Of a DNA stretch of 64,000 bases, positions 1 through 64,000 are shown one piece after another (the first letter of the stretch is position 1; every line of letters begins with the position of its first letter). Position numbers and translations under genes: made by a program. The DNA lies in the NCBI GenBank assembly GCA_963805085.1, contig CAWDTA010000002.1, forward strand, positions 224,001 through 288,000. The letters are read 5' to 3'. The stretch is from an uncultured Veillonellaceae bacterium (lineage in GTDB: Bacteria; Bacillota; Negativicutes; JARBTT01). Below the pieces are notes generated by a model. The model saw nothing but the letters and a program-made list of their open reading frames with translations, made no database searches and had not been told where the DNA came from.

Positions 1-423
1 AACAATACCTAAGCCAACTTCTGGTTGACCAAATCTTGCAGTTTCAGAAGCAATTCTGATATCGCAAGCCATTGCAAGTTCACAACCACCGCCAAGAGCG
101 AAACCATTAACTGCTGCAATAACTGGTTTTGGGCATTGTTCAATTTTTAAGAAAACGCCTTGTCCTTGTTCAGCAAAGACTTTGCCTTCTTCCACATTTT
201 TATCTTTCATTTCTGTAATATCGGCACCGGCAACAAATGATTTTTCTCCAGCACCAGTAATAATAATTGCTTGAATACTATCGTTTGCAGCTAGTTCATC
301 AATAACTTGACCAATTTCATTAAGCAAAGCAGCATTTAAAGCATTAAGTGCTTTTGGACGATTTAACGTAACGATCGCTAAGCCATTTTCTTCTGTAAGC
401 AATAAATTATGATAAGTAGTCAA
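1..423 (-). CDS. crt: Enoyl-CoA hydratase/crotonase (5' part; runs off the window)
   Basis: Manual translation from TTG at 423 (GGAG RBS upstream): MTTYHNLLLTEENGLAIVTLNRPKALNALN...GAGEKSFVAGADI...AVNGFALGGGCELAMACDIRIA..ARFGQPEVGLG, classic crotonase motifs; absent from the ORF track. Confidence 0.92.
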   Translation of the reverse strand, partial: MTTYHNLLLTEENGLAIVTLNRPKALNALNAALLNEIGQVIDELAANDSIQAIIITGAGEKSFVAGADITEMKDKNVEEGKVFAEQGQGVFLKIEQCPKPVIAAVNGFALGGGCELAMACDIRIASETARFGQPEVGLGIV

Positions 424-440
424 TTTTAACAACTCCAATT

Positions 441-2000
441 TTATTTATTTGACATATCAGTAGATAATCCCATTGGTTTATCCATAAAGATTCTAGCGTC
501 CATCAATTTTAGACCAGGGGAAACGGCTACTATAGCATCTAATTGATCTAAAACATCACGTTGTAAATCTACACCTGGCGCGATTTCTGTTAAGACCAAG
601 CCATTTTCTTCTAATCTAAATACAGCTCTTTCTGTAATGTAAATAACCGGTTGATTGATTGATCTCGCATATTCAGCACTAAAGGTAACTTGTTCAACCT
701 TTTCAATAAATTTCTTTGAACGACCTTCCTTATCAATTACTAACTTGCCGTCTTCTACTTTGATTTTTAAGCCGCCTGCCGTTAAAGTACCACAGAATAC
801 AATTTTCTTTGCATTTTGAGAAATATTAATAAAGCCACCACAGCCTGGAATTTTGGGGCCAAACTTACTTACATTAAGATTCCCTTTGCTATCTACTTGC
901 GCAATCCCCAAACAAGTAATATCTAAATTACCACCATCATAGAAGTCAAACATCTCAGCTTGTCCAAGCATAGCTTCAGCATTGATCGTAGCTCCAAAGC
1001 TTGCACCTGCTGCTGGGACCCCGCCAATACCACCCGATTCTACTGTCATAGTAAGAGTATCGCCGAAACCTTCTTCTGCTGCTACTGCTGCTACACCTTC
1101 TGGCATACCTATGCCAAGATTCGCACGGCAATGTGGTTTTAATTCCATAGCTGCACGACGCGCAATAATTTTGCGTTCGGTTAATGCCAACGGTTTTATT
1201 GCACCTAATGGCATTTTGACTTCGCCATTATAAGAAGGATTGTAATATTCTCCGCCTGTTTGATTAAATAAGCCAGCGTCGCCAACAACAACATAATCAA
1301 CTAAAACACCAGGAACCTTAATTGCTCTAGGATCAAGCGATCCTTTCCCTGCAACTCTTTCTACTTCGGCAATTACGATACCGTTATTTGCTTTTGCAGC
1401 ACCGGCAATTGCTAATGCTTCGCAATATACAGCTTCCCGTTCCATCGTTAAATTACCATTTTCATCGGTAGTACTAGCACGAATTAAAGCAACATCTACT
1501 GGAAAGGCTTTGTAGAATAAAAATTCTTCGCCATCAATATTCATTAATTTAACAATATCTTCTGTCGTTCTTGTATTGAGTTTGCCACCTTCAAGACGTG
1601 GGTCAATAAAAGTTTTTAAACCAACCTTACTAAGTACCCCTGGTTTTTTACCTGCCGCAGCTCTATGTAAATGAGAAACGATCCCTTGTGGTATGTTATA
1701 AGCTTCTACTTGGTTATTACTAACCAATTCTCCTAAGCGTGGGGCCAAGCCATAGTGACCGCCAATGATTCTTCTAATCATTCCAGCATTACCAAAATGA
1801 TTAGATCCTTTAGTTTTACCATCGCCAATACCTGCACTGAATTGAATGGTCAAATCTTTAGGATGCCCAGAAGCTAAGAAACTTTCTTCGCAAGCAGAAG
1901 TGATACTTTCCGGATGGTCACAACCAACGAAACCTGTCATCGCTACGAAAGTATCATCTTGAATAAGTTTGATTGCTTCTTCTTTTGTAATAATTTTCAT
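441..2000 (-). CDS. Fused family I acyl-CoA:acetate/propionate CoA-transferase (Pct/YdiF type)
   Basis: 519 aa; NLGIGMP, catalytic VESG glutamate and GCGGFINISQNAK motifs. Confidence 0.9.
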   Translation of the reverse strand: MKIITKEEAIKLIQDDTFVAMTGFVGCDHPESITSACEESFLASGHPKDLTIQFSAGIGDGKTKGSNHFGNAGMIRRIIGGHYGLAPRLGELVSNNQVEAYNIPQGIVSHLHRAAAGKKPGVLSKVGLKTFIDPRLEGGKLNTRTTEDIVKLMNIDGEEFLFYKAFPVDVALIRASTTDENGNLTMEREAVYCEALAIAGAAKANNGIVIAEVERVAGKGSLDPRAIKVPGVLVDYVVVGDAGLFNQTGGEYYNPSYNGEVKMPLGAIKPLALTERKIIARRAAMELKPHCRANLGIGMPEGVAAVAAEEGFGDTLTMTVESGGIGGVPAAGASFGATINAEAMLGQAEMFDFYDGGNLDITCLGIAQVDSKGNLNVSKFGPKIPGCGGFINISQNAKKIVFCGTLTAGGLKIKVEDGKLVIDKEGRSKKFIEKVEQVTFSAEYARSINQPVIYITERAVFRLEENGLVLTEIAPGVDLQRDVLDQLDAIVAVSPGLKLMDARIFMDKPMGLSTDMSNK

Positions 2001-2044
2001 CGATTTTTGCTCCCTTACCGTGATTTTATCGTATTACTCTATGA

Positions 2045-3184
2045 TTAACGCAGTAAACTACCAGCAATAACCATACGTTGTACTTCATTGGTACCTTCAT
2101 AAAGAGTACAAATCTTAGCATCACGATAACAACGTTCAACTTTAAAGTCTTTAATATAGCCATAACCACCATGAATTTGAATTGCTTTATTACATACCCA
2201 ATCAGCAGATTCTGATGCAAACATTTTAGCCATTGCAGCTTCTTTACTATATTTTTCTCCTCTATCTTTTGCTGCCGCAGCTTGGTAAGTCAATAAACGA
2301 GAAGCTTGAATTTTTGTTTCCATTTCAGCAAGCATCCATTGAATTGCTTGTTTTGTTGCGATTGGTTTACCGAATTGCACTCTTTCTTTTGCAAATTTTA
2401 CAGCTTCTTCTAATGCTGCTTGGGCAATTCCTAAAGCTTGTGCAGCAACACCGATACGACCACCATCTAGAGTAGTCATTGCAATGCCGAAGCCTTTGCC
2501 TTCTTTACCAATTAGGTTTTCTTTTGGAATATGGCAATTTTTAAAAATTAATTCTGTTGTTTGCGATCCACGAATCCCCATTTTGTCTTCATGTTTACCA
2601 ATCTCAAAACCAGGTACTCCACCTTCGACCACAAAAGCACTTATTCCTTTAGTACCTAATGTAGGATCTGTAAGCGCTAAAATAATATATACATCAGCTA
2701 CACCACCATTGGTGATAAAACATTTTGTTCCGTTCAGTACATATTCGTCACCATCAAGTTTTGCTGTACATTGACCGGCCGCCGCATCTGTGCCAGCACT
2801 TGGTTCAGTTAATGCAAAAGCGGCTAATTTTTCTCCTTTACATAATGGAACTAAATATTTTTGTTTTAATTCTTCAGAACCCCAATTATAAATAGGGAAC
2901 ATTCCTAATGAGCAATGTGCGGAATAAATGATACCTGTAGAAGCACAAGCTTTTGACAATTCTTCTACTACCATAATATAGCTTAAATAATCTGCACCTG
3001 CTCCGCCGTATTCTTCTGGATAAGGCATACCCATAAAGTCCATTTCAGCCATTTTCTTAATTGTTTCAGCGGGATAACGACCTGTTTTATCTAATTCTTC
3101 TGCAAGTGGTTCTACCTGCTCTGCCGCAAATTCACGAGCATTTTGTTGAATAAGTTGTTGTTCTTCCGTTAAAGCGAAATCCAT
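2045..3184 (-). CDS. bcd: Acyl-CoA (butyryl-CoA) dehydrogenase
   Basis: FALTEPSAGTDA, LDGGRIGVAAQ, QIHGGYGY and LYEGTNEVQR motifs; start moved to MDFALT behind a GAGGAGG RBS. Confidence 0.92.
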   Translation of the reverse strand: MDFALTEEQQLIQQNAREFAAEQVEPLAEELDKTGRYPAETIKKMAEMDFMGMPYPEEYGGAGADYLSYIMVVEELSKACASTGIIYSAHCSLGMFPIYNWGSEELKQKYLVPLCKGEKLAAFALTEPSAGTDAAAGQCTAKLDGDEYVLNGTKCFITNGGVADVYIILALTDPTLGTKGISAFVVEGGVPGFEIGKHEDKMGIRGSQTTELIFKNCHIPKENLIGKEGKGFGIAMTTLDGGRIGVAAQALGIAQAALEEAVKFAKERVQFGKPIATKQAIQWMLAEMETKIQASRLLTYQAAAAKDRGEKYSKEAAMAKMFASESADWVCNKAIQIHGGYGYIKDFKVERCYRDAKICTLYEGTNEVQRMVIAGSLLR

Positions 3185-3302
3185 AATAAAAATCCTCCTC
3201 AAAATATACAATTAAATTTTTTTATTAAATCACTACCAACAATATAGTTATCTAAAAATAACATTGCTAAATATGATTTAATTATTGACACAAATATATA
3301 AT

Positions 3303-3318
3303 TGCATTTAACGTGCCA
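3303..3318 (-). promoter_or_regulatory. Sigma54 -24/-12 promoter of the bcd-CoA transferase-crt operon
   Basis: Minus strand TGGCACGTTAAATGCA (GG-N10-GC), ~120 bp upstream of bcd and next to a sigma54 activator gene. Confidence 0.85.
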
Positions 3319-3482
3319 ATTCTTAGATTTTTATGAAAATTTTCTTTTTGCATCTTTGTCAGAAAATTAGGAACTATTAATTATATTGGGTGTGAGCCAT
3401 GCCATTAGCATAAAAAAAAATTATTAAATCATAATAACAAATCATTATTTCCGACATTTAATTGATTTTTGACAAAGAAAAA

Positions 3483-3519
3483 GTGTCGGTATAGACGTCA
3501 TATATAGACATACCGACAC
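3483..3519. promoter_or_regulatory. Probable upstream activator sequence for the sigma54 EBP
   Basis: Inverted repeat GTGTCGGTAT...ATACCGACAC; related TGT-N8-ACA sites (tgtctaatcagaca 8042-8055, tgtagtatccgaca 8252-8265) lie upstream of the second sigma54 promoter. Confidence 0.55.
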
Positions 3520-3532
3520 AGTGTTTGTTTTC

Positions 3533-5590
3533 TTATTTTAAATTGTACTTTTTCATCTTTTCATATAGCGTAGAACGATGAATTCCTAAAATTTTTGCAG
3601 CTAATGCCTTATTTCCTTTGGTATCATGCAATACGTCCTGAATATTTTTTTCTTCATCTTCCACTACGCCTTCGCTATTTTTCTTTCGTTGAGAACTCTG
3701 CTGTTCTACAACTATAGACGGAAGTTGCTTTGGCGTAATGAGTATACTACTCACAGTTGCACCAATTTGCTCCAAAATGTTGATTAATTCTCGGATGTTC
3801 CCCGGCCAATTATAAGAACGAAGCAAAGCTAAAGCTTCTGGTGAAAATTGTTTTAAAAGAATCCCCAAATTATTGCACATCTTAGGCATCAACATGTCTA
3901 TTAACTCACCGATATCTTCTTGCCGCTCCCTTAAAGAAGGAACATTTAAACATATTACATTAAGACGATAATATAAATCTTCTCTAAAGATTTTTTTCTC
4001 TACCAATTCAAGTAAATTTTTATTGGTCGCTGCAATAATACGAACATCACAATACCGAACCTGTTCTCCGCCAACGTGTTCAAAGGTTTTATTTTGCATA
4101 ACTCTAAGTAATTTTGCCTGCATTGAGAGTGGCATATCGCCAATTTCATCTAAGAACAAGGTTCCGCCTTCAGCGATTTCAAATTTACCCTTTTTCCCAC
4201 CCTTTTTTGCCCCAGTAAAAGCACCTTCGTCATAACCAAACAATTCTGTTTCCAACAATTCTGCTGGTATAGCTGCACAGTTAATTGCAACTAACTTTTT
4301 ATTGCACCGATTACTTCCATTGTGAATAGCCTGTGCAAATAAATCCTTGCCTGTACCACTTTCCCCTTGAATCAATACCGTTGCATCCGTTATAGCTGCT
4401 TTTGCTGCTAAATTTTTTACAGAAACGATACTACGTGATCGGCCAATGATACTTTCAAAAGTAATGAGCTGTTTGGAATCTTTTAAGCTACTATCTTGCC
4501 CCTGTGAATTTACTTTGAGTAAAGTTTTTCCACGTTCTAATATTGTGCCAACTTCGCTAATATCTTTAAAAATAGCCTCACCAATTGCCCCAATAATTCT
4601 ACCTTCCTTAAACATCGGTACCCTACTAACCACAACTTGCCGGCCTTTTACCCCTTGGAACTCCGCTAACTCCGCAATACCTGTTTTTAAGACAATATGC
4701 ATGCGCGAATTTTCCACTGCACTATCTGCTTTTCGCCCAATCAATTCTTCTCTTGAAATTCCCATCACATTTTCATAAGAATTATTGACTAATTTAATCA
4801 CATTATCTGTACCAACCACAATGATTCCTTGTGCCATACTTTCAAATACGCACTCCAAAGCTTGTATGCTACTTTCTTTTTCAATGAGTTGATCAGTGAT
4901 ACCAGCTTCTTGCGAAATATCTCTAAGAACTGCTACCGCACCCACGACCTTATAGCCTTCACAAATCGGTGCACGATTTACGCTTAACGTTTGCCCATTT
5001 ATCTCAAAGGATTGATTAAGTTCCGTCTCACCCATCCGGATGACATTCATTAATCGCGAATTCGGTAAAATATCATAAATAAATTTATCTTTGGCATCTT
5101 CAGGTTTTACGCCAATCAAACGACCTGCGATCTCATTAATTTCTTTAATAATACCATAATAGTTGACAATAATTGTTCCATCATAAGATAGCTTCATTAA
5201 ATTTTTTATAATATTATTTGCCTTCCACATTTTTGAATAAAATATCTTCATAAACTCTTGCCGATTCAGCATTCCTACAATTCTATGATCATAATCAACC
5301 ACTGGCAAATGATTCATTGGTATCTGCCACGCTTCTTCTAGAGTATTATCAGGACTTATTGTAATAACCCCTTGTGTCATAATAGAGTCTATGCTACTGC
5401 TTACGGGTATTTCATTAACAATTGCTTCAATAATATTAGTTCGAGTAACCATTCCAACTAATTTGTTGTTTTGTTCCAGTACTGGAGCTACATCTATTTT
5501 ATATTTATAAAATAGCCCAACTACATCTTTTAATGTATGATTAATTTTAAGGGTTTTGGGATTTGATGTCATAAAATCTCTTACCAGCAT
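3533..5590 (-). CDS. Sigma54-dependent transcriptional activator (CBS pair-PAS-PAS-AAA+-Fis HTH)
   Basis: N-terminal CBS pair (VRDFMT...), GESGTGKD Walker A, GAFTGA, LFLDEIG, WPGNIREL, C-terminal AAKILGIHRSTLY. Confidence 0.95.
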   Translation of the reverse strand: MLVRDFMTSNPKTLKINHTLKDVVGLFYKYKIDVAPVLEQNNKLVGMVTRTNIIEAIVNEIPVSSSIDSIMTQGVITISPDNTLEEAWQIPMNHLPVVDYDHRIVGMLNRQEFMKIFYSKMWKANNIIKNLMKLSYDGTIIVNYYGIIKEINEIAGRLIGVKPEDAKDKFIYDILPNSRLMNVIRMGETELNQSFEINGQTLSVNRAPICEGYKVVGAVAVLRDISQEAGITDQLIEKESSIQALECVFESMAQGIIVVGTDNVIKLVNNSYENVMGISREELIGRKADSAVENSRMHIVLKTGIAELAEFQGVKGRQVVVSRVPMFKEGRIIGAIGEAIFKDISEVGTILERGKTLLKVNSQGQDSSLKDSKQLITFESIIGRSRSIVSVKNLAAKAAITDATVLIQGESGTGKDLFAQAIHNGSNRCNKKLVAINCAAIPAELLETELFGYDEGAFTGAKKGGKKGKFEIAEGGTLFLDEIGDMPLSMQAKLLRVMQNKTFEHVGGEQVRYCDVRIIAATNKNLLELVEKKIFREDLYYRLNVICLNVPSLRERQEDIGELIDMLMPKMCNNLGILLKQFSPEALALLRSYNWPGNIRELINILEQIGATVSSILITPKQLPSIVVEQQSSQRKKNSEGVVEDEEKNIQDVLHDTKGNKALAAKILGIHRSTLYEKMKKYNLK

Positions 5591-5813
5591 GTCAGTACCT
5601 CCATATAAATATTGTACTCTTTTGCTATAGCAGGATATGTCTACTTAAAAGCCATTCCCCTTTATTATACACATCATTTTTGTTAATACGACAAATTTCG
5701 TCATTAAATTACAAAAAATAATTCATTGTTTTCTGAATATAAAGTCTTTTGATCATTTACTCTATTAATATTGAAATTAATATACTTTATCGGCTTTAAG
5801 TTAAATATAAATA

Positions 5814-5842
5814 GAGGGATTAGCACGCTATGCTAATCCCCC
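5814..5842. terminator. Rho-independent terminator hairpin after the MaoC gene
   Basis: GGGATTAGCA-cgcta-TGCTAATCCC. Confidence 0.7.
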
Positions 5843-5861
5843 TGCAATAAATTAAATTTGA

Positions 5862-6281
5862 TTATTCTTTAGGCGGCATAGCCAGTGCTTCACCATCTAA
5901 AACAACTTTACCATCTTGATTCGTACAAGTCGTTTTTAAAGTAATACGATTGCGATCTACATTGCGATCAATGACTTCTGCTCTAGCAGTTATTGTATCA
6001 CCAAATCTTACTGGAGCCGTAAATTTTAAGGTTTGTGACATATAGATCGTTCCTGGTCCTGGTAGTTGCATTCCTAAGACAGCCGAAACCAAACCAGCAC
6101 TTAACATTCCATGCGCGATACGTCCTTTAAACATCCCCTTTTCAGCTTCTACTGCATTTATATGCGCCGGATTCAAATCGCCAGTAATACCAGCAAATAA
6201 ATACACGTCACTTTCAGAAATTGTTTTTGTGTGCTCAGCAAAATCCCCTACTTTTAATTCAGCCATAGTTCTACCTTTCAT
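5862..6281 (-). CDS. MaoC-family (R)-specific enoyl-CoA hydratase (PhaJ/CroR-like)
   Basis: FAGITGDLNPAH hydratase-2 motif, RIAHGML, LPGPGTIY. Confidence 0.9.
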   Translation of the reverse strand: MKGRTMAELKVGDFAEHTKTISESDVYLFAGITGDLNPAHINAVEAEKGMFKGRIAHGMLSAGLVSAVLGMQLPGPGTIYMSQTLKFTAPVRFGDTITARAEVIDRNVDRNRITLKTTCTNQDGKVVLDGEALAMPPKE

Positions 6282-6357
6282 ATGTTTTTCCTCCTAAATT
6301 TTATAATTATTTTTTCATTATCTATTGGTAAATCATAAATAAGTACTAGCTTAATTT

Positions 6358-7761
6358 TTATAAAAGCCCTGTCATTGTATGGAATGCAATGATTGCAAAA
6401 CAGGTGACTGTTTTAATGACTGTCATCGCGAAAATATCTTTATACGATTGTCTATGTGTCAAACCACACACTGCTAAAAGTGTGATAACAGCACCATTAT
6501 GTGGTAATGTATCCATACCACCGGATGCCATTGATGCAACCCTATGTAAAATTTCTGGTGACATTCCGATAGAATGTGCCCAAGCCAGCCAATCTTGCGC
6601 CATCAAATCTAGCGCAATGGACATACCACCGGATGCAGAACCCGTAATCCCCGATAAAACATTTACCGTTACCGCTTCTGACATCAGCGGAGAACCACCA
6701 ATATGAATACTCAATAAGGATGCTGCAATTTCTTTAAACCCTGGTAAAGCCGCAATAACATTGCCGTAACCAACTTCAGATGCAGTATTCATGATTGCAA
6801 GCAAAGATCCAATTGCCCCCGCGTTCAAGGCTGCTTGTATTCCACCTTTTTTTAAGTTTTTGTGCCCTACCGCAAGCGCTAAAAGAACACCACTTACAAG
6901 GCCTACAATTAGTGACCAAATACTAATAACGCTTTTAATATCACCAGCTACTAGAGGTAATTTCATTGCCTGAAATGGTGTCAACATTGCGTTATTCCAG
7001 GTAAATAGATCTGTCATCAAAAAATTAACCACTAGAACTGCTGCTAAAGGTAATACGGCAATTTTCCAATCTGGTAAACTTCCAGTTTGACTTTCCTCTA
7101 GTTTTGGCTCATTTAACGTGTGGTTACCATAGCCTTCGCCCTTGGCTTGCGCATCCTTACGACGATGTTCTAACCACATAATTCCTAAACATAAAATTAA
7201 AAGACCGCCTATCATACCGCAAATTGGTGCCGCATAAAGATTAGTACCAAAAAATTTTGTCGGAATTAAATTTTGAATTTGCGGTGTACCAGGAGCGGCA
7301 TCCATCGTGAAGGTAAATGCACCAAGTGCAATGGTTCCTGGAATTAACCGTTTTGGTATATCTGCTTCTTTAAATAATGCTGCTGCAAAAGGATATACTG
7401 CAAACACTACAACGAATAAAAGCACACCACCATAAGTCAAAACAACACAAGCTAGTACAACCGCTAAAATTGCTCTTTCTTTTCCTAGCCCTTTGATGAT
7501 AGCTGCAGCAATTGATTTTGCCAGTCCAGTATCTTCCATAACCTTTCCGAAAATAGCACCTAATATAAATACGGGGAAAAAAGATTTAATATAGATAACG
7601 GCTTTTACCATAAATAACTCTGTATAAGATGGTAAAATAGAAAATCCTTGAGTCATTGCTGCTAATAGTGCGAATATTGGCGCAAATAAAATAACAGAAA
7701 ATCCTTTGTACGCAAAAGTGATCAGCAAGATCAAGCTTAGTATGATTCCGATTATTTCCAT
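6358..7761 (-). CDS. GntP-family permease (hydroxy-acid uptake type)
   Basis: 467-aa polytopic protein; PGTPQIQN, ITGSASGGMSIAL and GGMDTLPHNGAVITLL motifs. Confidence 0.88.
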   Translation of the reverse strand: MEIIGIILSLILLITFAYKGFSVILFAPIFALLAAMTQGFSILPSYTELFMVKAVIYIKSFFPVFILGAIFGKVMEDTGLAKSIAAAIIKGLGKERAILAVVLACVVLTYGGVLLFVVVFAVYPFAAALFKEADIPKRLIPGTIALGAFTFTMDAAPGTPQIQNLIPTKFFGTNLYAAPICGMIGGLLILCLGIMWLEHRRKDAQAKGEGYGNHTLNEPKLEESQTGSLPDWKIAVLPLAAVLVVNFLMTDLFTWNNAMLTPFQAMKLPLVAGDIKSVISIWSLIVGLVSGVLLALAVGHKNLKKGGIQAALNAGAIGSLLAIMNTASEVGYGNVIAALPGFKEIAASLLSIHIGGSPLMSEAVTVNVLSGITGSASGGMSIALDLMAQDWLAWAHSIGMSPEILHRVASMASGGMDTLPHNGAVITLLAVCGLTHRQSYKDIFAMTVIKTVTCFAIIAFHTMTGLL

Positions 7762-7970
7762 GAATCTATCTCCTTCTAATTATAATCTGAATTTTCAGGT
7801 ATTCATTCTGGTCTGATTGCTATACTATTCTTCTGACCAAGATCAATAAAAGAATTTATTTCACCTTCCTTTTCACTATTTCTATACCGTATGAGCATTG
7901 ATAAGCTAACGCCGAATCAAAATAGTTTCTGATTATCATAGCATAATTTTAACTCATGCTGATGTATTAC

Positions 7971-7986
7971 TGCATTTACTGTGCCA
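7971..7986 (-). promoter_or_regulatory. Sigma54 -24/-12 promoter of the permease-maoC operon
   Basis: Minus strand TGGCACAGTAAATGCA, nearly identical to the promoter at 3303-3318. Confidence 0.85.
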
Positions 7987-8317
7987 ACATGATAATGTTA
8001 GGGAAACCAAGGCATTTATCGCTTTATGAACCAAATTTGAGTGTCTAATCAGACATTTTTTTCAGACACAACTACACTTTTAATTGTTTTTTCATAATTT
8101 TCAATCATTTTGTAATTAAAACTGAATACATATCTACTGTTTATTGACAAAGTCTTCAGAATTTATTAAGATTACTTGTATAATAAACTTAAAATTACGA
8201 AATTTTGTACTAAAACCCTACTTTATAAATACATCCACTTAGAAATTTAATTGTAGTATCCGACACTTTATACAGACGCTCGTCCACCTTTTACTATGAA
8301 TGTGATAATAATAAAAT

Positions 8318-8362
8318 AAAAAAACAGTATCCGAATTTGTAAATTCGGATACTGTTTTTTTA
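8318..8362. terminator. Terminator downstream of sucD
   Basis: A-tract CAGTATCCGAATTT-gt-AAATTCGGATACTG T-tract. Confidence 0.8.
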
Positions 8363-8384
8363 TTATTATCTTTTCTGAATGCGA

Positions 8385-9287
8385 TTAATGCGTATGACAA
8401 GAGTCATACAGACCTTTTTCTTTTAACACTTTGATTAAGGTTTCCCCCATCGCAGCTGGTGTTGGTGCTACTTGGATACCACAAGAATTCATCGCCCGAA
8501 TTTTTTCATCAGCCGTGCCTTTTCCGCCCGAAATAATCGCACCAGCGTGTCCCATACGTTTACCTGGAGGTGCCATACGACCACCGATAAAACCAACTAC
8601 CGGTTTTTTCATATGTTTTTTGATCCATTCAGCCGCTTCTTCTTCGGCCGTACCACCAATTTCACCAAGCATCATCACCGCATAAGTATCTTCATCTTCA
8701 TTAAAAGCTTTTAATACATCAATAAAATCCATACCTTTGATTGGATCGCCACCGATACCAACAGCAGAAGTCTGTCCAATTCCAGCCTGTGACAATTGAT
8801 GTACTGCTTCGTAAGTTAAGGTTCCCGAACGCGATATAACGCCAACATGACCTTTTTTATGAATATAGGATGGCATCAAGCCAATCTTGCACTCCTCGGC
8901 AGTAGTAACACCCGGACAATTTGGTCCGATTAAACGTGTTTTCTTGCCTTCCATATAACGTTTTACCTTGACCATATCGAGTACAGGAATATGTTCAGTT
9001 ATACAAATCACCAATGCTAGCTCCGAATCTACAGCTTCCAAAATCGCATCTGCGGCAAATGGGGCTGGTACATAAATAACCGAAACAGTTGCACCAGTTG
9101 CTTTAACTGCTTCACTTAATGTATTAAAAACTGGTACGCCCTCGACCTTCTCGCCGCCTTTACCCGGTGTAACACCAGCAACTATTTTTGTTCCGTATTC
9201 AATCATTTGTTTTGTATGAAATTTTGCCGTAGAACCTGTAATCCCTTGTACAACGACCTTCGTATCTTTATTAACTAAAATACTCAT
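8385..9287 (-). CDS. sucD: Succinyl-CoA synthetase alpha subunit
   Basis: [44 protein letters not shown] phospho-His motif. Confidence 0.97.
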
Positions 9288-9305
9288 TTTATTCCCTCCC
9301 CACAA

Positions 9306-10466
9306 TTAACCTACTAAAGAAACAATTTTTTCCGCACCGCTACCAAGTGAATCTGCCACCACAATATCTATCCCAGATTTTTTCAAAATCTCTTTTCCTT
9401 GCTTTACATTCGTACCTTCTAAACGAACCACTAGTGGTACATGAATGCCAACCTGCTGTGCTGCGCCAACAATACCTTGCGCAATAACATCGCATTTGTT
9501 AATGCCACCAAAAATATTAACAAAAATACCTTTTACCTTTTTATCCGCAAGGATGATGTCAAATGCACCTTTTACGGTTTCCACTGTAGTTTTTCCGCCA
9601 ACATCCAAGAAATTTGCTGGTTCGCCGCCATAATGTTTGATAATGTCAACCGTCGCCATTGCCAGTCCTGCCCCATTTACCATACATGCAATATCACCGT
9701 CTAAAGTAACATAGTTCAGGTCATATTTGGCTGCTTCTAACTCATTGGCATCTTCTTCATCATTATCACGATATTCGACCACATCTGGATGACGATACAA
9801 GCCACTATCATCAAAATTTAGTTTTGCATCAAGTGCCATGACTTTACCATCACCAGTCACAACAAGTGGATTGATTTCCGCAATCGAACAATCTTTTTCG
9901 ATAAATACACGATAAAGTCCCATCATAAATTTAACGGCCTGTCCAACAAGTTCTGGCGGAATATTAATATTAAAAGCGATTCGTCTTGCTTGATAACCAG
10001 CAAGTCCAACCACTGGATCAATCACTTCTTTGAAAATTTTCTCAGGCGTTTTCGCTGCTACTGCTTCAATTTCAGTGCCGCCTTCTTCTGAAGCCATCAA
10101 AACAACACTAGAAGTTGCTCTATCGATAACCAGCCCAATATAATATTCTTTTTTGATATCACAGCCCTCTTCAATGAGCAACCGTTTTACGACTTTTCCT
10201 TCTGGACCTGTTTGATGTGTAACTAGAATTTTTCCTAAAATATCGCTCGCATATTGACGAACTTCATCAATATTTTTAGCAACTTTAACCCCACCAGCCT
10301 TGCCACGCCCACCAGCGTGAATTTGTGCTTTTACCACACAAACTTTCGTAGCTAGTTCCTGAGCAACGGCAACGGCTTCTTCTACGGAAAAAGCTGCTTT
10401 ACCATTCGGTACAGCTACACCATATTGTCTGAGGATTTCTTTCCCTTGATATTCATGGATATTCAT
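9306..10466 (-). CDS. sucC: Succinyl-CoA synthetase beta subunit
   Basis: [40 protein letters not shown]. Confidence 0.97.
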
Positions 10467-11184
10467 ATTTAAACCTCCTATCAAATATTATCATTCGACC
10501 TAAATTGACAAAATCTTTTAAATATTTGTAAATATTCATCTGGCAACATAGACCACCTTATCTATTATTTTACAACGCCATTAAAATATTTGTCTAGCTA
10601 TTGTTTTATCAAAAATAAAAATCAACTAAACAGTTAAAGTAACCGCAGTTTATAATATTAGGATTTTTACATTGCATCACTAGTCAGGTAACGATTTTCT
10701 CACATTTGAATTGTTACCTATCGGAAAGTTATTTATTCTACTTACAACATTTTTATATTGCCAGAATTTTTTTACGATCCCCCTCACTATTAATTTTTGA
10801 TTATGATTAAACTAAGTTCTATTAATATAATATATGAAAAAAAATAAAAAAAAAGCGTTTTTTGTAAAAAATAAAAAAAATTTTTAATTTTCTTATAAGT
10901 ACTCACAGTGTAACAGTTTGGAAGATCAAACATATCCTATATAGTCATTTCTTTTTTTCAAGCCAGCACCTTATTTTATTCATCCAAAGTAAAAATTTAA
11001 CTGCTTTTTAACACTACAAAACCGATTAACGCACTATATATTTATAGTGAATGGTGTTTCAAAAATAAACTATGCATACACGCGATTCTTTGATAATAGA
11101 CTATCCAAGTCACGCGTTAATTTTCAAACCTTCTAATGCATGACCCATTTGAATGGTTAATATATTAAATACGGAGTGTGATTT

Positions 11185-12216
11185 ATGAATAACACCTTTG
11201 AAAACATCCATAAAATATTAATTGTTATGATTGCCCACATGGGGGATGTCGTATTGGCGACACCTGTTACTCGATCCCTAAAAAAGAAATTTCCTTCGGC
11301 AACCATTGATCTATTGGTTCGTCCGCTTGCCGAAGATGCCGCAAGGCATAACCCTTATATTGATCATGTCATTGTATCTGAACTAGATAATTGGCAAGAA
11401 AACAAACAGGAGCTCCCCTCGCTCATCCATTTATTGCAAAATAAAACCTACGATCTTGCGTTATCCTTAAACTCAGATTCCATCGGTTCTATGCTAATCG
11501 GGCTCAGTGGTGCTCGTTATCGAATTGGCTATGACAACGATTCGCAAGCAGAATTTTTCACCCATACAATAACAGCACCGAAAAAAATAATACATGAATC
11601 GGTAAAACAACTTGAACTGTTAAAACCCCTCGGTCTTATTCATCAAGATTCCCACATTGAGTTTAATGTATCTGACAATGAAATGGCTAGCCTTGATCAA
11701 AAATTAACTTTAGCCAAAACAAAATCGATCGTCGTTCTCTGTCCTTTTAGCAGCCATTTGCATAAAAATTGGCTACCAGATCGCTGGGTTACGCTAATAA
11801 AACGCTTATCGAAAAAAGCGCAATGCATACTCATCGGCAGTGAGCAAGAGTTACCCGACATGCAAGCGATCAATACCAAGGCAAATGATGTCGCACACAT
11901 TGCCGCTGGAAAACTAACGCTCGGTGAATCAGCGGCTTTAATAAAAATCGCAAAGCTTTTTATCACCGTTGATACCGGCCCTATGCATATTGCACAAGCA
12001 TTTGAAACACCTGTTATCGCTTTAATGGGCCCTACGCATTCTAGAGTCTGGGGTCCACGCAATCGTCACGACATTGTCATTCGCTCACTAAAATGTTCGT
12101 GTGCCCCTTGTTGGCAAGTTTATAAATGCTATTATAACCTTGAATGTGTAAGCCACAGTTGTATGACCCAAATCACCACCGAAGAAGTGATAAAAGCTGC
12201 GGAGTCCAGATTATAA
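11185..12216 (+). CDS. Glycosyltransferase family 9 (LPS heptosyltransferase-like)
   Basis: AHMGDVVLATP and VDTGPMHIAQA motifs; C-terminal CAPC...C...CM. Confidence 0.9.
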   Translation: MNNTFENIHKILIVMIAHMGDVVLATPVTRSLKKKFPSATIDLLVRPLAEDAARHNPYIDHVIVSELDNWQENKQELPSLIHLLQNKTYDLALSLNSDSIGSMLIGLSGARYRIGYDNDSQAEFFTHTITAPKKIIHESVKQLELLKPLGLIHQDSHIEFNVSDNEMASLDQKLTLAKTKSIVVLCPFSSHLHKNWLPDRWVTLIKRLSKKAQCILIGSEQELPDMQAINTKANDVAHIAAGKLTLGESAALIKIAKLFITVDTGPMHIAQAFETPVIALMGPTHSRVWGPRNRHDIVIRSLKCSCAPCWQVYKCYYNLECVSHSCMTQITTEEVIKAAESRL

Positions 12217-12366
12217 TGCAAGGTAAACCATTTGCGGAAATGCAACTACTTTAAATTCATTTTCACTGAAAGCAGGAAACTACCCTTAATGCTCGAATAT
12301 CTCGAATATTAAGGTTTTACCTAGGAAATCTTAACAATAAAATGCAATAACTTGGAGGAACAGGAT

Positions 12367-12648
12367 ATGCTTAAAACAAATACGTATTTTGATAACAATG
12401 TTGTATCCATCGGTTTTGAAAATCAAGATGGTCCAGCAACTGTTGGCGTTATGGAACCTGGTGAGTATGAGTTCGGCACGGCAAAAACCGAATATATGAC
12501 CGTTATCAGTGGCAGTATCTCAGCAAGATTACCTGGTGAGGATCATTTTATGAACTACACCCCAAACCAAACCTTTATCATCGCTCCGAATAGTAAATTT
12601 CAAGTGAAAATTACAGAACAAACTGCTTATCTATGTCTATATAAATAA
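12367..12648 (+). CDS. ppnP: Pyrimidine/purine nucleoside phosphorylase (YaiE/DUF1255)
   Basis: MLKTNTYFDNNVVSIGF...ATVGVMEPGEYEFGT..EYMTVISG...YLCLY. Confidence 0.92.
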   Translation: MLKTNTYFDNNVVSIGFENQDGPATVGVMEPGEYEFGTAKTEYMTVISGSISARLPGEDHFMNYTPNQTFIIAPNSKFQVKITEQTAYLCLYK

Positions 12649-12700
12649 CGATTAAGATTAACAGAAGGCTGTTCACAAAGAAAATTTTGTGAACAGCCTT

Positions 12701-12837
12701 CAGATTGTAGACATACTACGGACAGACAGGCCGCGGGTCGGCGATAAGCAGTCTATCTTCGTACTAGTTTATAATTGGAGCGGATTTGGATATTTTCTAA
12801 ATCATCGACACAAATATTTTATTTTGTCGACAGTCTG
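12701..12837. mobile_element. Non-autonomous MITE (copy 1, internally deleted) inserted in a duplicated terminator
   Basis: Ends CAGATTGTAGACA / TGTCGACAGTCTG; the hairpin AAGGCTGTTCACA..TGTGAACAGCCTT lies on both sides; homologous, in inverted orientation, to 37834-38077. Confidence 0.8.
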
Positions 12838-12886
12838 AAGGCTGTTCACATCTTTTGTGAACAGCCTTCTTCATATTTCATACGGT

Positions 12887-13960
12887 TTATTTATTATATT
12901 TTTCCAATGCCACAACTGCATCATAAAGCATTTGTTTTGTTACTTTATAAGGAGTCCGAGCAAATTCAGGACTTTTCTCTGTTTCTGTAAGTACCGCATC
13001 CATTTCAGCAAGCGTAACATCGATATCCGAGAGTTTCGTTGGCAAGCCAACACTTTTGCAGAAATTAAAGATACGTTTCAATTCCTCTGTTTGTTTATCA
13101 CACATTAAAAGTACCAATACACCATAGGCAACAACTTCGCCATGCAAATGTTTTTCTTCAATTTGCGGAAGCATCGTAATCGTACAAAATAGTGCATGAG
13201 CAATATGAGCATTATAATCGTGCGCAACGAAATTTGAAACCATCCCCGTGCTGACAGCAATCGCTAACATAACTTGTTCTAATTCATAGCTAACTATCTT
13301 TTTTTCATTATCTTTTAATGCTTTTTCCCCATATTTTACAATTGGATCAGCACACATTTGACTAATCATGACCCCCATCGCACTCGAATGGTCTAGTTCT
13401 ACATTCCTAGCGGAAATAGTAGCTTCGTAATATTTAGCAATCGTATCGCCCATCCCCGCCCACAAATATTGTTTTGGCGCTTCAGCCGCAATTTTTGTAC
13501 AAATAAAAGCATGTACTGGTGGAATCTTTGAAAAGGATAACTCACGAAATAAGCCATTCAGATGATATACTACCCCTAGACTCGTTAAACAAGCACAATT
13601 GCTGGCAATCGTTGGGAACGTAAAAAATGGTTTTTCTATCGCATGAGCTAAAATTTTGCAAGTATCTATTGCCTTCCCACCGCCAATGGCAAAAATCATA
13701 TCCGCGTCTTGCACACTTTTACGCTCTTTTAATTTTTCAACATTTTCATAAGCCGCCTCGCCACCGAACCAAATAAATTCATCAATTTCAAGTCCAGTGC
13801 CTTCAACTGCTTGCAATAATAATTCTTTTGCTTTGGTCATCGCAGTTTTACCACCAATAGCAACTACCTTCGTACCATATCGCGGACAAATATCCTTTAC
13901 CTTATCATAAGCCTGCTCACCAATGGTGTAGCTAGGAAAAATCACACTATATTCACTCAT
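12887..13960 (-). CDS. Iron-containing alcohol dehydrogenase, glycerol dehydrogenase-like
   Basis: GGGKAIDTCK, PTIASNCA, AGMGDTIAKYYE, HLHGEVVAYG. Confidence 0.88.
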   Translation of the reverse strand: MSEYSVIFPSYTIGEQAYDKVKDICPRYGTKVVAIGGKTAMTKAKELLLQAVEGTGLEIDEFIWFGGEAAYENVEKLKERKSVQDADMIFAIGGGKAIDTCKILAHAIEKPFFTFPTIASNCACLTSLGVVYHLNGLFRELSFSKIPPVHAFICTKIAAEAPKQYLWAGMGDTIAKYYEATISARNVELDHSSAMGVMISQMCADPIVKYGEKALKDNEKKIVSYELEQVMLAIAVSTGMVSNFVAHDYNAHIAHALFCTITMLPQIEEKHLHGEVVAYGVLVLLMCDKQTEELKRIFNFCKSVGLPTKLSDIDVTLAEMDAVLTETEKSPEFARTPYKVTKQMLYDAVVALEKYNK

Positions 13961-14118
13961 CTATCAAATACCTCATTCATCCTCTATTTCCAATTTATCA
14001 GCAACCATATCTGTGTACTTACAATTGAATAATGATTATAGTCTATCATTGAAAAAAAAGAATAGCAAGACTCTTTGTTTACAAGATTACAATAAAATCA
14101 TTTTTTCTTCATCTTATA

Positions 14119-14217
14119 TTACGAATCATTGACGATGCCCAAAAAAGATAATTCCAAAGTAAACTCTGCCGCTTTCACGTACAGCGGAATACTTTTAACG
14201 ATAAAATCAAAATCCAT
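14119..14217 (-). pseudogene. 5' remnant of an amino-acid ABC transporter permease
   Basis: MDFDFIVKSIPLYVKAAEFTLELSFLGIVNDS* resembles the N-terminus of polar amino-acid (cystine-type) ABC permeases and stops after 32 aa. Confidence 0.6.
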
Positions 14218-14349
14218 TTCAACCCGTCCCTAAATTTTATTTTTAATTCGTAAAACATATTATATATATGTTTTATTTTTTCTTTTGTCTATTGTATTCT
14301 TATTTTTGTCAACACTTTTCATATATGTTTAGTATGAATTACTATAATC

Positions 14350-15090
14350 AAAACCACCCGTCCAACGGGTGGTTTGAACTGAGGCTGTAAGCCTCTATTA
14401 CTAGCCAGCGTCTAAAGGCGCTGGCTTTCACTTTGTTCAAGCCACTGTGGTTTTGTCATTTTTACTATCCCTCAAGGGATATTTGTACTATTTTACTTTT
14501 TACCCTTAAAAGGGTCTTCATATTCTCTAACACTTAATTTATCTAGTGCCTGATCATGTTTTTCTTGCTCTTGTATATATTTTTTTATAGTGGCTTCATT
14601 CAATCCTACTGTACTTACATAATATCCTTCTGCCCAAAAATGTCTGTTCCCATATTTATACTTTAGGTTACTATGCTTTTCGAATATCATCAGTGCACTT
14701 TTTCCTTTTAAGTATCCCATAAATGCAGATACACTAATTTTCGGTGGTATTGACACTAACATATGCACATGGTCTACCATCAAATGCCCCTCTAATATTT
14801 CTACCCCCTTGTAACTACATAATCTCCTTAATATTTCCCCTATACTTTCTCTGTATTGCCCATATATTATTTTTCTTCTATACTTCGGCGTAAATACTAT
14901 ATGATACTTGCACATCCATTTGGTATGTGCTAAACTTTGAGCCATAAACTCACCGATCCTTTCTTGTAATAGTGGCCTGAACACCCTCTATTATAAGAAT
15001 CCGGTGAGTTTTTGTATAACTTCTGTCGCGCACCTGCATAGCAGGTGGTTTTTTGTTTCGTTCGCTTCGCTACCTCAACAGACTAAAGTC
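14350..15090 (-). mobile_element. IS200-like insertion sequence
   Basis: tnpA flanked by subterminal hairpins AAACCACCCGT-cca-ACGGGTGGTTT (about 14351-14376) and CACCTGC-ata-GCAGGTG (15031-15047); exact ends approximate. Confidence 0.85.
14493..14945 (-). CDS. tnpA: IS200/IS605 Y1 transposase
   Basis: CKYHIVFTPKYRR, DHVH (HUH), FWAEGYYVSTVG, YIQEQ catalytic Tyr. Confidence 0.97.
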   Translation of the reverse strand: MAQSLAHTKWMCKYHIVFTPKYRRKIIYGQYRESIGEILRRLCSYKGVEILEGHLMVDHVHMLVSIPPKISVSAFMGYLKGKSALMIFEKHSNLKYKYGNRHFWAEGYYVSTVGLNEATIKKYIQEQEKHDQALDKLSVREYEDPFKGKK

Positions 15091-15146
15091 TAAATAAAAA
15101 GGCTAATGCAATTTGTTTCGCATTAGCCTTGGTTTATTTACGGCTA

Positions 15147-15998
15147 TTATTTTAAATTTAAAGCTTTGATTAAGCTTGGCAGATTCGCTTCAAAATTTAC
15201 ACCAAAACGAATATCCGTACCAGCGGCTTTCGTCCACTCGATGCTCTTCACTGTAAAATTTACAGCAATTTGTGTTGCTTCATCTAGTGCGACACCATTT
15301 AGCAAAGCTCCCAGCAAGGCACTACCAAATACATCACCAGTACCATGATAATACCCTTCTACACGATCAGCCAGTGCATAGCCAACAACACCTGTTTCTT
15401 TATCATACGTTGCTGCTCCAAGTTTTTTATCATCAAAATATACACCAGTTAGCACCACTTGTTTGGGGCCTAAGTCTGCTAATTTTTTAAGCAAATCTTT
15501 AATATAGTCTTTCGTGTATGGACCCTCTTTATATTCTTCTTTGAGCATTAATACTGCTTCGGTGATGTTGGGAACAATCACATCGGCTTTGCCACATAGT
15601 TTTTTCATACCTTCTGGGAAATTTTGCGGAAACGATTGATAAAGTACGCCATTATCCGCCATAACCGGATCAACCAAGATTAAACTATCTTCGTTTCTGA
15701 AATCATCAAAGAACTTTGCCACAAGCTCCAATTGCTCAAAGGAACCAAGATACCCCGTGTAAATAGAATCAAAAATAAGGTCTAACGTTTTCCAATGCTC
15801 AGCAATGGGTGTAATATCTGCAGTTAAATCGCGATAAGTAAAACCAGTGAAACCTCCGGTATGTGTAGATAATACAGCTGTCGGCACGACGCTACATTCT
15901 ACTCCAGATGCGGAGAGGATTGGCAAAGCCACGGTTAATGAACATTTACCGAAACAAGAAATATCATGAATTGCTGCTACTCTTTTTTGTTTTAACAT
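15147..15998 (-). CDS. pdxK: Pyridoxal/pyridoxamine kinase
   Basis: DISCFGKCSL, LSTHTGGF, VDPVMADNG, PNITEA, HGTGDVF. Confidence 0.9.
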   Translation of the reverse strand: MLKQKRVAAIHDISCFGKCSLTVALPILSASGVECSVVPTAVLSTHTGGFTGFTYRDLTADITPIAEHWKTLDLIFDSIYTGYLGSFEQLELVAKFFDDFRNEDSLILVDPVMADNGVLYQSFPQNFPEGMKKLCGKADVIVPNITEAVLMLKEEYKEGPYTKDYIKDLLKKLADLGPKQVVLTGVYFDDKKLGAATYDKETGVVGYALADRVEGYYHGTGDVFGSALLGALLNGVALDEATQIAVNFTVKSIEWTKAAGTDIRFGVNFEANLPSLIKALNLK

Positions 15999-16046
15999 AT
16001 TGTAATCCCCCTAAAGCTGTACTATAAATTTATCTAAAGCAAATAA

Positions 16047-16091
16047 TGCATTTTATGGCTGTGTTTTTTTTGAAACACACTCTGTTACAAA
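16047..16091. repeat. 45-bp dispersed repeat, copy 1
   Basis: tgcattttatggctgtgttttttttgaaacacactctgttacaaa, near-identical to 20462-20506. Confidence 0.75.
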
Positions 16092-16190
16092 CTATATTTT
16101 ATTGTCCAATATCTCAGCTGTCAACGCAAAATCCTTGATTGTATCGATACAATATGAAGTATATTTTTAGCATGCTCTCTGTGTATTAAA

Positions 16191-17540
16191 TTATACCCTA
16201 ACGATTCGCCCAGCTTTTTCTCCTGTAAATCCGCCTTGATCAACGGCAAATCTTCCATTGACTAAAACATATTCTATCCCCGTTGGCTTCGCATCAGGCT
16301 TGCCTCGATCGGGAAAATCGGCGTTATCCTTTAAATGCTCAAAATCAAACAACGTAATATCAGCGTCACTACCGACTTTAATGACGCCTTTACGAGCAAA
16401 ACCAAATGTTTTCGCTGGTAGCAAAGTCGCTTTAGTCACCGCTTCAATCAGGCTCAAATCTCGACGTTCTTTGACCATTTCCTTAAAGTACTTAGGAAAA
16501 GAACCAGCAATTTGTGGATGCCCTTCCCCCTTTTTATAGGTTCCGATATCCGTCGACGGCATCGCATAGCTTTTCTTTAATGCTGGATAAATCTCCGCTT
16601 TATTCCCCATAAAACAGATAACCGACTCATTGGGATAGTGCTTCCGCATTTTCAGATATAGCTCTCGATCTAAACGTTTTCCGAGATATTTACCACTCGC
16701 CACAACCATATCGCTAAACCGCATTTCATTATCAGCAATCGTTTGTTCATCAAACGTTGCCGTGCCGATAAAGGTCGTCCAATCGGTATACATCCCACTA
16801 TCTATTTTGACATCAATTCCATTCTCAATCGCTTGATCGATGATCTGGAGTGCTTCCTCCATAATCCCTGTACCATATTGATAAACAAAATGTGAAATCA
16901 ACAGTCTGACACCAGTCCGCTTCGCAACTGCCAATACCTCAAACAAAGAATATAAATCATTTTGCGTAAATAGCCGCGTATGAATCGGCATAACACGGTT
17001 AAATTCGGCACATACATTAGCCAACGCTGTAATTTCAACGAAGGATGCCCCTGGTGAGTAATCTAGTCCAAACGAAACGCCACAAGCACCAGCTTGGAGT
17101 GCGGTGCGAGTTAGTTGTTCCATTGCCGCAAATTCTTCTGGCGAGGCCTGACGATAAGGATCTGCTATGCCAACGGCTTGCCTTAGTGAAAAAGAATGCC
17201 CGATCAATTCCGCTTGATTGATTACAAAACCATCTCGCATTTGTCTCGCAAAGAAATCAGCTATATCCACTGGACTGAGCCCACAATTCCCGCCAACAGT
17301 CGTTGTAATTCCCTGACAAGCCGATAGTTCTCCACTATATGCATAGCCATCAACATGACCATGCACATCAATAAAGCCCGGACTTGCAATGAGGTTCTTG
17401 GCCTCAATTGCTCTGGTTGCAATTAAAGTGTCGGTCGTCAAGAGTACAACTTTGCCATCTTTTATGCCGATATTTATTTTTTTCTCTACACTTTTTTCTG
17501 TGTCAATTACGACTGCATGATTAATTGCAACGTCCAACAT
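16191..17540 (-). CDS. Metal-dependent amidohydrolase (N-acyl-D-amino-acid deacylase-like)
   Basis: PGFIDVHGH, GITTTVGGNCG, GEGHPQIAGSFP, G.DADITLFD. Confidence 0.85.
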   Translation of the reverse strand: MLDVAINHAVVIDTEKSVEKKINIGIKDGKVVLLTTDTLIATRAIEAKNLIASPGFIDVHGHVDGYAYSGELSACQGITTTVGGNCGLSPVDIADFFARQMRDGFVINQAELIGHSFSLRQAVGIADPYRQASPEEFAAMEQLTRTALQAGACGVSFGLDYSPGASFVEITALANVCAEFNRVMPIHTRLFTQNDLYSLFEVLAVAKRTGVRLLISHFVYQYGTGIMEEALQIIDQAIENGIDVKIDSGMYTDWTTFIGTATFDEQTIADNEMRFSDMVVASGKYLGKRLDRELYLKMRKHYPNESVICFMGNKAEIYPALKKSYAMPSTDIGTYKKGEGHPQIAGSFPKYFKEMVKERRDLSLIEAVTKATLLPAKTFGFARKGVIKVGSDADITLFDFEHLKDNADFPDRGKPDAKPTGIEYVLVNGRFAVDQGGFTGEKAGRIVRV

Positions 17541-17558
17541 ACCAACGCATCCTATCTA

Positions 17559-18434
17559 CTAAATATTACTCGAATCATCAATACCAATAATACCACTTTT
17601 TTGCGCCAATGACCTCTGTTTCCACTGGTTAAGCCACTTTAGCAGTTCTTTTCGTTCTAACGGCTTTGGTACACTATATGCCGCCTTCATCTCGATGATT
17701 TTTTTTGCGAGCATCATCATCATCTCAGTTGCCGCGCTATCTGGATAAGCCGCGAGCACAGTCTTGCCAGCAAGTTCACTATGCTCAATTTTTTGAAAAT
17801 AGTCCAAATAAGCAATCTCTTCTAAATGAATGGCTTCTGCATATGCCGTTAATTGAGGTCGGGCTGGATAAACGTCCGCAAAATTCACCAATAAACCAAT
17901 CGGCAATAGCTTCTGCTTACTCGCCCGTACAATGCCAGCAATCATACTATTAGCTGTTACAAGTGCAGGAATACTGCTATTCGTCACAACGATACATTTT
18001 TGCATGACGCCATCGCGCATCGGCAAAATAAAACCAGTGCAAGGAATATCCCCAGAAATATCATACAAAATATAATCTAACCCTAGATTGTCAATTGTCC
18101 CTTGGCTTTCTAACATTTCATCAATAATATGAATTCCTCGCGCCATACAACCCACGCCTGGTTCTAAACTACCCAATTCAAGGCAATAAGCTCCCGCCGG
18201 TGATTTTATAATATACTCTTCTATTTTAATCGTGTACTTTTTACGATATTCCTCTAATGCAGGTGTAACTTCTGCTTCACCGCGCAATAATAGTGTAGAG
18301 CTTAAACTAATGTCATTACCAACCTGCAATACTTTGTAGCCTTGCTTTGCTAAGGCTGCACTTACGTTAGCAGTGATTACCGATTTGCCAATACCACCTT
18401 TACCTAAAAAACAAATACGCTTTGTTCTTTTCAT
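17559..18434 (-). CDS. Divergent nitrogenase Fe-protein (NifH/NflH)-like ATPase
   Basis: GKGGIGKS P-loop; EPGVGCMARG and DISGDIPCTGF keep both Fe-S Cys ligands; switch I is diverged (GNDISLSS versus GCDPKADS). Confidence 0.88.
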   Translation of the reverse strand: MKRTKRICFLGKGGIGKSVITANVSAALAKQGYKVLQVGNDISLSSTLLLRGEAEVTPALEEYRKKYTIKIEEYIIKSPAGAYCLELGSLEPGVGCMARGIHIIDEMLESQGTIDNLGLDYILYDISGDIPCTGFILPMRDGVMQKCIVVTNSSIPALVTANSMIAGIVRASKQKLLPIGLLVNFADVYPARPQLTAYAEAIHLEEIAYLDYFQKIEHSELAGKTVLAAYPDSAATEMMMMLAKKIIEMKAAYSVPKPLERKELLKWLNQWKQRSLAQKSGIIGIDDSSNI

Positions 18435-18541
18435 TTGGCTTCACCTCTTACTACTAAAACTTCTCGCAAAAGCTTCATTTTCCTTTATAAACGTAGAAAA
18501 GGAGTTGACACAAAGATAAACTCTGTGGCAACTCCTTCTCT

Positions 18542-18674
18542 TTATCCGATGACTAAACCGCTCTAATACTCCCGTCTTCTGCAAGCAAGAGTAAAAAGCG
18601 GCTAAGTCCCTGGATAATTGCGACTAAGGCTTAGATGGATTCAAAGCCTCCACCTGAGCCAAGTCTCCATTTAT
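18542..18674. mobile_element. Palindromic non-coding element (MITE/PATE-like, possibly IS200/IS605-derived)
   Basis: Nested inverted repeats TTATCC.ATGACTAAACCGCT...AGCGGCTAAGTCCCTGGATAA and GGCTTAGATGGA..TCCACCTGAGCC, between cysK and a terminator (18499-18537). Confidence 0.55.
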
Positions 18675-18696
18675 GTTAAGAAATTGGGGAGCAAAA

Positions 18697-19629
18697 TTAT
18701 TCAGCGAATAAAGGTGTAGAAAGATATCTTTCACCTGTATCTGGCAGTAAAACAACAATTGTTTTACCTTTATTTCCAGGGCGTTTTGCAACTTCTACAG
18801 CTGCCGCCACTGCAGCACCAGAAGAAATACCTACCAATACACCTTCTGCTTGTGAAACTGCTTTACCAAATTTAAATGCAGTTTCATTTTCAACAGCGAT
18901 AATTTCATCATAAACTTTTGTATTTAATGTGTCAGGAACAAAACCTGCACCAATCCCTTGAATTTTATGAGGGCCAGCAGTTCCTTTTGATAATACAGGA
19001 GATGTTGCTGGTTCTACAGCGATTACTTTCACTTTATCATTTTTAGATTTTAAGTATTCACCCACACCAGTCAAAGTACCACCAGTACCAACACCAGCAA
19101 TAAATATATCCACTTTACCTTCTGTATCTGCCCAAATTTCTGGACCAGTCGTTGCTTTATGAGCTGCTGGATTTGCTTGATTGGTAAATTGTGAAGGAAT
19201 GTAGGAATTTGGCGTTTCAGCTGCCAATTCTTCTGCCTTGGCAATTGCCCCTTTCATACCTTTTACACCATCGGTAAGAACTACCTCAGCGCCATATGCT
19301 TTTAATAGATTTCTTCTTTCTACGCTCATTGTTTCAGGCATAGTAAGAATGATTTTGTAGCCACGAGCTGCTGCTACACTTGCCAAGCCGATACCAGTAT
19401 TACCACTAGTAGGTTCAATGATCACAGAATCTTTATTCAGTAATCCTTTTGCTTCTGCATCATCAATCATTGCTTTGGCAATCCTATCTTTAACACTACC
19501 TGCTGGATTGAAATATTCTAATTTCGCTAGAATCGATGCTTCTAACTCATTTTCTTTTACGAAATTATTTAGTTCTAATAAAGGAGTCCCGCCGATTAAT
19601 TCTGTAATACTTTGATACACTCTTGCCAT
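18697..19629 (-). CDS. cysK: Cysteine synthase A
   Basis: [14 protein letters not shown]-Lys, [27 protein letters not shown]. Confidence 0.97.
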
Positions 19630-19687
19630 TATAAAACCCTCCAATAATTTTTTATTTTAAATTTAAATAATAAATAAATTTAGAAAA

Positions 19688-19841
19688 CATATATGATTAG
19701 TATGGTTTGAATTATATACTCACTTTCTCGTGATGTCAATAGTTTTTTAGAAATAAAAAGTTAATACATATAGGGTAGGTATGTCATTGACATTTTAATC
19801 TAAGTACAGTATTATGAAATAAAACATATATTATTAGTATG
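19688..19841. promoter_or_regulatory. Three candidate Rrf2/CymR operator boxes in the divergent cysK-regulator promoter region
   Basis: 17-bp CATATA-N4-TAGTATG-like boxes: catatatgattagtatg (19688), catatagggtaggtatg (19767), catatattattagtatg (19825); a fourth copy at 14320. Confidence 0.65.
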
Positions 19842-19857
19842 AAATGAGTGATTCTAT

Positions 19858-20304
19858 ATGAAAATTTCTGCAAAAGGTCGTTATGGTCTAGCAGCAATGA
19901 CACACATCGCCCAAAATTGTCAAAATGGCGATCCAATTACTATTATTAGTATTGCCGAAAAGCTCGGTATTTCAAAAATTTATTTAGAGCAAGTTTTTTC
20001 TTTGTTAAAAAGGGCTGGTCTTGTTCTTTCCATTAAAGGAGCACAAGGTGGTTATCAACTCGCGACTGAACCAAAAGAAATCACAGCATTTGCTATTTTA
20101 TCCGCTATTGAGCTTGCTTTATTTGAAGCAGCAGAATCGACAGTAAAAGAAAAAGCTGCAGCAATTGATGAAGCCATGCAACTTACTGTTTTTAATGCGA
20201 TTGATCAAGCACTCGAAACTACATTAAAAAATATTACGTTAATTGACTTAGTAAACGAAGTAGAAAAACACAAAGAAAAAGATAATCTCATGTACTTCAT
20301 TTAA
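19858..20304 (+). CDS. Rrf2-family regulator, CymR-like
   Basis: MKISAKGRYGL, YLEQVFSLLK, SIKGAQGGYQL, C-terminal MYFI (CysK-binding-type tail); lacks the three IscR Cys. Confidence 0.9.
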   Translation: MKISAKGRYGLAAMTHIAQNCQNGDPITIISIAEKLGISKIYLEQVFSLLKRAGLVLSIKGAQGGYQLATEPKEITAFAILSAIELALFEAAESTVKEKAAAIDEAMQLTVFNAIDQALETTLKNITLIDLVNEVEKHKEKDNLMYFI

Positions 20305-20338
20305 GATATAGTATGTCTAAAAAAGAGTAACTATATCA

Positions 20339-20460
20339 GAGACTGTTACAGAACACCCATCTGCGTTGCTCATCCTGCGAGCACTCGCTCAACGTACTTA
20401 TCGTACGCCCTCGCTCGCATTCTCGCCCTTCCTAGCATTTGGGCATCTTGTAACAGTCTC
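20339..20460. repeat. ~120-bp palindromic MITE/REP-like element
   Basis: Terminal IR GAGACTGTTACA/TGTAACAGTCTC; core (CATCTGCGT..ACGTAC..GTACG..CCTAGCAT) resembles the internal segment of the MITE at 37834-38077. Confidence 0.7.
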
Positions 20461-20461
20461 T

Positions 20462-20506
20462 TGCATTTTATGGTTGTGTGTTTTTTGAAACACACTCTAT
20501 CACAAA
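20462..20506. repeat. 45-bp dispersed repeat, copy 2
   Basis: tgcattttatggttgtgtgttttttgaaacacactctatcacaaa; matches 16047-16091. Confidence 0.75.
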
Positions 20507-20537
20507 TAAAGTAACTGAATTAAAGGAGAATATAACT

Positions 20538-21671
20538 ATGAATATAGATACCCTTTGTATACATGCAAATAAAATTGAACACAATCCAACTGGTGCTGTC
20601 AGCGTACCCATTTATCAATCAGCAACCTTTGCCCATCCCGGTGTAGGACAAAGTACCGGCTACGACTACGCGCGTCTACAAAATCCAACGCGTGAACATC
20701 TGGAAAAAGTAATGGCCAAATTAGAGAACGGCGTTGACGCAATGGCTTTCACAACGGGCATGGCAGCAACCACAACATTAATGGAACTATTTTCTCCAGG
20801 CGACCACATCATTAGTTCCGATGATTTATATGGTGGTGCACATCGCTTATTCGATCACATCTCAGTAAAAAATGGATTAACTTTTGACGCTATCAATACT
20901 TCCGACATTCGTTTAATTGAAAAGCATATCAAACCAAATACCAAGGCGATTTTTATCGAAACCCCTACCAATCCGATGATGCATGTAACCGATATTAAAA
21001 AAGTAACGCAGCTTGCGAAAAAACATCATATATTGGTGATCGTCGATAACACGTTCCTTACGCCATATTTTCAAAAGTCATTAGATTTAGGTGCAGATAT
21101 CGTTCTTCACAGTGGTACAAAATACCTTGGTGGGCACAACGATACTTTAGCTGGTTTCTTGGTTGTAAATTCTACCGAGTTATCGGACAAACTTCGCTTT
21201 ATCTATAAAACAACTGGCGCCTGTCTAGCGCCACTCGATAGCTGGCTCCTTATTCGCGGTATTAAAACATTGGCAATTCGCATGAAAACACAAGCCAACA
21301 ATGCCATGAAAATTGCCAATTGGTTAAAAACTCAGCCAAAAATCAAAAAAGTTTACTACGTCGGCTTGCCAGAGCATCCTGATTATGAGATTTCAGCTAG
21401 ACAAGCAACTGGATTTGGGGCAATGATCTCTTTTGATGTCGACAGCGAGCAAACAGCGCGCAATCTATTAGAAAAAGTAGACCTTATCCAATTTGCTGAA
21501 AGTCTCGGCGGCGTTGAAACGTTGATGACCTACCCAATGCTGCAAACTCATGCTGACGTGCCAAAAGAATCGCGTGAAGCCAAAGGGATCAACGAAACTT
21601 TACTTCGCTTGTCAGTCGGAATCGAAGATGTTGATGATATCATCGCCGATTTAGCACAAGCTTTGGGATAG
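20538..21671 (+). CDS. Trans-sulfuration PLP enzyme (cystathionine gamma-synthase, MetB/MetI-like)
   Basis: YARLQNPTR, ETPTNP, VDNTF, HSGTKYLGGHND, ESLGGVETL; start behind an AAGGAG RBS. Confidence 0.9.
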   Translation: MNIDTLCIHANKIEHNPTGAVSVPIYQSATFAHPGVGQSTGYDYARLQNPTREHLEKVMAKLENGVDAMAFTTGMAATTTLMELFSPGDHIISSDDLYGGAHRLFDHISVKNGLTFDAINTSDIRLIEKHIKPNTKAIFIETPTNPMMHVTDIKKVTQLAKKHHILVIVDNTFLTPYFQKSLDLGADIVLHSGTKYLGGHNDTLAGFLVVNSTELSDKLRFIYKTTGACLAPLDSWLLIRGIKTLAIRMKTQANNAMKIANWLKTQPKIKKVYYVGLPEHPDYEISARQATGFGAMISFDVDSEQTARNLLEKVDLIQFAESLGGVETLMTYPMLQTHADVPKESREAKGINETLLRLSVGIEDVDDIIADLAQALG

Positions 21672-21682
21672 GAGATAAGAAA

Positions 21683-22858
21683 ATGAACTATAATTTTGAT
21701 GAAATTATCGACAGAAGAAATACAAATTCCTTAAAATATGATTTTGCTTTAGAACGTAATAAACCAAGCGATGTACTCCCACTTTGGGTAGCTGACATGG
21801 ATATAAAAACACCACTCGAAGTACGTGAAGCTCTTATAAAATCAGCAGAGCATGGTATCTTTGGTTATTCCGATGTGAAAATCGAATATTTTAACACGCT
21901 AAACAAATGGTTTGAAACCAATTTTGACTGGGAGACTAAACAAGAATGGCTCGTGAAAGCCCCTGGGGTTGTTTTCGCGATTTGTACTGCAATTCGCGCC
22001 TTTACAGAAAAAGGTGATGCTGTACTGATTCAACGCCCTGTATATTATCCATTCTCACTATCAATTAAGGATAATGAACGCAAATTGGTAAACAATCCGC
22101 TTGTGTATAAGGACGGCAAATATGAAATTGACTTTGTTGACTTTGAACAAAAGATTATCGACAATCATGTGAAATTATTTATCCTTTGCAGTCCTCATAA
22201 CCCTGTTGGCAGAGTATGGACGAAAGGAGAATTAACGAAAATCGGCGATATTTGTATCAAACATAACGTACTCGTTGTCGCCGATGAGATTCACGAAGAG
22301 TTTATCTATGAAGGGTTCAAACATCACGTATTTGCGAGTCTAAAACCAGAGTTCAGCGACATTGCGATCACTTGCACCGCGCCAAGTAAAACCTTTAATC
22401 TCGCTGGCTTACAAGTTTCTAATATCTTTATTTCCAATACTGAACTTCGCCGTAAATTCAAAAAGGAAATAATAAAAACTGGTTATTGTGAATTAAACGC
22501 AATGGGACTCGTCGCTTGTCAAACAGCCTATGCCCATGGCCTAGATTGGCTCGATCAATTAAAAGTATATCTTGCCCAAAATCTTGATTTCACTAGAACG
22601 TTCCTCGTCGAAAAAATCCCACAAATAAAACTAGTCGAACCACAAGGTACCTATCTCCTCTGGCTCAATTGCTCAGCTCTCAACTTAGATGATAAAGCTC
22701 TCGAAGACCTCATCGTCAATAAAGCAAAACTTTGGCTCGACGCCGGCACCATGTTCGGCCCTGAGGGCTCAGGCTTCCAACGCATCAATATCACTTGCCC
22801 ACGCGCTACACTAGAAAAAGCGCTGCAACAATTAGAGGCAGCGGTAAAAACGTTGTAA
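21683..22858 (+). CDS. patB: MalY/PatB cystathionine beta-lyase
   Basis: LPLWVADMD, LCSPHNPVGRVW, DEIH, APSKTFNLAGL, GTYLLW. Confidence 0.92.
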   Translation: MNYNFDEIIDRRNTNSLKYDFALERNKPSDVLPLWVADMDIKTPLEVREALIKSAEHGIFGYSDVKIEYFNTLNKWFETNFDWETKQEWLVKAPGVVFAICTAIRAFTEKGDAVLIQRPVYYPFSLSIKDNERKLVNNPLVYKDGKYEIDFVDFEQKIIDNHVKLFILCSPHNPVGRVWTKGELTKIGDICIKHNVLVVADEIHEEFIYEGFKHHVFASLKPEFSDIAITCTAPSKTFNLAGLQVSNIFISNTELRRKFKKEIIKTGYCELNAMGLVACQTAYAHGLDWLDQLKVYLAQNLDFTRTFLVEKIPQIKLVEPQGTYLLWLNCSALNLDDKALEDLIVNKAKLWLDAGTMFGPEGSGFQRINITCPRATLEKALQQLEAAVKTL

Positions 22859-23033
22859 ATTGCAACAAAGATAGAGAATTCAGCAGAATTATGAAGCTAT
22901 TATAGTTATCATTAAAACATAGCATCAATGATTTTATTTACTTTACGAATAAAATCTACTATAATAAACATATACTAAATAAACCAAAAACGCCCTGTGG
23001 AAGCAGGACGTTTCGGTTGAAGATGGTGTGTTG

Positions 23034-23120
23034 TTACCTGCAAAGCGCAATGAGCGTTGTAACCGCTACAATGAACTTAGCAGAAACTATTAGCTTAAAC
23101 GACTTAGTTTCTAGCTGCAT
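23034..23120 (-). CDS. 28-aa hydrophobic peptide, candidate type I toxin
   Basis: GGAGGTGA RBS then MQLETKSFKLIVSAKFIVAVTTLIALCR*; hairpins on both sides; opposing promoter TTTACT-17-TATAAT at 22937-22965. Confidence 0.55.
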   Translation of the reverse strand: MQLETKSFKLIVSAKFIVAVTTLIALCR

Positions 23121-23305
23121 GGTATCACCTCCATATTCAGTTATGAGGACGTAGTTGACGCTACGTCCTTTATTATTATAACTTAATGTGACTAATTTTT
23201 ACAGTTTGAAATAAAACTGTCTTTTCAGTTAATATTTAGATTGCACTAAAAAGAACGAAGCTGAGATTTTGATATTTTAAAGGCACAACTGGCAACTGAC
23301 ACGTA

Positions 23306-23629
23306 TCAGCTGCTAGTTGTGCCTTTTGGGTCGAAATATCTCCGATTGAGCTTTAGAAAATCCATCCGCCTAGGTTTGATTCCCATCTCTAGTAATTCCT
23401 TGTCTAATTTCGCATAGGTAATGTCTCTATACTCTTCGAATGGAATGTCGTCAGCTATTTCAGTCAGAAGACCAAACTGGGAAAGATTATATATCATAAC
23501 TCCCTCTTGTTGCTTAACCATGACATACTTTTTCTTATCAAAATCTGTCATCAATTTAACTGTAAAATCAGCGTTTTCTACTTCCTCAGCCATAATTATG
23601 TCGTCTGTTGTTTTATAGATTCTATACAT
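23306..23629 (-). CDS. Hypothetical protein (107 aa, island-borne)
   Basis: ORF with a GAGG RBS; no recognised motif. Confidence 0.6.
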   Translation of the reverse strand: MYRIYKTTDDIIMAEEVENADFTVKLMTDFDKKKYVMVKQQEGVMIYNLSQFGLLTEIADDIPFEEYRDITYAKLDKELLEMGIKPRRMDFLKLNRRYFDPKGTTSS

Positions 23630-24028
23630 TTACAGAACCTCTATTTCCCCAAAAAACATATCTTGTCCCTTGTAAATAGAATGAACCTCTCCTCTTGGTT
23701 GTGGCGAGGAGGCTTCCTCGCCACATATTGGTGCGATACCTTGCCCACAGTTTTTTACTACCTTGTACTGATACCAATTTTATATCCCCCTTCATCATTC
23801 TGCACGTGGTTTCTTCTATCCGCTGATGCAGATAGAAAAAACCAGCATACAGTTTGTTTCAGGGGAAACCAAAAAAGCACATGCGAGGTTTTATTCAACC
23901 TACACATGCGCTATACTTCATCTTGATTGCATGCAGACGCTAAGCCTCTGCTAAAACTTCAATCGTATTATACCAAGCGAACGGACTATCTCCCTTGTAA
24001 TCAAGGGAAAAGCACGGTATAATAAATT

Positions 24029-24122
24029 GTCGTCGTAGACAGCTAGCTGTTACGTGTAGGTGCTTACCCACCTGCTCGTGCCTCAGAGTGGTGACACACT
24101 CTCAGGACACGGCGACTTTTTT
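24029..24122 (+). ncRNA. Candidate structured small RNA
   Basis: Promoter TTGTAA-17-TATAAT (23995-24023); closing stem GTCGTCGT/ACGGCGAC, three internal hairpins and a U-tract. Confidence 0.55.
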
Positions 24123-24221
24123 AATTTCCACCTATTTTTATTATAATCCATTTGTTGGGGATTGCAAGCAAAAGTAAATCGAAATATGAATTTTTATATA
24201 GAAAAAGCGAGGTCAGTGAGC

Positions 24222-24251
24222 GGGACAAGGGGACAGGTTTTCTGTCCCACT
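24222..24251. repeat. REP site a (abuts the RAYT stop codon)
   Basis: GGGACAAGGGGACAGGTTTTCTGTCCCACT; inverted copy of 25046-25075. Confidence 0.85.
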
Positions 24252-25008
24252 ACAATCTATCAATTACACTTTTAGAAATTCCAGTTATCCTTGCTAATTG
24301 CCTTATCGTAATGCCATTCTTTTCTTTTATCTTTCGGATTACATTATCCCGTTGCTCTTTATTTAATCGTCGCAATTGACTAATCGTTGTTATTCCCATT
24401 TCACTTAAATATTTCATTATTTCTTGATCGGATACAATCACTTTTTCTCTACAATCCAAACACTCATCTGCATTGTTTTCATTTGTATACTCTATAAATA
24501 ATTTTGTCGCCGCTGCTTTGTCACTCGAAAAATTTTCTAACGCAAGCTCTATATCTGTAATGCCTGGTATACCGACATAATTATGATAACTACTCCACAA
24601 ATATTTACCTGCATTTTTTGCAATTCCTGCTTTTACCGGATTCTGATGAATGTATCTCAAAACCATAAGAAAATATGCATCTGTCTCGACAACTTCACTC
24701 TTATATCGTTCTTGAAACAAATGCCCACACCGTTGATATTTTTGATTATACCAATATACATAGCTACTACTAATTCGTTTTATCACTTGGTCTATTGATT
24801 CTTTATTCTCTTTTATCAGCAAATGAATATGGTTATCCATCAAACAGTATCCATATAGCAAATAACCGCTCAACTTCTTATAATATGCAAGCGTTTCTAA
24901 AAATCTTTGTTTGTCTTCTTCATCTTCAAATATATTTTGTTTATTGATTCCCCTACATATCAGATGATAGATTCCTGTTTCACTTTTTAACCGAGCTTTT
25001 CTTGGCAT
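24250..25008 (-). CDS. REP-associated tyrosine transposase (RAYT/TnpA-REP) with C-terminal HTH
   Basis: MPRKAR..GIYHLICRGIN, YCLMDNHIHLL (HUH), GHLFQERYKS, YIHQNPVKAG, YLWSSY; flanked by inverted REPs. Confidence 0.92.
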   Translation of the reverse strand: MPRKARLKSETGIYHLICRGINKQNIFEDEEDKQRFLETLAYYKKLSGYLLYGYCLMDNHIHLLIKENKESIDQVIKRISSSYVYWYNQKYQRCGHLFQERYKSEVVETDAYFLMVLRYIHQNPVKAGIAKNAGKYLWSSYHNYVGIPGITDIELALENFSSDKAAATKLFIEYTNENNADECLDCREKVIVSDQEIMKYLSEMGITTISQLRRLNKEQRDNVIRKIKEKNGITIRQLARITGISKSVIDRL

Positions 25009-25045
25009 AGTATCACCTCAATATTAGTATAACATCTTTTCTATC

Positions 25046-25075
25046 AGTGGGACAGTAAACCTGTCCCCTTGTCCC
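25046..25075. repeat. REP site b (upstream of the RAYT start)
   Basis: AGTGGGACAGTAAACCTGTCCCCTTGTCCC. Confidence 0.85.
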
Positions 25076-25096
25076 TCTAGCATGAAAAAAAGAGCC

Positions 25097-25255
25097 CTAA
25101 GGCTCTCGATTATGATGTTTTCTACGTGTACGAGATTTCTTAATTTCTTGGTATTCCCAAAAAATCTCTAAAGCAATCTTTGCTATTCCTAAGATACTCG
25201 CAACTATAATTAACATTTCTTGAAGTACATCAAAATCTAAGCAACATGTAATCAC
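25097..25255 (-). CDS. Small single-TM peptide with basic tail (type I toxin-like; start uncertain)
   Basis: ...DFDVLQEMLIIVASILGIAKIALEIFWEYQEIKKSRTRRKHHNREP*; the ATG after the GGGGGTGA RBS is out of frame. Confidence 0.4.
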   Translation of the reverse strand: MITCCLDFDVLQEMLIIVASILGIAKIALEIFWEYQEIKKSRTRRKHHNREP

Positions 25256-25476
25256 CCCCTATTAAACATTTCCTTGAGGTGAGAAAAAAGCCACTACAAT
25301 AATGAAATACTTGTCCTATATAGTGTTAACGTTTATAAAGCTCCGTATCCACATTATCCCATAGTTTAAATCTTTTGTAAATACTAAAACAGTTAAAAAT
25401 TTGCAAATAAATATATTTTTTTAAGGAACTGACTGGTATTTAGGCTAGTTAGTTCCTTATATATAATCGATATAAA

Positions 25477-25533
25477 GAACGGGGACAAGGATGTTGCTTT
25501 CAATAAGGAAACATAGTCCCTGTCCCCGCGTTC
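25477..25533. repeat. Degenerate REPIN c
   Basis: GAACGGGGACAAGGATGTTGCTT-tcaat-AAGGAAACATAGTCCCTGTCCCCGCGTTC. Confidence 0.7.
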
Positions 25534-25652
25534 TCTGAATACTGATTCTAGCTGGAGTTTATTTTTATAGAGATAGGAAAGAACTTTATAATCCAAAGAC
25601 AGGTTATACTAAGATTTTGAGCAAAGGATTTTACCACATTTAAAATAATAAG

Positions 25653-25712
25653 GTGTCGAGGGGACGGGGTTGTTGACATAGATGGTTGTCAACAACCCCG
25701 TCCCCTCGACAC
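25653..25712. repeat. REPIN d (perfect 26-bp inverted repeat, 8-bp spacer)
   Basis: GTGTCGAGGGGACGGGGTTGTTGACA-tagatggt-TGTCAACAACCCCGTCCCCTCGACAC. Confidence 0.85.
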
Positions 25713-25841
25713 TCTATGCTGCTCTTTTACATTTTGTAAAAATTTGATTATCTTATCTAATTCCGTAATATCGGATTGAAAAGAAACCTCTTGTAACTCT
25801 ATTAAATTTTCACTGTCTTTTTGATATCCAAATACTTTCAC
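25689..25841 (-). pseudogene. Orphan immunity gene (Imm32-like), truncated by REPIN d
   Basis: GTG start just after the toxin fragment: MKVFGYQKDSENLIELQEVSFQSDITELDKIIKFLQNVKEQH, then reads into the REPIN (RVSRGRGC*); family recognised by eye. Confidence 0.6.
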
Positions 25842-25851
25842 AACTATTCCC

Positions 25852-26064
25852 CTACTTCCCATCTATTTTTTTCAACCATTCTTTTGTATTGTTACTTGGA
25901 TTAGGCGTTCCTTTATGAGCATCATGTATTGTTCCATCATTATTTAAGGATTTTCCGTCTTTAAAATGAACATGTGGTTTTTGTCCTGGAACATGAGGTT
26001 TATCTACTCTATCAACATCTTTTGGTGCCTGTCCTTTTTCAACCTGCTTTTGTAAACTATAAAT
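25852..26064 (-). pseudogene. Orphan polymorphic-toxin C-terminal fragment (no start codon)
   Basis: SLQKQVEKGQAPKDVDRVDKPHVPGQKPHVHFKDGKSLNNDGTIHDAHKGTPNPSNNTKEWLKK; His-rich nuclease-like tip of the kind seen on Rhs/LXG toxins, followed by an immunity-like ORF. Confidence 0.7.
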
Positions 26065-26065
26065 T

Positions 26066-26165
26066 TAGACAAAAGTACGCGTCCCCTTGGCATAGTATCA
26101 CCTCAACGCTAGTATAACACCTTTTTTTCAGTGGGACAGCAAACCTGTCCCCTTGTTCCTCTAGC
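26066..26165 (-). mobile_element. Remnant of a second RAYT 5' end with REP sites e and f
   Basis: 26086-26165 repeats 25001-25081 (REP, promoter, GAGGTGA RBS, ATG CCA AG) but is joined straight to a REP variant (GGGGACGCGTACTTTTGTCTA). Confidence 0.8.
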
Positions 26166-26321
26166 TGTTAATCGCTAGAGAGAAACCGAAACGAAGTGAA
26201 GGTTTCAAAGAGAATACTTGTTGGCGGTTAAATAATTATTATTTTGTGCGTTAATAAATGATTTATTTTATTTTTACACTTTGTTATTAAAATACTATAT
26301 GATGTGGGGTTTGTACAACTA

Positions 26322-26892
26322 TTAATATATAAATATTACAAAGTCGTGAGAGTGTAACATAATTTTGGTGATTTGTTTAAAAATATTTTTAAATTGCGTT
26401 TTTAGCGGTTGGTGATAAAACTACTATGAAGTATTGATTTGTATGGTTTGAATGAATTTGAGTGCGTAAATAATAATTATTTTATGGTGGTATATATTTT
26501 AGGGTATTTTGCTGTAAAGAGTGCATTTGCTCTGTTTATTAAAAAAGTATATATATTGTGCGGTTGGTGCATCTATATATAAATATTTTTCCATTTTTTA
26601 AATTTAATATATAAATATTACAAAGTCGTGAAAGTGTAACATGATTTTGGTGATTTTTTTAAATATTTTTAGTTTGGTGGTTTTGTGTGCTTTGTATGTT
26701 AAAAAATAATTATATAGGTGAAATGGGGGTAAATCTGTATTGATTTTGCTATAGATATTGAACAATTTAGCGGTTGGTACGTTATTACTTTTAAAATACA
26801 TATATATTGAGTGTCTTGTATTACTATAAATATATATTTTTCCTTTTTTAATTTTAATATATAAATATTACAAAATCGTCAAAGTGTAACAT
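26322..26892. repeat. Three spaced direct repeats of a 39-bp core
   Basis: TTAATATATAAATATTACAAA(G/A)TCGT(G/C)A(G/A)AGTGTAACAT at 26322, 26604 and 26854. Confidence 0.85.
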
Positions 26893-27347
26893 CAAATTGG
26901 CAACATTTTTAAAAATATTTTTACCCTTGACCAGTAGAATAAATACTATAGGATACCGTGACACGTGACAATGGTTTGTCACTAGTATAATTATTTTAAA
27001 TTAAAATGGTATATCGTAGTCAAATTTTTGACTAGTTCATTATCAATATCTAATATTCAGGTGGACTCATAGTAAAAACATATATTCATCAGATTTATTT
27101 TGGAACACCTATTAATAGTATCTTATATCAATGGTTCATGAAAAATCATCTGTTTTAACGTGGTGACTCTGATTATAAAATGTTGTTTAATTTGATTATT
27201 ATTTAAGGACTTAAATTGATTTAAACCTTGATTTTACTGGTTTAATGATATTTTACATAAAAGAACCTCTACGACGAAAACACCGTTTTCGTCATCACCG
27301 ACAGGTGATATATTAGAATTATTTTTATTAAAAAGGAGGTTTTATTT

Positions 27348-27515
27348 ATGTATGATACTGTGAGAAAATGTCCTAATTGTGGTAGTGATGCACCTTGTAT
27401 GGGTTCTTTGATGAAATGCAAAGAATGTGGTGGTACTTATTGTTCTAATTGTTCTGGTAATGGCTATGGGGGTAGTTGTCCGTTTTGTGGAGGTAATGAA
27501 TCGAAGTCTTTTTAA
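27348..27515 (+). CDS. 55-aa Cys-rich double zinc-ribbon microprotein
   Basis: AAGGAGG RBS; MYDTVRKCPNCGSDAPCMGSLMKCKECGGTYCSNCSGNGYGGSCPFCGGNESKSF*, four CxxC. Confidence 0.8.
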   Translation: MYDTVRKCPNCGSDAPCMGSLMKCKECGGTYCSNCSGNGYGGSCPFCGGNESKSF

Positions 27516-27661
27516 TTTCAAGGTTACTCAGTTTTTCTAGATTAATTGAAACGGCATTGTTAATAGGAATTTATTACCTATTAATTAGGTGTCACTAGAG
27601 AGCACCTGAGAATTAAAATGGTCAGTGGATTTTTTACGTCCACTGACCTTGTTTGCATTAA

Positions 27662-28012
27662 CTAAAAATCAAACTTTAGATTTCCCTTTTCCCATTCCGA
27701 AAGTGTCATCTTTGCATTAAACGCAGTAAGCCCTCTGGTACCACTCAGCTCTAACAAAACTTCCTTAGATCGGTCTGGTTGAATCGGGACTAAGCTAATT
27801 GCAGTTTCCAACCTAACAAATCTATTTTGGTGTTCCAAAAATGGAAGCAATTTTTCTAACCCATATTCGAAATTTGATTTTAATTCTTTTCGTATTTTTT
27901 GAATAACCCTTTGCTGCTTATTATACGTCTTGGAATCTCCCCTCTCTTGTGCATCCTCCCCCTTTATACAAGCTTCTATGTATTCATCTATAATCTTCCC
28001 TAAAGGCCTCAT
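27662..28012 (-). CDS. cdiI: Cognate immunity protein (DUF2019-like)
   Basis: Small ORF directly after the toxin stop with a GAGGAGG RBS; GDSKTYNK...LLPFLEH...VRL...AKMTLSEWEKGNL. Confidence 0.75.
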   Translation of the reverse strand: MRPLGKIIDEYIEACIKGEDAQERGDSKTYNKQQRVIQKIRKELKSNFEYGLEKLLPFLEHQNRFVRLETAISLVPIQPDRSKEVLLELSGTRGLTAFNAKMTLSEWEKGNLKFDF

Positions 28013-28024
28013 ACACAACCTCCT

Positions 28025-31000
28025 CTATTCAAACGGTGTAAATATCCATTTTCCAACCGAATCTCGCACAACTGTACCATAATCTTTCAATGAATTCATT
28101 CCAAATTCAAATTGCTCCTCAAAGCTTTTTGTTGCTAACCAGTCTCTTACTGTTAAACCACCTGCCCAGTATGGTTTTGATGAATACAAACCACTAATGG
28201 CACTATGAACACTATCCTTACCAGATTGCAGCGCAATTATATTTTCTACATTATTTACATCTTCTACTGCAAATCCTGCTCTACTCGCATTCAGTTGTGC
28301 TTGTTCAACTATGTGATGCCATTGATTTCCTACCCCAGGCGATCCAAGATAAGCCTTTAGTTCTTTGAACGTCTTGAAACCAATGCCAACTCCACCAACA
28401 GAGCCTGTTACCCCATCCAGAGAATCTTTAAACTCTTGTTTCTGTCGTTCAACTTCATCTGCTAATTCATGAGCATTACTCGGATCGTCTGGATCAATTC
28501 CATTCCATCTTAAACTGATTTTCGCAAAATCTAAAGTTGAACCATTCTCTGATTGTACACGCCAACTTCTGTATGGGTGGTTCTCCAAATCTTCTTTATT
28601 AATAATGGATTTTCCATTTACAATAATCTGACTTTCAGTATCGTCATAAACAGCGACATTTACACCATAAATTTCTTTCCATTTGAAATAAATGTGTCCT
28701 CCATCAGCTCCTACAATATATTCGTAACCCATTTGGTTACCATCAGTGTCATAGCTTCCATCATCTACCCAGAAAACAGTTCCCGGTTCTATACCATCTG
28801 GCAAATAGTATTCTTTTCCGTCACTACCTACTTTATAGTATCCTCTTCCCTCTCCGTTTTCGTCACCACTTGAGTAGATTATTGAGCCTTCTGTAGTTGG
28901 TCGATGAGCATAATCATTATATAATGTCCCAGTGTATGCCGTTGAACCACCTACTTGACCATTTCCTCCAACTAATTTAGACGCGGTTGCTCCTACTATG
29001 GAACTTGCAATTAAACGTAGATTTGGGTCTTTTATTTTAGCTAATTCTTTCTGTAGAGCTTGCGTTACTCCTGCTCCTACTGCACCTGAAGTAAATCCAT
29101 TTCCTCCAAGTTCAGACATTATTCCGCCTACTACAGTATGTAAGAGAATTTTATATTCTCCGCCTTCTGCCCACTTAGCCTTTTCTTCCTTAGTAGTAGC
29201 TTTTTCCCACTGTTTTTCTGCTAAGTCGCCCACTGCTTTATAAGCTTCTTGCCCAAATAAATTAGCTAATTCTTGTTTTTCTTTAACAGTTTCTTTATCA
29301 AAGATTTTTCCTAATGCATTTAAAGCATTTTCTGTATCCCGATTAAGTTGACTTAAATCTTGTTTAGGATTACTTCTTACTTCTATAGTTCCATTCGAAA
29401 TTGCAGATTTTGTTGTACTATTAGCATCACCAGATACTGGCATAGTTGCATTTCGTGTAACAGGAAGTTTCGAGCCAGCTTGCGTAGAATAGCCCGTACT
29501 ACTTGCGCTATATTTCGCTCTGTTTTCCATATTGGAGAAAGTCAGCGTATCCGTGCTGATCTTATTCTTATCTGGCGTAGCATCGCTCGAAATGACCGCA
29601 CCTTTTAGATCGGTATTTTTGCCTACATTGATATCAAATCCGTCCTTACCTGCAAAGATACCTGCTTGATCTGTTACACTGGCATACGTAGAATCGGTTT
29701 CTCCTTTACTAGAAGAGCCAGTTACGTTTGTAGTCGTCGTGGTTTTATTGATCGGCCCCTGCTGACCAGGTTCTAGAGGTTTTCCTCCTACTTTCTCAGT
29801 ACTAAATCCAAATCCTGTACTTTTGTTATTCGCTGTGTAATTATCTGTGTCCTGCTTACTCTCTATGTTTAGGTCACCTTTGATATCAGCTACTACTTTA
29901 TCTCCTTTTACCTGAGAGCCATCAATGTTAGTGTCTTTACCCGAATTCATTGTTAAGGTACCACTCGCATCAATTACGCTTTCTGTATTTGTGGTAATAT
30001 CTCCATTTTCATTGCCCTTATCGGAGTTGAAGTTGCCAAAATAACTAACACCTTTATCTGCAAGTCCAAGTGAACCTCCTACTGACCAAGACGAGGAGCT
30101 CGTATGACTCGTCGTCTGCTGTTTGTTTTCTGCCGCTTCAATATTGAGATCTTTTTTCGCATCTAGGGTGATATCTACCGCATCAATTTTTGTTCCTTTC
30201 AGGTTCAAGTCGCCGTCAGTGGCTTTAATTTTTACATTGCCACCTGCACTAATGTCAGAGGTATTGACAGTCTCTACATGCTCAGTCTGTTCAGATGATA
30301 TTTTCGTGCTGCCGATGCTGACGCTAACAGCAACGCCTGAGTTCAAGTTTCCCTTGGCATCTTTGATTTTTTCAATATCTTTATAAGCTTGATATTCGTG
30401 AAGCGTTTTAAGCCGTTCGTCTTTTACTTCACCTGCACGATCAATATTGTTTAAGGCGCTCTTTCCAGTATCGACAACACCGCCACCTAAGGATACGCTA
30501 AGTCCTGTTTGTTTGAATTCGTATTTGGTCTGACTATCAACCGTATTGATCGTGTTATCAATGGTAACGTCTTTACCTTTAATGTTTAAATCTTCACCAG
30601 TAACAAATGCCGTACCCGCACTATTTGCCTTATTACCAGCAGTGACAGTTACATTTCCATCAATCGAACCAACCGTACTGCCAACTTGATCTAATGTTTT
30701 TTCATCGGTTGTTGTTTTCGTACTTTGCGTTCCTATGGTAAAGCCTAGCCCGCCACCGCTGAAAAGACCAGATTTTCTGGTATAGGAATAGTGATCATCA
30801 TTTCCTGTTTCTTTGGCGCTGGTAATGTTGACATCATTGGCAGCGCTAAGTGTTACATCCTTTGTTCCAACAACATTACTGCCTTTTACTGTCAAGTCTT
30901 TACCAGAGGAGACAGCTACCTCATCGCCAGAGATAGTGCTGCCTTTCACCTCGTTAATCAACGAATGATCCATTGTATCAGTAGTCTTACTAGAAAAAGC

Positions 31001-34000
31001 TCCCTTATGTTTGGTATGCGTCTGTACTAGGGATTCATGTTTTTCTGTGACTTCTTGTATCGTAAGATCTTTCTCTGCTGTAATGGTTACCTTACTCTTA
31101 TCACTTTCGATGGTACTGCCTGCAATGGTAATATTCCCGCGATTTTCAGCATCAGGTATCGTAGTTCCATCGGGAAGTTTCGATGTAGTTTCTATTTTAA
31201 CTGCTCCGCCACCTTGGAGCGTACTGCCGATAACAGTCTCATCATCCGTTCTGGTTCTCTTCCAACCATGGCGAATTCCAACTTTTTCATCGTGAATTGC
31301 TTCGTCTTTTACCGCGGAAATATTGATATTGCCACCAGCCAGCACTGTGAGATCCTTAGTTGCTGTGATTTGTGCGCCTTGTAAATTTGTATCTTTACCA
31401 GAGGTAATACTTACATTGTTACCTCCATGAATACCGCTAACTACATTGCTTACGTTATCGTCTAGGTAGGATGATTTCTCAAATGAAATGCGTTCTTGTT
31501 CTTTTACACTATCAGATGTAAAGTTGCCGCCTGCAGTGATCGTAACATCTTTTCCCGCAGTGATCTGCGCGCCAGTGTTAGAAATATCGTTTCCTGCTTT
31601 GATAGTCAGATTCTCTCTTGCATTGATACTAGCAATATTACCAGCAGTTGTTTCTGTCATAAATGGCAAGGTTCTAGTAGAGGAGATGGTTTCGTTTTTA
31701 ATATCTCCGTCTGCTATTAGCTGAGTCTGGTCACTATTGATAGAACCACCAATATTAAGGATATTTTTATCCGCAGTTAGCTGTGTGCTCTTGCCGCCAT
31801 CAATGTTGCCGCCATAGTTAGCGATATTTACGGCTTGTATATTTACACTTTCAGTAGCTTTAATCGCACCACCATTCTTGACATCGCCACTGGCAGTAAT
31901 CTGTACATTGTCTGCCGCAATCACTGCACCATTGGCCTTAAGTTCAACATTTTTTGAAGGAGCGAGATACACTTGAGGCACGAGTACTTTCTGTCCATCT
32001 ACTTCTTTTTCTACGAGCCACACGATATCCGAGGTCAACTGCGCCATCTGTTCGGCGGTCAACGCCACGCCAACCTGTAGATTAAATTCTTTTGCATAAG
32101 TTGCGCCATTCGTTAATAGCGCTTTATATTGTTCTTCGGCAGATGAATAACCACTTAAGGTATACCTGCCAGTAAGTTCTGTTACTTGTTCGCGCACCAA
32201 CTTTTGTTCATAAAAACCGTCACCTAGACGTTTTGTTGTCTTATCTGGATCAATATTCAATTTTTGCAGCATATAATCGCTGGAAATAAAATTTTCATAG
32301 CTAGTGAACCGCGAGTCGGTTTCCACCAAACAATGCGCACTTGGTTCTGTATTGATTTTAAACATCGCATTCGATGGAAGGGTAATTTGAGTAGCAACCG
32401 TCTGTTTAGCCGAAGTGGTATTCGTATCCTTAGCTACTGGCAACAAGGTCTGGGTATTTTCAAGGGGAACACTGCTGTTAATTGTCGGGGTATTTACTGG
32501 AGAAGTAGTTACATTGTGAATCGTTGTTCCTTGAATGCTAACTGCTTGACCGCCACCTAAGATAGCTGTTGAACCTGGGAGCTGTTCATATGTGGTATCA
32601 TCATAGCGCTTATCTATATAAGTCCACATACCGTCACCTTCCCTATTGACGGCTTCTGCAAAATGCCGCGTAGTAACGCGATCATATCCTGTTGCAATGT
32701 TGTTGACTATCCCTACTGCACTTAGAGTGCCACCAGCTAAAATCGAGCTATTATCATTGATAACATTATCAGTTTTGAATTTTATATTATTGACGGAAAT
32801 AATTTTTCCTTCTGGTGAGTCCTTGATAATTTTTGTTTCTGTTACTGTTTGCCCTAAGAGATATGTTGCATGCTCCACACTCTTTGACACACTTCTATCA
32901 TCGTTAACCTCAACTTCAATATACTCAGTCCATTCTGATCCTGGTATTATATACGTTTTAGGCCAACCCCAGAATTTATCCTTATCACCTACGCTGATAT
33001 ACGTCTCATTCGACACAACTTGCTGTCCCGTCACAAATTCTCGTTTCTTATTCGTCAACGTATTTGCACTGATATTGATATCTTTCTCTGCCTCTATTGT
33101 CGCTGATTGATTCAGTACCGTATTCGTTTTATCTATATATTCGCCATTGCTATCCTTTTTTGAACTGCCAGCAATATTTATATTGCCACTGCTATAAAAC
33201 GAAGCACCGTCTTTATTTTCCAGCGATGTCTTGGCATAAATATCTGCTTCTTTTGTTGTCGCAATGACTGCTTTATCACCGTTATTCTGCACCGTATCTG
33301 CTGTCACGGTCAATGTATCACCAAAGACTGCACCGGTATTGGTGATATTTTTTCCAGATAGATTAACATCACTGCTCTGCACAGTGCCACTATTCGTCAC
33401 ATCACCAGCAACACTAATATTTAATTTCGTTCCACCTTTAAGTGTTGCACCAGCGCCATTATTAACATTAGCTGCCGAAACAGTAAGATTGCGCACAGCG
33501 GACATACTACCATCGTTATGAAGATTCGCTACATTAAAATTCAGATCTCTGTTCGCCGTAATACTGGTTCCAGCTCCATAGGTAAAGTCGCCATTCAGGT
33601 TGAAGTTGATATCCTGTCCAGAGGAGATAGCACCTGCACCAAATAGAGTATTACTTGTTAAATTAATATCGCGATTCGCCATCAAATTGCCGCCAGCAAT
33701 ATTAAACGAAGCTGCATTTACTAAGAGATTTTCTCCTGCGCTCATGCTACCCTGCGAAGTTGTTATCATAGAGGTTGCTGCTGTTTTTCCGATATTAACA
33801 TCCTGTTCAGCCGTAATCTTACCATTGGTATTATCTAGGCTATCTGAAATATTTGCATTGATATCTTTTTTCGCAAGTACCTTGCCTGTGTTATTCACGA
33901 GCGAAGATGCTGTCAAGTTCACATCGCCATTGCCGCCGATCGTCCCCGCGGTATTATCCATGGTTTGCAACGCATTCATAACCAAGCCACTATTGTCTAG

Positions 34001-35881
34001 ATTGGTCATGCTACCATTTTGGTTAGCAATGTTCTGCGCAGTAACGGTAAGGTTTTTACCTGCTTGCACTACGCCTTGCTGATTGCTCAAATTGTTTTGT
34101 GCATTAATTTTAAGATTGCCGCCAGCAGCCATCGTTCCTTGGTCATTGACTACGCTTGCACTGTTACTATTCATATCCTGTTGAGCAATCATAGTTCCGC
34201 TTGTATTATTTATATCCGCAGCGGTGATGTCCAATTGCCCATTCGTCGTCACTTTACCGCTATTGTTCGTCATCCCGTTCGTAGTGTTTATGGTGAGTTT
34301 TCCACTACCAGCGTGAAGGATTTGCCCTTGTGTATTGTCTATAGAATCAGCCTTCATGGTTACGGATGATCCATTGGTTGTAACTATACCACCAGTATTA
34401 TCTATACTATTCGCAGCCGTCAAAGTAGCTTCACCTGTACCGGACTGTTGCATACTTCCGCCACGGTTACTAATGTTTTGTGCCGTAATGGTAACTGCAT
34501 TTGCCGTAATTTGCCCAGCAGTACCATTTGTATTTTTGTCATTTTTTATAGTTTGGGCAGCCTTTATCGACAGCGCCCCATCGTTTTGCAAAGTAGCTCC
34601 AGTATTGTTAATATCGCCTGCAGTTGCAGTGAGATTGACATTCCCGTCAGCCGTGGTCTTGGCTCCTGACAGGTCAATTGCTGTGCCTTGCACGGACAGA
34701 TTGCCTCCTGCAATATTATTGCCATTCAGCGTAGCAGTTTCTGCTGTGAGGATGGAAAGATTTCCAGTTTCTTTTAGTGTATTATCACTGCTAATTCCAG
34801 CACCGAGATTTCCTGTAGAAAGTAGCGATTTGGCTACGATTACATTGTTGCCCCCAGAGATAACACTCCCCGTATTATTGATTTGCCCTTGGCCGTTTAA
34901 ATTGATATTCTTCTCAGCGCTGACCGTTCCACTCAGATCCATATCATTTTGTGCAGCTAAGTTGATATCTTCTTTGGCAACGGTATTGCCTGTGAGCTTT
35001 ATTTTTCCGGCAGAACTGATTTCTATATTGTTTTGCGCGGAAAGGTCTCCCCCCAGATTTACACCTACACCGGCATCGGTCCCGATTAACTTGATTTTAT
35101 TGGCATACATACCGCCTAGTGCGCCTACATCAACAGCGACTAGCTCTTGCGGCTGATCAGTTGCTATTTTTTGTGTAGCTAAGGTGTTATGGTCAATTGT
35201 ATTGCTACCTGCGATTACATTGAGATTTTTTGCCCAAATACCTGCATTGACTTCAATTGCTTTACTTAACAGGTCTACTTGATCGGTTTGTCTGGCATCT
35301 AAACCAGCTCCTTGAATCTGTATTTGACCCCTATTTACGTTGAAGGCTTCTAAGCTGCCATCACCGCCAAAGATAGGTTTTCCAGTTGTAAGGATTGCTC
35401 GATTTGCATTGATAAAGCCAAAACCGTCTCCATAAATACCATTGGGGTTGGCGATGATGATTTCGGCATTGCTTCCTGCAACTTCACTGTATCCTTTTAA
35501 ATAGCTGGGATTGGTACTGGTTACTTCATTTAAGATAATCCTAGCCGTTCCGTTTGCTAAGTTTGGGTTTCCTAGGATATAGCCAGCTAGCTGGGTTTTA
35601 CTTATGCCTTGGGAATTGTTAAAAATAAGGCCGATTTTATCGACATTGAATTGTTGATAGTAGTTGTGAGATACCCCTGCGTTAGAGGGCTTAGCAATAT
35701 CTACAATTGGTACACCATTTTGAGCAGTTTGCACTGTCGGCTGATTTTTGCTGGCATTTTTATCGATGATTACTTCCGCTGATACCAGTATTGGCTGCAA
35801 TGTAAAAGTGATTGCTGTGAGTAGGGCAATCACTTTTTTTCTAAAGATTTTCGCTTTATTCTTCGTCATTTGCATTATCAT
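28025..35881 (-). CDS. cdiA: Filamentous haemagglutinin-like TpsA exoprotein with C-terminal nuclease toxin
   Basis: Signal peptide, TPS domain (NPNL, ILNEV, ANPNGI), FHA repeats, LGDGFYEQKLV/SDIVWLV region, TLYN pre-toxin motif, C-terminal WHHIVEQ..N..H HNH-like domain. Confidence 0.92.
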   Translation of the reverse strand: MIMQMTKNKAKIFRKKVIALLTAITFTLQPILVSAEVIIDKNASKNQPTVQTAQNGVPIVDIAKPSNAGVSHNYYQQFNVDKIGLIFNNSQGISKTQLAGYILGNPNLANGTARIILNEVTSTNPSYLKGYSEVAGSNAEIIIANPNGIYGDGFGFINANRAILTTGKPIFGGDGSLEAFNVNRGQIQIQGAGLDARQTDQVDLLSKAIEVNAGIWAKNLNVIAGSNTIDHNTLATQKIATDQPQELVAVDVGALGGMYANKIKLIGTDAGVGVNLGGDLSAQNNIEISSAGKIKLTGNTVAKEDINLAAQNDMDLSGTVSAEKNINLNGQGQINNTGSVISGGNNVIVAKSLLSTGNLGAGISSDNTLKETGNLSILTAETATLNGNNIAGGNLSVQGTAIDLSGAKTTADGNVNLTATAGDINNTGATLQNDGALSIKAAQTIKNDKNTNGTAGQITANAVTITAQNISNRGGSMQQSGTGEATLTAANSIDNTGGIVTTNGSSVTMKADSIDNTQGQILHAGSGKLTINTTNGMTNNSGKVTTNGQLDITAADINNTSGTMIAQQDMNSNSASVVNDQGTMAAGGNLKINAQNNLSNQQGVVQAGKNLTVTAQNIANQNGSMTNLDNSGLVMNALQTMDNTAGTIGGNGDVNLTASSLVNNTGKVLAKKDINANISDSLDNTNGKITAEQDVNIGKTAATSMITTSQGSMSAGENLLVNAASFNIAGGNLMANRDINLTSNTLFGAGAISSGQDINFNLNGDFTYGAGTSITANRDLNFNVANLHNDGSMSAVRNLTVSAANVNNGAGATLKGGTKLNISVAGDVTNSGTVQSSDVNLSGKNITNTGAVFGDTLTVTADTVQNNGDKAVIATTKEADIYAKTSLENKDGASFYSSGNINIAGSSKKDSNGEYIDKTNTVLNQSATIEAEKDINISANTLTNKKREFVTGQQVVSNETYISVGDKDKFWGWPKTYIIPGSEWTEYIEVEVNDDRSVSKSVEHATYLLGQTVTETKIIKDSPEGKIISVNNIKFKTDNVINDNSSILAGGTLSAVGIVNNIATGYDRVTTRHFAEAVNREGDGMWTYIDKRYDDTTYEQLPGSTAILGGGQAVSIQGTTIHNVTTSPVNTPTINSSVPLENTQTLLPVAKDTNTTSAKQTVATQITLPSNAMFKINTEPSAHCLVETDSRFTSYENFISSDYMLQKLNIDPDKTTKRLGDGFYEQKLVREQVTELTGRYTLSGYSSAEEQYKALLTNGATYAKEFNLQVGVALTAEQMAQLTSDIVWLVEKEVDGQKVLVPQVYLAPSKNVELKANGAVIAADNVQITASGDVKNGGAIKATESVNIQAVNIANYGGNIDGGKSTQLTADKNILNIGGSINSDQTQLIADGDIKNETISSTRTLPFMTETTAGNIASINARENLTIKAGNDISNTGAQITAGKDVTITAGGNFTSDSVKEQERISFEKSSYLDDNVSNVVSGIHGGNNVSITSGKDTNLQGAQITATKDLTVLAGGNINISAVKDEAIHDEKVGIRHGWKRTRTDDETVIGSTLQGGGAVKIETTSKLPDGTTIPDAENRGNITIAGSTIESDKSKVTITAEKDLTIQEVTEKHESLVQTHTKHKGAFSSKTTDTMDHSLINEVKGSTISGDEVAVSSGKDLTVKGSNVVGTKDVTLSAANDVNITSAKETGNDDHYSYTRKSGLFSGGGLGFTIGTQSTKTTTDEKTLDQVGSTVGSIDGNVTVTAGNKANSAGTAFVTGEDLNIKGKDVTIDNTINTVDSQTKYEFKQTGLSVSLGGGVVDTGKSALNNIDRAGEVKDERLKTLHEYQAYKDIEKIKDAKGNLNSGVAVSVSIGSTKISSEQTEHVETVNTSDISAGGNVKIKATDGDLNLKGTKIDAVDITLDAKKDLNIEAAENKQQTTSHTSSSSWSVGGSLGLADKGVSYFGNFNSDKGNENGDITTNTESVIDASGTLTMNSGKDTNIDGSQVKGDKVVADIKGDLNIESKQDTDNYTANNKSTGFGFSTEKVGGKPLEPGQQGPINKTTTTTNVTGSSSKGETDSTYASVTDQAGIFAGKDGFDINVGKNTDLKGAVISSDATPDKNKISTDTLTFSNMENRAKYSASSTGYSTQAGSKLPVTRNATMPVSGDANSTTKSAISNGTIEVRSNPKQDLSQLNRDTENALNALGKIFDKETVKEKQELANLFGQEAYKAVGDLAEKQWEKATTKEEKAKWAEGGEYKILLHTVVGGIMSELGGNGFTSGAVGAGVTQALQKELAKIKDPNLRLIASSIVGATASKLVGGNGQVGGSTAYTGTLYNDYAHRPTTEGSIIYSSGDENGEGRGYYKVGSDGKEYYLPDGIEPGTVFWVDDGSYDTDGNQMGYEYIVGADGGHIYFKWKEIYGVNVAVYDDTESQIIVNGKSIINKEDLENHPYRSWRVQSENGSTLDFAKISLRWNGIDPDDPSNAHELADEVERQKQEFKDSLDGVTGSVGGVGIGFKTFKELKAYLGSPGVGNQWHHIVEQAQLNASRAGFAVEDVNNVENIIALQSGKDSVHSAISGLYSSKPYWAGGLTVRDWLATKSFEEQFEFGMNSLKDYGTVVRDSVGKWIFTPFE

Positions 35882-35920
35882 TTCTTCTCCTCCATGAGTC
35901 CCTATTCTCCTGTTAAACCA

Positions 35921-37639
35921 TTAATACTGATAAGTTATTTGAAAACCAAAAGCTTGATTTGCCGTTTTAAAATTTGTTGGTTTTTTGATCGGCCAACCAG
36001 TAAATACATCATAGCTTACTTTGCCTAGGCTTCCTCTAAAGCCCACTGCAGAACCGATCAAGGTTTGCCCGACTAAGGCTTTTGCACTTGGCCCTGATAC
36101 ATGTCCATAATCTAAGCCGATGTACATTTCATGACCTGGTTCTGTCGGTATAGAAAATTCATTTCGTAGATAGATGCCGTTTTCAGCCGTCAACGTTTCT
36201 TCGCCATCAAAGCCTCTAACGGTATATCTATTACCAATGCTGAATTGATCTGTAGTAAACAAAGTGTTATTGGTATATTGTCCTCTGATATTTAAGCTAT
36301 AGCGTCCTTGACTATTGCCAAATTTCATCGGTGTTGTCAGAGTGGTGTCTACTGTCCATATTCGATATTTTGTTGTTGGTTCATCTTGCGCTGCATTTTC
36401 TGTTAATACAGAGTTAAACCAGGGAACAGCCCATTGATAGTCAAGCTCATAGTCAAGCACTGTTTTTCCATAATATTGACGGTGATAAAGGCCAAGTGTA
36501 CTTGAGGTTATCTCTCTTTTATTGTTTAATTCTGTATCTTCTATATAGCTTCTACTGATTTTTTTATTTATCGCCCAGGATAGCTGTGTTTTACTGGTTT
36601 GATTACGCTCAATGATTTTTTGTACTTTGAAGTTAACGTTTTTATTCTCACCTGAATATTTAAATCCTTGATTATATTGCGTTACCGTTTGATGGTAATC
36701 ATTTTGACTCGCCCCTACTGAAAGTGTCCAATATCCATAGGGTATCGAATAGTAAATACTTTTTCCATCGGTTCCTTTTTTATTGCCTTGATGGACAAGA
36801 TCATTATTAATGGATGCATAAAAAAGATCATTATCATTGAATAGGTTATCTATCGATAAATTTGTTGACATTTGAATTTTTCCGGTATCTTTACTACCTG
36901 AGTCGTCGGTTGAGAGCGTTAGTCGCCATGGTTTATCTCGTTTGATGCTAATCACGATATCGCTTTGTCCGATCTTTCTACCTGGGCGTATCTTTATATC
37001 AGCATCTTGCGATGGTACACGTTTGAATTGTTCTAAGCCTTGTTCGATATCTCTAATATTCAGTAAATCTCCTGGTTTTATTGGCAATGCATTATCCCAT
37101 CTGGCAGTTGCCTTGGGATCTTCAAAAACAATCTGTTCAACAAAACCTGGAATGAGTTGTAGTGTCAATACGCCTTTAGAAATATCTTGTTCGGGAATGG
37201 TTATTCTGGTGGTCACATAACCTTTGGCAATAATGGCATTACTGGCTTGTTTTACAAGGATATTGATTCCCTCTTTACCGATCTTTCTGCCTTGATATTT
37301 TTGCAGAAGCTCTTGTACCCAGTGAAATTTTTCACTTTTTTCGCCAATGAGCTTTATTTCTGTTATGGTAAAAGAAACTTTTTCTTCGGGTAATTCTAAA
37401 GTTTCTTCTTTATTTTCAGCTTTATTTAAAAATACATCGGTTTGTTCCTGCTTATTTTGCCTTTCGCGCGCAATTTGTTGATTTCGTTCTCTTAGTTCTT
37501 GCTGATCATTAGGGGGAGGTGTTTGCGCATTAGGAGGCGGTGGCAGTGGTTGAGCAAACCCATTGCCCAATTGCAGCATGAAAACAGCAGCAACGACGAT
37601 AGTACTAAACTTTCTGAGATAATATTTGTTTTTTTGCAT
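35921..37639 (-). CDS. cdiB: TpsB outer-membrane transporter (ShlB/FhaC/HecB family)
   Basis: POTRA domains (GYVTTR, LNIRDIEQGLEQ), DDSGSKDTG, IGNRYTVRGFDG, terminal aromatic residue. Confidence 0.93.
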   Translation of the reverse strand: MQKNKYYLRKFSTIVVAAVFMLQLGNGFAQPLPPPPNAQTPPPNDQQELRERNQQIARERQNKQEQTDVFLNKAENKEETLELPEEKVSFTITEIKLIGEKSEKFHWVQELLQKYQGRKIGKEGINILVKQASNAIIAKGYVTTRITIPEQDISKGVLTLQLIPGFVEQIVFEDPKATARWDNALPIKPGDLLNIRDIEQGLEQFKRVPSQDADIKIRPGRKIGQSDIVISIKRDKPWRLTLSTDDSGSKDTGKIQMSTNLSIDNLFNDNDLFYASINNDLVHQGNKKGTDGKSIYYSIPYGYWTLSVGASQNDYHQTVTQYNQGFKYSGENKNVNFKVQKIIERNQTSKTQLSWAINKKISRSYIEDTELNNKREITSSTLGLYHRQYYGKTVLDYELDYQWAVPWFNSVLTENAAQDEPTTKYRIWTVDTTLTTPMKFGNSQGRYSLNIRGQYTNNTLFTTDQFSIGNRYTVRGFDGEETLTAENGIYLRNEFSIPTEPGHEMYIGLDYGHVSGPSAKALVGQTLIGSAVGFRGSLGKVSYDVFTGWPIKKPTNFKTANQAFGFQITYQY

Positions 37640-37833
37640 AGCGACTCCATTCATTCTAACTTATTTATTTTCATAATCCTTTACAATAAATGCAAAACTT
37701 TACTTAATTGACACAGTTCTAAACTATTTTCCATTTTCCTGCTATTATTAAACTGTTTTACAAAATTAGCACTTTAGTCCCATTGATTGTATTTGTAAAA
37801 AAAACTGACATCGTATCAAAACGATGCCAGTTT

Positions 37834-38077
37834 CAGGCTGTCGACAAAACAAAACATTTATATCGATGATTTAGAAAATATCTAAATCCGTTCCACTTAT
37901 AAACTAGTACGAAGATAGGCTGCCGGTTGGTGAGAAGTACTCAGATGCTAGGCACAGTAAGAGACTCTGAAGGAGTCGTACTTTTGTACGTCGACGAGCA
38001 GTACCTTGCTGTAACGACGCAGATGAGTGCTTATCGCCGACCCGCGGCCTGTCTGTCCATAGTTTGTCTACAAGCTG
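37834..38077. mobile_element. Non-autonomous MITE (copy 2, long form) with a 32-bp target duplication
   Basis: Ends CAGGCTGTCGACAAA / TTTGTCTACAAGCTG; direct repeats AAACTGACATC(G/A)TATCAAAACGATGCCAGTTT at 37802-37833 and 38078-38109. Confidence 0.85.
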
Positions 38078-38260
38078 AAACTGACATCATATCAAAACGA
38101 TGCCAGTTTACTGTAATTTGATTATACTTTACGATATTTTAATTTTTACCCGTTAGACCTAGAACGAGCTATACTTTAAAATTATATGGTTTTATTTTCA
38201 ATGACAAAAGGAAAAATTCCAAATGATATGCCCCCTAAAGGTAGACCCGATTATGAAAAT

Positions 38261-38389
38261 GGTACCATGTTCGGTTCCGATGGATCGGACTTTCAACGCA
38301 TAAACATTACCTGCCCACGCACTACCCTTGAACAGGCACTACAAAAACTAGAGACAGCTGTTATAAAAAGGAGCCCGATTTCGAAATGA
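38261..38389 (+). pseudogene. Displaced 3' end of patB (right island boundary)
   Basis: GTMFGSDGSDFQRINITCPRTTLEQALQKLETAV matches the PatB C-terminus at 22745-22846 (27/34 aa and 77/102 nt by manual count). Confidence 0.85.
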
Positions 38390-38421
38390 ATGAGGTGCCC
38401 CCTATAAGTTATCCTTATGGA

Positions 38422-39243
38422 TTATGCAAGCAGTCCACAAGCATAACCGACAATACCAACTGCGAATAACCCGAAAATGATTAGTAGAGGATTCACGTTT
38501 TTCTTTAATAGATACATGCAAGCAAACGTTAATAATAAAGGTACAAGCCCAGGAATCAAGCTATCTAATACGCTTTGAATCGTAGTCACAACTTCTTTTC
38601 CGTTCGCTGCTGTATATTTAGAAAGCACCATTGGCATATTAACACTCGTCCATTTGGAAACCAATGCGCCCATAACTACAAGACCAAGTACGGCAGAACC
38701 TTCGGTAAGATATCTAAGTTTATTACCACCCATATCTGATACAAGTTGGGTGCCTTTTTCGTAACCATAGAAAACACCATACCAGTTTGTTGCCAGACGA
38801 ATAATATTGAAACAAACGAAGAAAATCAATGGGCCAAGAATACTACCGTTCAATGCAAAACCAGCGCCAAGTGCTGCGAGTACAGGACGTAATGTACCCC
38901 AGAATATAGGGTCACCAACACCGGCAAGAGGGCCCATAAGACCGATTTTCACACCACTAATGGAAGCTTCGTCAATATTAGCGCCATTGGCTTTTTGTTC
39001 TTCCATTGCAGCTGTAATACCCATGATTGATGTAGCAACGAATGGTTGGGTATTAAAGAATTCGAGATGTCTTTTCAAAGCGAGTTTTAATTCTTCGCCT
39101 TGGTATAGTTTTTTGAGTACAGGGATTAAACTTACGCAAAATCCGATGGATTGCATTCTTTCAAAGTTGAAGGACCCTAATAAGAAGTTAGAGCGAATGA
39201 ACATTGAGACTAAGTCACTTTTTGTTACTTTTTTTTCAGTCAT
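38422..39243 (-). CDS. manZ: PTS mannose-family EIID
   Basis: SFNFERMQ, RHLEFFNT, LMGPLAGVGDPIFWGT. Confidence 0.93.
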   Translation of the reverse strand: MTEKKVTKSDLVSMFIRSNFLLGSFNFERMQSIGFCVSLIPVLKKLYQGEELKLALKRHLEFFNTQPFVATSIMGITAAMEEQKANGANIDEASISGVKIGLMGPLAGVGDPIFWGTLRPVLAALGAGFALNGSILGPLIFFVCFNIIRLATNWYGVFYGYEKGTQLVSDMGGNKLRYLTEGSAVLGLVVMGALVSKWTSVNMPMVLSKYTAANGKEVVTTIQSVLDSLIPGLVPLLLTFACMYLLKKNVNPLLIIFGLFAVGIVGYACGLLA

Positions 39244-39263
39244 GATAATATCCTCCTCATCAA

Positions 39264-40055
39264 TTATAATAAATCCGAATCGTCAACGGCATCGACGCCA
39301 CTAGCATTAGCTACAGCTGCGTTACCTTGGTTTGCGATTGATTTAATGTGGAATATTGCAGCGATTACACCGACAGCACCAAACCCAATTAAATTGAAGT
39401 TTGTAAAAGCTGCGAGTAAGAAACCGATGAAGAAGAAGGGCATAAGAGATTTTGCGTTCATCATGTTAATAACCATTGCATACCCTACGACAACGATAAA
39501 GCCACCAGATACTTGTAAGCCTCTAGTGATAACTTCAGGGATAGAAGAAAGCATTGCATTCACTGCATCGGTACCGGCAAGTACACCTACGATTGCAGCA
39601 GGAACTGCAACACGAATACCTTGCAGCATAAGACCTAAAAAGTGACACATTTCAATGCCTCTGGTATTTCCCTCAGCGGCGTATTTATCAGCTAAATGTT
39701 GAAAAAATACTGTGATTGTTCTAACAAAAATGGTAAGAACTTGACCAGCAGCAGCAATTGGAATCGCAACTGCGATTCCAGCACCGATGGATTGATGTCC
39801 AACGATAACTAAGATGGCAGAAATAACACTGGCAAGTGCAGCATCTGGCGCCATTGCAGCACCAACGTTCATCCAGCCAAGTGCTAATAATTCTAAAGTA
39901 CCACCAAGAATAATACCTGTTGTCATATCGCCTAATACAAGTCCAACTAAAGTACAAGCAATTAATGGTCTATGTGTTTGTGCTTCATCTAGCACGCTTC
40001 CCATACCAGCAATTGCTGCAACTAATATTAATAAAATAAGAGTCCCTGTTCCCAC
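39264..40055 (-). CDS. manY: PTS mannose-family EIIC
   Basis: HRPLIACTLVG, LGWMNVGAAMAPD, VVVGYAMVINMM. Confidence 0.93.
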   Translation of the reverse strand: MGTGTLILLILVAAIAGMGSVLDEAQTHRPLIACTLVGLVLGDMTTGIILGGTLELLALGWMNVGAAMAPDAALASVISAILVIVGHQSIGAGIAVAIPIAAAGQVLTIFVRTITVFFQHLADKYAAEGNTRGIEMCHFLGLMLQGIRVAVPAAIVGVLAGTDAVNAMLSSIPEVITRGLQVSGGFIVVVGYAMVINMMNAKSLMPFFFIGFLLAAFTNFNLIGFGAVGVIAAIFHIKSIANQGNAAVANASGVDAVDDSDLL

Positions 40056-40084
40056 GAAAATTCCTCCTTTAAAATATAAAATAT

Positions 40085-40576
40085 TTAGATTAATTTCATT
40101 GATTTCATTTTCTCTATAACATCTACTTTAGGATCCTTAACAAGTTGTCTAAGTTCAATCTCAATTCCATTTTTATGTAATTTTTTTAAAGATTCAACAT
40201 CGTTTTTATTTACTGAAACAGCTTGAGAGATTTGTGTTTTTCCTTCTACATATCGCATTCCCCCTAAATTAATGCTTTTAAAGGGCACACCTCCTTCCAC
40301 CATTCGTAATACATCTGTAGGATTTGTAAATAAGAAAAATGTTTTAAAATCATTATATTTGGGGTTTTTATAAGCTTCAATTGCTTTATCAATTGAAATA
40401 ACATACGCTTTCAATCCTGGCGGCGTCACCTGTAGTACTAACTGCTTTCTAAGATCATCCTTTGCTGCCTCATCGCTACAGCACATAATACGATTACAAG
40501 CATATGATTTTACCCATACAGTCGCGACTTGACCGTGAATTAAACGATCGTCAATCCTTGCAAAACTAATTTCCAT
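40085..40576 (-). CDS. PTS mannose-family EIIB
   Basis: RIDDRLIHGQVATVW phospho-His motif. Confidence 0.93.
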   Translation of the reverse strand: MEISFARIDDRLIHGQVATVWVKSYACNRIMCCSDEAAKDDLRKQLVLQVTPPGLKAYVISIDKAIEAYKNPKYNDFKTFFLFTNPTDVLRMVEGGVPFKSINLGGMRYVEGKTQISQAVSVNKNDVESLKKLHKNGIEIELRQLVKDPKVDVIEKMKSMKLI

Positions 40577-40679
40577 CGTTGTATCCTCCTCTTAAGATAA
40601 AATAAAAAAAATTGCAGTATAAACTTTGTATAATATCGTATGAAAGACCTTTGTTATGAGCTAAGCACATCTTACGAAA

Positions 40680-41108
40680 TTAAAGTTCATTTTCTACTTC
40701 TTGCATCTCACTTTGATGAAACGTCTGTACTCCCATGGTTCCAGCACTAACTGCTTTTTCCATAACTGCTTGAATTAGAAGTTTTTCTTCAGTCATCTGC
40801 AGAGTTACCATTTCTATCAGCATCGGCAAATTAACACCAGCAACAATCCCATAATTGGGTTCATTCACAGCAATACGGCAAGCCGCATTATATGGACTTC
40901 CGCCAAACAAATCATTAAGAAAGATCACACCATCTGATGTATCTAACTCAGCAAGTACTTGCTGATATTTTATCACTACACTTTCTATACCTTCTCCTGG
41001 AACAAGCGTAACTGTCTTTACATTACTCGTTGTTCCACAAATCATTTCACAAGATTCAACTAATTTTTCTGAAAAATGTCCATGCGTTCCTACAATGATC
41101 CCTAACAT
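40680..41108 (-). CDS. PTS mannose-family EIIA
   Basis: IIVGTHG, DLFGGSPYNAA, GVNLPML. Confidence 0.93.
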   Translation of the reverse strand: MLGIIVGTHGHFSEKLVESCEMICGTTSNVKTVTLVPGEGIESVVIKYQQVLAELDTSDGVIFLNDLFGGSPYNAACRIAVNEPNYGIVAGVNLPMLIEMVTLQMTEEKLLIQAVMEKAVSAGTMGVQTFHQSEMQEVENEL

Positions 41109-41183
41109 CAATCTTCCTCCTAAAGTCATTTTGAGCAAAAAAGAAACTATTTCATATTCTCTTTTTCACTTGCTTATATTTAA

Positions 41184-41199
41184 CGCAATTGTCATGCCA
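41184..41199 (-). promoter_or_regulatory. Sigma54 -24/-12 promoter of the mannose-class PTS operon
   Basis: Minus strand TGGCATGACAATTGCG (GG-N10-GC), downstream of a LevR-type activator gene. Confidence 0.85.
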
Positions 41200-41423
41200 A
41201 CAATGTGTGTTAATAGAAATTATATGTTTCTTCTAGTCTTCCTGCTTATTTTGGCACACTTTCTTTAAAAATTACACACTTATAAGAATTATCGCAACAC
41301 ACTATAATAAAATTTCATACAAAAACAAGGGGTGATTTCTAAAAAAAAGAAATCACCCCTTGTTTTTTTCATCAGCTTCAACATCTACTAAGTAAAGCTG
41401 CCAAGCGATCCATTTTACGTACG

Positions 41424-44207
41424 TTAAATCATTTCAGCAATAAAGCATAACTCATCATCAGTTAAAGTAATATGGATGGAATTTTCAAAAATCACAGCTG
41501 CTTTTTTGACACACTCTAATTTATGTGTGTCAATTTTAGGAAGATCATCATCATAAATCAGACCTTTTCCTATAATCATCCGTTCTAACGCGCATCCGCA
41601 ATGTACAATCAGACGAACCCGTAAAGGATTATTTAAATTTACTTGCAAGCTTTTTTCCAGAATTTGGTCAAAACTTAATAAAGTATCAATTACCTTGGAA
41701 GGATTTAAATAGGTCAAAAATTCTTGCAAACTATCTTCACAAAAATTACGTAATACTAGATTTTTCATTTTCGGCATCTTTTTCACAACACCAATATCAA
41801 GTAAATTATATAAAATTGTTTCAATTTCGCCATTAACAACTTTTTCTAATGGTATAAATGGTACATCAATATTAGGTTTCACAACCCCAACAGTAGCTAA
41901 TATCCGGTAATCTTTTTTTATTTTTCTCAATGATTTTTCAAGGTTATGAACCCCTACTGGTATTACTTGTATTTGACGATTTTCTATATTTATTAAAATA
42001 TCCTCAATCATTTCTTTCAACTTAGCAGCCGCCCCTTGCCCTGAACTACAAACTGTTACAATAGCTTCTAAAAGTTCACCTTTTTCTCTATTTTCAAATT
42101 TTGTACTTGTTTCATAGCCTTTAAAATTTTTCAACGAATCATAAACATCTTGCAAACCTATACCAACAATGTCCACTTTACGCATCGCTTCTAGAACAAC
42201 CGGTGTGGACACCATATCAATCGTTTTCACTGGAACTTTTAAATGTTCCATAATCATTGGTCCGAAATTACAAAGAGATCCCATATCTACTAGTAATAAT
42301 ATTCCTTGTGAATACTTCAAGCCTTGCAACTTTGCAATAATTTTTTCAAAAATTTCTTGTGGGCGAACTTCTAAAGGCATGTCAAAAGCAATTAAATTAG
42401 AATCATCGGTACTAAATAATTTTTTAGCCACTTCAGCCATTGAAGTGGCTGTGTGCATACCATGCATCAAAACTATAATCATGATTTTATCAATGCTAGC
42501 ATCTTCTTCTTTTAAAGAGCTTAACAATATTGCAAAATACCCCACTTCCGAGTCGGGAACTCTTACATGGTAATGCTCTTCAATTTTATTTTTAATTAAC
42601 AATGCTAGCTGAAATTCCTTACCTTCTTGGTCAATCGTACCTTCAATTGCATTTTCCGGCAAAAGCTGGTGCGATTTCAACCGTTTAAAAAATATGCTTA
42701 AATGCAAGCTGAAAGCATACAGAAAACGCTCTTGGGAAATCAGCTTCAAACACTTTTGTACCTCAAAGCTAATTTTTTCCGTGAAATCTATCAAATCACA
42801 ATCAATGATTTTAAGCAGCCTATCTTTCATTGACATATGCATATCATTTTGTTTTTTATAAAACGATTTAATATATGCGTCGACATCTGATGTAAGAATT
42901 TGTTTAATTAAATCATTGCGAATTCCCTCTCCTTTAAGAAGATTGATTTTTTTTTCAATCATTTGATAAAGATTAAAAGGTTCATCATTATTTTCTTTTA
43001 AAAAAAGGCTTCCACCAGTGGGGGTTATATAAATCGACTCATTTATAGCATGGTTTACTACAGCAAGATCTTTGCGATTGGCACTTAAGGTCAAAAGCCC
43101 ATTTTTGATTTGAGCTGGCAGCATTTTAAAATCAATTTCGATATAGTCTGGGTTATCAATTCCATTTAAAAATGCTTGTGCACAAATAAGTTTGACATTT
43201 GATTTCATTTGTCCTACATTACCACTATCAATACTACCAATAAGTGCTTTGATTGCCTCCAGAGAAATTTTTACTGGTTTATTAATTCGTTGTACTTCTC
43301 CAGCGAATAGAAGCTTTGTGATTTCTATTTTTTCATATACAGATCGTTCCGATAATGGTTGAATTTTAATTATATTAGGAATACGCCGAACAAAAGTTTG
43401 TGTTAATACTGAATTAGGATCTTCTGTTGTTGCACAAATAATTAACACTTTTGCCTGATGATTCCTAGTAGTTTCACCCAATCGGTTGAAATTACCGGTA
43501 TCAATGAAATAAAAGATCATCTCTTGACCTTCCGGTGGCAGGCGATGTATTTCATCAAGAAACAAAATTCCACCATTGGCTCTTTCTATCAAGCCAGCTT
43601 TAGAATTATCAGCTCCTGTAAAAGCACCTCTTATGTGACCAAAAATATGCGCTAAAAGAAGTTGTGGATTATTATAGTAGTCCGCACAATTAAACGTAAT
43701 AAACGGAGAATCTTCTGAAAACCGTCCAATCAATTTACCATATTCATACATCATGTGAGCCAATAACGTTTTACCAACACCAGTTTGACCTACAATTAAA
43801 GTATGTAGTCCATCCGGAGGATATAAAATTGCCGCTTTCGCTTGTTCAACCTGCTTTTTCAAACTCCCTTCAGCACCAATTAAAGAATCAAACGGGCTCT
43901 TTTTATCCGTATTTGTCTGCACACATTTTTCTAACGAATCAAAAAGAAGCGGACCTTCGCCAAAAGTTGTGTCACAAAGATCCTCTAATATTTTTTTATC
44001 GAAATATAAGACTGGTCTGCCTGAAAATTTAATAATCTTACTCTGCCGCTGTAAAGCATTAAGTTCGCGACTAACATTGCTACGTAAGACACCTAGATCT
44101 TCAGCAACTTCCTCCGCTCCAATTCCAACTCTACCCTTCAAATCGTCCTTCTTATATAAAGACGATTTCTTTTGAATGTATTGGTAAATTCTATCAATTC
44201 GTCTCAT
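41424..44207 (-). CDS. LevR/ManR-type sigma54 activator (HTH-AAA+-PRD-EIIA-EIIB-PRD)
   Basis: GQTGVGKT, FNCADY, GAFTGA, DEIHRLPPEGQE, MHGMHTATSM, LLVDMGSL, VCSSGQG. Confidence 0.93.
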   Translation of the reverse strand: MRRIDRIYQYIQKKSSLYKKDDLKGRVGIGAEEVAEDLGVLRSNVSRELNALQRQSKIIKFSGRPVLYFDKKILEDLCDTTFGEGPLLFDSLEKCVQTNTDKKSPFDSLIGAEGSLKKQVEQAKAAILYPPDGLHTLIVGQTGVGKTLLAHMMYEYGKLIGRFSEDSPFITFNCADYYNNPQLLLAHIFGHIRGAFTGADNSKAGLIERANGGILFLDEIHRLPPEGQEMIFYFIDTGNFNRLGETTRNHQAKVLIICATTEDPNSVLTQTFVRRIPNIIKIQPLSERSVYEKIEITKLLFAGEVQRINKPVKISLEAIKALIGSIDSGNVGQMKSNVKLICAQAFLNGIDNPDYIEIDFKMLPAQIKNGLLTLSANRKDLAVVNHAINESIYITPTGGSLFLKENNDEPFNLYQMIEKKINLLKGEGIRNDLIKQILTSDVDAYIKSFYKKQNDMHMSMKDRLLKIIDCDLIDFTEKISFEVQKCLKLISQERFLYAFSLHLSIFFKRLKSHQLLPENAIEGTIDQEGKEFQLALLIKNKIEEHYHVRVPDSEVGYFAILLSSLKEEDASIDKIMIIVLMHGMHTATSMAEVAKKLFSTDDSNLIAFDMPLEVRPQEIFEKIIAKLQGLKYSQGILLLVDMGSLCNFGPMIMEHLKVPVKTIDMVSTPVVLEAMRKVDIVGIGLQDVYDSLKNFKGYETSTKFENREKGELLEAIVTVCSSGQGAAAKLKEMIEDILINIENRQIQVIPVGVHNLEKSLRKIKKDYRILATVGVVKPNIDVPFIPLEKVVNGEIETILYNLLDIGVVKKMPKMKNLVLRNFCEDSLQEFLTYLNPSKVIDTLLSFDQILEKSLQVNLNNPLRVRLIVHCGCALERMIIGKGLIYDDDLPKIDTHKLECVKKAAVIFENSIHITLTDDELCFIAEMI

Positions 44208-44467
44208 ATTCTAGAACCGTCCTTTATTACTTCTACATTTAACATATGGTTATAAAATTCTCTACAACTCGTACAACTTCTTATTTTTGTTTAGTATTGT
44301 TAATTTCATATTACAAGACATTGAAACATCTGTCCAGTATTGAGGTGACTCGTTTCTTGTAAATTCTCTAAATAAAGACAAGCATACGGTTTTTACCATA
44401 TGCCTGTCTTAGCCCTTTAAAATTCTAATTATTTATTAAATTTTTAGATACGAATCAACCTTATTTT

Positions 44468-44875
44468 TTATTTCTTCTTATATCGCCATTCTCTATATTG
44501 CTCATTATAATACCATTCACCGTCTTCAACGCGCTCTTGTGTTGGTGCTTTTTTCATGTCAGCTTGCTGACGTGCGACTGGCACTGCAACTTCTTTTGTC
44601 GTCTCTTTTACCACTACATTTTTTTCTGGCAAACGCTCTTGAAATAACGTTTGATCTATTTGTAACTTTACGTGATGCCCACTGCCTAGAGAAATCGCCT
44701 CGCGATCTGTTTGACCAAGGACTACGTGCAATAAAATAAGTGCTGAGCATACGACGCTTAAACAGGCAACAACTAAATAGACTCTCCACTCTTCCTCTAC
44801 TTGCAAGCCTCTTATGCTAGCAAGCAACTCACGAATCAACGCAACGGGATTCCGATAACCGATCATTTCTATCAC
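44468..44875 (-). CDS. Hypothetical single-TM protein
   Basis: 135-aa ORF with a GAGGTGA RBS and one hydrophobic helix; downstream of spoIID. Confidence 0.55.
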   Translation of the reverse strand: MIEMIGYRNPVALIRELLASIRGLQVEEEWRVYLVVACLSVVCSALILLHVVLGQTDREAISLGSGHHVKLQIDQTLFQERLPEKNVVVKETTKEVAVPVARQQADMKKAPTQERVEDGEWYYNEQYREWRYKKK

Positions 44876-45133
44876 CTCATTATCATCATTCCCGTTTTTA
44901 GTAAAATTTATCCAATTTATTTGTTTTAAACAAATAAATTGTCACCTAAGCAAAGATAATGTTTTGGATAAGAAATTTTTCAATAAAACAACTCATTTAT
45001 AAACTACAAACATATATCCTAGGCACAAGCAGATGGTTTGCATAAGAAAAATATTTCAACTAAGGCAACATAGACGAATATTACTACCACGTAGCTTTGA
45101 AGGCTCATTGTTTGACCGCAGGAAGTTTGATAT

Positions 45134-46129
45134 TTACGCCCCATAAATGTTTTTCAACTTTACCCCCGTATAAAAATACAGCAATATATCCTTATAGCTC
45201 TTGCCCAACTTCGCCATCCCATTTGCTCCGTATTGGCTCATCCCGACACCATGCCCATAGCCTAATGTCTTAAATACCAATTGATCTCCTTGCAAAGCTA
45301 CAGTGAAGTTTTCTGATCTCAGTCCTAATAAGTTCCTAACCTCCTGCCCTTTAAACGTCTTACTGCCAATACGGATCTCATTTACCCGCCCGGATTCAGT
45401 TAAACTAAGCACCTTCGTGATACTTTGATCCCCACTTTGTACTGCCGCCATTACCCCAGCTTCTGGACCTAGAATCGATTCAATATCTGGCAAGGCAATT
45501 GACTTACTATCGCTATAGCGTGGAGATTTTTCATCCCACTTACACTCTACACTTTGTAAATAAGGATAGTCGTAACCCCATACCTCTTTTGCACTGGCGG
45601 TTCGCCCACCACTGGTTGAATGAAATACTGAACTGATGGGTTTGTCCTCATAAACTAAAATTTGCCCATACGTAGCATCTACCGCCTCGCTAATTCGTTT
45701 ATTATACGCCTCATACTTCTTTCCCCAACGTTCTTTTAATACATCTTGGCTTAGCCAAGCTTGATTTTTCGTAAAATCGGTACTTACATCTGCATCCGGG
45801 TGATCACTCACCCCACCGCCGCCAAAGCTACGCATGCTCTTAACTGCATACGTTCTTGCCGCTACGGCTTGCGCCTCTAAAGCTGCCGGTTCAAATTCGG
45901 CTGGCATTTCCGCACCGACTACCCCTTTGATATAGTCTTCCAATGGCATTGCTTCTACTTTATCCTTTTCTTGCAAATATACATTAATCGTCATACTTTC
46001 TAGTTTCGCCACATTTCTTTGTTCTGACACTGTACTCTTGCTAATTCCCATAACAAAGATCAGCACACTTGGCAAAGCAATCACTAACAAAGCTACCAGT
46101 CCCATCACAATGCCTAGTGGCTTTCGCAC
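45134..46129 (-). CDS. spoIID: Stage II sporulation protein D
   Basis: LEDYIKGVVGAEMPAEF..ALEAQAVAARTY, FHSTSGGRT, GYGHGVGMSQYGA; GTG start behind a GAGGAGG RBS. Confidence 0.93.
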   Translation of the reverse strand: MRKPLGIVMGLVALLVIALPSVLIFVMGISKSTVSEQRNVAKLESMTINVYLQEKDKVEAMPLEDYIKGVVGAEMPAEFEPAALEAQAVAARTYAVKSMRSFGGGGVSDHPDADVSTDFTKNQAWLSQDVLKERWGKKYEAYNKRISEAVDATYGQILVYEDKPISSVFHSTSGGRTASAKEVWGYDYPYLQSVECKWDEKSPRYSDSKSIALPDIESILGPEAGVMAAVQSGDQSITKVLSLTESGRVNEIRIGSKTFKGQEVRNLLGLRSENFTVALQGDQLVFKTLGYGHGVGMSQYGANGMAKLGKSYKDILLYFYTGVKLKNIYGA

Positions 46130-46163
46130 AAAACCGCCTCCTCTCATCTCTTGTGTCACTTTA

Positions 46164-46192
46164 AGAATATGCTTTAATACCCTTTTATATGA
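46164..46192 (-). promoter_or_regulatory. SigE-type promoter of spoIID
   Basis: Minus strand TCATATA-14-CATATTCT matches the sigmaE consensus; spoIID is a known sigmaE target. Confidence 0.75.
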
Positions 46193-46233
46193 CAGGCTAA
46201 AGTGCAAAAGAAGACGAGCTAAGCTCGCCTCTT

Positions 46234-47682
46234 TCATTCGTATTGTATTGCACTCAATTGCCAGAGTTTCAATTCGTTGATTCGGGCTGCTGAGGCACTA
46301 CTGATTGCAAAGTTCATCACTTCTGTTTTAGGGAAATACATCAATGTTGTAACTTCCAGGCCATCCTGGTAATAAATTTCTATTACCGAACGATCAATAA
46401 ATAGCTGTAACTTTAATTCATTTTGCACAGCAAGGGTAAACTTCCGCACGCCTTTGCCACCTAACTTCATATAATTACGATCAATCGTTACGATTTGACG
46501 TACTTTATCATAGTGTAATGTCATGTATTCTTGTTCACAAGCAAGGGTAATCAAAATTTCATCATTTTGCCTAAGATCTAAATCTAACAGTATCTCCGCA
46601 GAGCGATTTGGCACATCAACGGCATAATGATCACAAACTATAGGTTTAACCTGCAGCGCGGGCTCCCCACGTAGCCCCAATAGCTCTCGTACTGGTCGTT
46701 GATAAAGTACCCCATCTCGATATACCAAGACCCGTGGCATCGTTAACGCATAAAGCCAGCCATCTTTTGCCGTTGGATATTCATGATCTTTATCTGGCAT
46801 GCCAACCCAACCAATCAATAACGTTCTACCATCGTGCGTGAAAACTTGCGGTGCATAGAAATCAAACCCCATATCGAGTTCTTTGAATTCATTATGGTTC
46901 AGTGCTGGTACTGTAACATCGAGTTGACCAATCACATAACCAGATTGATAAATATTTTGATATTTCACCTCTTCGGCTTCTAATCCTTGTGGTGAAAAGA
47001 TAAACGCATACTTGCCTTCACTGACTTTAACCAGATTGGGACATTCCCACATATAGCCAAAGTCTGGCATTGAGGTTTTAAGTTCACCAACCAATGTCCA
47101 ATCTTTAAACTCTTTCGACTGATAAAGTAGGGCTCTTCCTTGTAAACTGTTTGTCTGCACACCAAGAATCATATAAAACATTTCATTTATTTGAAATACA
47201 AACGGATCTCTAAAATGCGCAGTATAGCCCTCTGGTTGATTTTTTATGAGAATAGCATCTTTGGTAACTGAACCATCTTGATGATAGGTCGCTACACATT
47301 GATAGGATTCACGATTGTTATTTTTGTCTTTGACATTTCCCGTATAAACAAGTTTAATCGCATCATCTTTGATGAACCCACTGCCAGAATAGCAGCCATC
47401 TTTGTCAAACCAATCCTTTGGCTTTAAAACAATTTTGGGTTTACTATAATGAATAAAATCGGTTGTTGTTACCAGTGCCCAGTGTTTATTTTTATGTTCG
47501 CAACCAAAAGGATTCCATTGATAAAAAATATGGAATTTTTGATTATAATAACTAAGTCCATTTGGATCATTTACTAAACCAAATGGCATTTCAATATGAA
47601 ACTGATTACGCCAAGGATGTTCGTGTTGTTCAGCATAATATTTTTCTATTTTTTTATCAAGCTCTTCATATTGTCCAAGCAT
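46234..47682 (-). CDS. scrB: Sucrose-6-phosphate hydrolase (GH32)
   Basis: NDPNG, YSGSG, FRDP, WECP, DFYAPQ. Confidence 0.93.
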   Translation of the reverse strand: MLGQYEELDKKIEKYYAEQHEHPWRNQFHIEMPFGLVNDPNGLSYYNQKFHIFYQWNPFGCEHKNKHWALVTTTDFIHYSKPKIVLKPKDWFDKDGCYSGSGFIKDDAIKLVYTGNVKDKNNNRESYQCVATYHQDGSVTKDAILIKNQPEGYTAHFRDPFVFQINEMFYMILGVQTNSLQGRALLYQSKEFKDWTLVGELKTSMPDFGYMWECPNLVKVSEGKYAFIFSPQGLEAEEVKYQNIYQSGYVIGQLDVTVPALNHNEFKELDMGFDFYAPQVFTHDGRTLLIGWVGMPDKDHEYPTAKDGWLYALTMPRVLVYRDGVLYQRPVRELLGLRGEPALQVKPIVCDHYAVDVPNRSAEILLDLDLRQNDEILITLACEQEYMTLHYDKVRQIVTIDRNYMKLGGKGVRKFTLAVQNELKLQLFIDRSVIEIYYQDGLEVTTLMYFPKTEVMNFAISSASAARINELKLWQLSAIQYE

Positions 47683-47694
47683 CGTTACCTCTTT

Positions 47695-48687
47695 CTAGTT
47701 TATATCCATTACGCTTTCACGTTCAATTAATTGTAGCGGTACATCCTTATTTAAGATTATTTCCTTGCCCTCAATTAAGTCTAAAATACCTTGTGCGATT
47801 CTTACGCCAATCAAATCAAAGTCAAAGGCTACCGTCGTCAAACGAGGATAAGAAACCGTACCGACATCATAACCACCAAAACCGGCAACTGAAATTTGCT
47901 TAGGTACTTTCATTTGCTGTTCGTGTAAATAACGAATGATACCCAAACTGATATTATCGGTAGCACATACGATAGCAGTTGGCTGATACTTAAGAACTTC
48001 GCTACCTCGATCATAGGCTTTCATAAAGGAAAAGCCTGCTTCTACAAAATGCACATTACAATCTGGATTATGATTTGTTACAGCATCAATAAAACCTTGT
48101 TTACGTTCCACACCTACGGCATAATCCTTCTCATGAACGCCAAGAAAAACAATCTTCTTATGACCTTTTTCTTTCACATAGTTCCCCATGATTTGACCTG
48201 CTTGATAATCATCGACTTTTACATAATTGACAAACTCACTTTTTTGCCCTGTAAAAACAATAGGAAGCTCTAGCGATTTCATTAGCTCAATATGCCGTTT
48301 GGTAATCGCAATTGAATTGACGATGATTCCATCCACGCCTTGCTGATGCAAATTGTTGATATTAGCCAATTCTTTTGCCACGTTCAGCTCACTGCTTAAG
48401 ATCAGGCCCTGATACTGATCTTCATCTAAACGCCGATTAATTCCCGTAAGTAATTTTCCCACCGTAACGGAATCAATCCGCGGTAATACGATACCGATTA
48501 GCTTGCTCTGTTTAGTCTTCAATCGTTTTGCAAAAAAATTAGTTTGAAATCCCGTTTTTTCAATAGCCTCTTTTATTTTATCGGCATTTTCTTTACTCAC
48601 ATAGCCATTGTTTAAATAGCGAGAAACACTGCTCTTAGATACATTGACCATATCGGCAACATCTTGTATTGTAATTTTCCTCTCCAT
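47695..48687 (-). CDS. scrR: LacI-family sucrose repressor
   Basis: TIQDVADMVNVSKSSVSRYLNNGYVS HTH; lies within the scr operon. Confidence 0.9.
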   Translation of the reverse strand: MERKITIQDVADMVNVSKSSVSRYLNNGYVSKENADKIKEAIEKTGFQTNFFAKRLKTKQSKLIGIVLPRIDSVTVGKLLTGINRRLDEDQYQGLILSSELNVAKELANINNLHQQGVDGIIVNSIAITKRHIELMKSLELPIVFTGQKSEFVNYVKVDDYQAGQIMGNYVKEKGHKKIVFLGVHEKDYAVGVERKQGFIDAVTNHNPDCNVHFVEAGFSFMKAYDRGSEVLKYQPTAIVCATDNISLGIIRYLHEQQMKVPKQISVAGFGGYDVGTVSYPRLTTVAFDFDLIGVRIAQGILDLIEGKEIILNKDVPLQLIERESVMDIN

Positions 48688-48708
48688 ACCTGCCTCCCAA
48701 TCGATCGG

Positions 48709-50571
48709 TCATTCTTGTGGCTTATATAAAACATAAGTTAAGCCAAAGGCTACCCCAAAACCAACCGCATTTACTATGATATATTGTACCATATGATTGA
48801 TATATAGGAGTGTACCTGGTAATACCGTAATCCCCATACCAGTACCGGAGAGCTGAAAAATACTTGCACACATTCCAGCACAAGCCCCACCAATTAAGGC
48901 ATAAATAAACGGTCTCATAAATCTTAAATTAACGCCGAAAATCGCGGGCTCCGTAATACCCAAAAATGCCGGAATGGCCGATGAAATATAAAGCGAACGT
49001 TTTTTCTTGTCCTTGGTTTTGAGTGCTACCGCAAGCGCTGCCGCCCCTTGGGCAATAATTGCGCCAGTCATGATAGCATTGAACATATTTGTGCCAGTCG
49101 TCGCAAGTAATTCTACCTCTAGTGCATTAAAGGCATGATGTACACCGGTGACAACGATCAACTGGTGCAAGCCGCCCACAACAAAACCACCAATACCAAA
49201 CGGAAGGTATAAAAAAGTTTTAATTGCACCAAAAACCAAAATTTCAATGCTATGCATGATTGGACCAACAACAAGTAATCCTAAAACCATGGATATTAAG
49301 AGTGTCAAAAATGGTGTAACAATTAAGTCCAGTACATCTGGCACTATCTTCCTCAAGGCTTGCTGCGTTTTTGCCGCAATGATACTGAGTACCAACGCTG
49401 GCAATACCGATCCTTGATAACCGACGATAGAAATATCAATACCAAATAATGAAAGTCCAATTGGCATCGCTTCACCCGCGGCAACTACATACGCATTGGG
49501 AAGTTGTGGTGCCACGAGCATCAGACCTAGTACTATCCCAATAACCGGCGTACCACCAAATTTTTTCATCGTTGACCAAGCAACCAGCGCTGGCAAAAAA
49601 GCAAAAGCCGTATCGGTTAAAATTTGTGACATCAGTATAAAATTCTTACCAAGATCAACTCCCAGATTTGTCATCAGGCCTCTAATGCCCATAAATAAAC
49701 CAGTGGCAACGAGTACTGGAATTATTGGTACAAAAACATCACCAAAGGTTCTCGATATCTTTTGCAGCACAGACATTTCATCATAAGCGGCTTCTTTATG
49801 ATTGCTATTCCTAAGTTCTGCCGAATCGTTTACGATAACATCATAAACTTTATTTACAAAGCCAGTTCCTAAGATAATTTGATATTGTGCTGCTGCAAAG
49901 AATTGCCCCTTTACCCCATCAATTGCTTCAATTTCTTTTTCCTTAATTTTTTCTTTATATTTTAAAATCAATCGCAGGCGTGTCGCACAATGCTCGACTG
50001 ACCTAATATTTTCTCTTCCACCAACATGTAATAAAATCTGTTCGGCAACTGTATACTCTTTTGCCACCACTCCTGTTGCTACACCTGGTTTTACCATAGT
50101 GGAAGAGCTGCTTGTACTGCCAGCTACACTATTTTGTTCTGCCTGCGTGATGTCTAGTTCTTGTTTGATAGAAACATTGCCATATTGATCGGCGTTGGTT
50201 ACCACAACAGGCGTCGTAACATCATAACCACTTTTAACGATGGCATCCTTATCGAATTCAACCAGTAACTCACCTTTTTTGATTCTATCCCCTTGCGTTA
50301 TGTAAGCAGTAAAATAGTTACCACCTAAATTTACCGTATCAAAACCAATGTGAATTAATAGCTCTACACCATCGGTTGAAACCAATCCGATTGCATGTTT
50401 TGTTTCAAATAAAGCCGATACTATACCATCAAATGGTGCCACGACTTTGCCATCACTCGGCATTATCGCCGCTCCTTTACCCAAAGCTCCACTTGAAAAA
50501 ACAGCATCTTTTACTTCACTTAAAGAAATCATTTCACCCTTTATTGGGCTAGTAATGATAATATCTTTCAT
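48709..50571 (-). CDS. scrA: Sucrose-type PTS EII with domain order IIA-IIB-IIC
   Basis: N-terminal IIA (LLIHIGFDTV), IIB HCATRLR, IIC VGYQGSVLP, VVTGVHH, GITEPAIFGVNL. Confidence 0.88.
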   Translation of the reverse strand: MKDIIITSPIKGEMISLSEVKDAVFSSGALGKGAAIMPSDGKVVAPFDGIVSALFETKHAIGLVSTDGVELLIHIGFDTVNLGGNYFTAYITQGDRIKKGELLVEFDKDAIVKSGYDVTTPVVVTNADQYGNVSIKQELDITQAEQNSVAGSTSSSSTMVKPGVATGVVAKEYTVAEQILLHVGGRENIRSVEHCATRLRLILKYKEKIKEKEIEAIDGVKGQFFAAAQYQIILGTGFVNKVYDVIVNDSAELRNSNHKEAAYDEMSVLQKISRTFGDVFVPIIPVLVATGLFMGIRGLMTNLGVDLGKNFILMSQILTDTAFAFLPALVAWSTMKKFGGTPVIGIVLGLMLVAPQLPNAYVVAAGEAMPIGLSLFGIDISIVGYQGSVLPALVLSIIAAKTQQALRKIVPDVLDLIVTPFLTLLISMVLGLLVVGPIMHSIEILVFGAIKTFLYLPFGIGGFVVGGLHQLIVVTGVHHAFNALEVELLATTGTNMFNAIMTGAIIAQGAAALAVALKTKDKKKRSLYISSAIPAFLGITEPAIFGVNLRFMRPFIYALIGGACAGMCASIFQLSGTGMGITVLPGTLLYINHMVQYIIVNAVGFGVAFGLTYVLYKPQE

Positions 50572-50600
50572 CTACATTTCCTCCTTAAATCCGCAAGGTA

Positions 50601-50652
50601 TGGAACCGATTCCACAAAACATATCATACCAGTTGTAAAATTGCCCTGTCAA
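50601..50652 (-). promoter_or_regulatory. scr promoter with LacI-type operator
   Basis: TTGACA-18-TATGAT (50652-50623) followed by the palindrome TGGAATCGGTTCCA (50614-50601). Confidence 0.75.
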
Positions 50653-50802
50653 CAGTTTTTATTATCTAAATATTCAATATATCATGTCTTTTTTACGAAA
50701 GAATATTTTTATTTACTTGTTTTAGCCTTTATCACTTGCCACGAGCCTTAGTTCTTCAATATAATAAAGGAGTATATTATAAAAAGGAATCAGGCTGATA
50801 TC

Positions 50803-52674
50803 ATGGAAAAAAGCACTATCAAAATGTTTGATTTAGAGACCTATCGTACGTTAACAGAATATAATGGTGATATCCTATTTGAATGGGACTTAGAAACAGA
50901 TCGTTTTTTCGTTACGCCTAACTGGTTTGATATTTTCGGCTATATACCCTCTAGCTATCATTTTAGTAATGAGCTTGAGAAGAAGGCAATGATTCATCCT
51001 GATGATATTCACTTGTTTAAAGAATATATTGAAACCATTCATTATAATCAGCATGATTTAGCGAATAAAAAACTGTATTCTAAATTAGAACTACGGTTTC
51101 GCAATGTTTATCATCAATATATCTGGTGTAAACTCAGATTAGCAACTGCTTTTTCTAGTCGCAATCTTCCCTATAAAATATCGGGAATGATTACAGATAT
51201 TGATTTTGATAAAAAACACCGTGAAACTTTACTCGATCAAGCACAAAAAGACTTATTAACGGGTCTTTATAATAAAGTTACTACCCATACACTCATTGAG
51301 AAGTACCTGCATAGTTCCCCCACCACGAATAAACACGCCTTAATGATTATCGACCTTGATGGCTTCAAAGCAATCAATGATAACTTTGGCCATTTATTTG
51401 GTGATGCTGTCATCTGTGACTTGGCAACCAGTATCAAAAAAAACTTTCCAGATTCCGATATTGTCGGACGTGTTGGTGGCGATGAATTTGTTGTCTTAGT
51501 TAAAAATGTGACAAAAGGCGAATGGTTACGCAATAAGGCTCTGGCCTTAAACATTGCCCTACGCCGATCGTATATCACAGATCAGAAAGAGTATAAAATA
51601 TCGGGCAGTATTGGCATTGCCATTTATCCCATCCACTGTGAAAAATTCAACGATTTATTCAAAGCTGCCGACCAAGCATTATATTATGCAAAAGAAACGG
51701 GCAAAGATAAATATGTCATTTATTATCCGCAATTGCCGAAAGTAGAGTATCAAAACCCGCGGACAAATAGCGAAGATAATTTATCTCAAGGCAAAAAATC
51801 TTTTCATGATAATTTAACCGAATATATTTTTAGATTACTCTATAGCTCCGTAGACAGTACCGCTACAATCAAAATAATTTTGGAAGTGCTCGGCAAACGG
51901 TTCAATGTTAGCCGTGCTTTTATCTATGAGCGTAGCACCGATGGCAATCATTATTCGATTGCATTTCAATGGTGTAACCGAAATATTTCACCCATTGAAC
52001 ATTCGCTGAAACTCTTAGCCGCGGATAAGGTTGAAAAACTCTATGCTCAATTAAATCATCAAAATATGCTCAATTGTAGCAATGTTAACATGCTTAACGC
52101 AAACCAGCGAGAATTCTTCGAAATAGAAAATATTCAGGCTTTCTTGCATAGTAGAATCATTGACAGTGGTATTCCGAAAGGGTGCATTGGCTTTGATGAG
52201 TGTACCTCGCCTCGTAATTGGACGGTGGAAGAAGTTGACATCTTGGTCTTTATCTCCGAGATGCTCACTACTTTTTTACTCAAAAAAAATGCAGTTAAAA
52301 AAAGCAAGGAGATAGAAGCCAGCCTAGTCAATATTCTGCATCATGTTGATGCCTGGCTCTACGTCGTCGATAAGTATACCTATGATGTACTATTCGTTAA
52401 TAAAAAACTCAATGCAGCTATTGGTCAAAATGGCGACAGCTTTAAATGCTATCATGTTTTCCACAATAGCGAAGCCCCATGTTCTGATTGTCCAATGAAA
52501 GATATCTCATTAAACTCTAGGCATTCTGTCAAAGAATTCTATGATAAAACTAAAAATATCTGGGTAAAAATGAACGCCTCAAAAATCAGCTGGAATGATT
52601 CCTCTGATGCCTGCCTCATTCAAGTTGATGATATCTCAGCGCGAAAACAGTTGGAATTTTTGCCGATGAATTAA
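50803..52674 (+). CDS. Diguanylate cyclase (PAS-GGDEF-GAF-PAS-like)
   Basis: DLLTGLYN, IDLDGFKAINDNFGHLFGD, GRVGGDEF, ADQALYYAKETGK. Confidence 0.9.
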   Translation: MEKSTIKMFDLETYRTLTEYNGDILFEWDLETDRFFVTPNWFDIFGYIPSSYHFSNELEKKAMIHPDDIHLFKEYIETIHYNQHDLANKKLYSKLELRFRNVYHQYIWCKLRLATAFSSRNLPYKISGMITDIDFDKKHRETLLDQAQKDLLTGLYNKVTTHTLIEKYLHSSPTTNKHALMIIDLDGFKAINDNFGHLFGDAVICDLATSIKKNFPDSDIVGRVGGDEFVVLVKNVTKGEWLRNKALALNIALRRSYITDQKEYKISGSIGIAIYPIHCEKFNDLFKAADQALYYAKETGKDKYVIYYPQLPKVEYQNPRTNSEDNLSQGKKSFHDNLTEYIFRLLYSSVDSTATIKIILEVLGKRFNVSRAFIYERSTDGNHYSIAFQWCNRNISPIEHSLKLLAADKVEKLYAQLNHQNMLNCSNVNMLNANQREFFEIENIQAFLHSRIIDSGIPKGCIGFDECTSPRNWTVEEVDILVFISEMLTTFLLKKNAVKKSKEIEASLVNILHHVDAWLYVVDKYTYDVLFVNKKLNAAIGQNGDSFKCYHVFHNSEAPCSDCPMKDISLNSRHSVKEFYDKTKNIWVKMNASKISWNDSSDACLIQVDDISARKQLEFLPMN

Positions 52675-52738
52675 CAAAAACTCACTTTTCAAATCCGTTT
52701 AGGACTGAAAAGTGAGCTTTTGTTTTTAACGAATCGAT

Positions 52739-53575
52739 CTACTTGTTTTTAACCACTTTTTCAATATGTATAATCAAATACATTTGTTCTTCTTTTGTTA
52801 ATTCATATTCATATTCTGCGGCAATCATTGTTTTGATGTTCTTGACGCATTCATATGTATTGACGTATTTTTCGCTCATTGCATCAAACATTTCATCGTC
52901 TTTATCTTCATAGACTTTCCCACTAAACAAGCGCTGTGCAAGCGATTTCAAATGGGTTACAAAACGACTGTAATTAAGAGACTCTTCATCATATTCAAAT
53001 TTATAGTGAGTTTTTACCATATTCAAAATGCCTTGAATCATCTTTGTCACATCAACAATACGATCTAAATCTCCATTTAACTCTGCATTGACGAAATGCA
53101 AAGCGATAAAAGCTGCTTCATCTTCTTTTAAACTAACACTGCACTGCCGCTGTAATAAAGCCAGAGCCTTCTGACCGATGATAAACTCATCTTTATAAAT
53201 GTGTCTAATTTCCCAGCGCAATGCATTTTTCAATTGAAAGCCATAGCTTTCTCTGCCAATCACCCGATAAATATGTTCAGTCAACGTAACATAAATACTA
53301 TCATCAAATTTTTTGACATAGGTCTCTTTCGCATAATCAATGATTTTTGTGCTTAATAGGATGTATTCTAATGGAATTTCCAGCGCAACTTTTTTAAACA
53401 ACGCAAATACATCTGGATTCAAAAAAGTAAAAATTTTCTGTATTTTTTTGGCATCTACAAGTGAGTCACCGCTGTTTAAGCGAAAAGCAATACCTCTCCC
53501 TACCACAATCACTTCTTGTGATTTTTCATTGAAACACACAATAGCGTTATTATTCAGGACTTCTTCAATCTTCAT
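52739..53575 (-). CDS. BglG/LicT-family antiterminator
   Basis: CAT domain LNNNAIV..GRGIAF and two PRDs (LTEHI, IALHF, FVTHL, LIIHI). Confidence 0.93.
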   Translation of the reverse strand: MKIEEVLNNNAIVCFNEKSQEVIVVGRGIAFRLNSGDSLVDAKKIQKIFTFLNPDVFALFKKVALEIPLEYILLSTKIIDYAKETYVKKFDDSIYVTLTEHIYRVIGRESYGFQLKNALRWEIRHIYKDEFIIGQKALALLQRQCSVSLKEDEAAFIALHFVNAELNGDLDRIVDVTKMIQGILNMVKTHYKFEYDEESLNYSRFVTHLKSLAQRLFSGKVYEDKDDEMFDAMSEKYVNTYECVKNIKTMIAAEYEYELTKEEQMYLIIHIEKVVKNK

Positions 53576-53617
53576 ACATACCCCTCTTACAATATTATTT
53601 TAAAAATATACTGCAAT

Positions 53618-53693
53618 AAAAAGGCAAACCCTATAACGTTACCATTATAGGTTTCACCTGTATTCCTACTACTTTGTTAACCGGTAACTATTC
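53618..53693 (-). promoter_or_regulatory. RAT-like sequence overlapping a terminator in the antiterminator leader
   Basis: GAATAGTTACCG...CAGGTGAAACC overlapping the hairpin AGGTGAAACCTATAA..TTATAGGGTTTGCCT and a T-tract. Confidence 0.65.
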
Positions 53694-53750
53694 GATCGTA
53701 TAACAATGCTTTATTGTCCAGTACTTTTTTCCAGTTATATTCATTATACT

Positions 53751-54803
53751 TTATTTTCTTTTCAATACGCAACGTATTCCTGGTTTTATTCTCGGTAAAG
53801 CAAAACATTTGCTACAATTTAGGCACTTTGATTTTTCTTGTCCATTAAGCAAGCGCTGAATAATATCTGGCTCACAAATAAATGGACGGCTAAGCGACAC
53901 CATATCAATACCACTTTCCAAGACTTGATCCATATCAGCCAAGGAACGCACCCCACCGACTAAGATGATCGGAAGTTCAGGAACGGCTTTTTTTATTTTT
54001 CTAATCCGTTCTACATAATAATTGGTTGCCGTACGAGGTTGTGAAATAAAATCAACACCACTAAGTTCCACCGCTTCAACACCAAGCTTAGCAAGTTCTT
54101 GTAACATATATAGCAAATCTTGCTCATATGCAAGATCATCTGTCCGTGAATCATTATTTATTTTAATGAATAATGGAAATTGTTCGCCACATTTTTCCTT
54201 TATACCAACGACAATTTCCCGAATCAAACGAAAACGATTTTCCACTGTACCGCCATAAGCATCAGTCCGGTGATTAAATGTTGTATCAATGAATTGAGAT
54301 AGCAAATAACTGTGGGCAACATGTAGTTGCACGCCATCAAGACCACTTTGTTTTACTCGATAAGCCGCATTAATAAATTCGGTCTTAATCTGCGCAATTT
54401 CTTCGATCGTAAGTTCACGTGATACTTTACCCTTTTTAAGCTCAGCTGCCGAAACGCCGGCCAAATCCTCATGATTGACTGCCCGCGGCCCCGCATGGTT
54501 AATTTGGGCAACAATTTTTGCACCATATTTATTTACAAGAGTATGTAGTTTTTTTAATTGTGGAATAAACGCATCATCATAGATGGCCGTCTGATCTTCA
54601 TTGGCCATGCCTGTAGGCGAAACACTGCAGTGACCTGTAATAATAAGTCCCACATCATTTGCGGCAAGTTCTTGATACATAGCATACTCTGCCTCTGACA
54701 TTGCCCCTTCTTTCGTACCCAAGAAACAATGCGTTGCCGAGCGCACAATTCTATTTTTTATCTGCATATGTTTTAAATCAATTTCTTCTAATATTTTTGT
54801 CAT
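53751..54803 (-). CDS. NADH:flavin oxidoreductase (Old Yellow Enzyme family)
   Basis: KNRIVRSAT, QINHAG, DGVQLHVAHSYLLSQF, RTDAYGG..ENRFR; C-terminal CLNCSKC. Confidence 0.9.
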   Translation of the reverse strand: MTKILEEIDLKHMQIKNRIVRSATHCFLGTKEGAMSEAEYAMYQELAANDVGLIITGHCSVSPTGMANEDQTAIYDDAFIPQLKKLHTLVNKYGAKIVAQINHAGPRAVNHEDLAGVSAAELKKGKVSRELTIEEIAQIKTEFINAAYRVKQSGLDGVQLHVAHSYLLSQFIDTTFNHRTDAYGGTVENRFRLIREIVVGIKEKCGEQFPLFIKINNDSRTDDLAYEQDLLYMLQELAKLGVEAVELSGVDFISQPRTATNYYVERIRKIKKAVPELPIILVGGVRSLADMDQVLESGIDMVSLSRPFICEPDIIQRLLNGQEKSKCLNCSKCFALPRIKPGIRCVLKRK

Positions 54804-54945
54804 AGGTTGCTTCAGCCCTCCAAAACTAAATAATCATATCAACTCTATTATAGCATAATTAAGCGACTGCATAGTCATCTTTTTTTCCTTATTAATAAAA
54901 AGAAGAGGAGCTGTTGTAAAATAATCACAATAGCTCCTAAATCTA

Positions 54946-56205
54946 TTATTTTACTGTTCGTCTAATATCGGCACCTAGTCCACAAAGTTTGCTGACAAGC
55001 TGATCATAGCCACGATCGATATGATGAATATAGCCCACTTGCGTTTCTCCATCAGCCACCAAACCAGCAAGCACCATTGCGGCACCTGCACGAAGATCAG
55101 TTGCTTTCACCTGACACCCCGTTAAAGTCCCTACGCCTTCAACAACAGCACTGCGGCCTTCAATTTTGATATTTGCACCCATACGTTTGAGTTCATCTAC
55201 GTGCATAAAACGGTTTTCGAACACCGTTTCTGTAACAACGCTAGTACCTTCTGCTATTGTTTGCATAGCCATAAATTGCGCTTGCATATCGGTTGGAAAC
55301 CCAGGATAAGGTAGCGTTTTAATGTCAACGGCTTTGATTGGACCATCACAGCTTACACGTATACCGCTAATCTCTTCTTCTATTGTGACACCTGCTTCTT
55401 TTAATTTCGCAATCACAGGTTTTAAGTGTTCACTAATTGCATTTTCAATATAAACATTACCCCTTGTCATTGCTGCTGCAACCATGTAAGTCCCAGCTTC
55501 AATACGGTCAGGGATAATTGTATAGTTTTTACCTTCTAAGCGTTCCACGCCTTCAATTTTAATGACATTTGTTCCAGCACCGCGAATATTCGCACCCATA
55601 ACATTTAAATAATTTACTAAATCAATAATTTCAGGTTCATGGGCTGGATTTTCGATGATGGTTTGACCTTTCGCCATACATGCTGCCATAATAATATTTT
55701 CTGTTGCCCCTACGCTTGGAAAATCAAGATAAATTCTAGCACCAGTTAAACCATTTGGTGCTGTTGCTTCAATATAGCCATGTCCAGTTTCTATTTTTGC
55801 CCCAAGTGCTTCAAAACCCTTTAAGTGTAAATCTATTGGTCTTGTCCCAATGGCACAGCCTCCTGGCAAAGAAATTTTGGCATGTCCACAACGTGCTAAT
55901 AATGGTCCCATAATTAAGAATGATGCCCGCATTTTTCTCACAAGTTCATAAGGAGCTTCACAAGATACGATATTCGTACTATCAACATTGAGCGTATTAT
56001 CGCCATTATTCACAACTTTCACGCCCAATTGGCATAACACTTCCGAAATCGTGCGTACATCTTCTAGGTCTGGTACTTCTTCCAGCATGCTCGGTGTTTG
56101 CCCTAGTAGTGTTGCCGCAATAATCGGTAAAACCGCATTTTTTGCCCCACTAATCTTTACCGATCCCTCTAATCTCTTGCCACCATTTATAATCAGCTTT
56201 TCCAT
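54946..56205 (-). CDS. murA: UDP-N-acetylglucosamine 1-carboxyvinyltransferase
   Basis: [35 protein letters not shown]. Confidence 0.97.
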
Positions 56206-56281
56206 TAATATCCTCCTGAAATCCGTATACTACTAAGAATAATCCTTTTGATCTGCAGCTAGTTGAAATCCCTTGTCCATA

Positions 56282-57034
56282 TTAATACTCAATTGAAATT
56301 ACTGGCGAACCAATAATCACGTAAGTACGACCATCGTATTCATTATACCGCATTACCATATTAAGATTGACTATATCTTTACCTGCAATAACGCGCTCCT
56401 CTATCGTTGGGGCAAAACCTACATAACTAAAATACGTTTTAGCATCTGTCTTTTTCATCGGCGTTGCACCAATGGAGTCGAAGGCATCTTGCAAGCGTAA
56501 TGACCATTCATCATTCCTTAGTTTACCATCAAGATACCCCTTCAAGCAAGTGCTAATCGTCGGAGATGAATGGAATTTTTTCATAATATTTTTTAATTTT
56601 GCTTTTGTTTGGATAATTTTATCTTCCTCTGCTGATTTTTCCATGTAATTCACCGATAAAAAGGTAGTATTCTTGGATGTATCCTGCTCCACCATATTGC
56701 AAATCGCAATGCTCATTTTCTTATTTTCGATCTCAACTTTCGCTTTGACATCAATTTTTTCCGTGTCTTCTATAACTTCAATCGTATACTGATCCTCTGT
56801 AAATCCCAACTCTTTTAACATATCTTTTTCAATCTTCATAAATATAGCAACATTTTCAAACTCTTCTGGCAATTTTTCCCATGCGTAAATATAAAAGCTA
56901 TCTACTTCTGCACCGGTGGCTTGCATAGCAGCGCTTAACGGCTCCGATAGCGTCACCGGTACGTTTTGCGCTTTACTAATAAATACAATATTAATCATAA
57001 GAACTAAAAAAATACCAACTATAACTTTTCTCAT
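56282..57034 (-). CDS. ywmB: YwmB-family protein
   Basis: Conserved position between atpC and murA; C-terminal VNLNMVMRYN..IIGSPVISIEY. Confidence 0.8.
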   Translation of the reverse strand: MRKVIVGIFLVLMINIVFISKAQNVPVTLSEPLSAAMQATGAEVDSFYIYAWEKLPEEFENVAIFMKIEKDMLKELGFTEDQYTIEVIEDTEKIDVKAKVEIENKKMSIAICNMVEQDTSKNTTFLSVNYMEKSAEEDKIIQTKAKLKNIMKKFHSSPTISTCLKGYLDGKLRNDEWSLRLQDAFDSIGATPMKKTDAKTYFSYVGFAPTIEERVIAGKDIVNLNMVMRYNEYDGRTYVIIGSPVISIEY

Positions 57035-57150
57035 TTTGTTAACCTCCACTAAACTCTTATTAATTTCATTCTTACCAGATTTTAGCTTTGATATACAAAA
57101 AGGGTGTAATCAAAAGAGTTCTTTTGATTACACCCGCTCTATGATTTCTA

Positions 57151-57564
57151 TTACTTATTCGAAAACTTATTCGTAGCCATTAAACGTGCTTTGGCACGAT
57201 TTAAAGCGGCTTGAGCACGATTCATATCAACATCAGTTTTCTCTGTATTGATGCGCGCTAAAGCTCTATCATATGCTTTTTGCGCACGATCTACATCAAT
57301 TTGTTCAGGTAACTCTGCATTCGTTGCAAGCACTGTGATTTTTTTTGGTTGAACCTCAATAAAACCACCGCTTACTGCGATTAAGTGCTCACCTTCATCT
57401 GTTAATACTCTCATTGGCGCTGGCACAAGTCCGGCGATTAAAGGAGCATGGTTAGGCAAAATACCGAGCTCGCCATCCGTACTTCTTACAATAAGCATAT
57501 TAATATCTGTTGTATAAACGACTCTTTGTGGAGAAACAATTTCTAGCTTAATTTTGTTAGCCAA
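57151..57564 (-). CDS. atpC: ATP synthase epsilon
   Basis: GELGILPNHAPLI, VSGGFIEV. Confidence 0.96.
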   Translation of the reverse strand: MANKIKLEIVSPQRVVYTTDINMLIVRSTDGELGILPNHAPLIAGLVPAPMRVLTDEGEHLIAVSGGFIEVQPKKITVLATNAELPEQIDVDRAQKAYDRALARINTEKTDVDMNRAQAALNRAKARLMATNKFSNK

Positions 57565-57567
57565 TTG

Positions 57568-58992
<1,425 letters not shown>

Positions 58993-59844
58993 TTAATTCA
59001 AGGCTTCGGCACCACTCACGATTTCATTGATCTCAGTAGTAATACCAGCCTGACGAATTTTATTATAAGTTAAGACTAATTTATGAATTAAATCTTGTGC
59101 ATTATCTGTTGCACTACTCATTGCTGTCATACGAGAACCAAGTTCACTCGCAGCTGCTTGCAATAGTGCAGCGTAAATCATAGTTTCTAGATATTGTGGC
59201 AATAAGTGCCCAAGCACTTCACCAGCAGATGGCTCATAAATATATTCGCCATTTTGTCCAGCCTCTTGTCCTTCAATACCTGTAAACGGTAATAATTTTA
59301 CCGTTGTTGGAACGACGTTAATGGTAGAAATAAATTTGGTATACACCATATAAATTTCATCACATTCGCCTTTTGTGAACATATCAATTATTTTAGATGC
59401 AATACCTCTTGCATCTTCATAAGTCGGTCTTTCACTAAACCCTGCATACTCAGCAGTAATAGAATAGCCACGATTTCTAAAATATTCGTTAGACTTTCTA
59501 CCTACAGTGACGAGATCCGCCTCGCTTTTGCTTGAAAGATTTGCCACAACTTCTTTGAAGACGTTGCTGGCATAAGCCCCAGCCAAACCTTTATCAGAGG
59601 CTAATACGACATAAACTTTCTTGTCGACTTTCCGTACTTCAAGTAGTGGATGACTTACTTCACCTGCATTTGCAGCGACATCATTCAATACTTGACGCAT
59701 TTTATCTGCATATGGTTTGTTTGCCGAAGCATTTTCCTGAGCTCGGCGCAGACGAGCTGCAGCAACCATTTTCATGGCTTTAGTGATTTGCTGAATGTTT
59801 TTTACACTCTTTATCCGCCGACGGATATCTTGTAAATTAGCCAA
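58993..59844 (-). CDS. atpG: ATP synthase gamma
   Basis: ITKAMKMVAAA, RQAGITTEINEIV. Confidence 0.97.
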   Translation of the reverse strand: MANLQDIRRRIKSVKNIQQITKAMKMVAAARLRRAQENASANKPYADKMRQVLNDVAANAGEVSHPLLEVRKVDKKVYVVLASDKGLAGAYASNVFKEVVANLSSKSEADLVTVGRKSNEYFRNRGYSITAEYAGFSERPTYEDARGIASKIIDMFTKGECDEIYMVYTKFISTINVVPTTVKLLPFTGIEGQEAGQNGEYIYEPSAGEVLGHLLPQYLETMIYAALLQAAASELGSRMTAMSSATDNAQDLIHKLVLTYNKIRQAGITTEINEIVSGAEALN

Positions 59845-59867
59845 TTAAAATCACCTCGCAGCTTCAA

Positions 59868-61397
<1,530 letters not shown>

Positions 61398-61416
61398 TCA
61401 CCCCAATCTTAACAAT

Positions 61417-61956
61417 TTAATTTGTCAATAATTGTGCTTTTAACACTTGCATTCTACGCGTTACACTGCCATCAATCAGCTTATCACCGATTTTCACAAC
61501 AACGCCGCCTAAAATACTTTTATCTATTTTTGTTTTGATAACAACCGTTTTACCAGTTGTCACGCTTAATTTTTTCACTAATTGAGCTTCTTGCTCGGTG
61601 CTTAATGCACATGCAACAGTAACTTCTGCTTCGACAATATCTTGCGCAGCATTCGCTAGTACTGTGTATTCACCAAGGATCTGTTTTAATAAACTTTCGC
61701 GACGTTTATCTACTAATAGCAATAAAAAATTATAAACAACTTTAGCTAGCTTACCTTGAAATAATTTAGCAATCACTTCTTTTTTCGCTTCTGGTTTGAT
61801 GCGCGGATGATTGATGAAATTCGTCAAATCAGCTTGACTATACACAGTATCTGTTACTTCCACCAATTGCTCGCCAAACTGTGTTAATTGCTTTTCTTCA
61901 AGAGCCACTTCATAAATCGCCCTTGCATATTTCTGTGCTAACTGAGTGGTTAGCAT
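61417..61956 (-). CDS. atpH: ATP synthase delta
   Basis: YARAIY...ILGGVVVKIGDKLIDGSV. Confidence 0.95.
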   Translation of the reverse strand: MLTTQLAQKYARAIYEVALEEKQLTQFGEQLVEVTDTVYSQADLTNFINHPRIKPEAKKEVIAKLFQGKLAKVVYNFLLLLVDKRRESLLKQILGEYTVLANAAQDIVEAEVTVACALSTEQEAQLVKKLSVTTGKTVVIKTKIDKSILGGVVVKIGDKLIDGSVTRRMQVLKAQLLTN

Positions 61957-62453
61957 GGTAGGCCACCTATTTTCTCTGCATCTAATTTATCGATGAATTC
62001 GCTCACTAATTGTTCGTTTACTTTTTCATCAATATTACTATTAATAATTTTAGCAGCTGCTGCCATCGATAAAGCTACTACTTCACCCTTAAGTTTAGCT
62101 ACTGCAAGTTCACGGTCGCGATCAATATCAGCTTGAGCGGATTTACGCATGCGTTCAATCTCAGCTCTTGTTTCGGCTATACCAGCTTCTCTTTCCTCAG
62201 CAGCAAGTTTCGTCGCTTTATCAACGATTTCTTGTGCTTCAATCCGAGCAGAAGCCAATTGTTTTTGATAATCTACTAATAATTTTTTTGCTGCAATTTC
62301 ATCTTGTTCAGCGGATTTAATGCTATTGGCGATTTTTTCTTCACGTTCTGCTAATGCTTTCATTAGCGGCTTATAAGCCACTTTTGTTAAGATTACAACT
62401 AATATGAGAAAATTTAAAATTTGAGCAACTAACGTCATATTAATATCAACCAT
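61950..62453 (-). CDS. atpF: ATP synthase Fo b
   Basis: QILNFLIL..YKPL..L.ERE followed by a coiled coil. Confidence 0.95.
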   Translation of the reverse strand: MVDINMTLVAQILNFLILVVILTKVAYKPLMKALAEREEKIANSIKSAEQDEIAAKKLLVDYQKQLASARIEAQEIVDKATKLAAEEREAGIAETRAEIERMRKSAQADIDRDRELAVAKLKGEVVALSMAAAAKIINSNIDEKVNEQLVSEFIDKLDAEKIGGLPC

Positions 62454-62536
62454 TTTTGAACCTCCTTATCTAGCGCGTATCTCGTATAAATTGGGCGACG
62501 GCAAAGGATGCTGTCGCCCCATACATCAATCGTCAA

Positions 62537-62788
62537 TTATTTAATTAGTGGATTTGCATATAACATAACGATAGCGATAACTGCTGCGATAATAGGCACA
62601 GCTTCAATTAAACCTACGGAAATAAGAGTGTTAATGAATAATACATTTTTAGCTTCTGGTTGACGAGTTAAACCTTCGATAAATTTTGAAGTTACAAGAC
62701 TGTTACCAATACTTGCACCTACTGCTGCTAATCCAATTGCTAAACCTGCTGCTAATAAAGCTGCTACTACCATAATTGAGTGTTCCAT
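62537..62788 (-). CDS. atpE: ATP synthase Fo c
   Basis: MEHSIMVV...RQPEA...GLIEAVP; true start behind an AGGGGG RBS. Confidence 0.95.
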   Translation of the reverse strand: MEHSIMVVAALLAAGLAIGLAAVGASIGNSLVTSKFIEGLTRQPEAKNVLFINTLISVGLIEAVPIIAAVIAIVMLYANPLIK

Positions 62789-62841
62789 TAATAAAATCCC
62801 CCTTAAAATAAATAAGTTTTTAATTTTTTTGATGATATCAT

Positions 62842-63516
62842 TTAATCGTGGTGATCGTCTTTTACAGCGTTCGCCAAATATGACATAGATAACATCGTGA
62901 ATATAAAGGCTTGAACAACACCAACAAAGATACTGAAAGCAAGCCAAACGACACTAGGCACTGGCATCCAAATTGGCACTAACATCAACAAGATAATAAT
63001 CAATATTTCCCCTGCTAAAATATTACCAAATAGACGAAAGGCAAGAGTAATCGGTTTTGCTACTTCTTCAATGATATTGATGATGACAAATAGGGCAAAC
63101 GGTTGAAAGAAATGTTTGATATAATTCATTCCTTTAAAATAAACGCCCAAGATATGTAACATCAAAACTATCATCAACGCTAAACCAAATGTAGTGTTCA
63201 CATCACTTGTAGGCGATGTGAGGGTTGGTATTAGACCCAACCAATTTGAAATGAGGATAAACAAGAATAAGGAGATAATCAGCGGTGCCAATTTTCTACC
63301 CTTTGGACCCATAGTTGCATCGATCTGATCGAGCAATGCAGACATAATCATCTCAAGCACACTTTGCCAGCCTGTCGGAACTAACTTCAAATTGCGCGTA
63401 GCTATAAAAGCTATAAAGATAACGACTGCCATTGCCAGCCAGGTCATGTACAACGTATCCATGTTGAAGCTGAACCCAGCTATCTGTGCTACGTGATGAG
63501 CACCGATTTCATGCAT
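62842..63516 (-). CDS. atpB: ATP synthase Fo a
   Basis: NWLGLIP, SPTSD, LAFRLFGNILAGE, VQAFIF. Confidence 0.96.
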   Translation of the reverse strand: MHEIGAHHVAQIAGFSFNMDTLYMTWLAMAVVIFIAFIATRNLKLVPTGWQSVLEMIMSALLDQIDATMGPKGRKLAPLIISLFLFILISNWLGLIPTLTSPTSDVNTTFGLALMIVLMLHILGVYFKGMNYIKHFFQPFALFVIINIIEEVAKPITLAFRLFGNILAGEILIIILLMLVPIWMPVPSVVWLAFSIFVGVVQAFIFTMLSMSYLANAVKDDHHD

Positions 63517-63540
63517 ACATACCACTCCCAAGTTATGTAA

Positions 63541-63927
63541 TCATTTTTTATTATTAGCATTACTATTGTAGGCAAATACAATAGCATTTACCATCATGAT
63601 CACAGAAATTAAAAAGAGCCCTATAACAACCGCCCAAAACATCTCTACCGATATGCGGATTGCCATAATTAAGGTTCCAAGAATGAGAAACAGTCTGATT
63701 ACCCAACCAAATTGCATACTCTTTTTTGCTTCGTCTCCACTTAGATCGGCACTCTTTGTTATTCTGTAAGCAATGATAAACCAACAAGCCCCACCAACGA
63801 TACAGCCAGTAATTATAGGCATAACAAGATATGCCTTTCCTAATACATACGCACCAAGGCCACATAAAAGTAAGCTAATTACAGTCTGAGTCAATATACA
63901 CTTCATGCACGCTAATAAATCTTTCAT
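63541..63927 (-). CDS. atpI: ATP synthase protein I
   Basis: Four-TM small protein directly upstream of atpB. Confidence 0.8.
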   Translation of the reverse strand: MKDLLACMKCILTQTVISLLLCGLGAYVLGKAYLVMPIITGCIVGGACWFIIAYRITKSADLSGDEAKKSMQFGWVIRLFLILGTLIMAIRISVEMFWAVVIGLFLISVIMMVNAIVFAYNSNANNKK

Positions 63928-64000
63928 ATTCCTCCTACAAACAGTTTTTCCAAACTATAATAGTAAAGAATACCCTGCCTAAATAAAATGAAATATACCT

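Follow-up and report, generated by a model that had tools for sequence, protein, structure and literature searches.

The window, by which we mean the whole 64,000-nucleotide stretch of DNA analyzed here, belongs to a genome assembly of five contigs (4.21 Mb, 83% complete, 6% contamination). Pfam matches identify a cdiBAI locus on its minus strand, comprising cdiB (35921-37654; ShlB/FhaC with POTRA domains), cdiA (28025-35881; 2618 aa with a TPS domain, Fil_haemagg-type haemagglutinin repeats and a weak AHH-like tip) and cdiI (27662-28018; DUF2019), which ends at 27662. The orphan toxin/immunity pair described below is co-oriented with this locus, as the first-pass annotation had stated. A repeat at 27110-27662 abuts the cdiI stop and contains, on the plus strand, a gene for a 55-aa Zn-ribbon protein with four CxxC motifs (27348-27515). 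Between this gene and a RAYT remnant lies an AT-rich stretch with three direct repeats of ~250-280 bp (26200-26955); a collinear homologue of this stretch, again between a RAYT gene and a Zn-ribbon gene, was found in genome G016. A tRNA search across the window found none, so the region has no tRNA-linked island edge.

Beyond the remnant, ORF translation and profile searches revealed an intact minus-strand gene (24250-25008) for a RAYT-type Y1 (HUH) transposase of 252 aa with a C-terminal helix-turn-helix, here called RAYT1. The protein matches PF01797 (Y1_Tnp, E 2.3e-16), with weak Pfam HTH matches over residues 215-252, and contains HIH (within DNHIHLL) and RYIHQNP, which we take to be the catalytic motifs of the Y1/HUH fold. 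Its top NCBIfam match is the REP-associated tyrosine transposase NF047646, at 73.5 bits and thus below the equivalog cut-off of 80. RAYT1 had no match to the IS200 model NF033573 at E ≤ 0.01, and a second transposase, RAYT2, scores just 27.6 bits against the NCBIfam IS200 model. The gene is enclosed by inverted REP ends: the left one (24219-24251), which contains a GGGACAG/CTGTCCC hairpin with GGGACAAG ahead of it, pairs with the right one (25046-25078). The claim of an intact RAYT within an inverted REP pair therefore holds, with arms of 33 nt at 94% complementarity instead of the 30 bp first noted. A multi-copy alignment sets the limits of the unit at 24222-25079, and inverted REP ends also surround the RAYT homologues of L002, G018 and G006.

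Five full RAYT1 copies at 95-100% nucleotide identity are present in the source genome, together with partial copies and about 20 RAYT1-type cognate hairpins. Two of the five full copies lie inside CDI arrays; most copies are outside toxin loci. G004, a genome from a different family, contains two RAYT1 copies at 88-89% identity and five MITE-like internal-deletion derivatives of ~250 bp. The RAYT1 unit behaves as an ordinary, multi-copy, IS-like mobile element. RAYT/REP(IN) systems are reportedly the subject of earlier work by Nunvar in 2010 (PMC2817692). According to Bertels 2017 (PMC5581495), RAYTs are typically single-copy and accompanied by abundant cognate REPs, in keeping with domesticated behavior, and the Group 1 RAYTs are the most IS-like of the true RAYTs. 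By this comparison RAYT1 appears to resemble Group 1. It shares with the RAYT/REP(IN) systems described there a Y1/HUH transposase between inverted REP hairpins and dispersed solo and doublet REPs, and it differs from them in having five full copies, only about 20 hairpins instead of hundreds, MITE-like derivatives and 89%-identical copies in another family, with several RAYT/REP families sharing one genome. Its near-identical copies with defined ends, Y1 transposase, replication-tied orientation and short non-autonomous derivatives are IS200/IS605-like, as is the result that none of the RAYT copy flanks listed showed a target duplication. The long inverted terminal repeats, the C-terminal helix-turn-helix and the unmatched IS200 model, in contrast, set RAYT1 apart from IS200/IS605.

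The region around RAYT1 is crowded with REP-type hairpins. Between 24200 and 26200, GGGGAC/GTCCCC occurs eight times against 0.23 expected (35-fold, Poisson p 1.5e-10), compared with two occurrences across the remaining 62 kb of the window, and the GGGGAC...GTCCCC hairpins at 25481-25527 and 25660-25705 are two of just eight in the 4.21-Mb assembly. REP c (25471-25530) is an imperfect hairpin of this kind with copies on contig C2 at 1455689 and 639576; a similar unit adjoins another RAYT paralogue at C2:708869. REPIN d (25648-25717) consists of 31-nt arms (25648-25678 and 25687-25717) around an 8-nt loop, has copies in other genomes, and resembles a REP flanking the RAYT paralogue at C2:1595096. 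A composite remnant of ~107 nt on the minus strand (26059-26165) joins the REP variant e (AAGGGGACGCGTAC...) to the start of another RAYT1 copy, of which the right inverted end, the 5' leader and the first codons are preserved. Its RAYT1-derived part is 90% identical to 25001-25081, the composite recurs at C2:551084-551175 (97.8%) with another flank, and REP e types are also found in arrays of G004 and G018. Altogether, at least four sequence types can be distinguished among these REP units, and their relationships point to different RAYT paralogues. Of the variants listed initially, the hairpins at 25477 and 25653 were recovered; those at 26066 and 26130 proved to be one composite and not two REPs, and the supposed degenerate REP at 26958, which lacks GGGGAC and yielded no further copy, is not supported. 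Rfam returned only sub-threshold microRNA-like matches on the hairpins, and none on 22800-24300.

The DNA between the REPs had been described as unrelated gene pieces, which applies to the toxin and immunity pieces and to a 243-bp repeat on the minus strand (25080-25322); the other inter-REP stretches gave no matches. The repeat carries a 52-aa hydrophobic ORF (25097-25255) belonging to no Pfam family, and has a second copy at C2:1478631-1478872 (94.7% nucleotide identity, 92% between the ORF products).

The toxin piece is a start-less minus-strand frame of 70 aa (25852-26064), of which ~65 aa form a CdiA-CT/Rhs-CT domain according to homologue searches. At E ≤ 0.001 the search gave 580 homologues, matched in almost every case at their extreme C-terminus, including Rhs proteins (RHS repeats in six of the nine long matches scanned) and a Pelosinus MAG CdiA in which the same tip is fused to the full-length protein. 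Its position at the very end of varied delivery proteins, with a small conserved immunity gene behind it, identifies the piece as a polymorphic-toxin tip, as first proposed, and its homology border at 26059 places its beginning at REP e. Pelosinus and Sporomusa hold the closest relatives of the pair. Compared with the Pelosinus CdiA, homology does not begin before the ~65-aa tip, in agreement with the first-pass view that the orphan has no cdiA pre-toxin homology; as read from translations, the pre-toxin motif appears to be (K)YND and not VENN. Relative to three of three homologues, the tip has a 1-nt gap in an A-run that puts its last ~10 codons out of frame. Pfam, NCBIfam and PDB profile searches gave no name for the toxin family. 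Foldseek with a predicted model of the tip (pLDDT 77.7) returned nothing at E ≤ 0.001, and ESM Atlas placed it among unnamed clusters, with just one PT-HINT cluster as a structural neighbor.

The immunity piece (25716-25841, minus strand, GTG start) corresponds to residues 1-42 of a 79-aa protein in homologue alignments and is 95% identical to its Pelosinus MAG homologue over these 42 aa. Ten full-length homologues that we examined measure 76-82 aa, and in the relatives' loci the immunity homologue begins about 30 nt past the toxin match. The C-terminal 37 aa (residues 43-79) are encoded neither within 24000-27000 nor on any of the five contigs of the assembly. Nucleotide homology to three relatives spans 26059 to 25714/25716 and therefore ends at both element borders, with each end of the pair within about 2 nt of a REP-type element and the outer edge of REPIN d coinciding with the point at which the immunity gene stops. 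The cut at REPIN d and the coincidence of breakpoints with REP borders, both put forward from the initial inspection, are borne out. A plain insertion of REPIN d into the immunity gene was ruled out because the downstream half is missing both locally and assembly-wide. Judging from its start-less frame, the 1-nt frameshift and the loss of half of the immunity gene, the pair is dead.

Our best reading is that the stretch is what remains, in a diderm Firmicute, of the tail of a contact-dependent inhibition (CDI) locus undergoing decay. We assign a probability of roughly 0.6 to an orphan module that decays in place, with REP/RAYT insertions and deletions bounded by REPs doing the pruning. The ancestral order would have been cdiB-cdiA-cdiI, the small Zn-ribbon gene on the opposite strand and a RAYT-type element, with an orphan cdiA-CT/cdiI module also present downstream. 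Several coexisting RAYT/REP families, as Y1/HUH elements using a single-stranded DNA route and their own hairpin ends, may have inserted into the non-essential DNA there. Inter-REP DNA would then have been lost, either because RAYTs cut and resealed the DNA at REP hairpins or because REP copies recombined with one another. The residue would be the start-less, frameshifted catalytic tip of the toxin and 42 of the 79 immunity codons, each bounded by an element border. The analysis demonstrates what the parts are, that the RAYT unit is multi-copy and mobile, where exactly the breakpoints lie and that the missing halves are absent. Neither a deletion intermediate nor a REP-free allele was seen, and both the REP-mediated nature of the deletions and the order of events are inferred. 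Sporomusa malonica carries the same toxin/immunity pair as an orphan immediately behind cdiA/cdiI, which fits decay in place. Against this reading, the locus is more ordered than random decay would predict, as both borders fall at REP elements and four REP types occur within 2 kb. Also to be weighed against it are the L002 and G004 loci described below, the larger though not significantly larger number of RAYT than of IS256 copies near cdiA, and the incompleteness and contamination of the assembly. A pruning role of REP/RAYT fits because the cognate pair is trimmed at REP-type borders amid crowded REP variants. Of the RAYT/REP mechanism first envisaged, it is this pruning that is retained; integron-like capture and shuffling of cassettes are not, given the dead fragments and the IS256 control described below. 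The array is thus best read not as a gene-capture device, but as a sink for mobile DNA, with the mobile DNA pruning orphan cassettes.

To place the locus in a wider context, 121 genomes of the class were surveyed, with proximity defined as a RAYT or IS256 gene within 10 kb of a cdiA 3' end. RAYT genes were proximal in 10 of 26 genomes having both, compared with 5 of 18 for the IS256 control (Fisher p 0.53), which is biased upward because it was chosen from a CDI array; counted as copies, the values were 17/88 and 5/44 (p 0.32). The control IS family thus lies near cdiA about as often as RAYTs do, and CDI tails are accordingly most simply understood as mobile-DNA sinks. Other CDI arrays of the source genome hold IS256-, IS110- and IS1182-type elements, and according to a review (PMC9086364), transposable elements and orphan modules are frequent complications of cdi loci. 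On a 79-row tree, the label of CDI-linked RAYTs required 14 changes (at least 11 forced; shuffled mean 16.5, with 27 of 500 shuffles as low), and these genes therefore arrived many times. A co-inherited cdi-RAYT gene pair was rejected, as the CDI-linked RAYTs are scattered over the tree instead of grouping in one clade. Every proximal RAYT gene points in the same direction as its neighboring cdiA. We rejected this as evidence of coupling, because replication-strand bias accounts for it: the GC skew of contig C2 switches near 0.81 Mb, and 15 of 16 RAYT-like genes on this contig are oriented accordingly, as are the cdiA genes.

It seems unlikely that RAYT/REP families act as specialized colonizers and organizers of CDI orphan arrays in diderm Firmicutes, with REPs and REPINs marking cassette boundaries, as in the G004 array described below, and RAYTs deleting, and occasionally transposing, the cassettes by cutting and joining single strands at the hairpins. 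If true, this would constitute an HUH-enzyme analogue of cassette turnover, and the window would display the final state reached by the pruning.

Rather improbable, too, is an integron-like system in which RAYTs nick and rejoin REP hairpins and thereby actively capture, move and delete toxin/immunity cassettes downstream of CDI loci. Such a system would account for breakpoints at REP borders and for RAYT genes ≤3 kb downstream of three of the four CDI loci in the source genome, as well as for the proximity to cdiA in 10 of 26 genomes. In an Anaerosolibacter MAG (L002), which belongs to another class, a RAYT1 homologue (62% aa identity) with the same inverted ends comes after the same toxin/immunity pair, and solo REP-like motifs lie on either side of this region. 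The resemblance to integron arrays, with short imperfect palindromes between small promoter-less gene units pointing in one direction, is clearest in G004. There, in addition to the five RAYT1-derived MITEs, each of six orphan toxin frames has one of a set of near-identical 85-nt REPIN doublets exactly at its 5' end, where the doublet supplies an in-frame GTG start, and at least one inter-REP unit is a recognized toxin/immunity pair (Endonuclea_NS_2 and YezG-like). However, six of the eight full copies of this REPIN are in one array, for which local spread or gene conversion fits too, and none of the cassettes was observed at a second REP site. The cassette in the window is non-functional, and a Y1 transposase lies near this toxin domain in only 2 of the 49 loci that contain it. 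The similar enrichment of IS256, the scattered tree label and the replication-based orientation argue against the model as well. Unlike integrons, the array shows REP units of several unrelated types and largely broken cassettes, and its enzyme is of the HUH type and not a tyrosine recombinase: no IntI-type or other integrase, attI-like attachment site or Pc-like cassette promoter was seen, and among the frames scanned at 24000-28100 no recombinase family was found, the Y1 transposase being the sole enzyme.

We further consider it doubtful that the block 3' of cdiI (Zn-ribbon gene, REPs and RAYT) provides portable homology, forming together with conserved cdiA sequence the two arms of an exchange in which a RecA-dependent double crossover would swap cdiA-CT/cdiI among strains and species, with RAYT catalysis unneeded. 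All six copies of the Zn-ribbon module in the source genome lie beside CDI modules, where they abut cdiI stops or precede orphan cdiA fragments, and the module retains 76-84% nucleotide identity in other families. A compact order of cdiA-CT, cdiI, Zn-ribbon gene and RAYT recurs in G080 and G016, and the source genome has it at another locus as well; this recurrence also supports the ancestral order proposed above. Conservation of the Zn-ribbon module needs no recombination role, however, because the ORF is under purifying selection (32 of 39 differences synonymous). In addition, the orphan in the window has neither arm, and no recombinant pairs were demonstrated.

Least probable is coincidence, in which unrelated deletions truncated the orphan earlier and REPs landed on the scars later, or the junctions arose by chance: extragenic DNA is where REP-type elements accumulate, and the junction of RAYT and REP e shares a mere 4-nt CAAG microhomology that would fit illegitimate recombination, but two independent breakpoints each lie within ~2 nt of an element end, one of these ends has an identical terminus at a second genomic site, and the local REP density is far above expectation (p 1.5e-10).

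Gain, displacement and loss of orphan toxin/immunity modules are mainly ascribed to homologous recombination at the pre-toxin motif. The pair described here is like the orphan cdiA-CT/cdiI modules of Poole et al. 2011 (PMC3150448) and PMC9086364 in that it is start-less, sits downstream of cdiBAI in the same orientation, and has its cognate immunity gene next to it. Unlike those classical modules, it has no pre-toxin start or motif and no intact immunity gene, being reduced to the catalytic tip plus one half of that gene, and its borders are REP elements instead of cdiA homology. The limited library searched contained no literature linking RAYT/REP with cdiA, polymorphic toxins or orphan immunity.

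At this locus, orphan-module loss has taken another route, one bounded by elements, and its relatives indicate that Y1/RAYT elements of many lineages settle repeatedly just downstream of cdiI. A horizontally moving, multi-copy RAYT unit with MITE-like derivatives bears on the question of whether RAYTs have been domesticated or remain selfish. If RAYTs cut and rejoin at the borders described here, this would assign a concrete genomic effect to the enigmatic RAYT/REP systems, and the locus would offer a tractable test bed, in which defined REP variants lie beside scorable toxin/immunity genes.

The window is part of a 2.1-Mb contig in a 4.21-Mb assembly (37% G+C), rated as 83% complete with 6% contamination. 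On the minus strand, cdiB (35921-37654; ShlB and POTRA domains) is followed by cdiA (28025-35881), encoding 2618 amino acids with a TPS domain, haemagglutinin repeats and a weak AHH-like tip, and by cdiI (27662-28018; DUF2019). A repeat adjoining the cdiI stop (27110-27662) holds a plus-strand gene for a 55-aa zinc-ribbon protein with four CxxC motifs (27348-27515). Beyond an AT-rich stretch with three direct repeats of ~250-280 bp (26200-26955) lie a 107-nt composite element (26059-26165), a toxin tip (26064-25852, minus strand) and an immunity gene fragment (25841-25716, minus strand). The array continues with two GGGGAC-type hairpin elements, REPIN d (25717-25648) and REP c (25530-25471), a 243-bp repeat (25322-25080), the unit of the Y1 transposase RAYT1 (25079-24222) and a ~920-bp non-coding repeat (24216-23293), and is bordered on its far side by housekeeping genes for an aminotransferase, a Cys/Met PLP enzyme and an Rrf2 regulator. 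At the boundary between conserved CdiA and variable tip, a (K/L)YND motif is found in the window's cdiA (near 28900) and in loci L001, L052 and L062; these diderm Firmicutes CdiA variants (GTLYNDY, GMKYNDQ, GTKYNDL and GVKYNDY) stand in place of the VENN of enterobacterial CdiA.

The first-pass annotation had taken the two short frames downstream of the CDI locus for an orphan toxin C-terminus and its immunity gene, and homologues bear this out. A search of 1.84 billion representative proteins with the 70-aa toxin frame gave 580 matches at E ≤ 0.001; among the best 150, nearly all placed the domain at the extreme C-terminus irrespective of protein length, and six of the nine long matches scanned carried RHS repeats. 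A CdiA homologue of the window's protein in a Pelosinus MAG has this domain as its tip, and Sporomusa malonica carries it as an orphan immediately downstream of cdiA and cdiI. The conserved domain spans ~65 aa with near-invariant H31, V32, H33, D36, N41, G44 and H47; comparison with Pfam, NCBIfam, PDB sequences and folds returned no match. In the relatives' loci, immunity homologues begin ~30 nt past the toxin and, in the ten full-length examples examined, measure 76-82 aa. The window retains residues 1-42, and the remainder is missing from 24000-27000 and from the entire assembly. Compared with all three closest homologues, the toxin frame is also 1 nt short in an A-run, ~30 nt ahead of their stop.

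RAYT1 was confirmed as intact, with a complete ORF of 252 aa matching PF01797 (E 2.3e-16). Its top NCBIfam match is the model for REP-associated tyrosine transposases (73.5 bits against a cut-off of 80), the IS200 NCBIfam model did not match, and its C-terminus gave weak helix-turn-helix matches. The predicted inverted REP pair around it corresponds to 33-nt inverted repeats at both ends that are 94% complementary. GGGGAC or its complement occurs eight times in 24200-26200, where its 481 occurrences genome-wide would predict 0.23 (p 1.5e-10), and twice elsewhere in the window. REP c and REPIN d are two of only eight GGGGAC...GTCCCC hairpins in the entire assembly. The sequence features are real and non-random. 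Some details had to be revised: the supposedly separate REPs at 26066 ('REP e') and 26130 belong to one composite piece, and a 'degenerate' REP at 26958 found no support.

The first part of the composite element consists of the right inverted end, leader and first codons of a second RAYT copy (90-91% identity with 25001-25081), which after ATGCCAAG is fused to a different REP variant (AAGGGGACGCGTAC...). An identical fusion (97.8%) with the same outer terminus and another flank is present at 551084-551175 of contig C2 of this genome. At the junction, only CAAG is common to 'ATGCCAAG' and the REP foot 'GACAAGG', which would fit microhomology-mediated joining as well as an aberrant reaction of RAYT at the foot of the hairpin. 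Nucleotide homology with the relatives' loci (88-90%) extends from 26059 to 25714/25716, and the borders of the toxin/immunity remnant are therefore the outer terminus of the composite element and the outer arm of REPIN d. The claim that the breakpoints coincide with REP elements holds accordingly.

The RAYT1 unit (24222-25079) is a mobile element. Five full copies including that of the window (95-100% identity) are present in the genome, together with truncated and internally deleted ones, and G004, a genome from another family of the class, holds two copies at 88-89% as well as five ~250-bp derivatives in which the left 200 bp are joined to the right 59 bp. The genome also encodes about a dozen more distant RAYT paralogues (30-49% aa identity); REP c and REPIN d resemble REPs beside those at C2:708869 and C2:1595096, and the REP e type is present in orphan arrays of G004 and a further genome, G018. 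Most RAYTs are described as single-copy and REP-rich, whereas RAYT1 is multi-copy with ~20 hairpins of its type genome-wide. Y1 elements use single-stranded DNA, so that an orientation tied to replication is expected, as established for IS200/IS605. By reported traits rather than by sequence, the closest likeness to the behaviour of RAYT1 is found in the Group 1 RAYTs of Bertels et al., for which duplicates, low counts of 16-mers and an occurrence in Clostridia are described (PMC5581495).

RAYT1-type hairpins are interrupted at the same loop point (GGGGACAGGTT|GAAAYCACTGAAAAAGT) at C2:551175, 552841, 1396805 and 1519219; at the first site, ~60 nt after the interrupting sequence comes a gene for a 525-aa DDE transposase (DUF772, DDE_Tnp_1_6), and this may be an insertion sequence targeting REP hairpins. 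The ~920-bp repeat (23293-24216) has 13 near-full-length copies in the genome (79-93% identity), a better conserved 3' half and variability without codon periodicity (0.090/0.093/0.085). RAYT1 copies adjoin it three times, in the window, at C2:554300/554318 and at C2:801351/801352, an Rfam search of it gave nothing, and it may represent a non-autonomous element or a large non-coding RNA. The 243-bp repeat contains a 52-aa hydrophobic/basic ORF (25097-25255, minus strand) followed by a terminator-like hairpin; a second copy of the ORF (92% aa identity; C2:1478697-1478852) adjoins a fragment of the ~920-bp repeat.

The compact arrangement of cdiA-CT, cdiI, an opposite-strand zinc-ribbon gene and RAYT recurs in the sampled genomes G080 and G016 and at a second locus of this genome (C2:1940-1952 kb), which makes the truncated RAYT copy at 26093-26165 the probable original neighbour of the window's cdi genes. 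In G016, AT-rich repeats likewise lie between the RAYT and zinc-ribbon genes. The window's AT-rich stretch 26305-26920, upstream of the zinc-ribbon gene, contains a ~84-nt core three times, spaced 282 and 250 bp; it is unique in its genome and has a collinear homologue (67-86%) at the equivalent place in G016. All six genomic copies of the zinc-ribbon gene lie beside CDI modules or the paralogue RAYT2, and their 39 nucleotide differences comprise 32 synonymous ones, with 35 at codon position 3. The protein, which belongs to no Pfam or NCBIfam family, has homologues in G016 (85-89% aa identity) and partial ones in G006 and G080, and its gene seems to be a conserved companion of these CDI loci.

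Active RAYT-driven turnover of toxin/immunity cassettes, the integron-like mechanism originally proposed, appears unlikely. An orphan array in G004 (L062; contig C7, 845-864 kb) comprises about ten toxin/immunity units, one of which could be identified as Endonuclea_NS_2 paired with a YezG-like immunity protein, and another starts just ahead of the YND pre-toxin motif. Six near-identical 85-nt REPIN doublets, similar to the REP beside RAYT2 of the window's genome, sit precisely at the 5' ends of orphan frames and are joined to differing points of cdiA or toxin sequence; three of them provide a GTG start in frame ('MTKKERPL...'). G004 has eight full copies of the doublet, six of them within this array. 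These doublets are the strongest case for REP units as cassette boundaries, and local spread into neutral DNA also fits them. Also located in this array (G004:C7:845001-864000) are the five RAYT1 deletion derivatives, remnants of RAYT2 and fragments of integrase/excisionase type. An Anaerosolibacter MAG carries the window's toxin tip and a full immunity gene, flanked on both sides by REP-like AAGGGGAC motifs, ahead of a RAYT1 homologue (62% aa identity) with the same type of inverted ends. Across the 49 loci carrying the toxin domain, a Y1 transposase was found in the fetched flanks of only two, of which this locus is one. In the window's genome, three of the four CDI loci have RAYT-type genes no more than 3 kb downstream, and on contig C3 a RAYT1 end again cuts short an orphan cdiA fragment. 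The same arrays also hold IS256-, IS110- and IS1182-type elements, and other RAYT1 copies adjoin PixA-type genes and unknown ORFs.

In a class-wide census of 121 sampled genomes, RAYT-like genes were present in 43 and the conserved cdiA 3' region in 40. Excluding the window's genome, 10 of the 26 genomes holding both had a RAYT gene on the contig of a cdiA match and no more than 10 kb from it (17 of 88 copies). The corresponding numbers for an IS256-like control, itself chosen from a CDI array, were 5 of 18 genomes and 5 of 44 copies (Fisher p 0.53 and 0.32, respectively); fragmented assemblies conceal some links. Both rates are far above our rough estimate of 1-3% for random placement. All proximal RAYT genes shared the orientation of the cdiA match, and almost all lay downstream of it. 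On contig C2, 15 of 16 RAYT-like genes, and the cdiA genes likewise, follow the leading strand on either side of the cumulative GC-skew minimum near 0.81 Mb, so that their co-orientation reflects replication.

A maximum-likelihood tree was calculated from 79 RAYT proteins: 60 full-length, stop-free rows of the 122 census rows outside the window's genome, nine from that genome, nine from earlier loci and the Anaerosolibacter homologue. Partial matches, including three of 167 aa beside cdiA in G018, were left out. The 18 CDI- or toxin-linked rows are spread over many subfamilies, and the label requires 14 changes, of which supported branches force at least 11; shuffled labels gave a mean of 16.5, with 27 of 500 shuffles as low as 14. 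RAYT elements thus came to CDI loci many times and are no accessory gene inherited along with them.

A two-step history is the simplest. REP-type elements would first have inserted into an orphan pair, resembling that of S. malonica, which sat downstream of the CDI locus, and the DNA between these elements would subsequently have been lost. Of the capture, shuffling or pruning of cassettes by RAYT/REP activity that had been suggested, pruning, the weakest form, is supported and anything beyond it is not. We favor, with a probability of roughly 0.6, the reading that the locus is an orphan CDI module decaying under IS-like RAYT/REP colonisation, in a region that attracts several kinds of mobile DNA.
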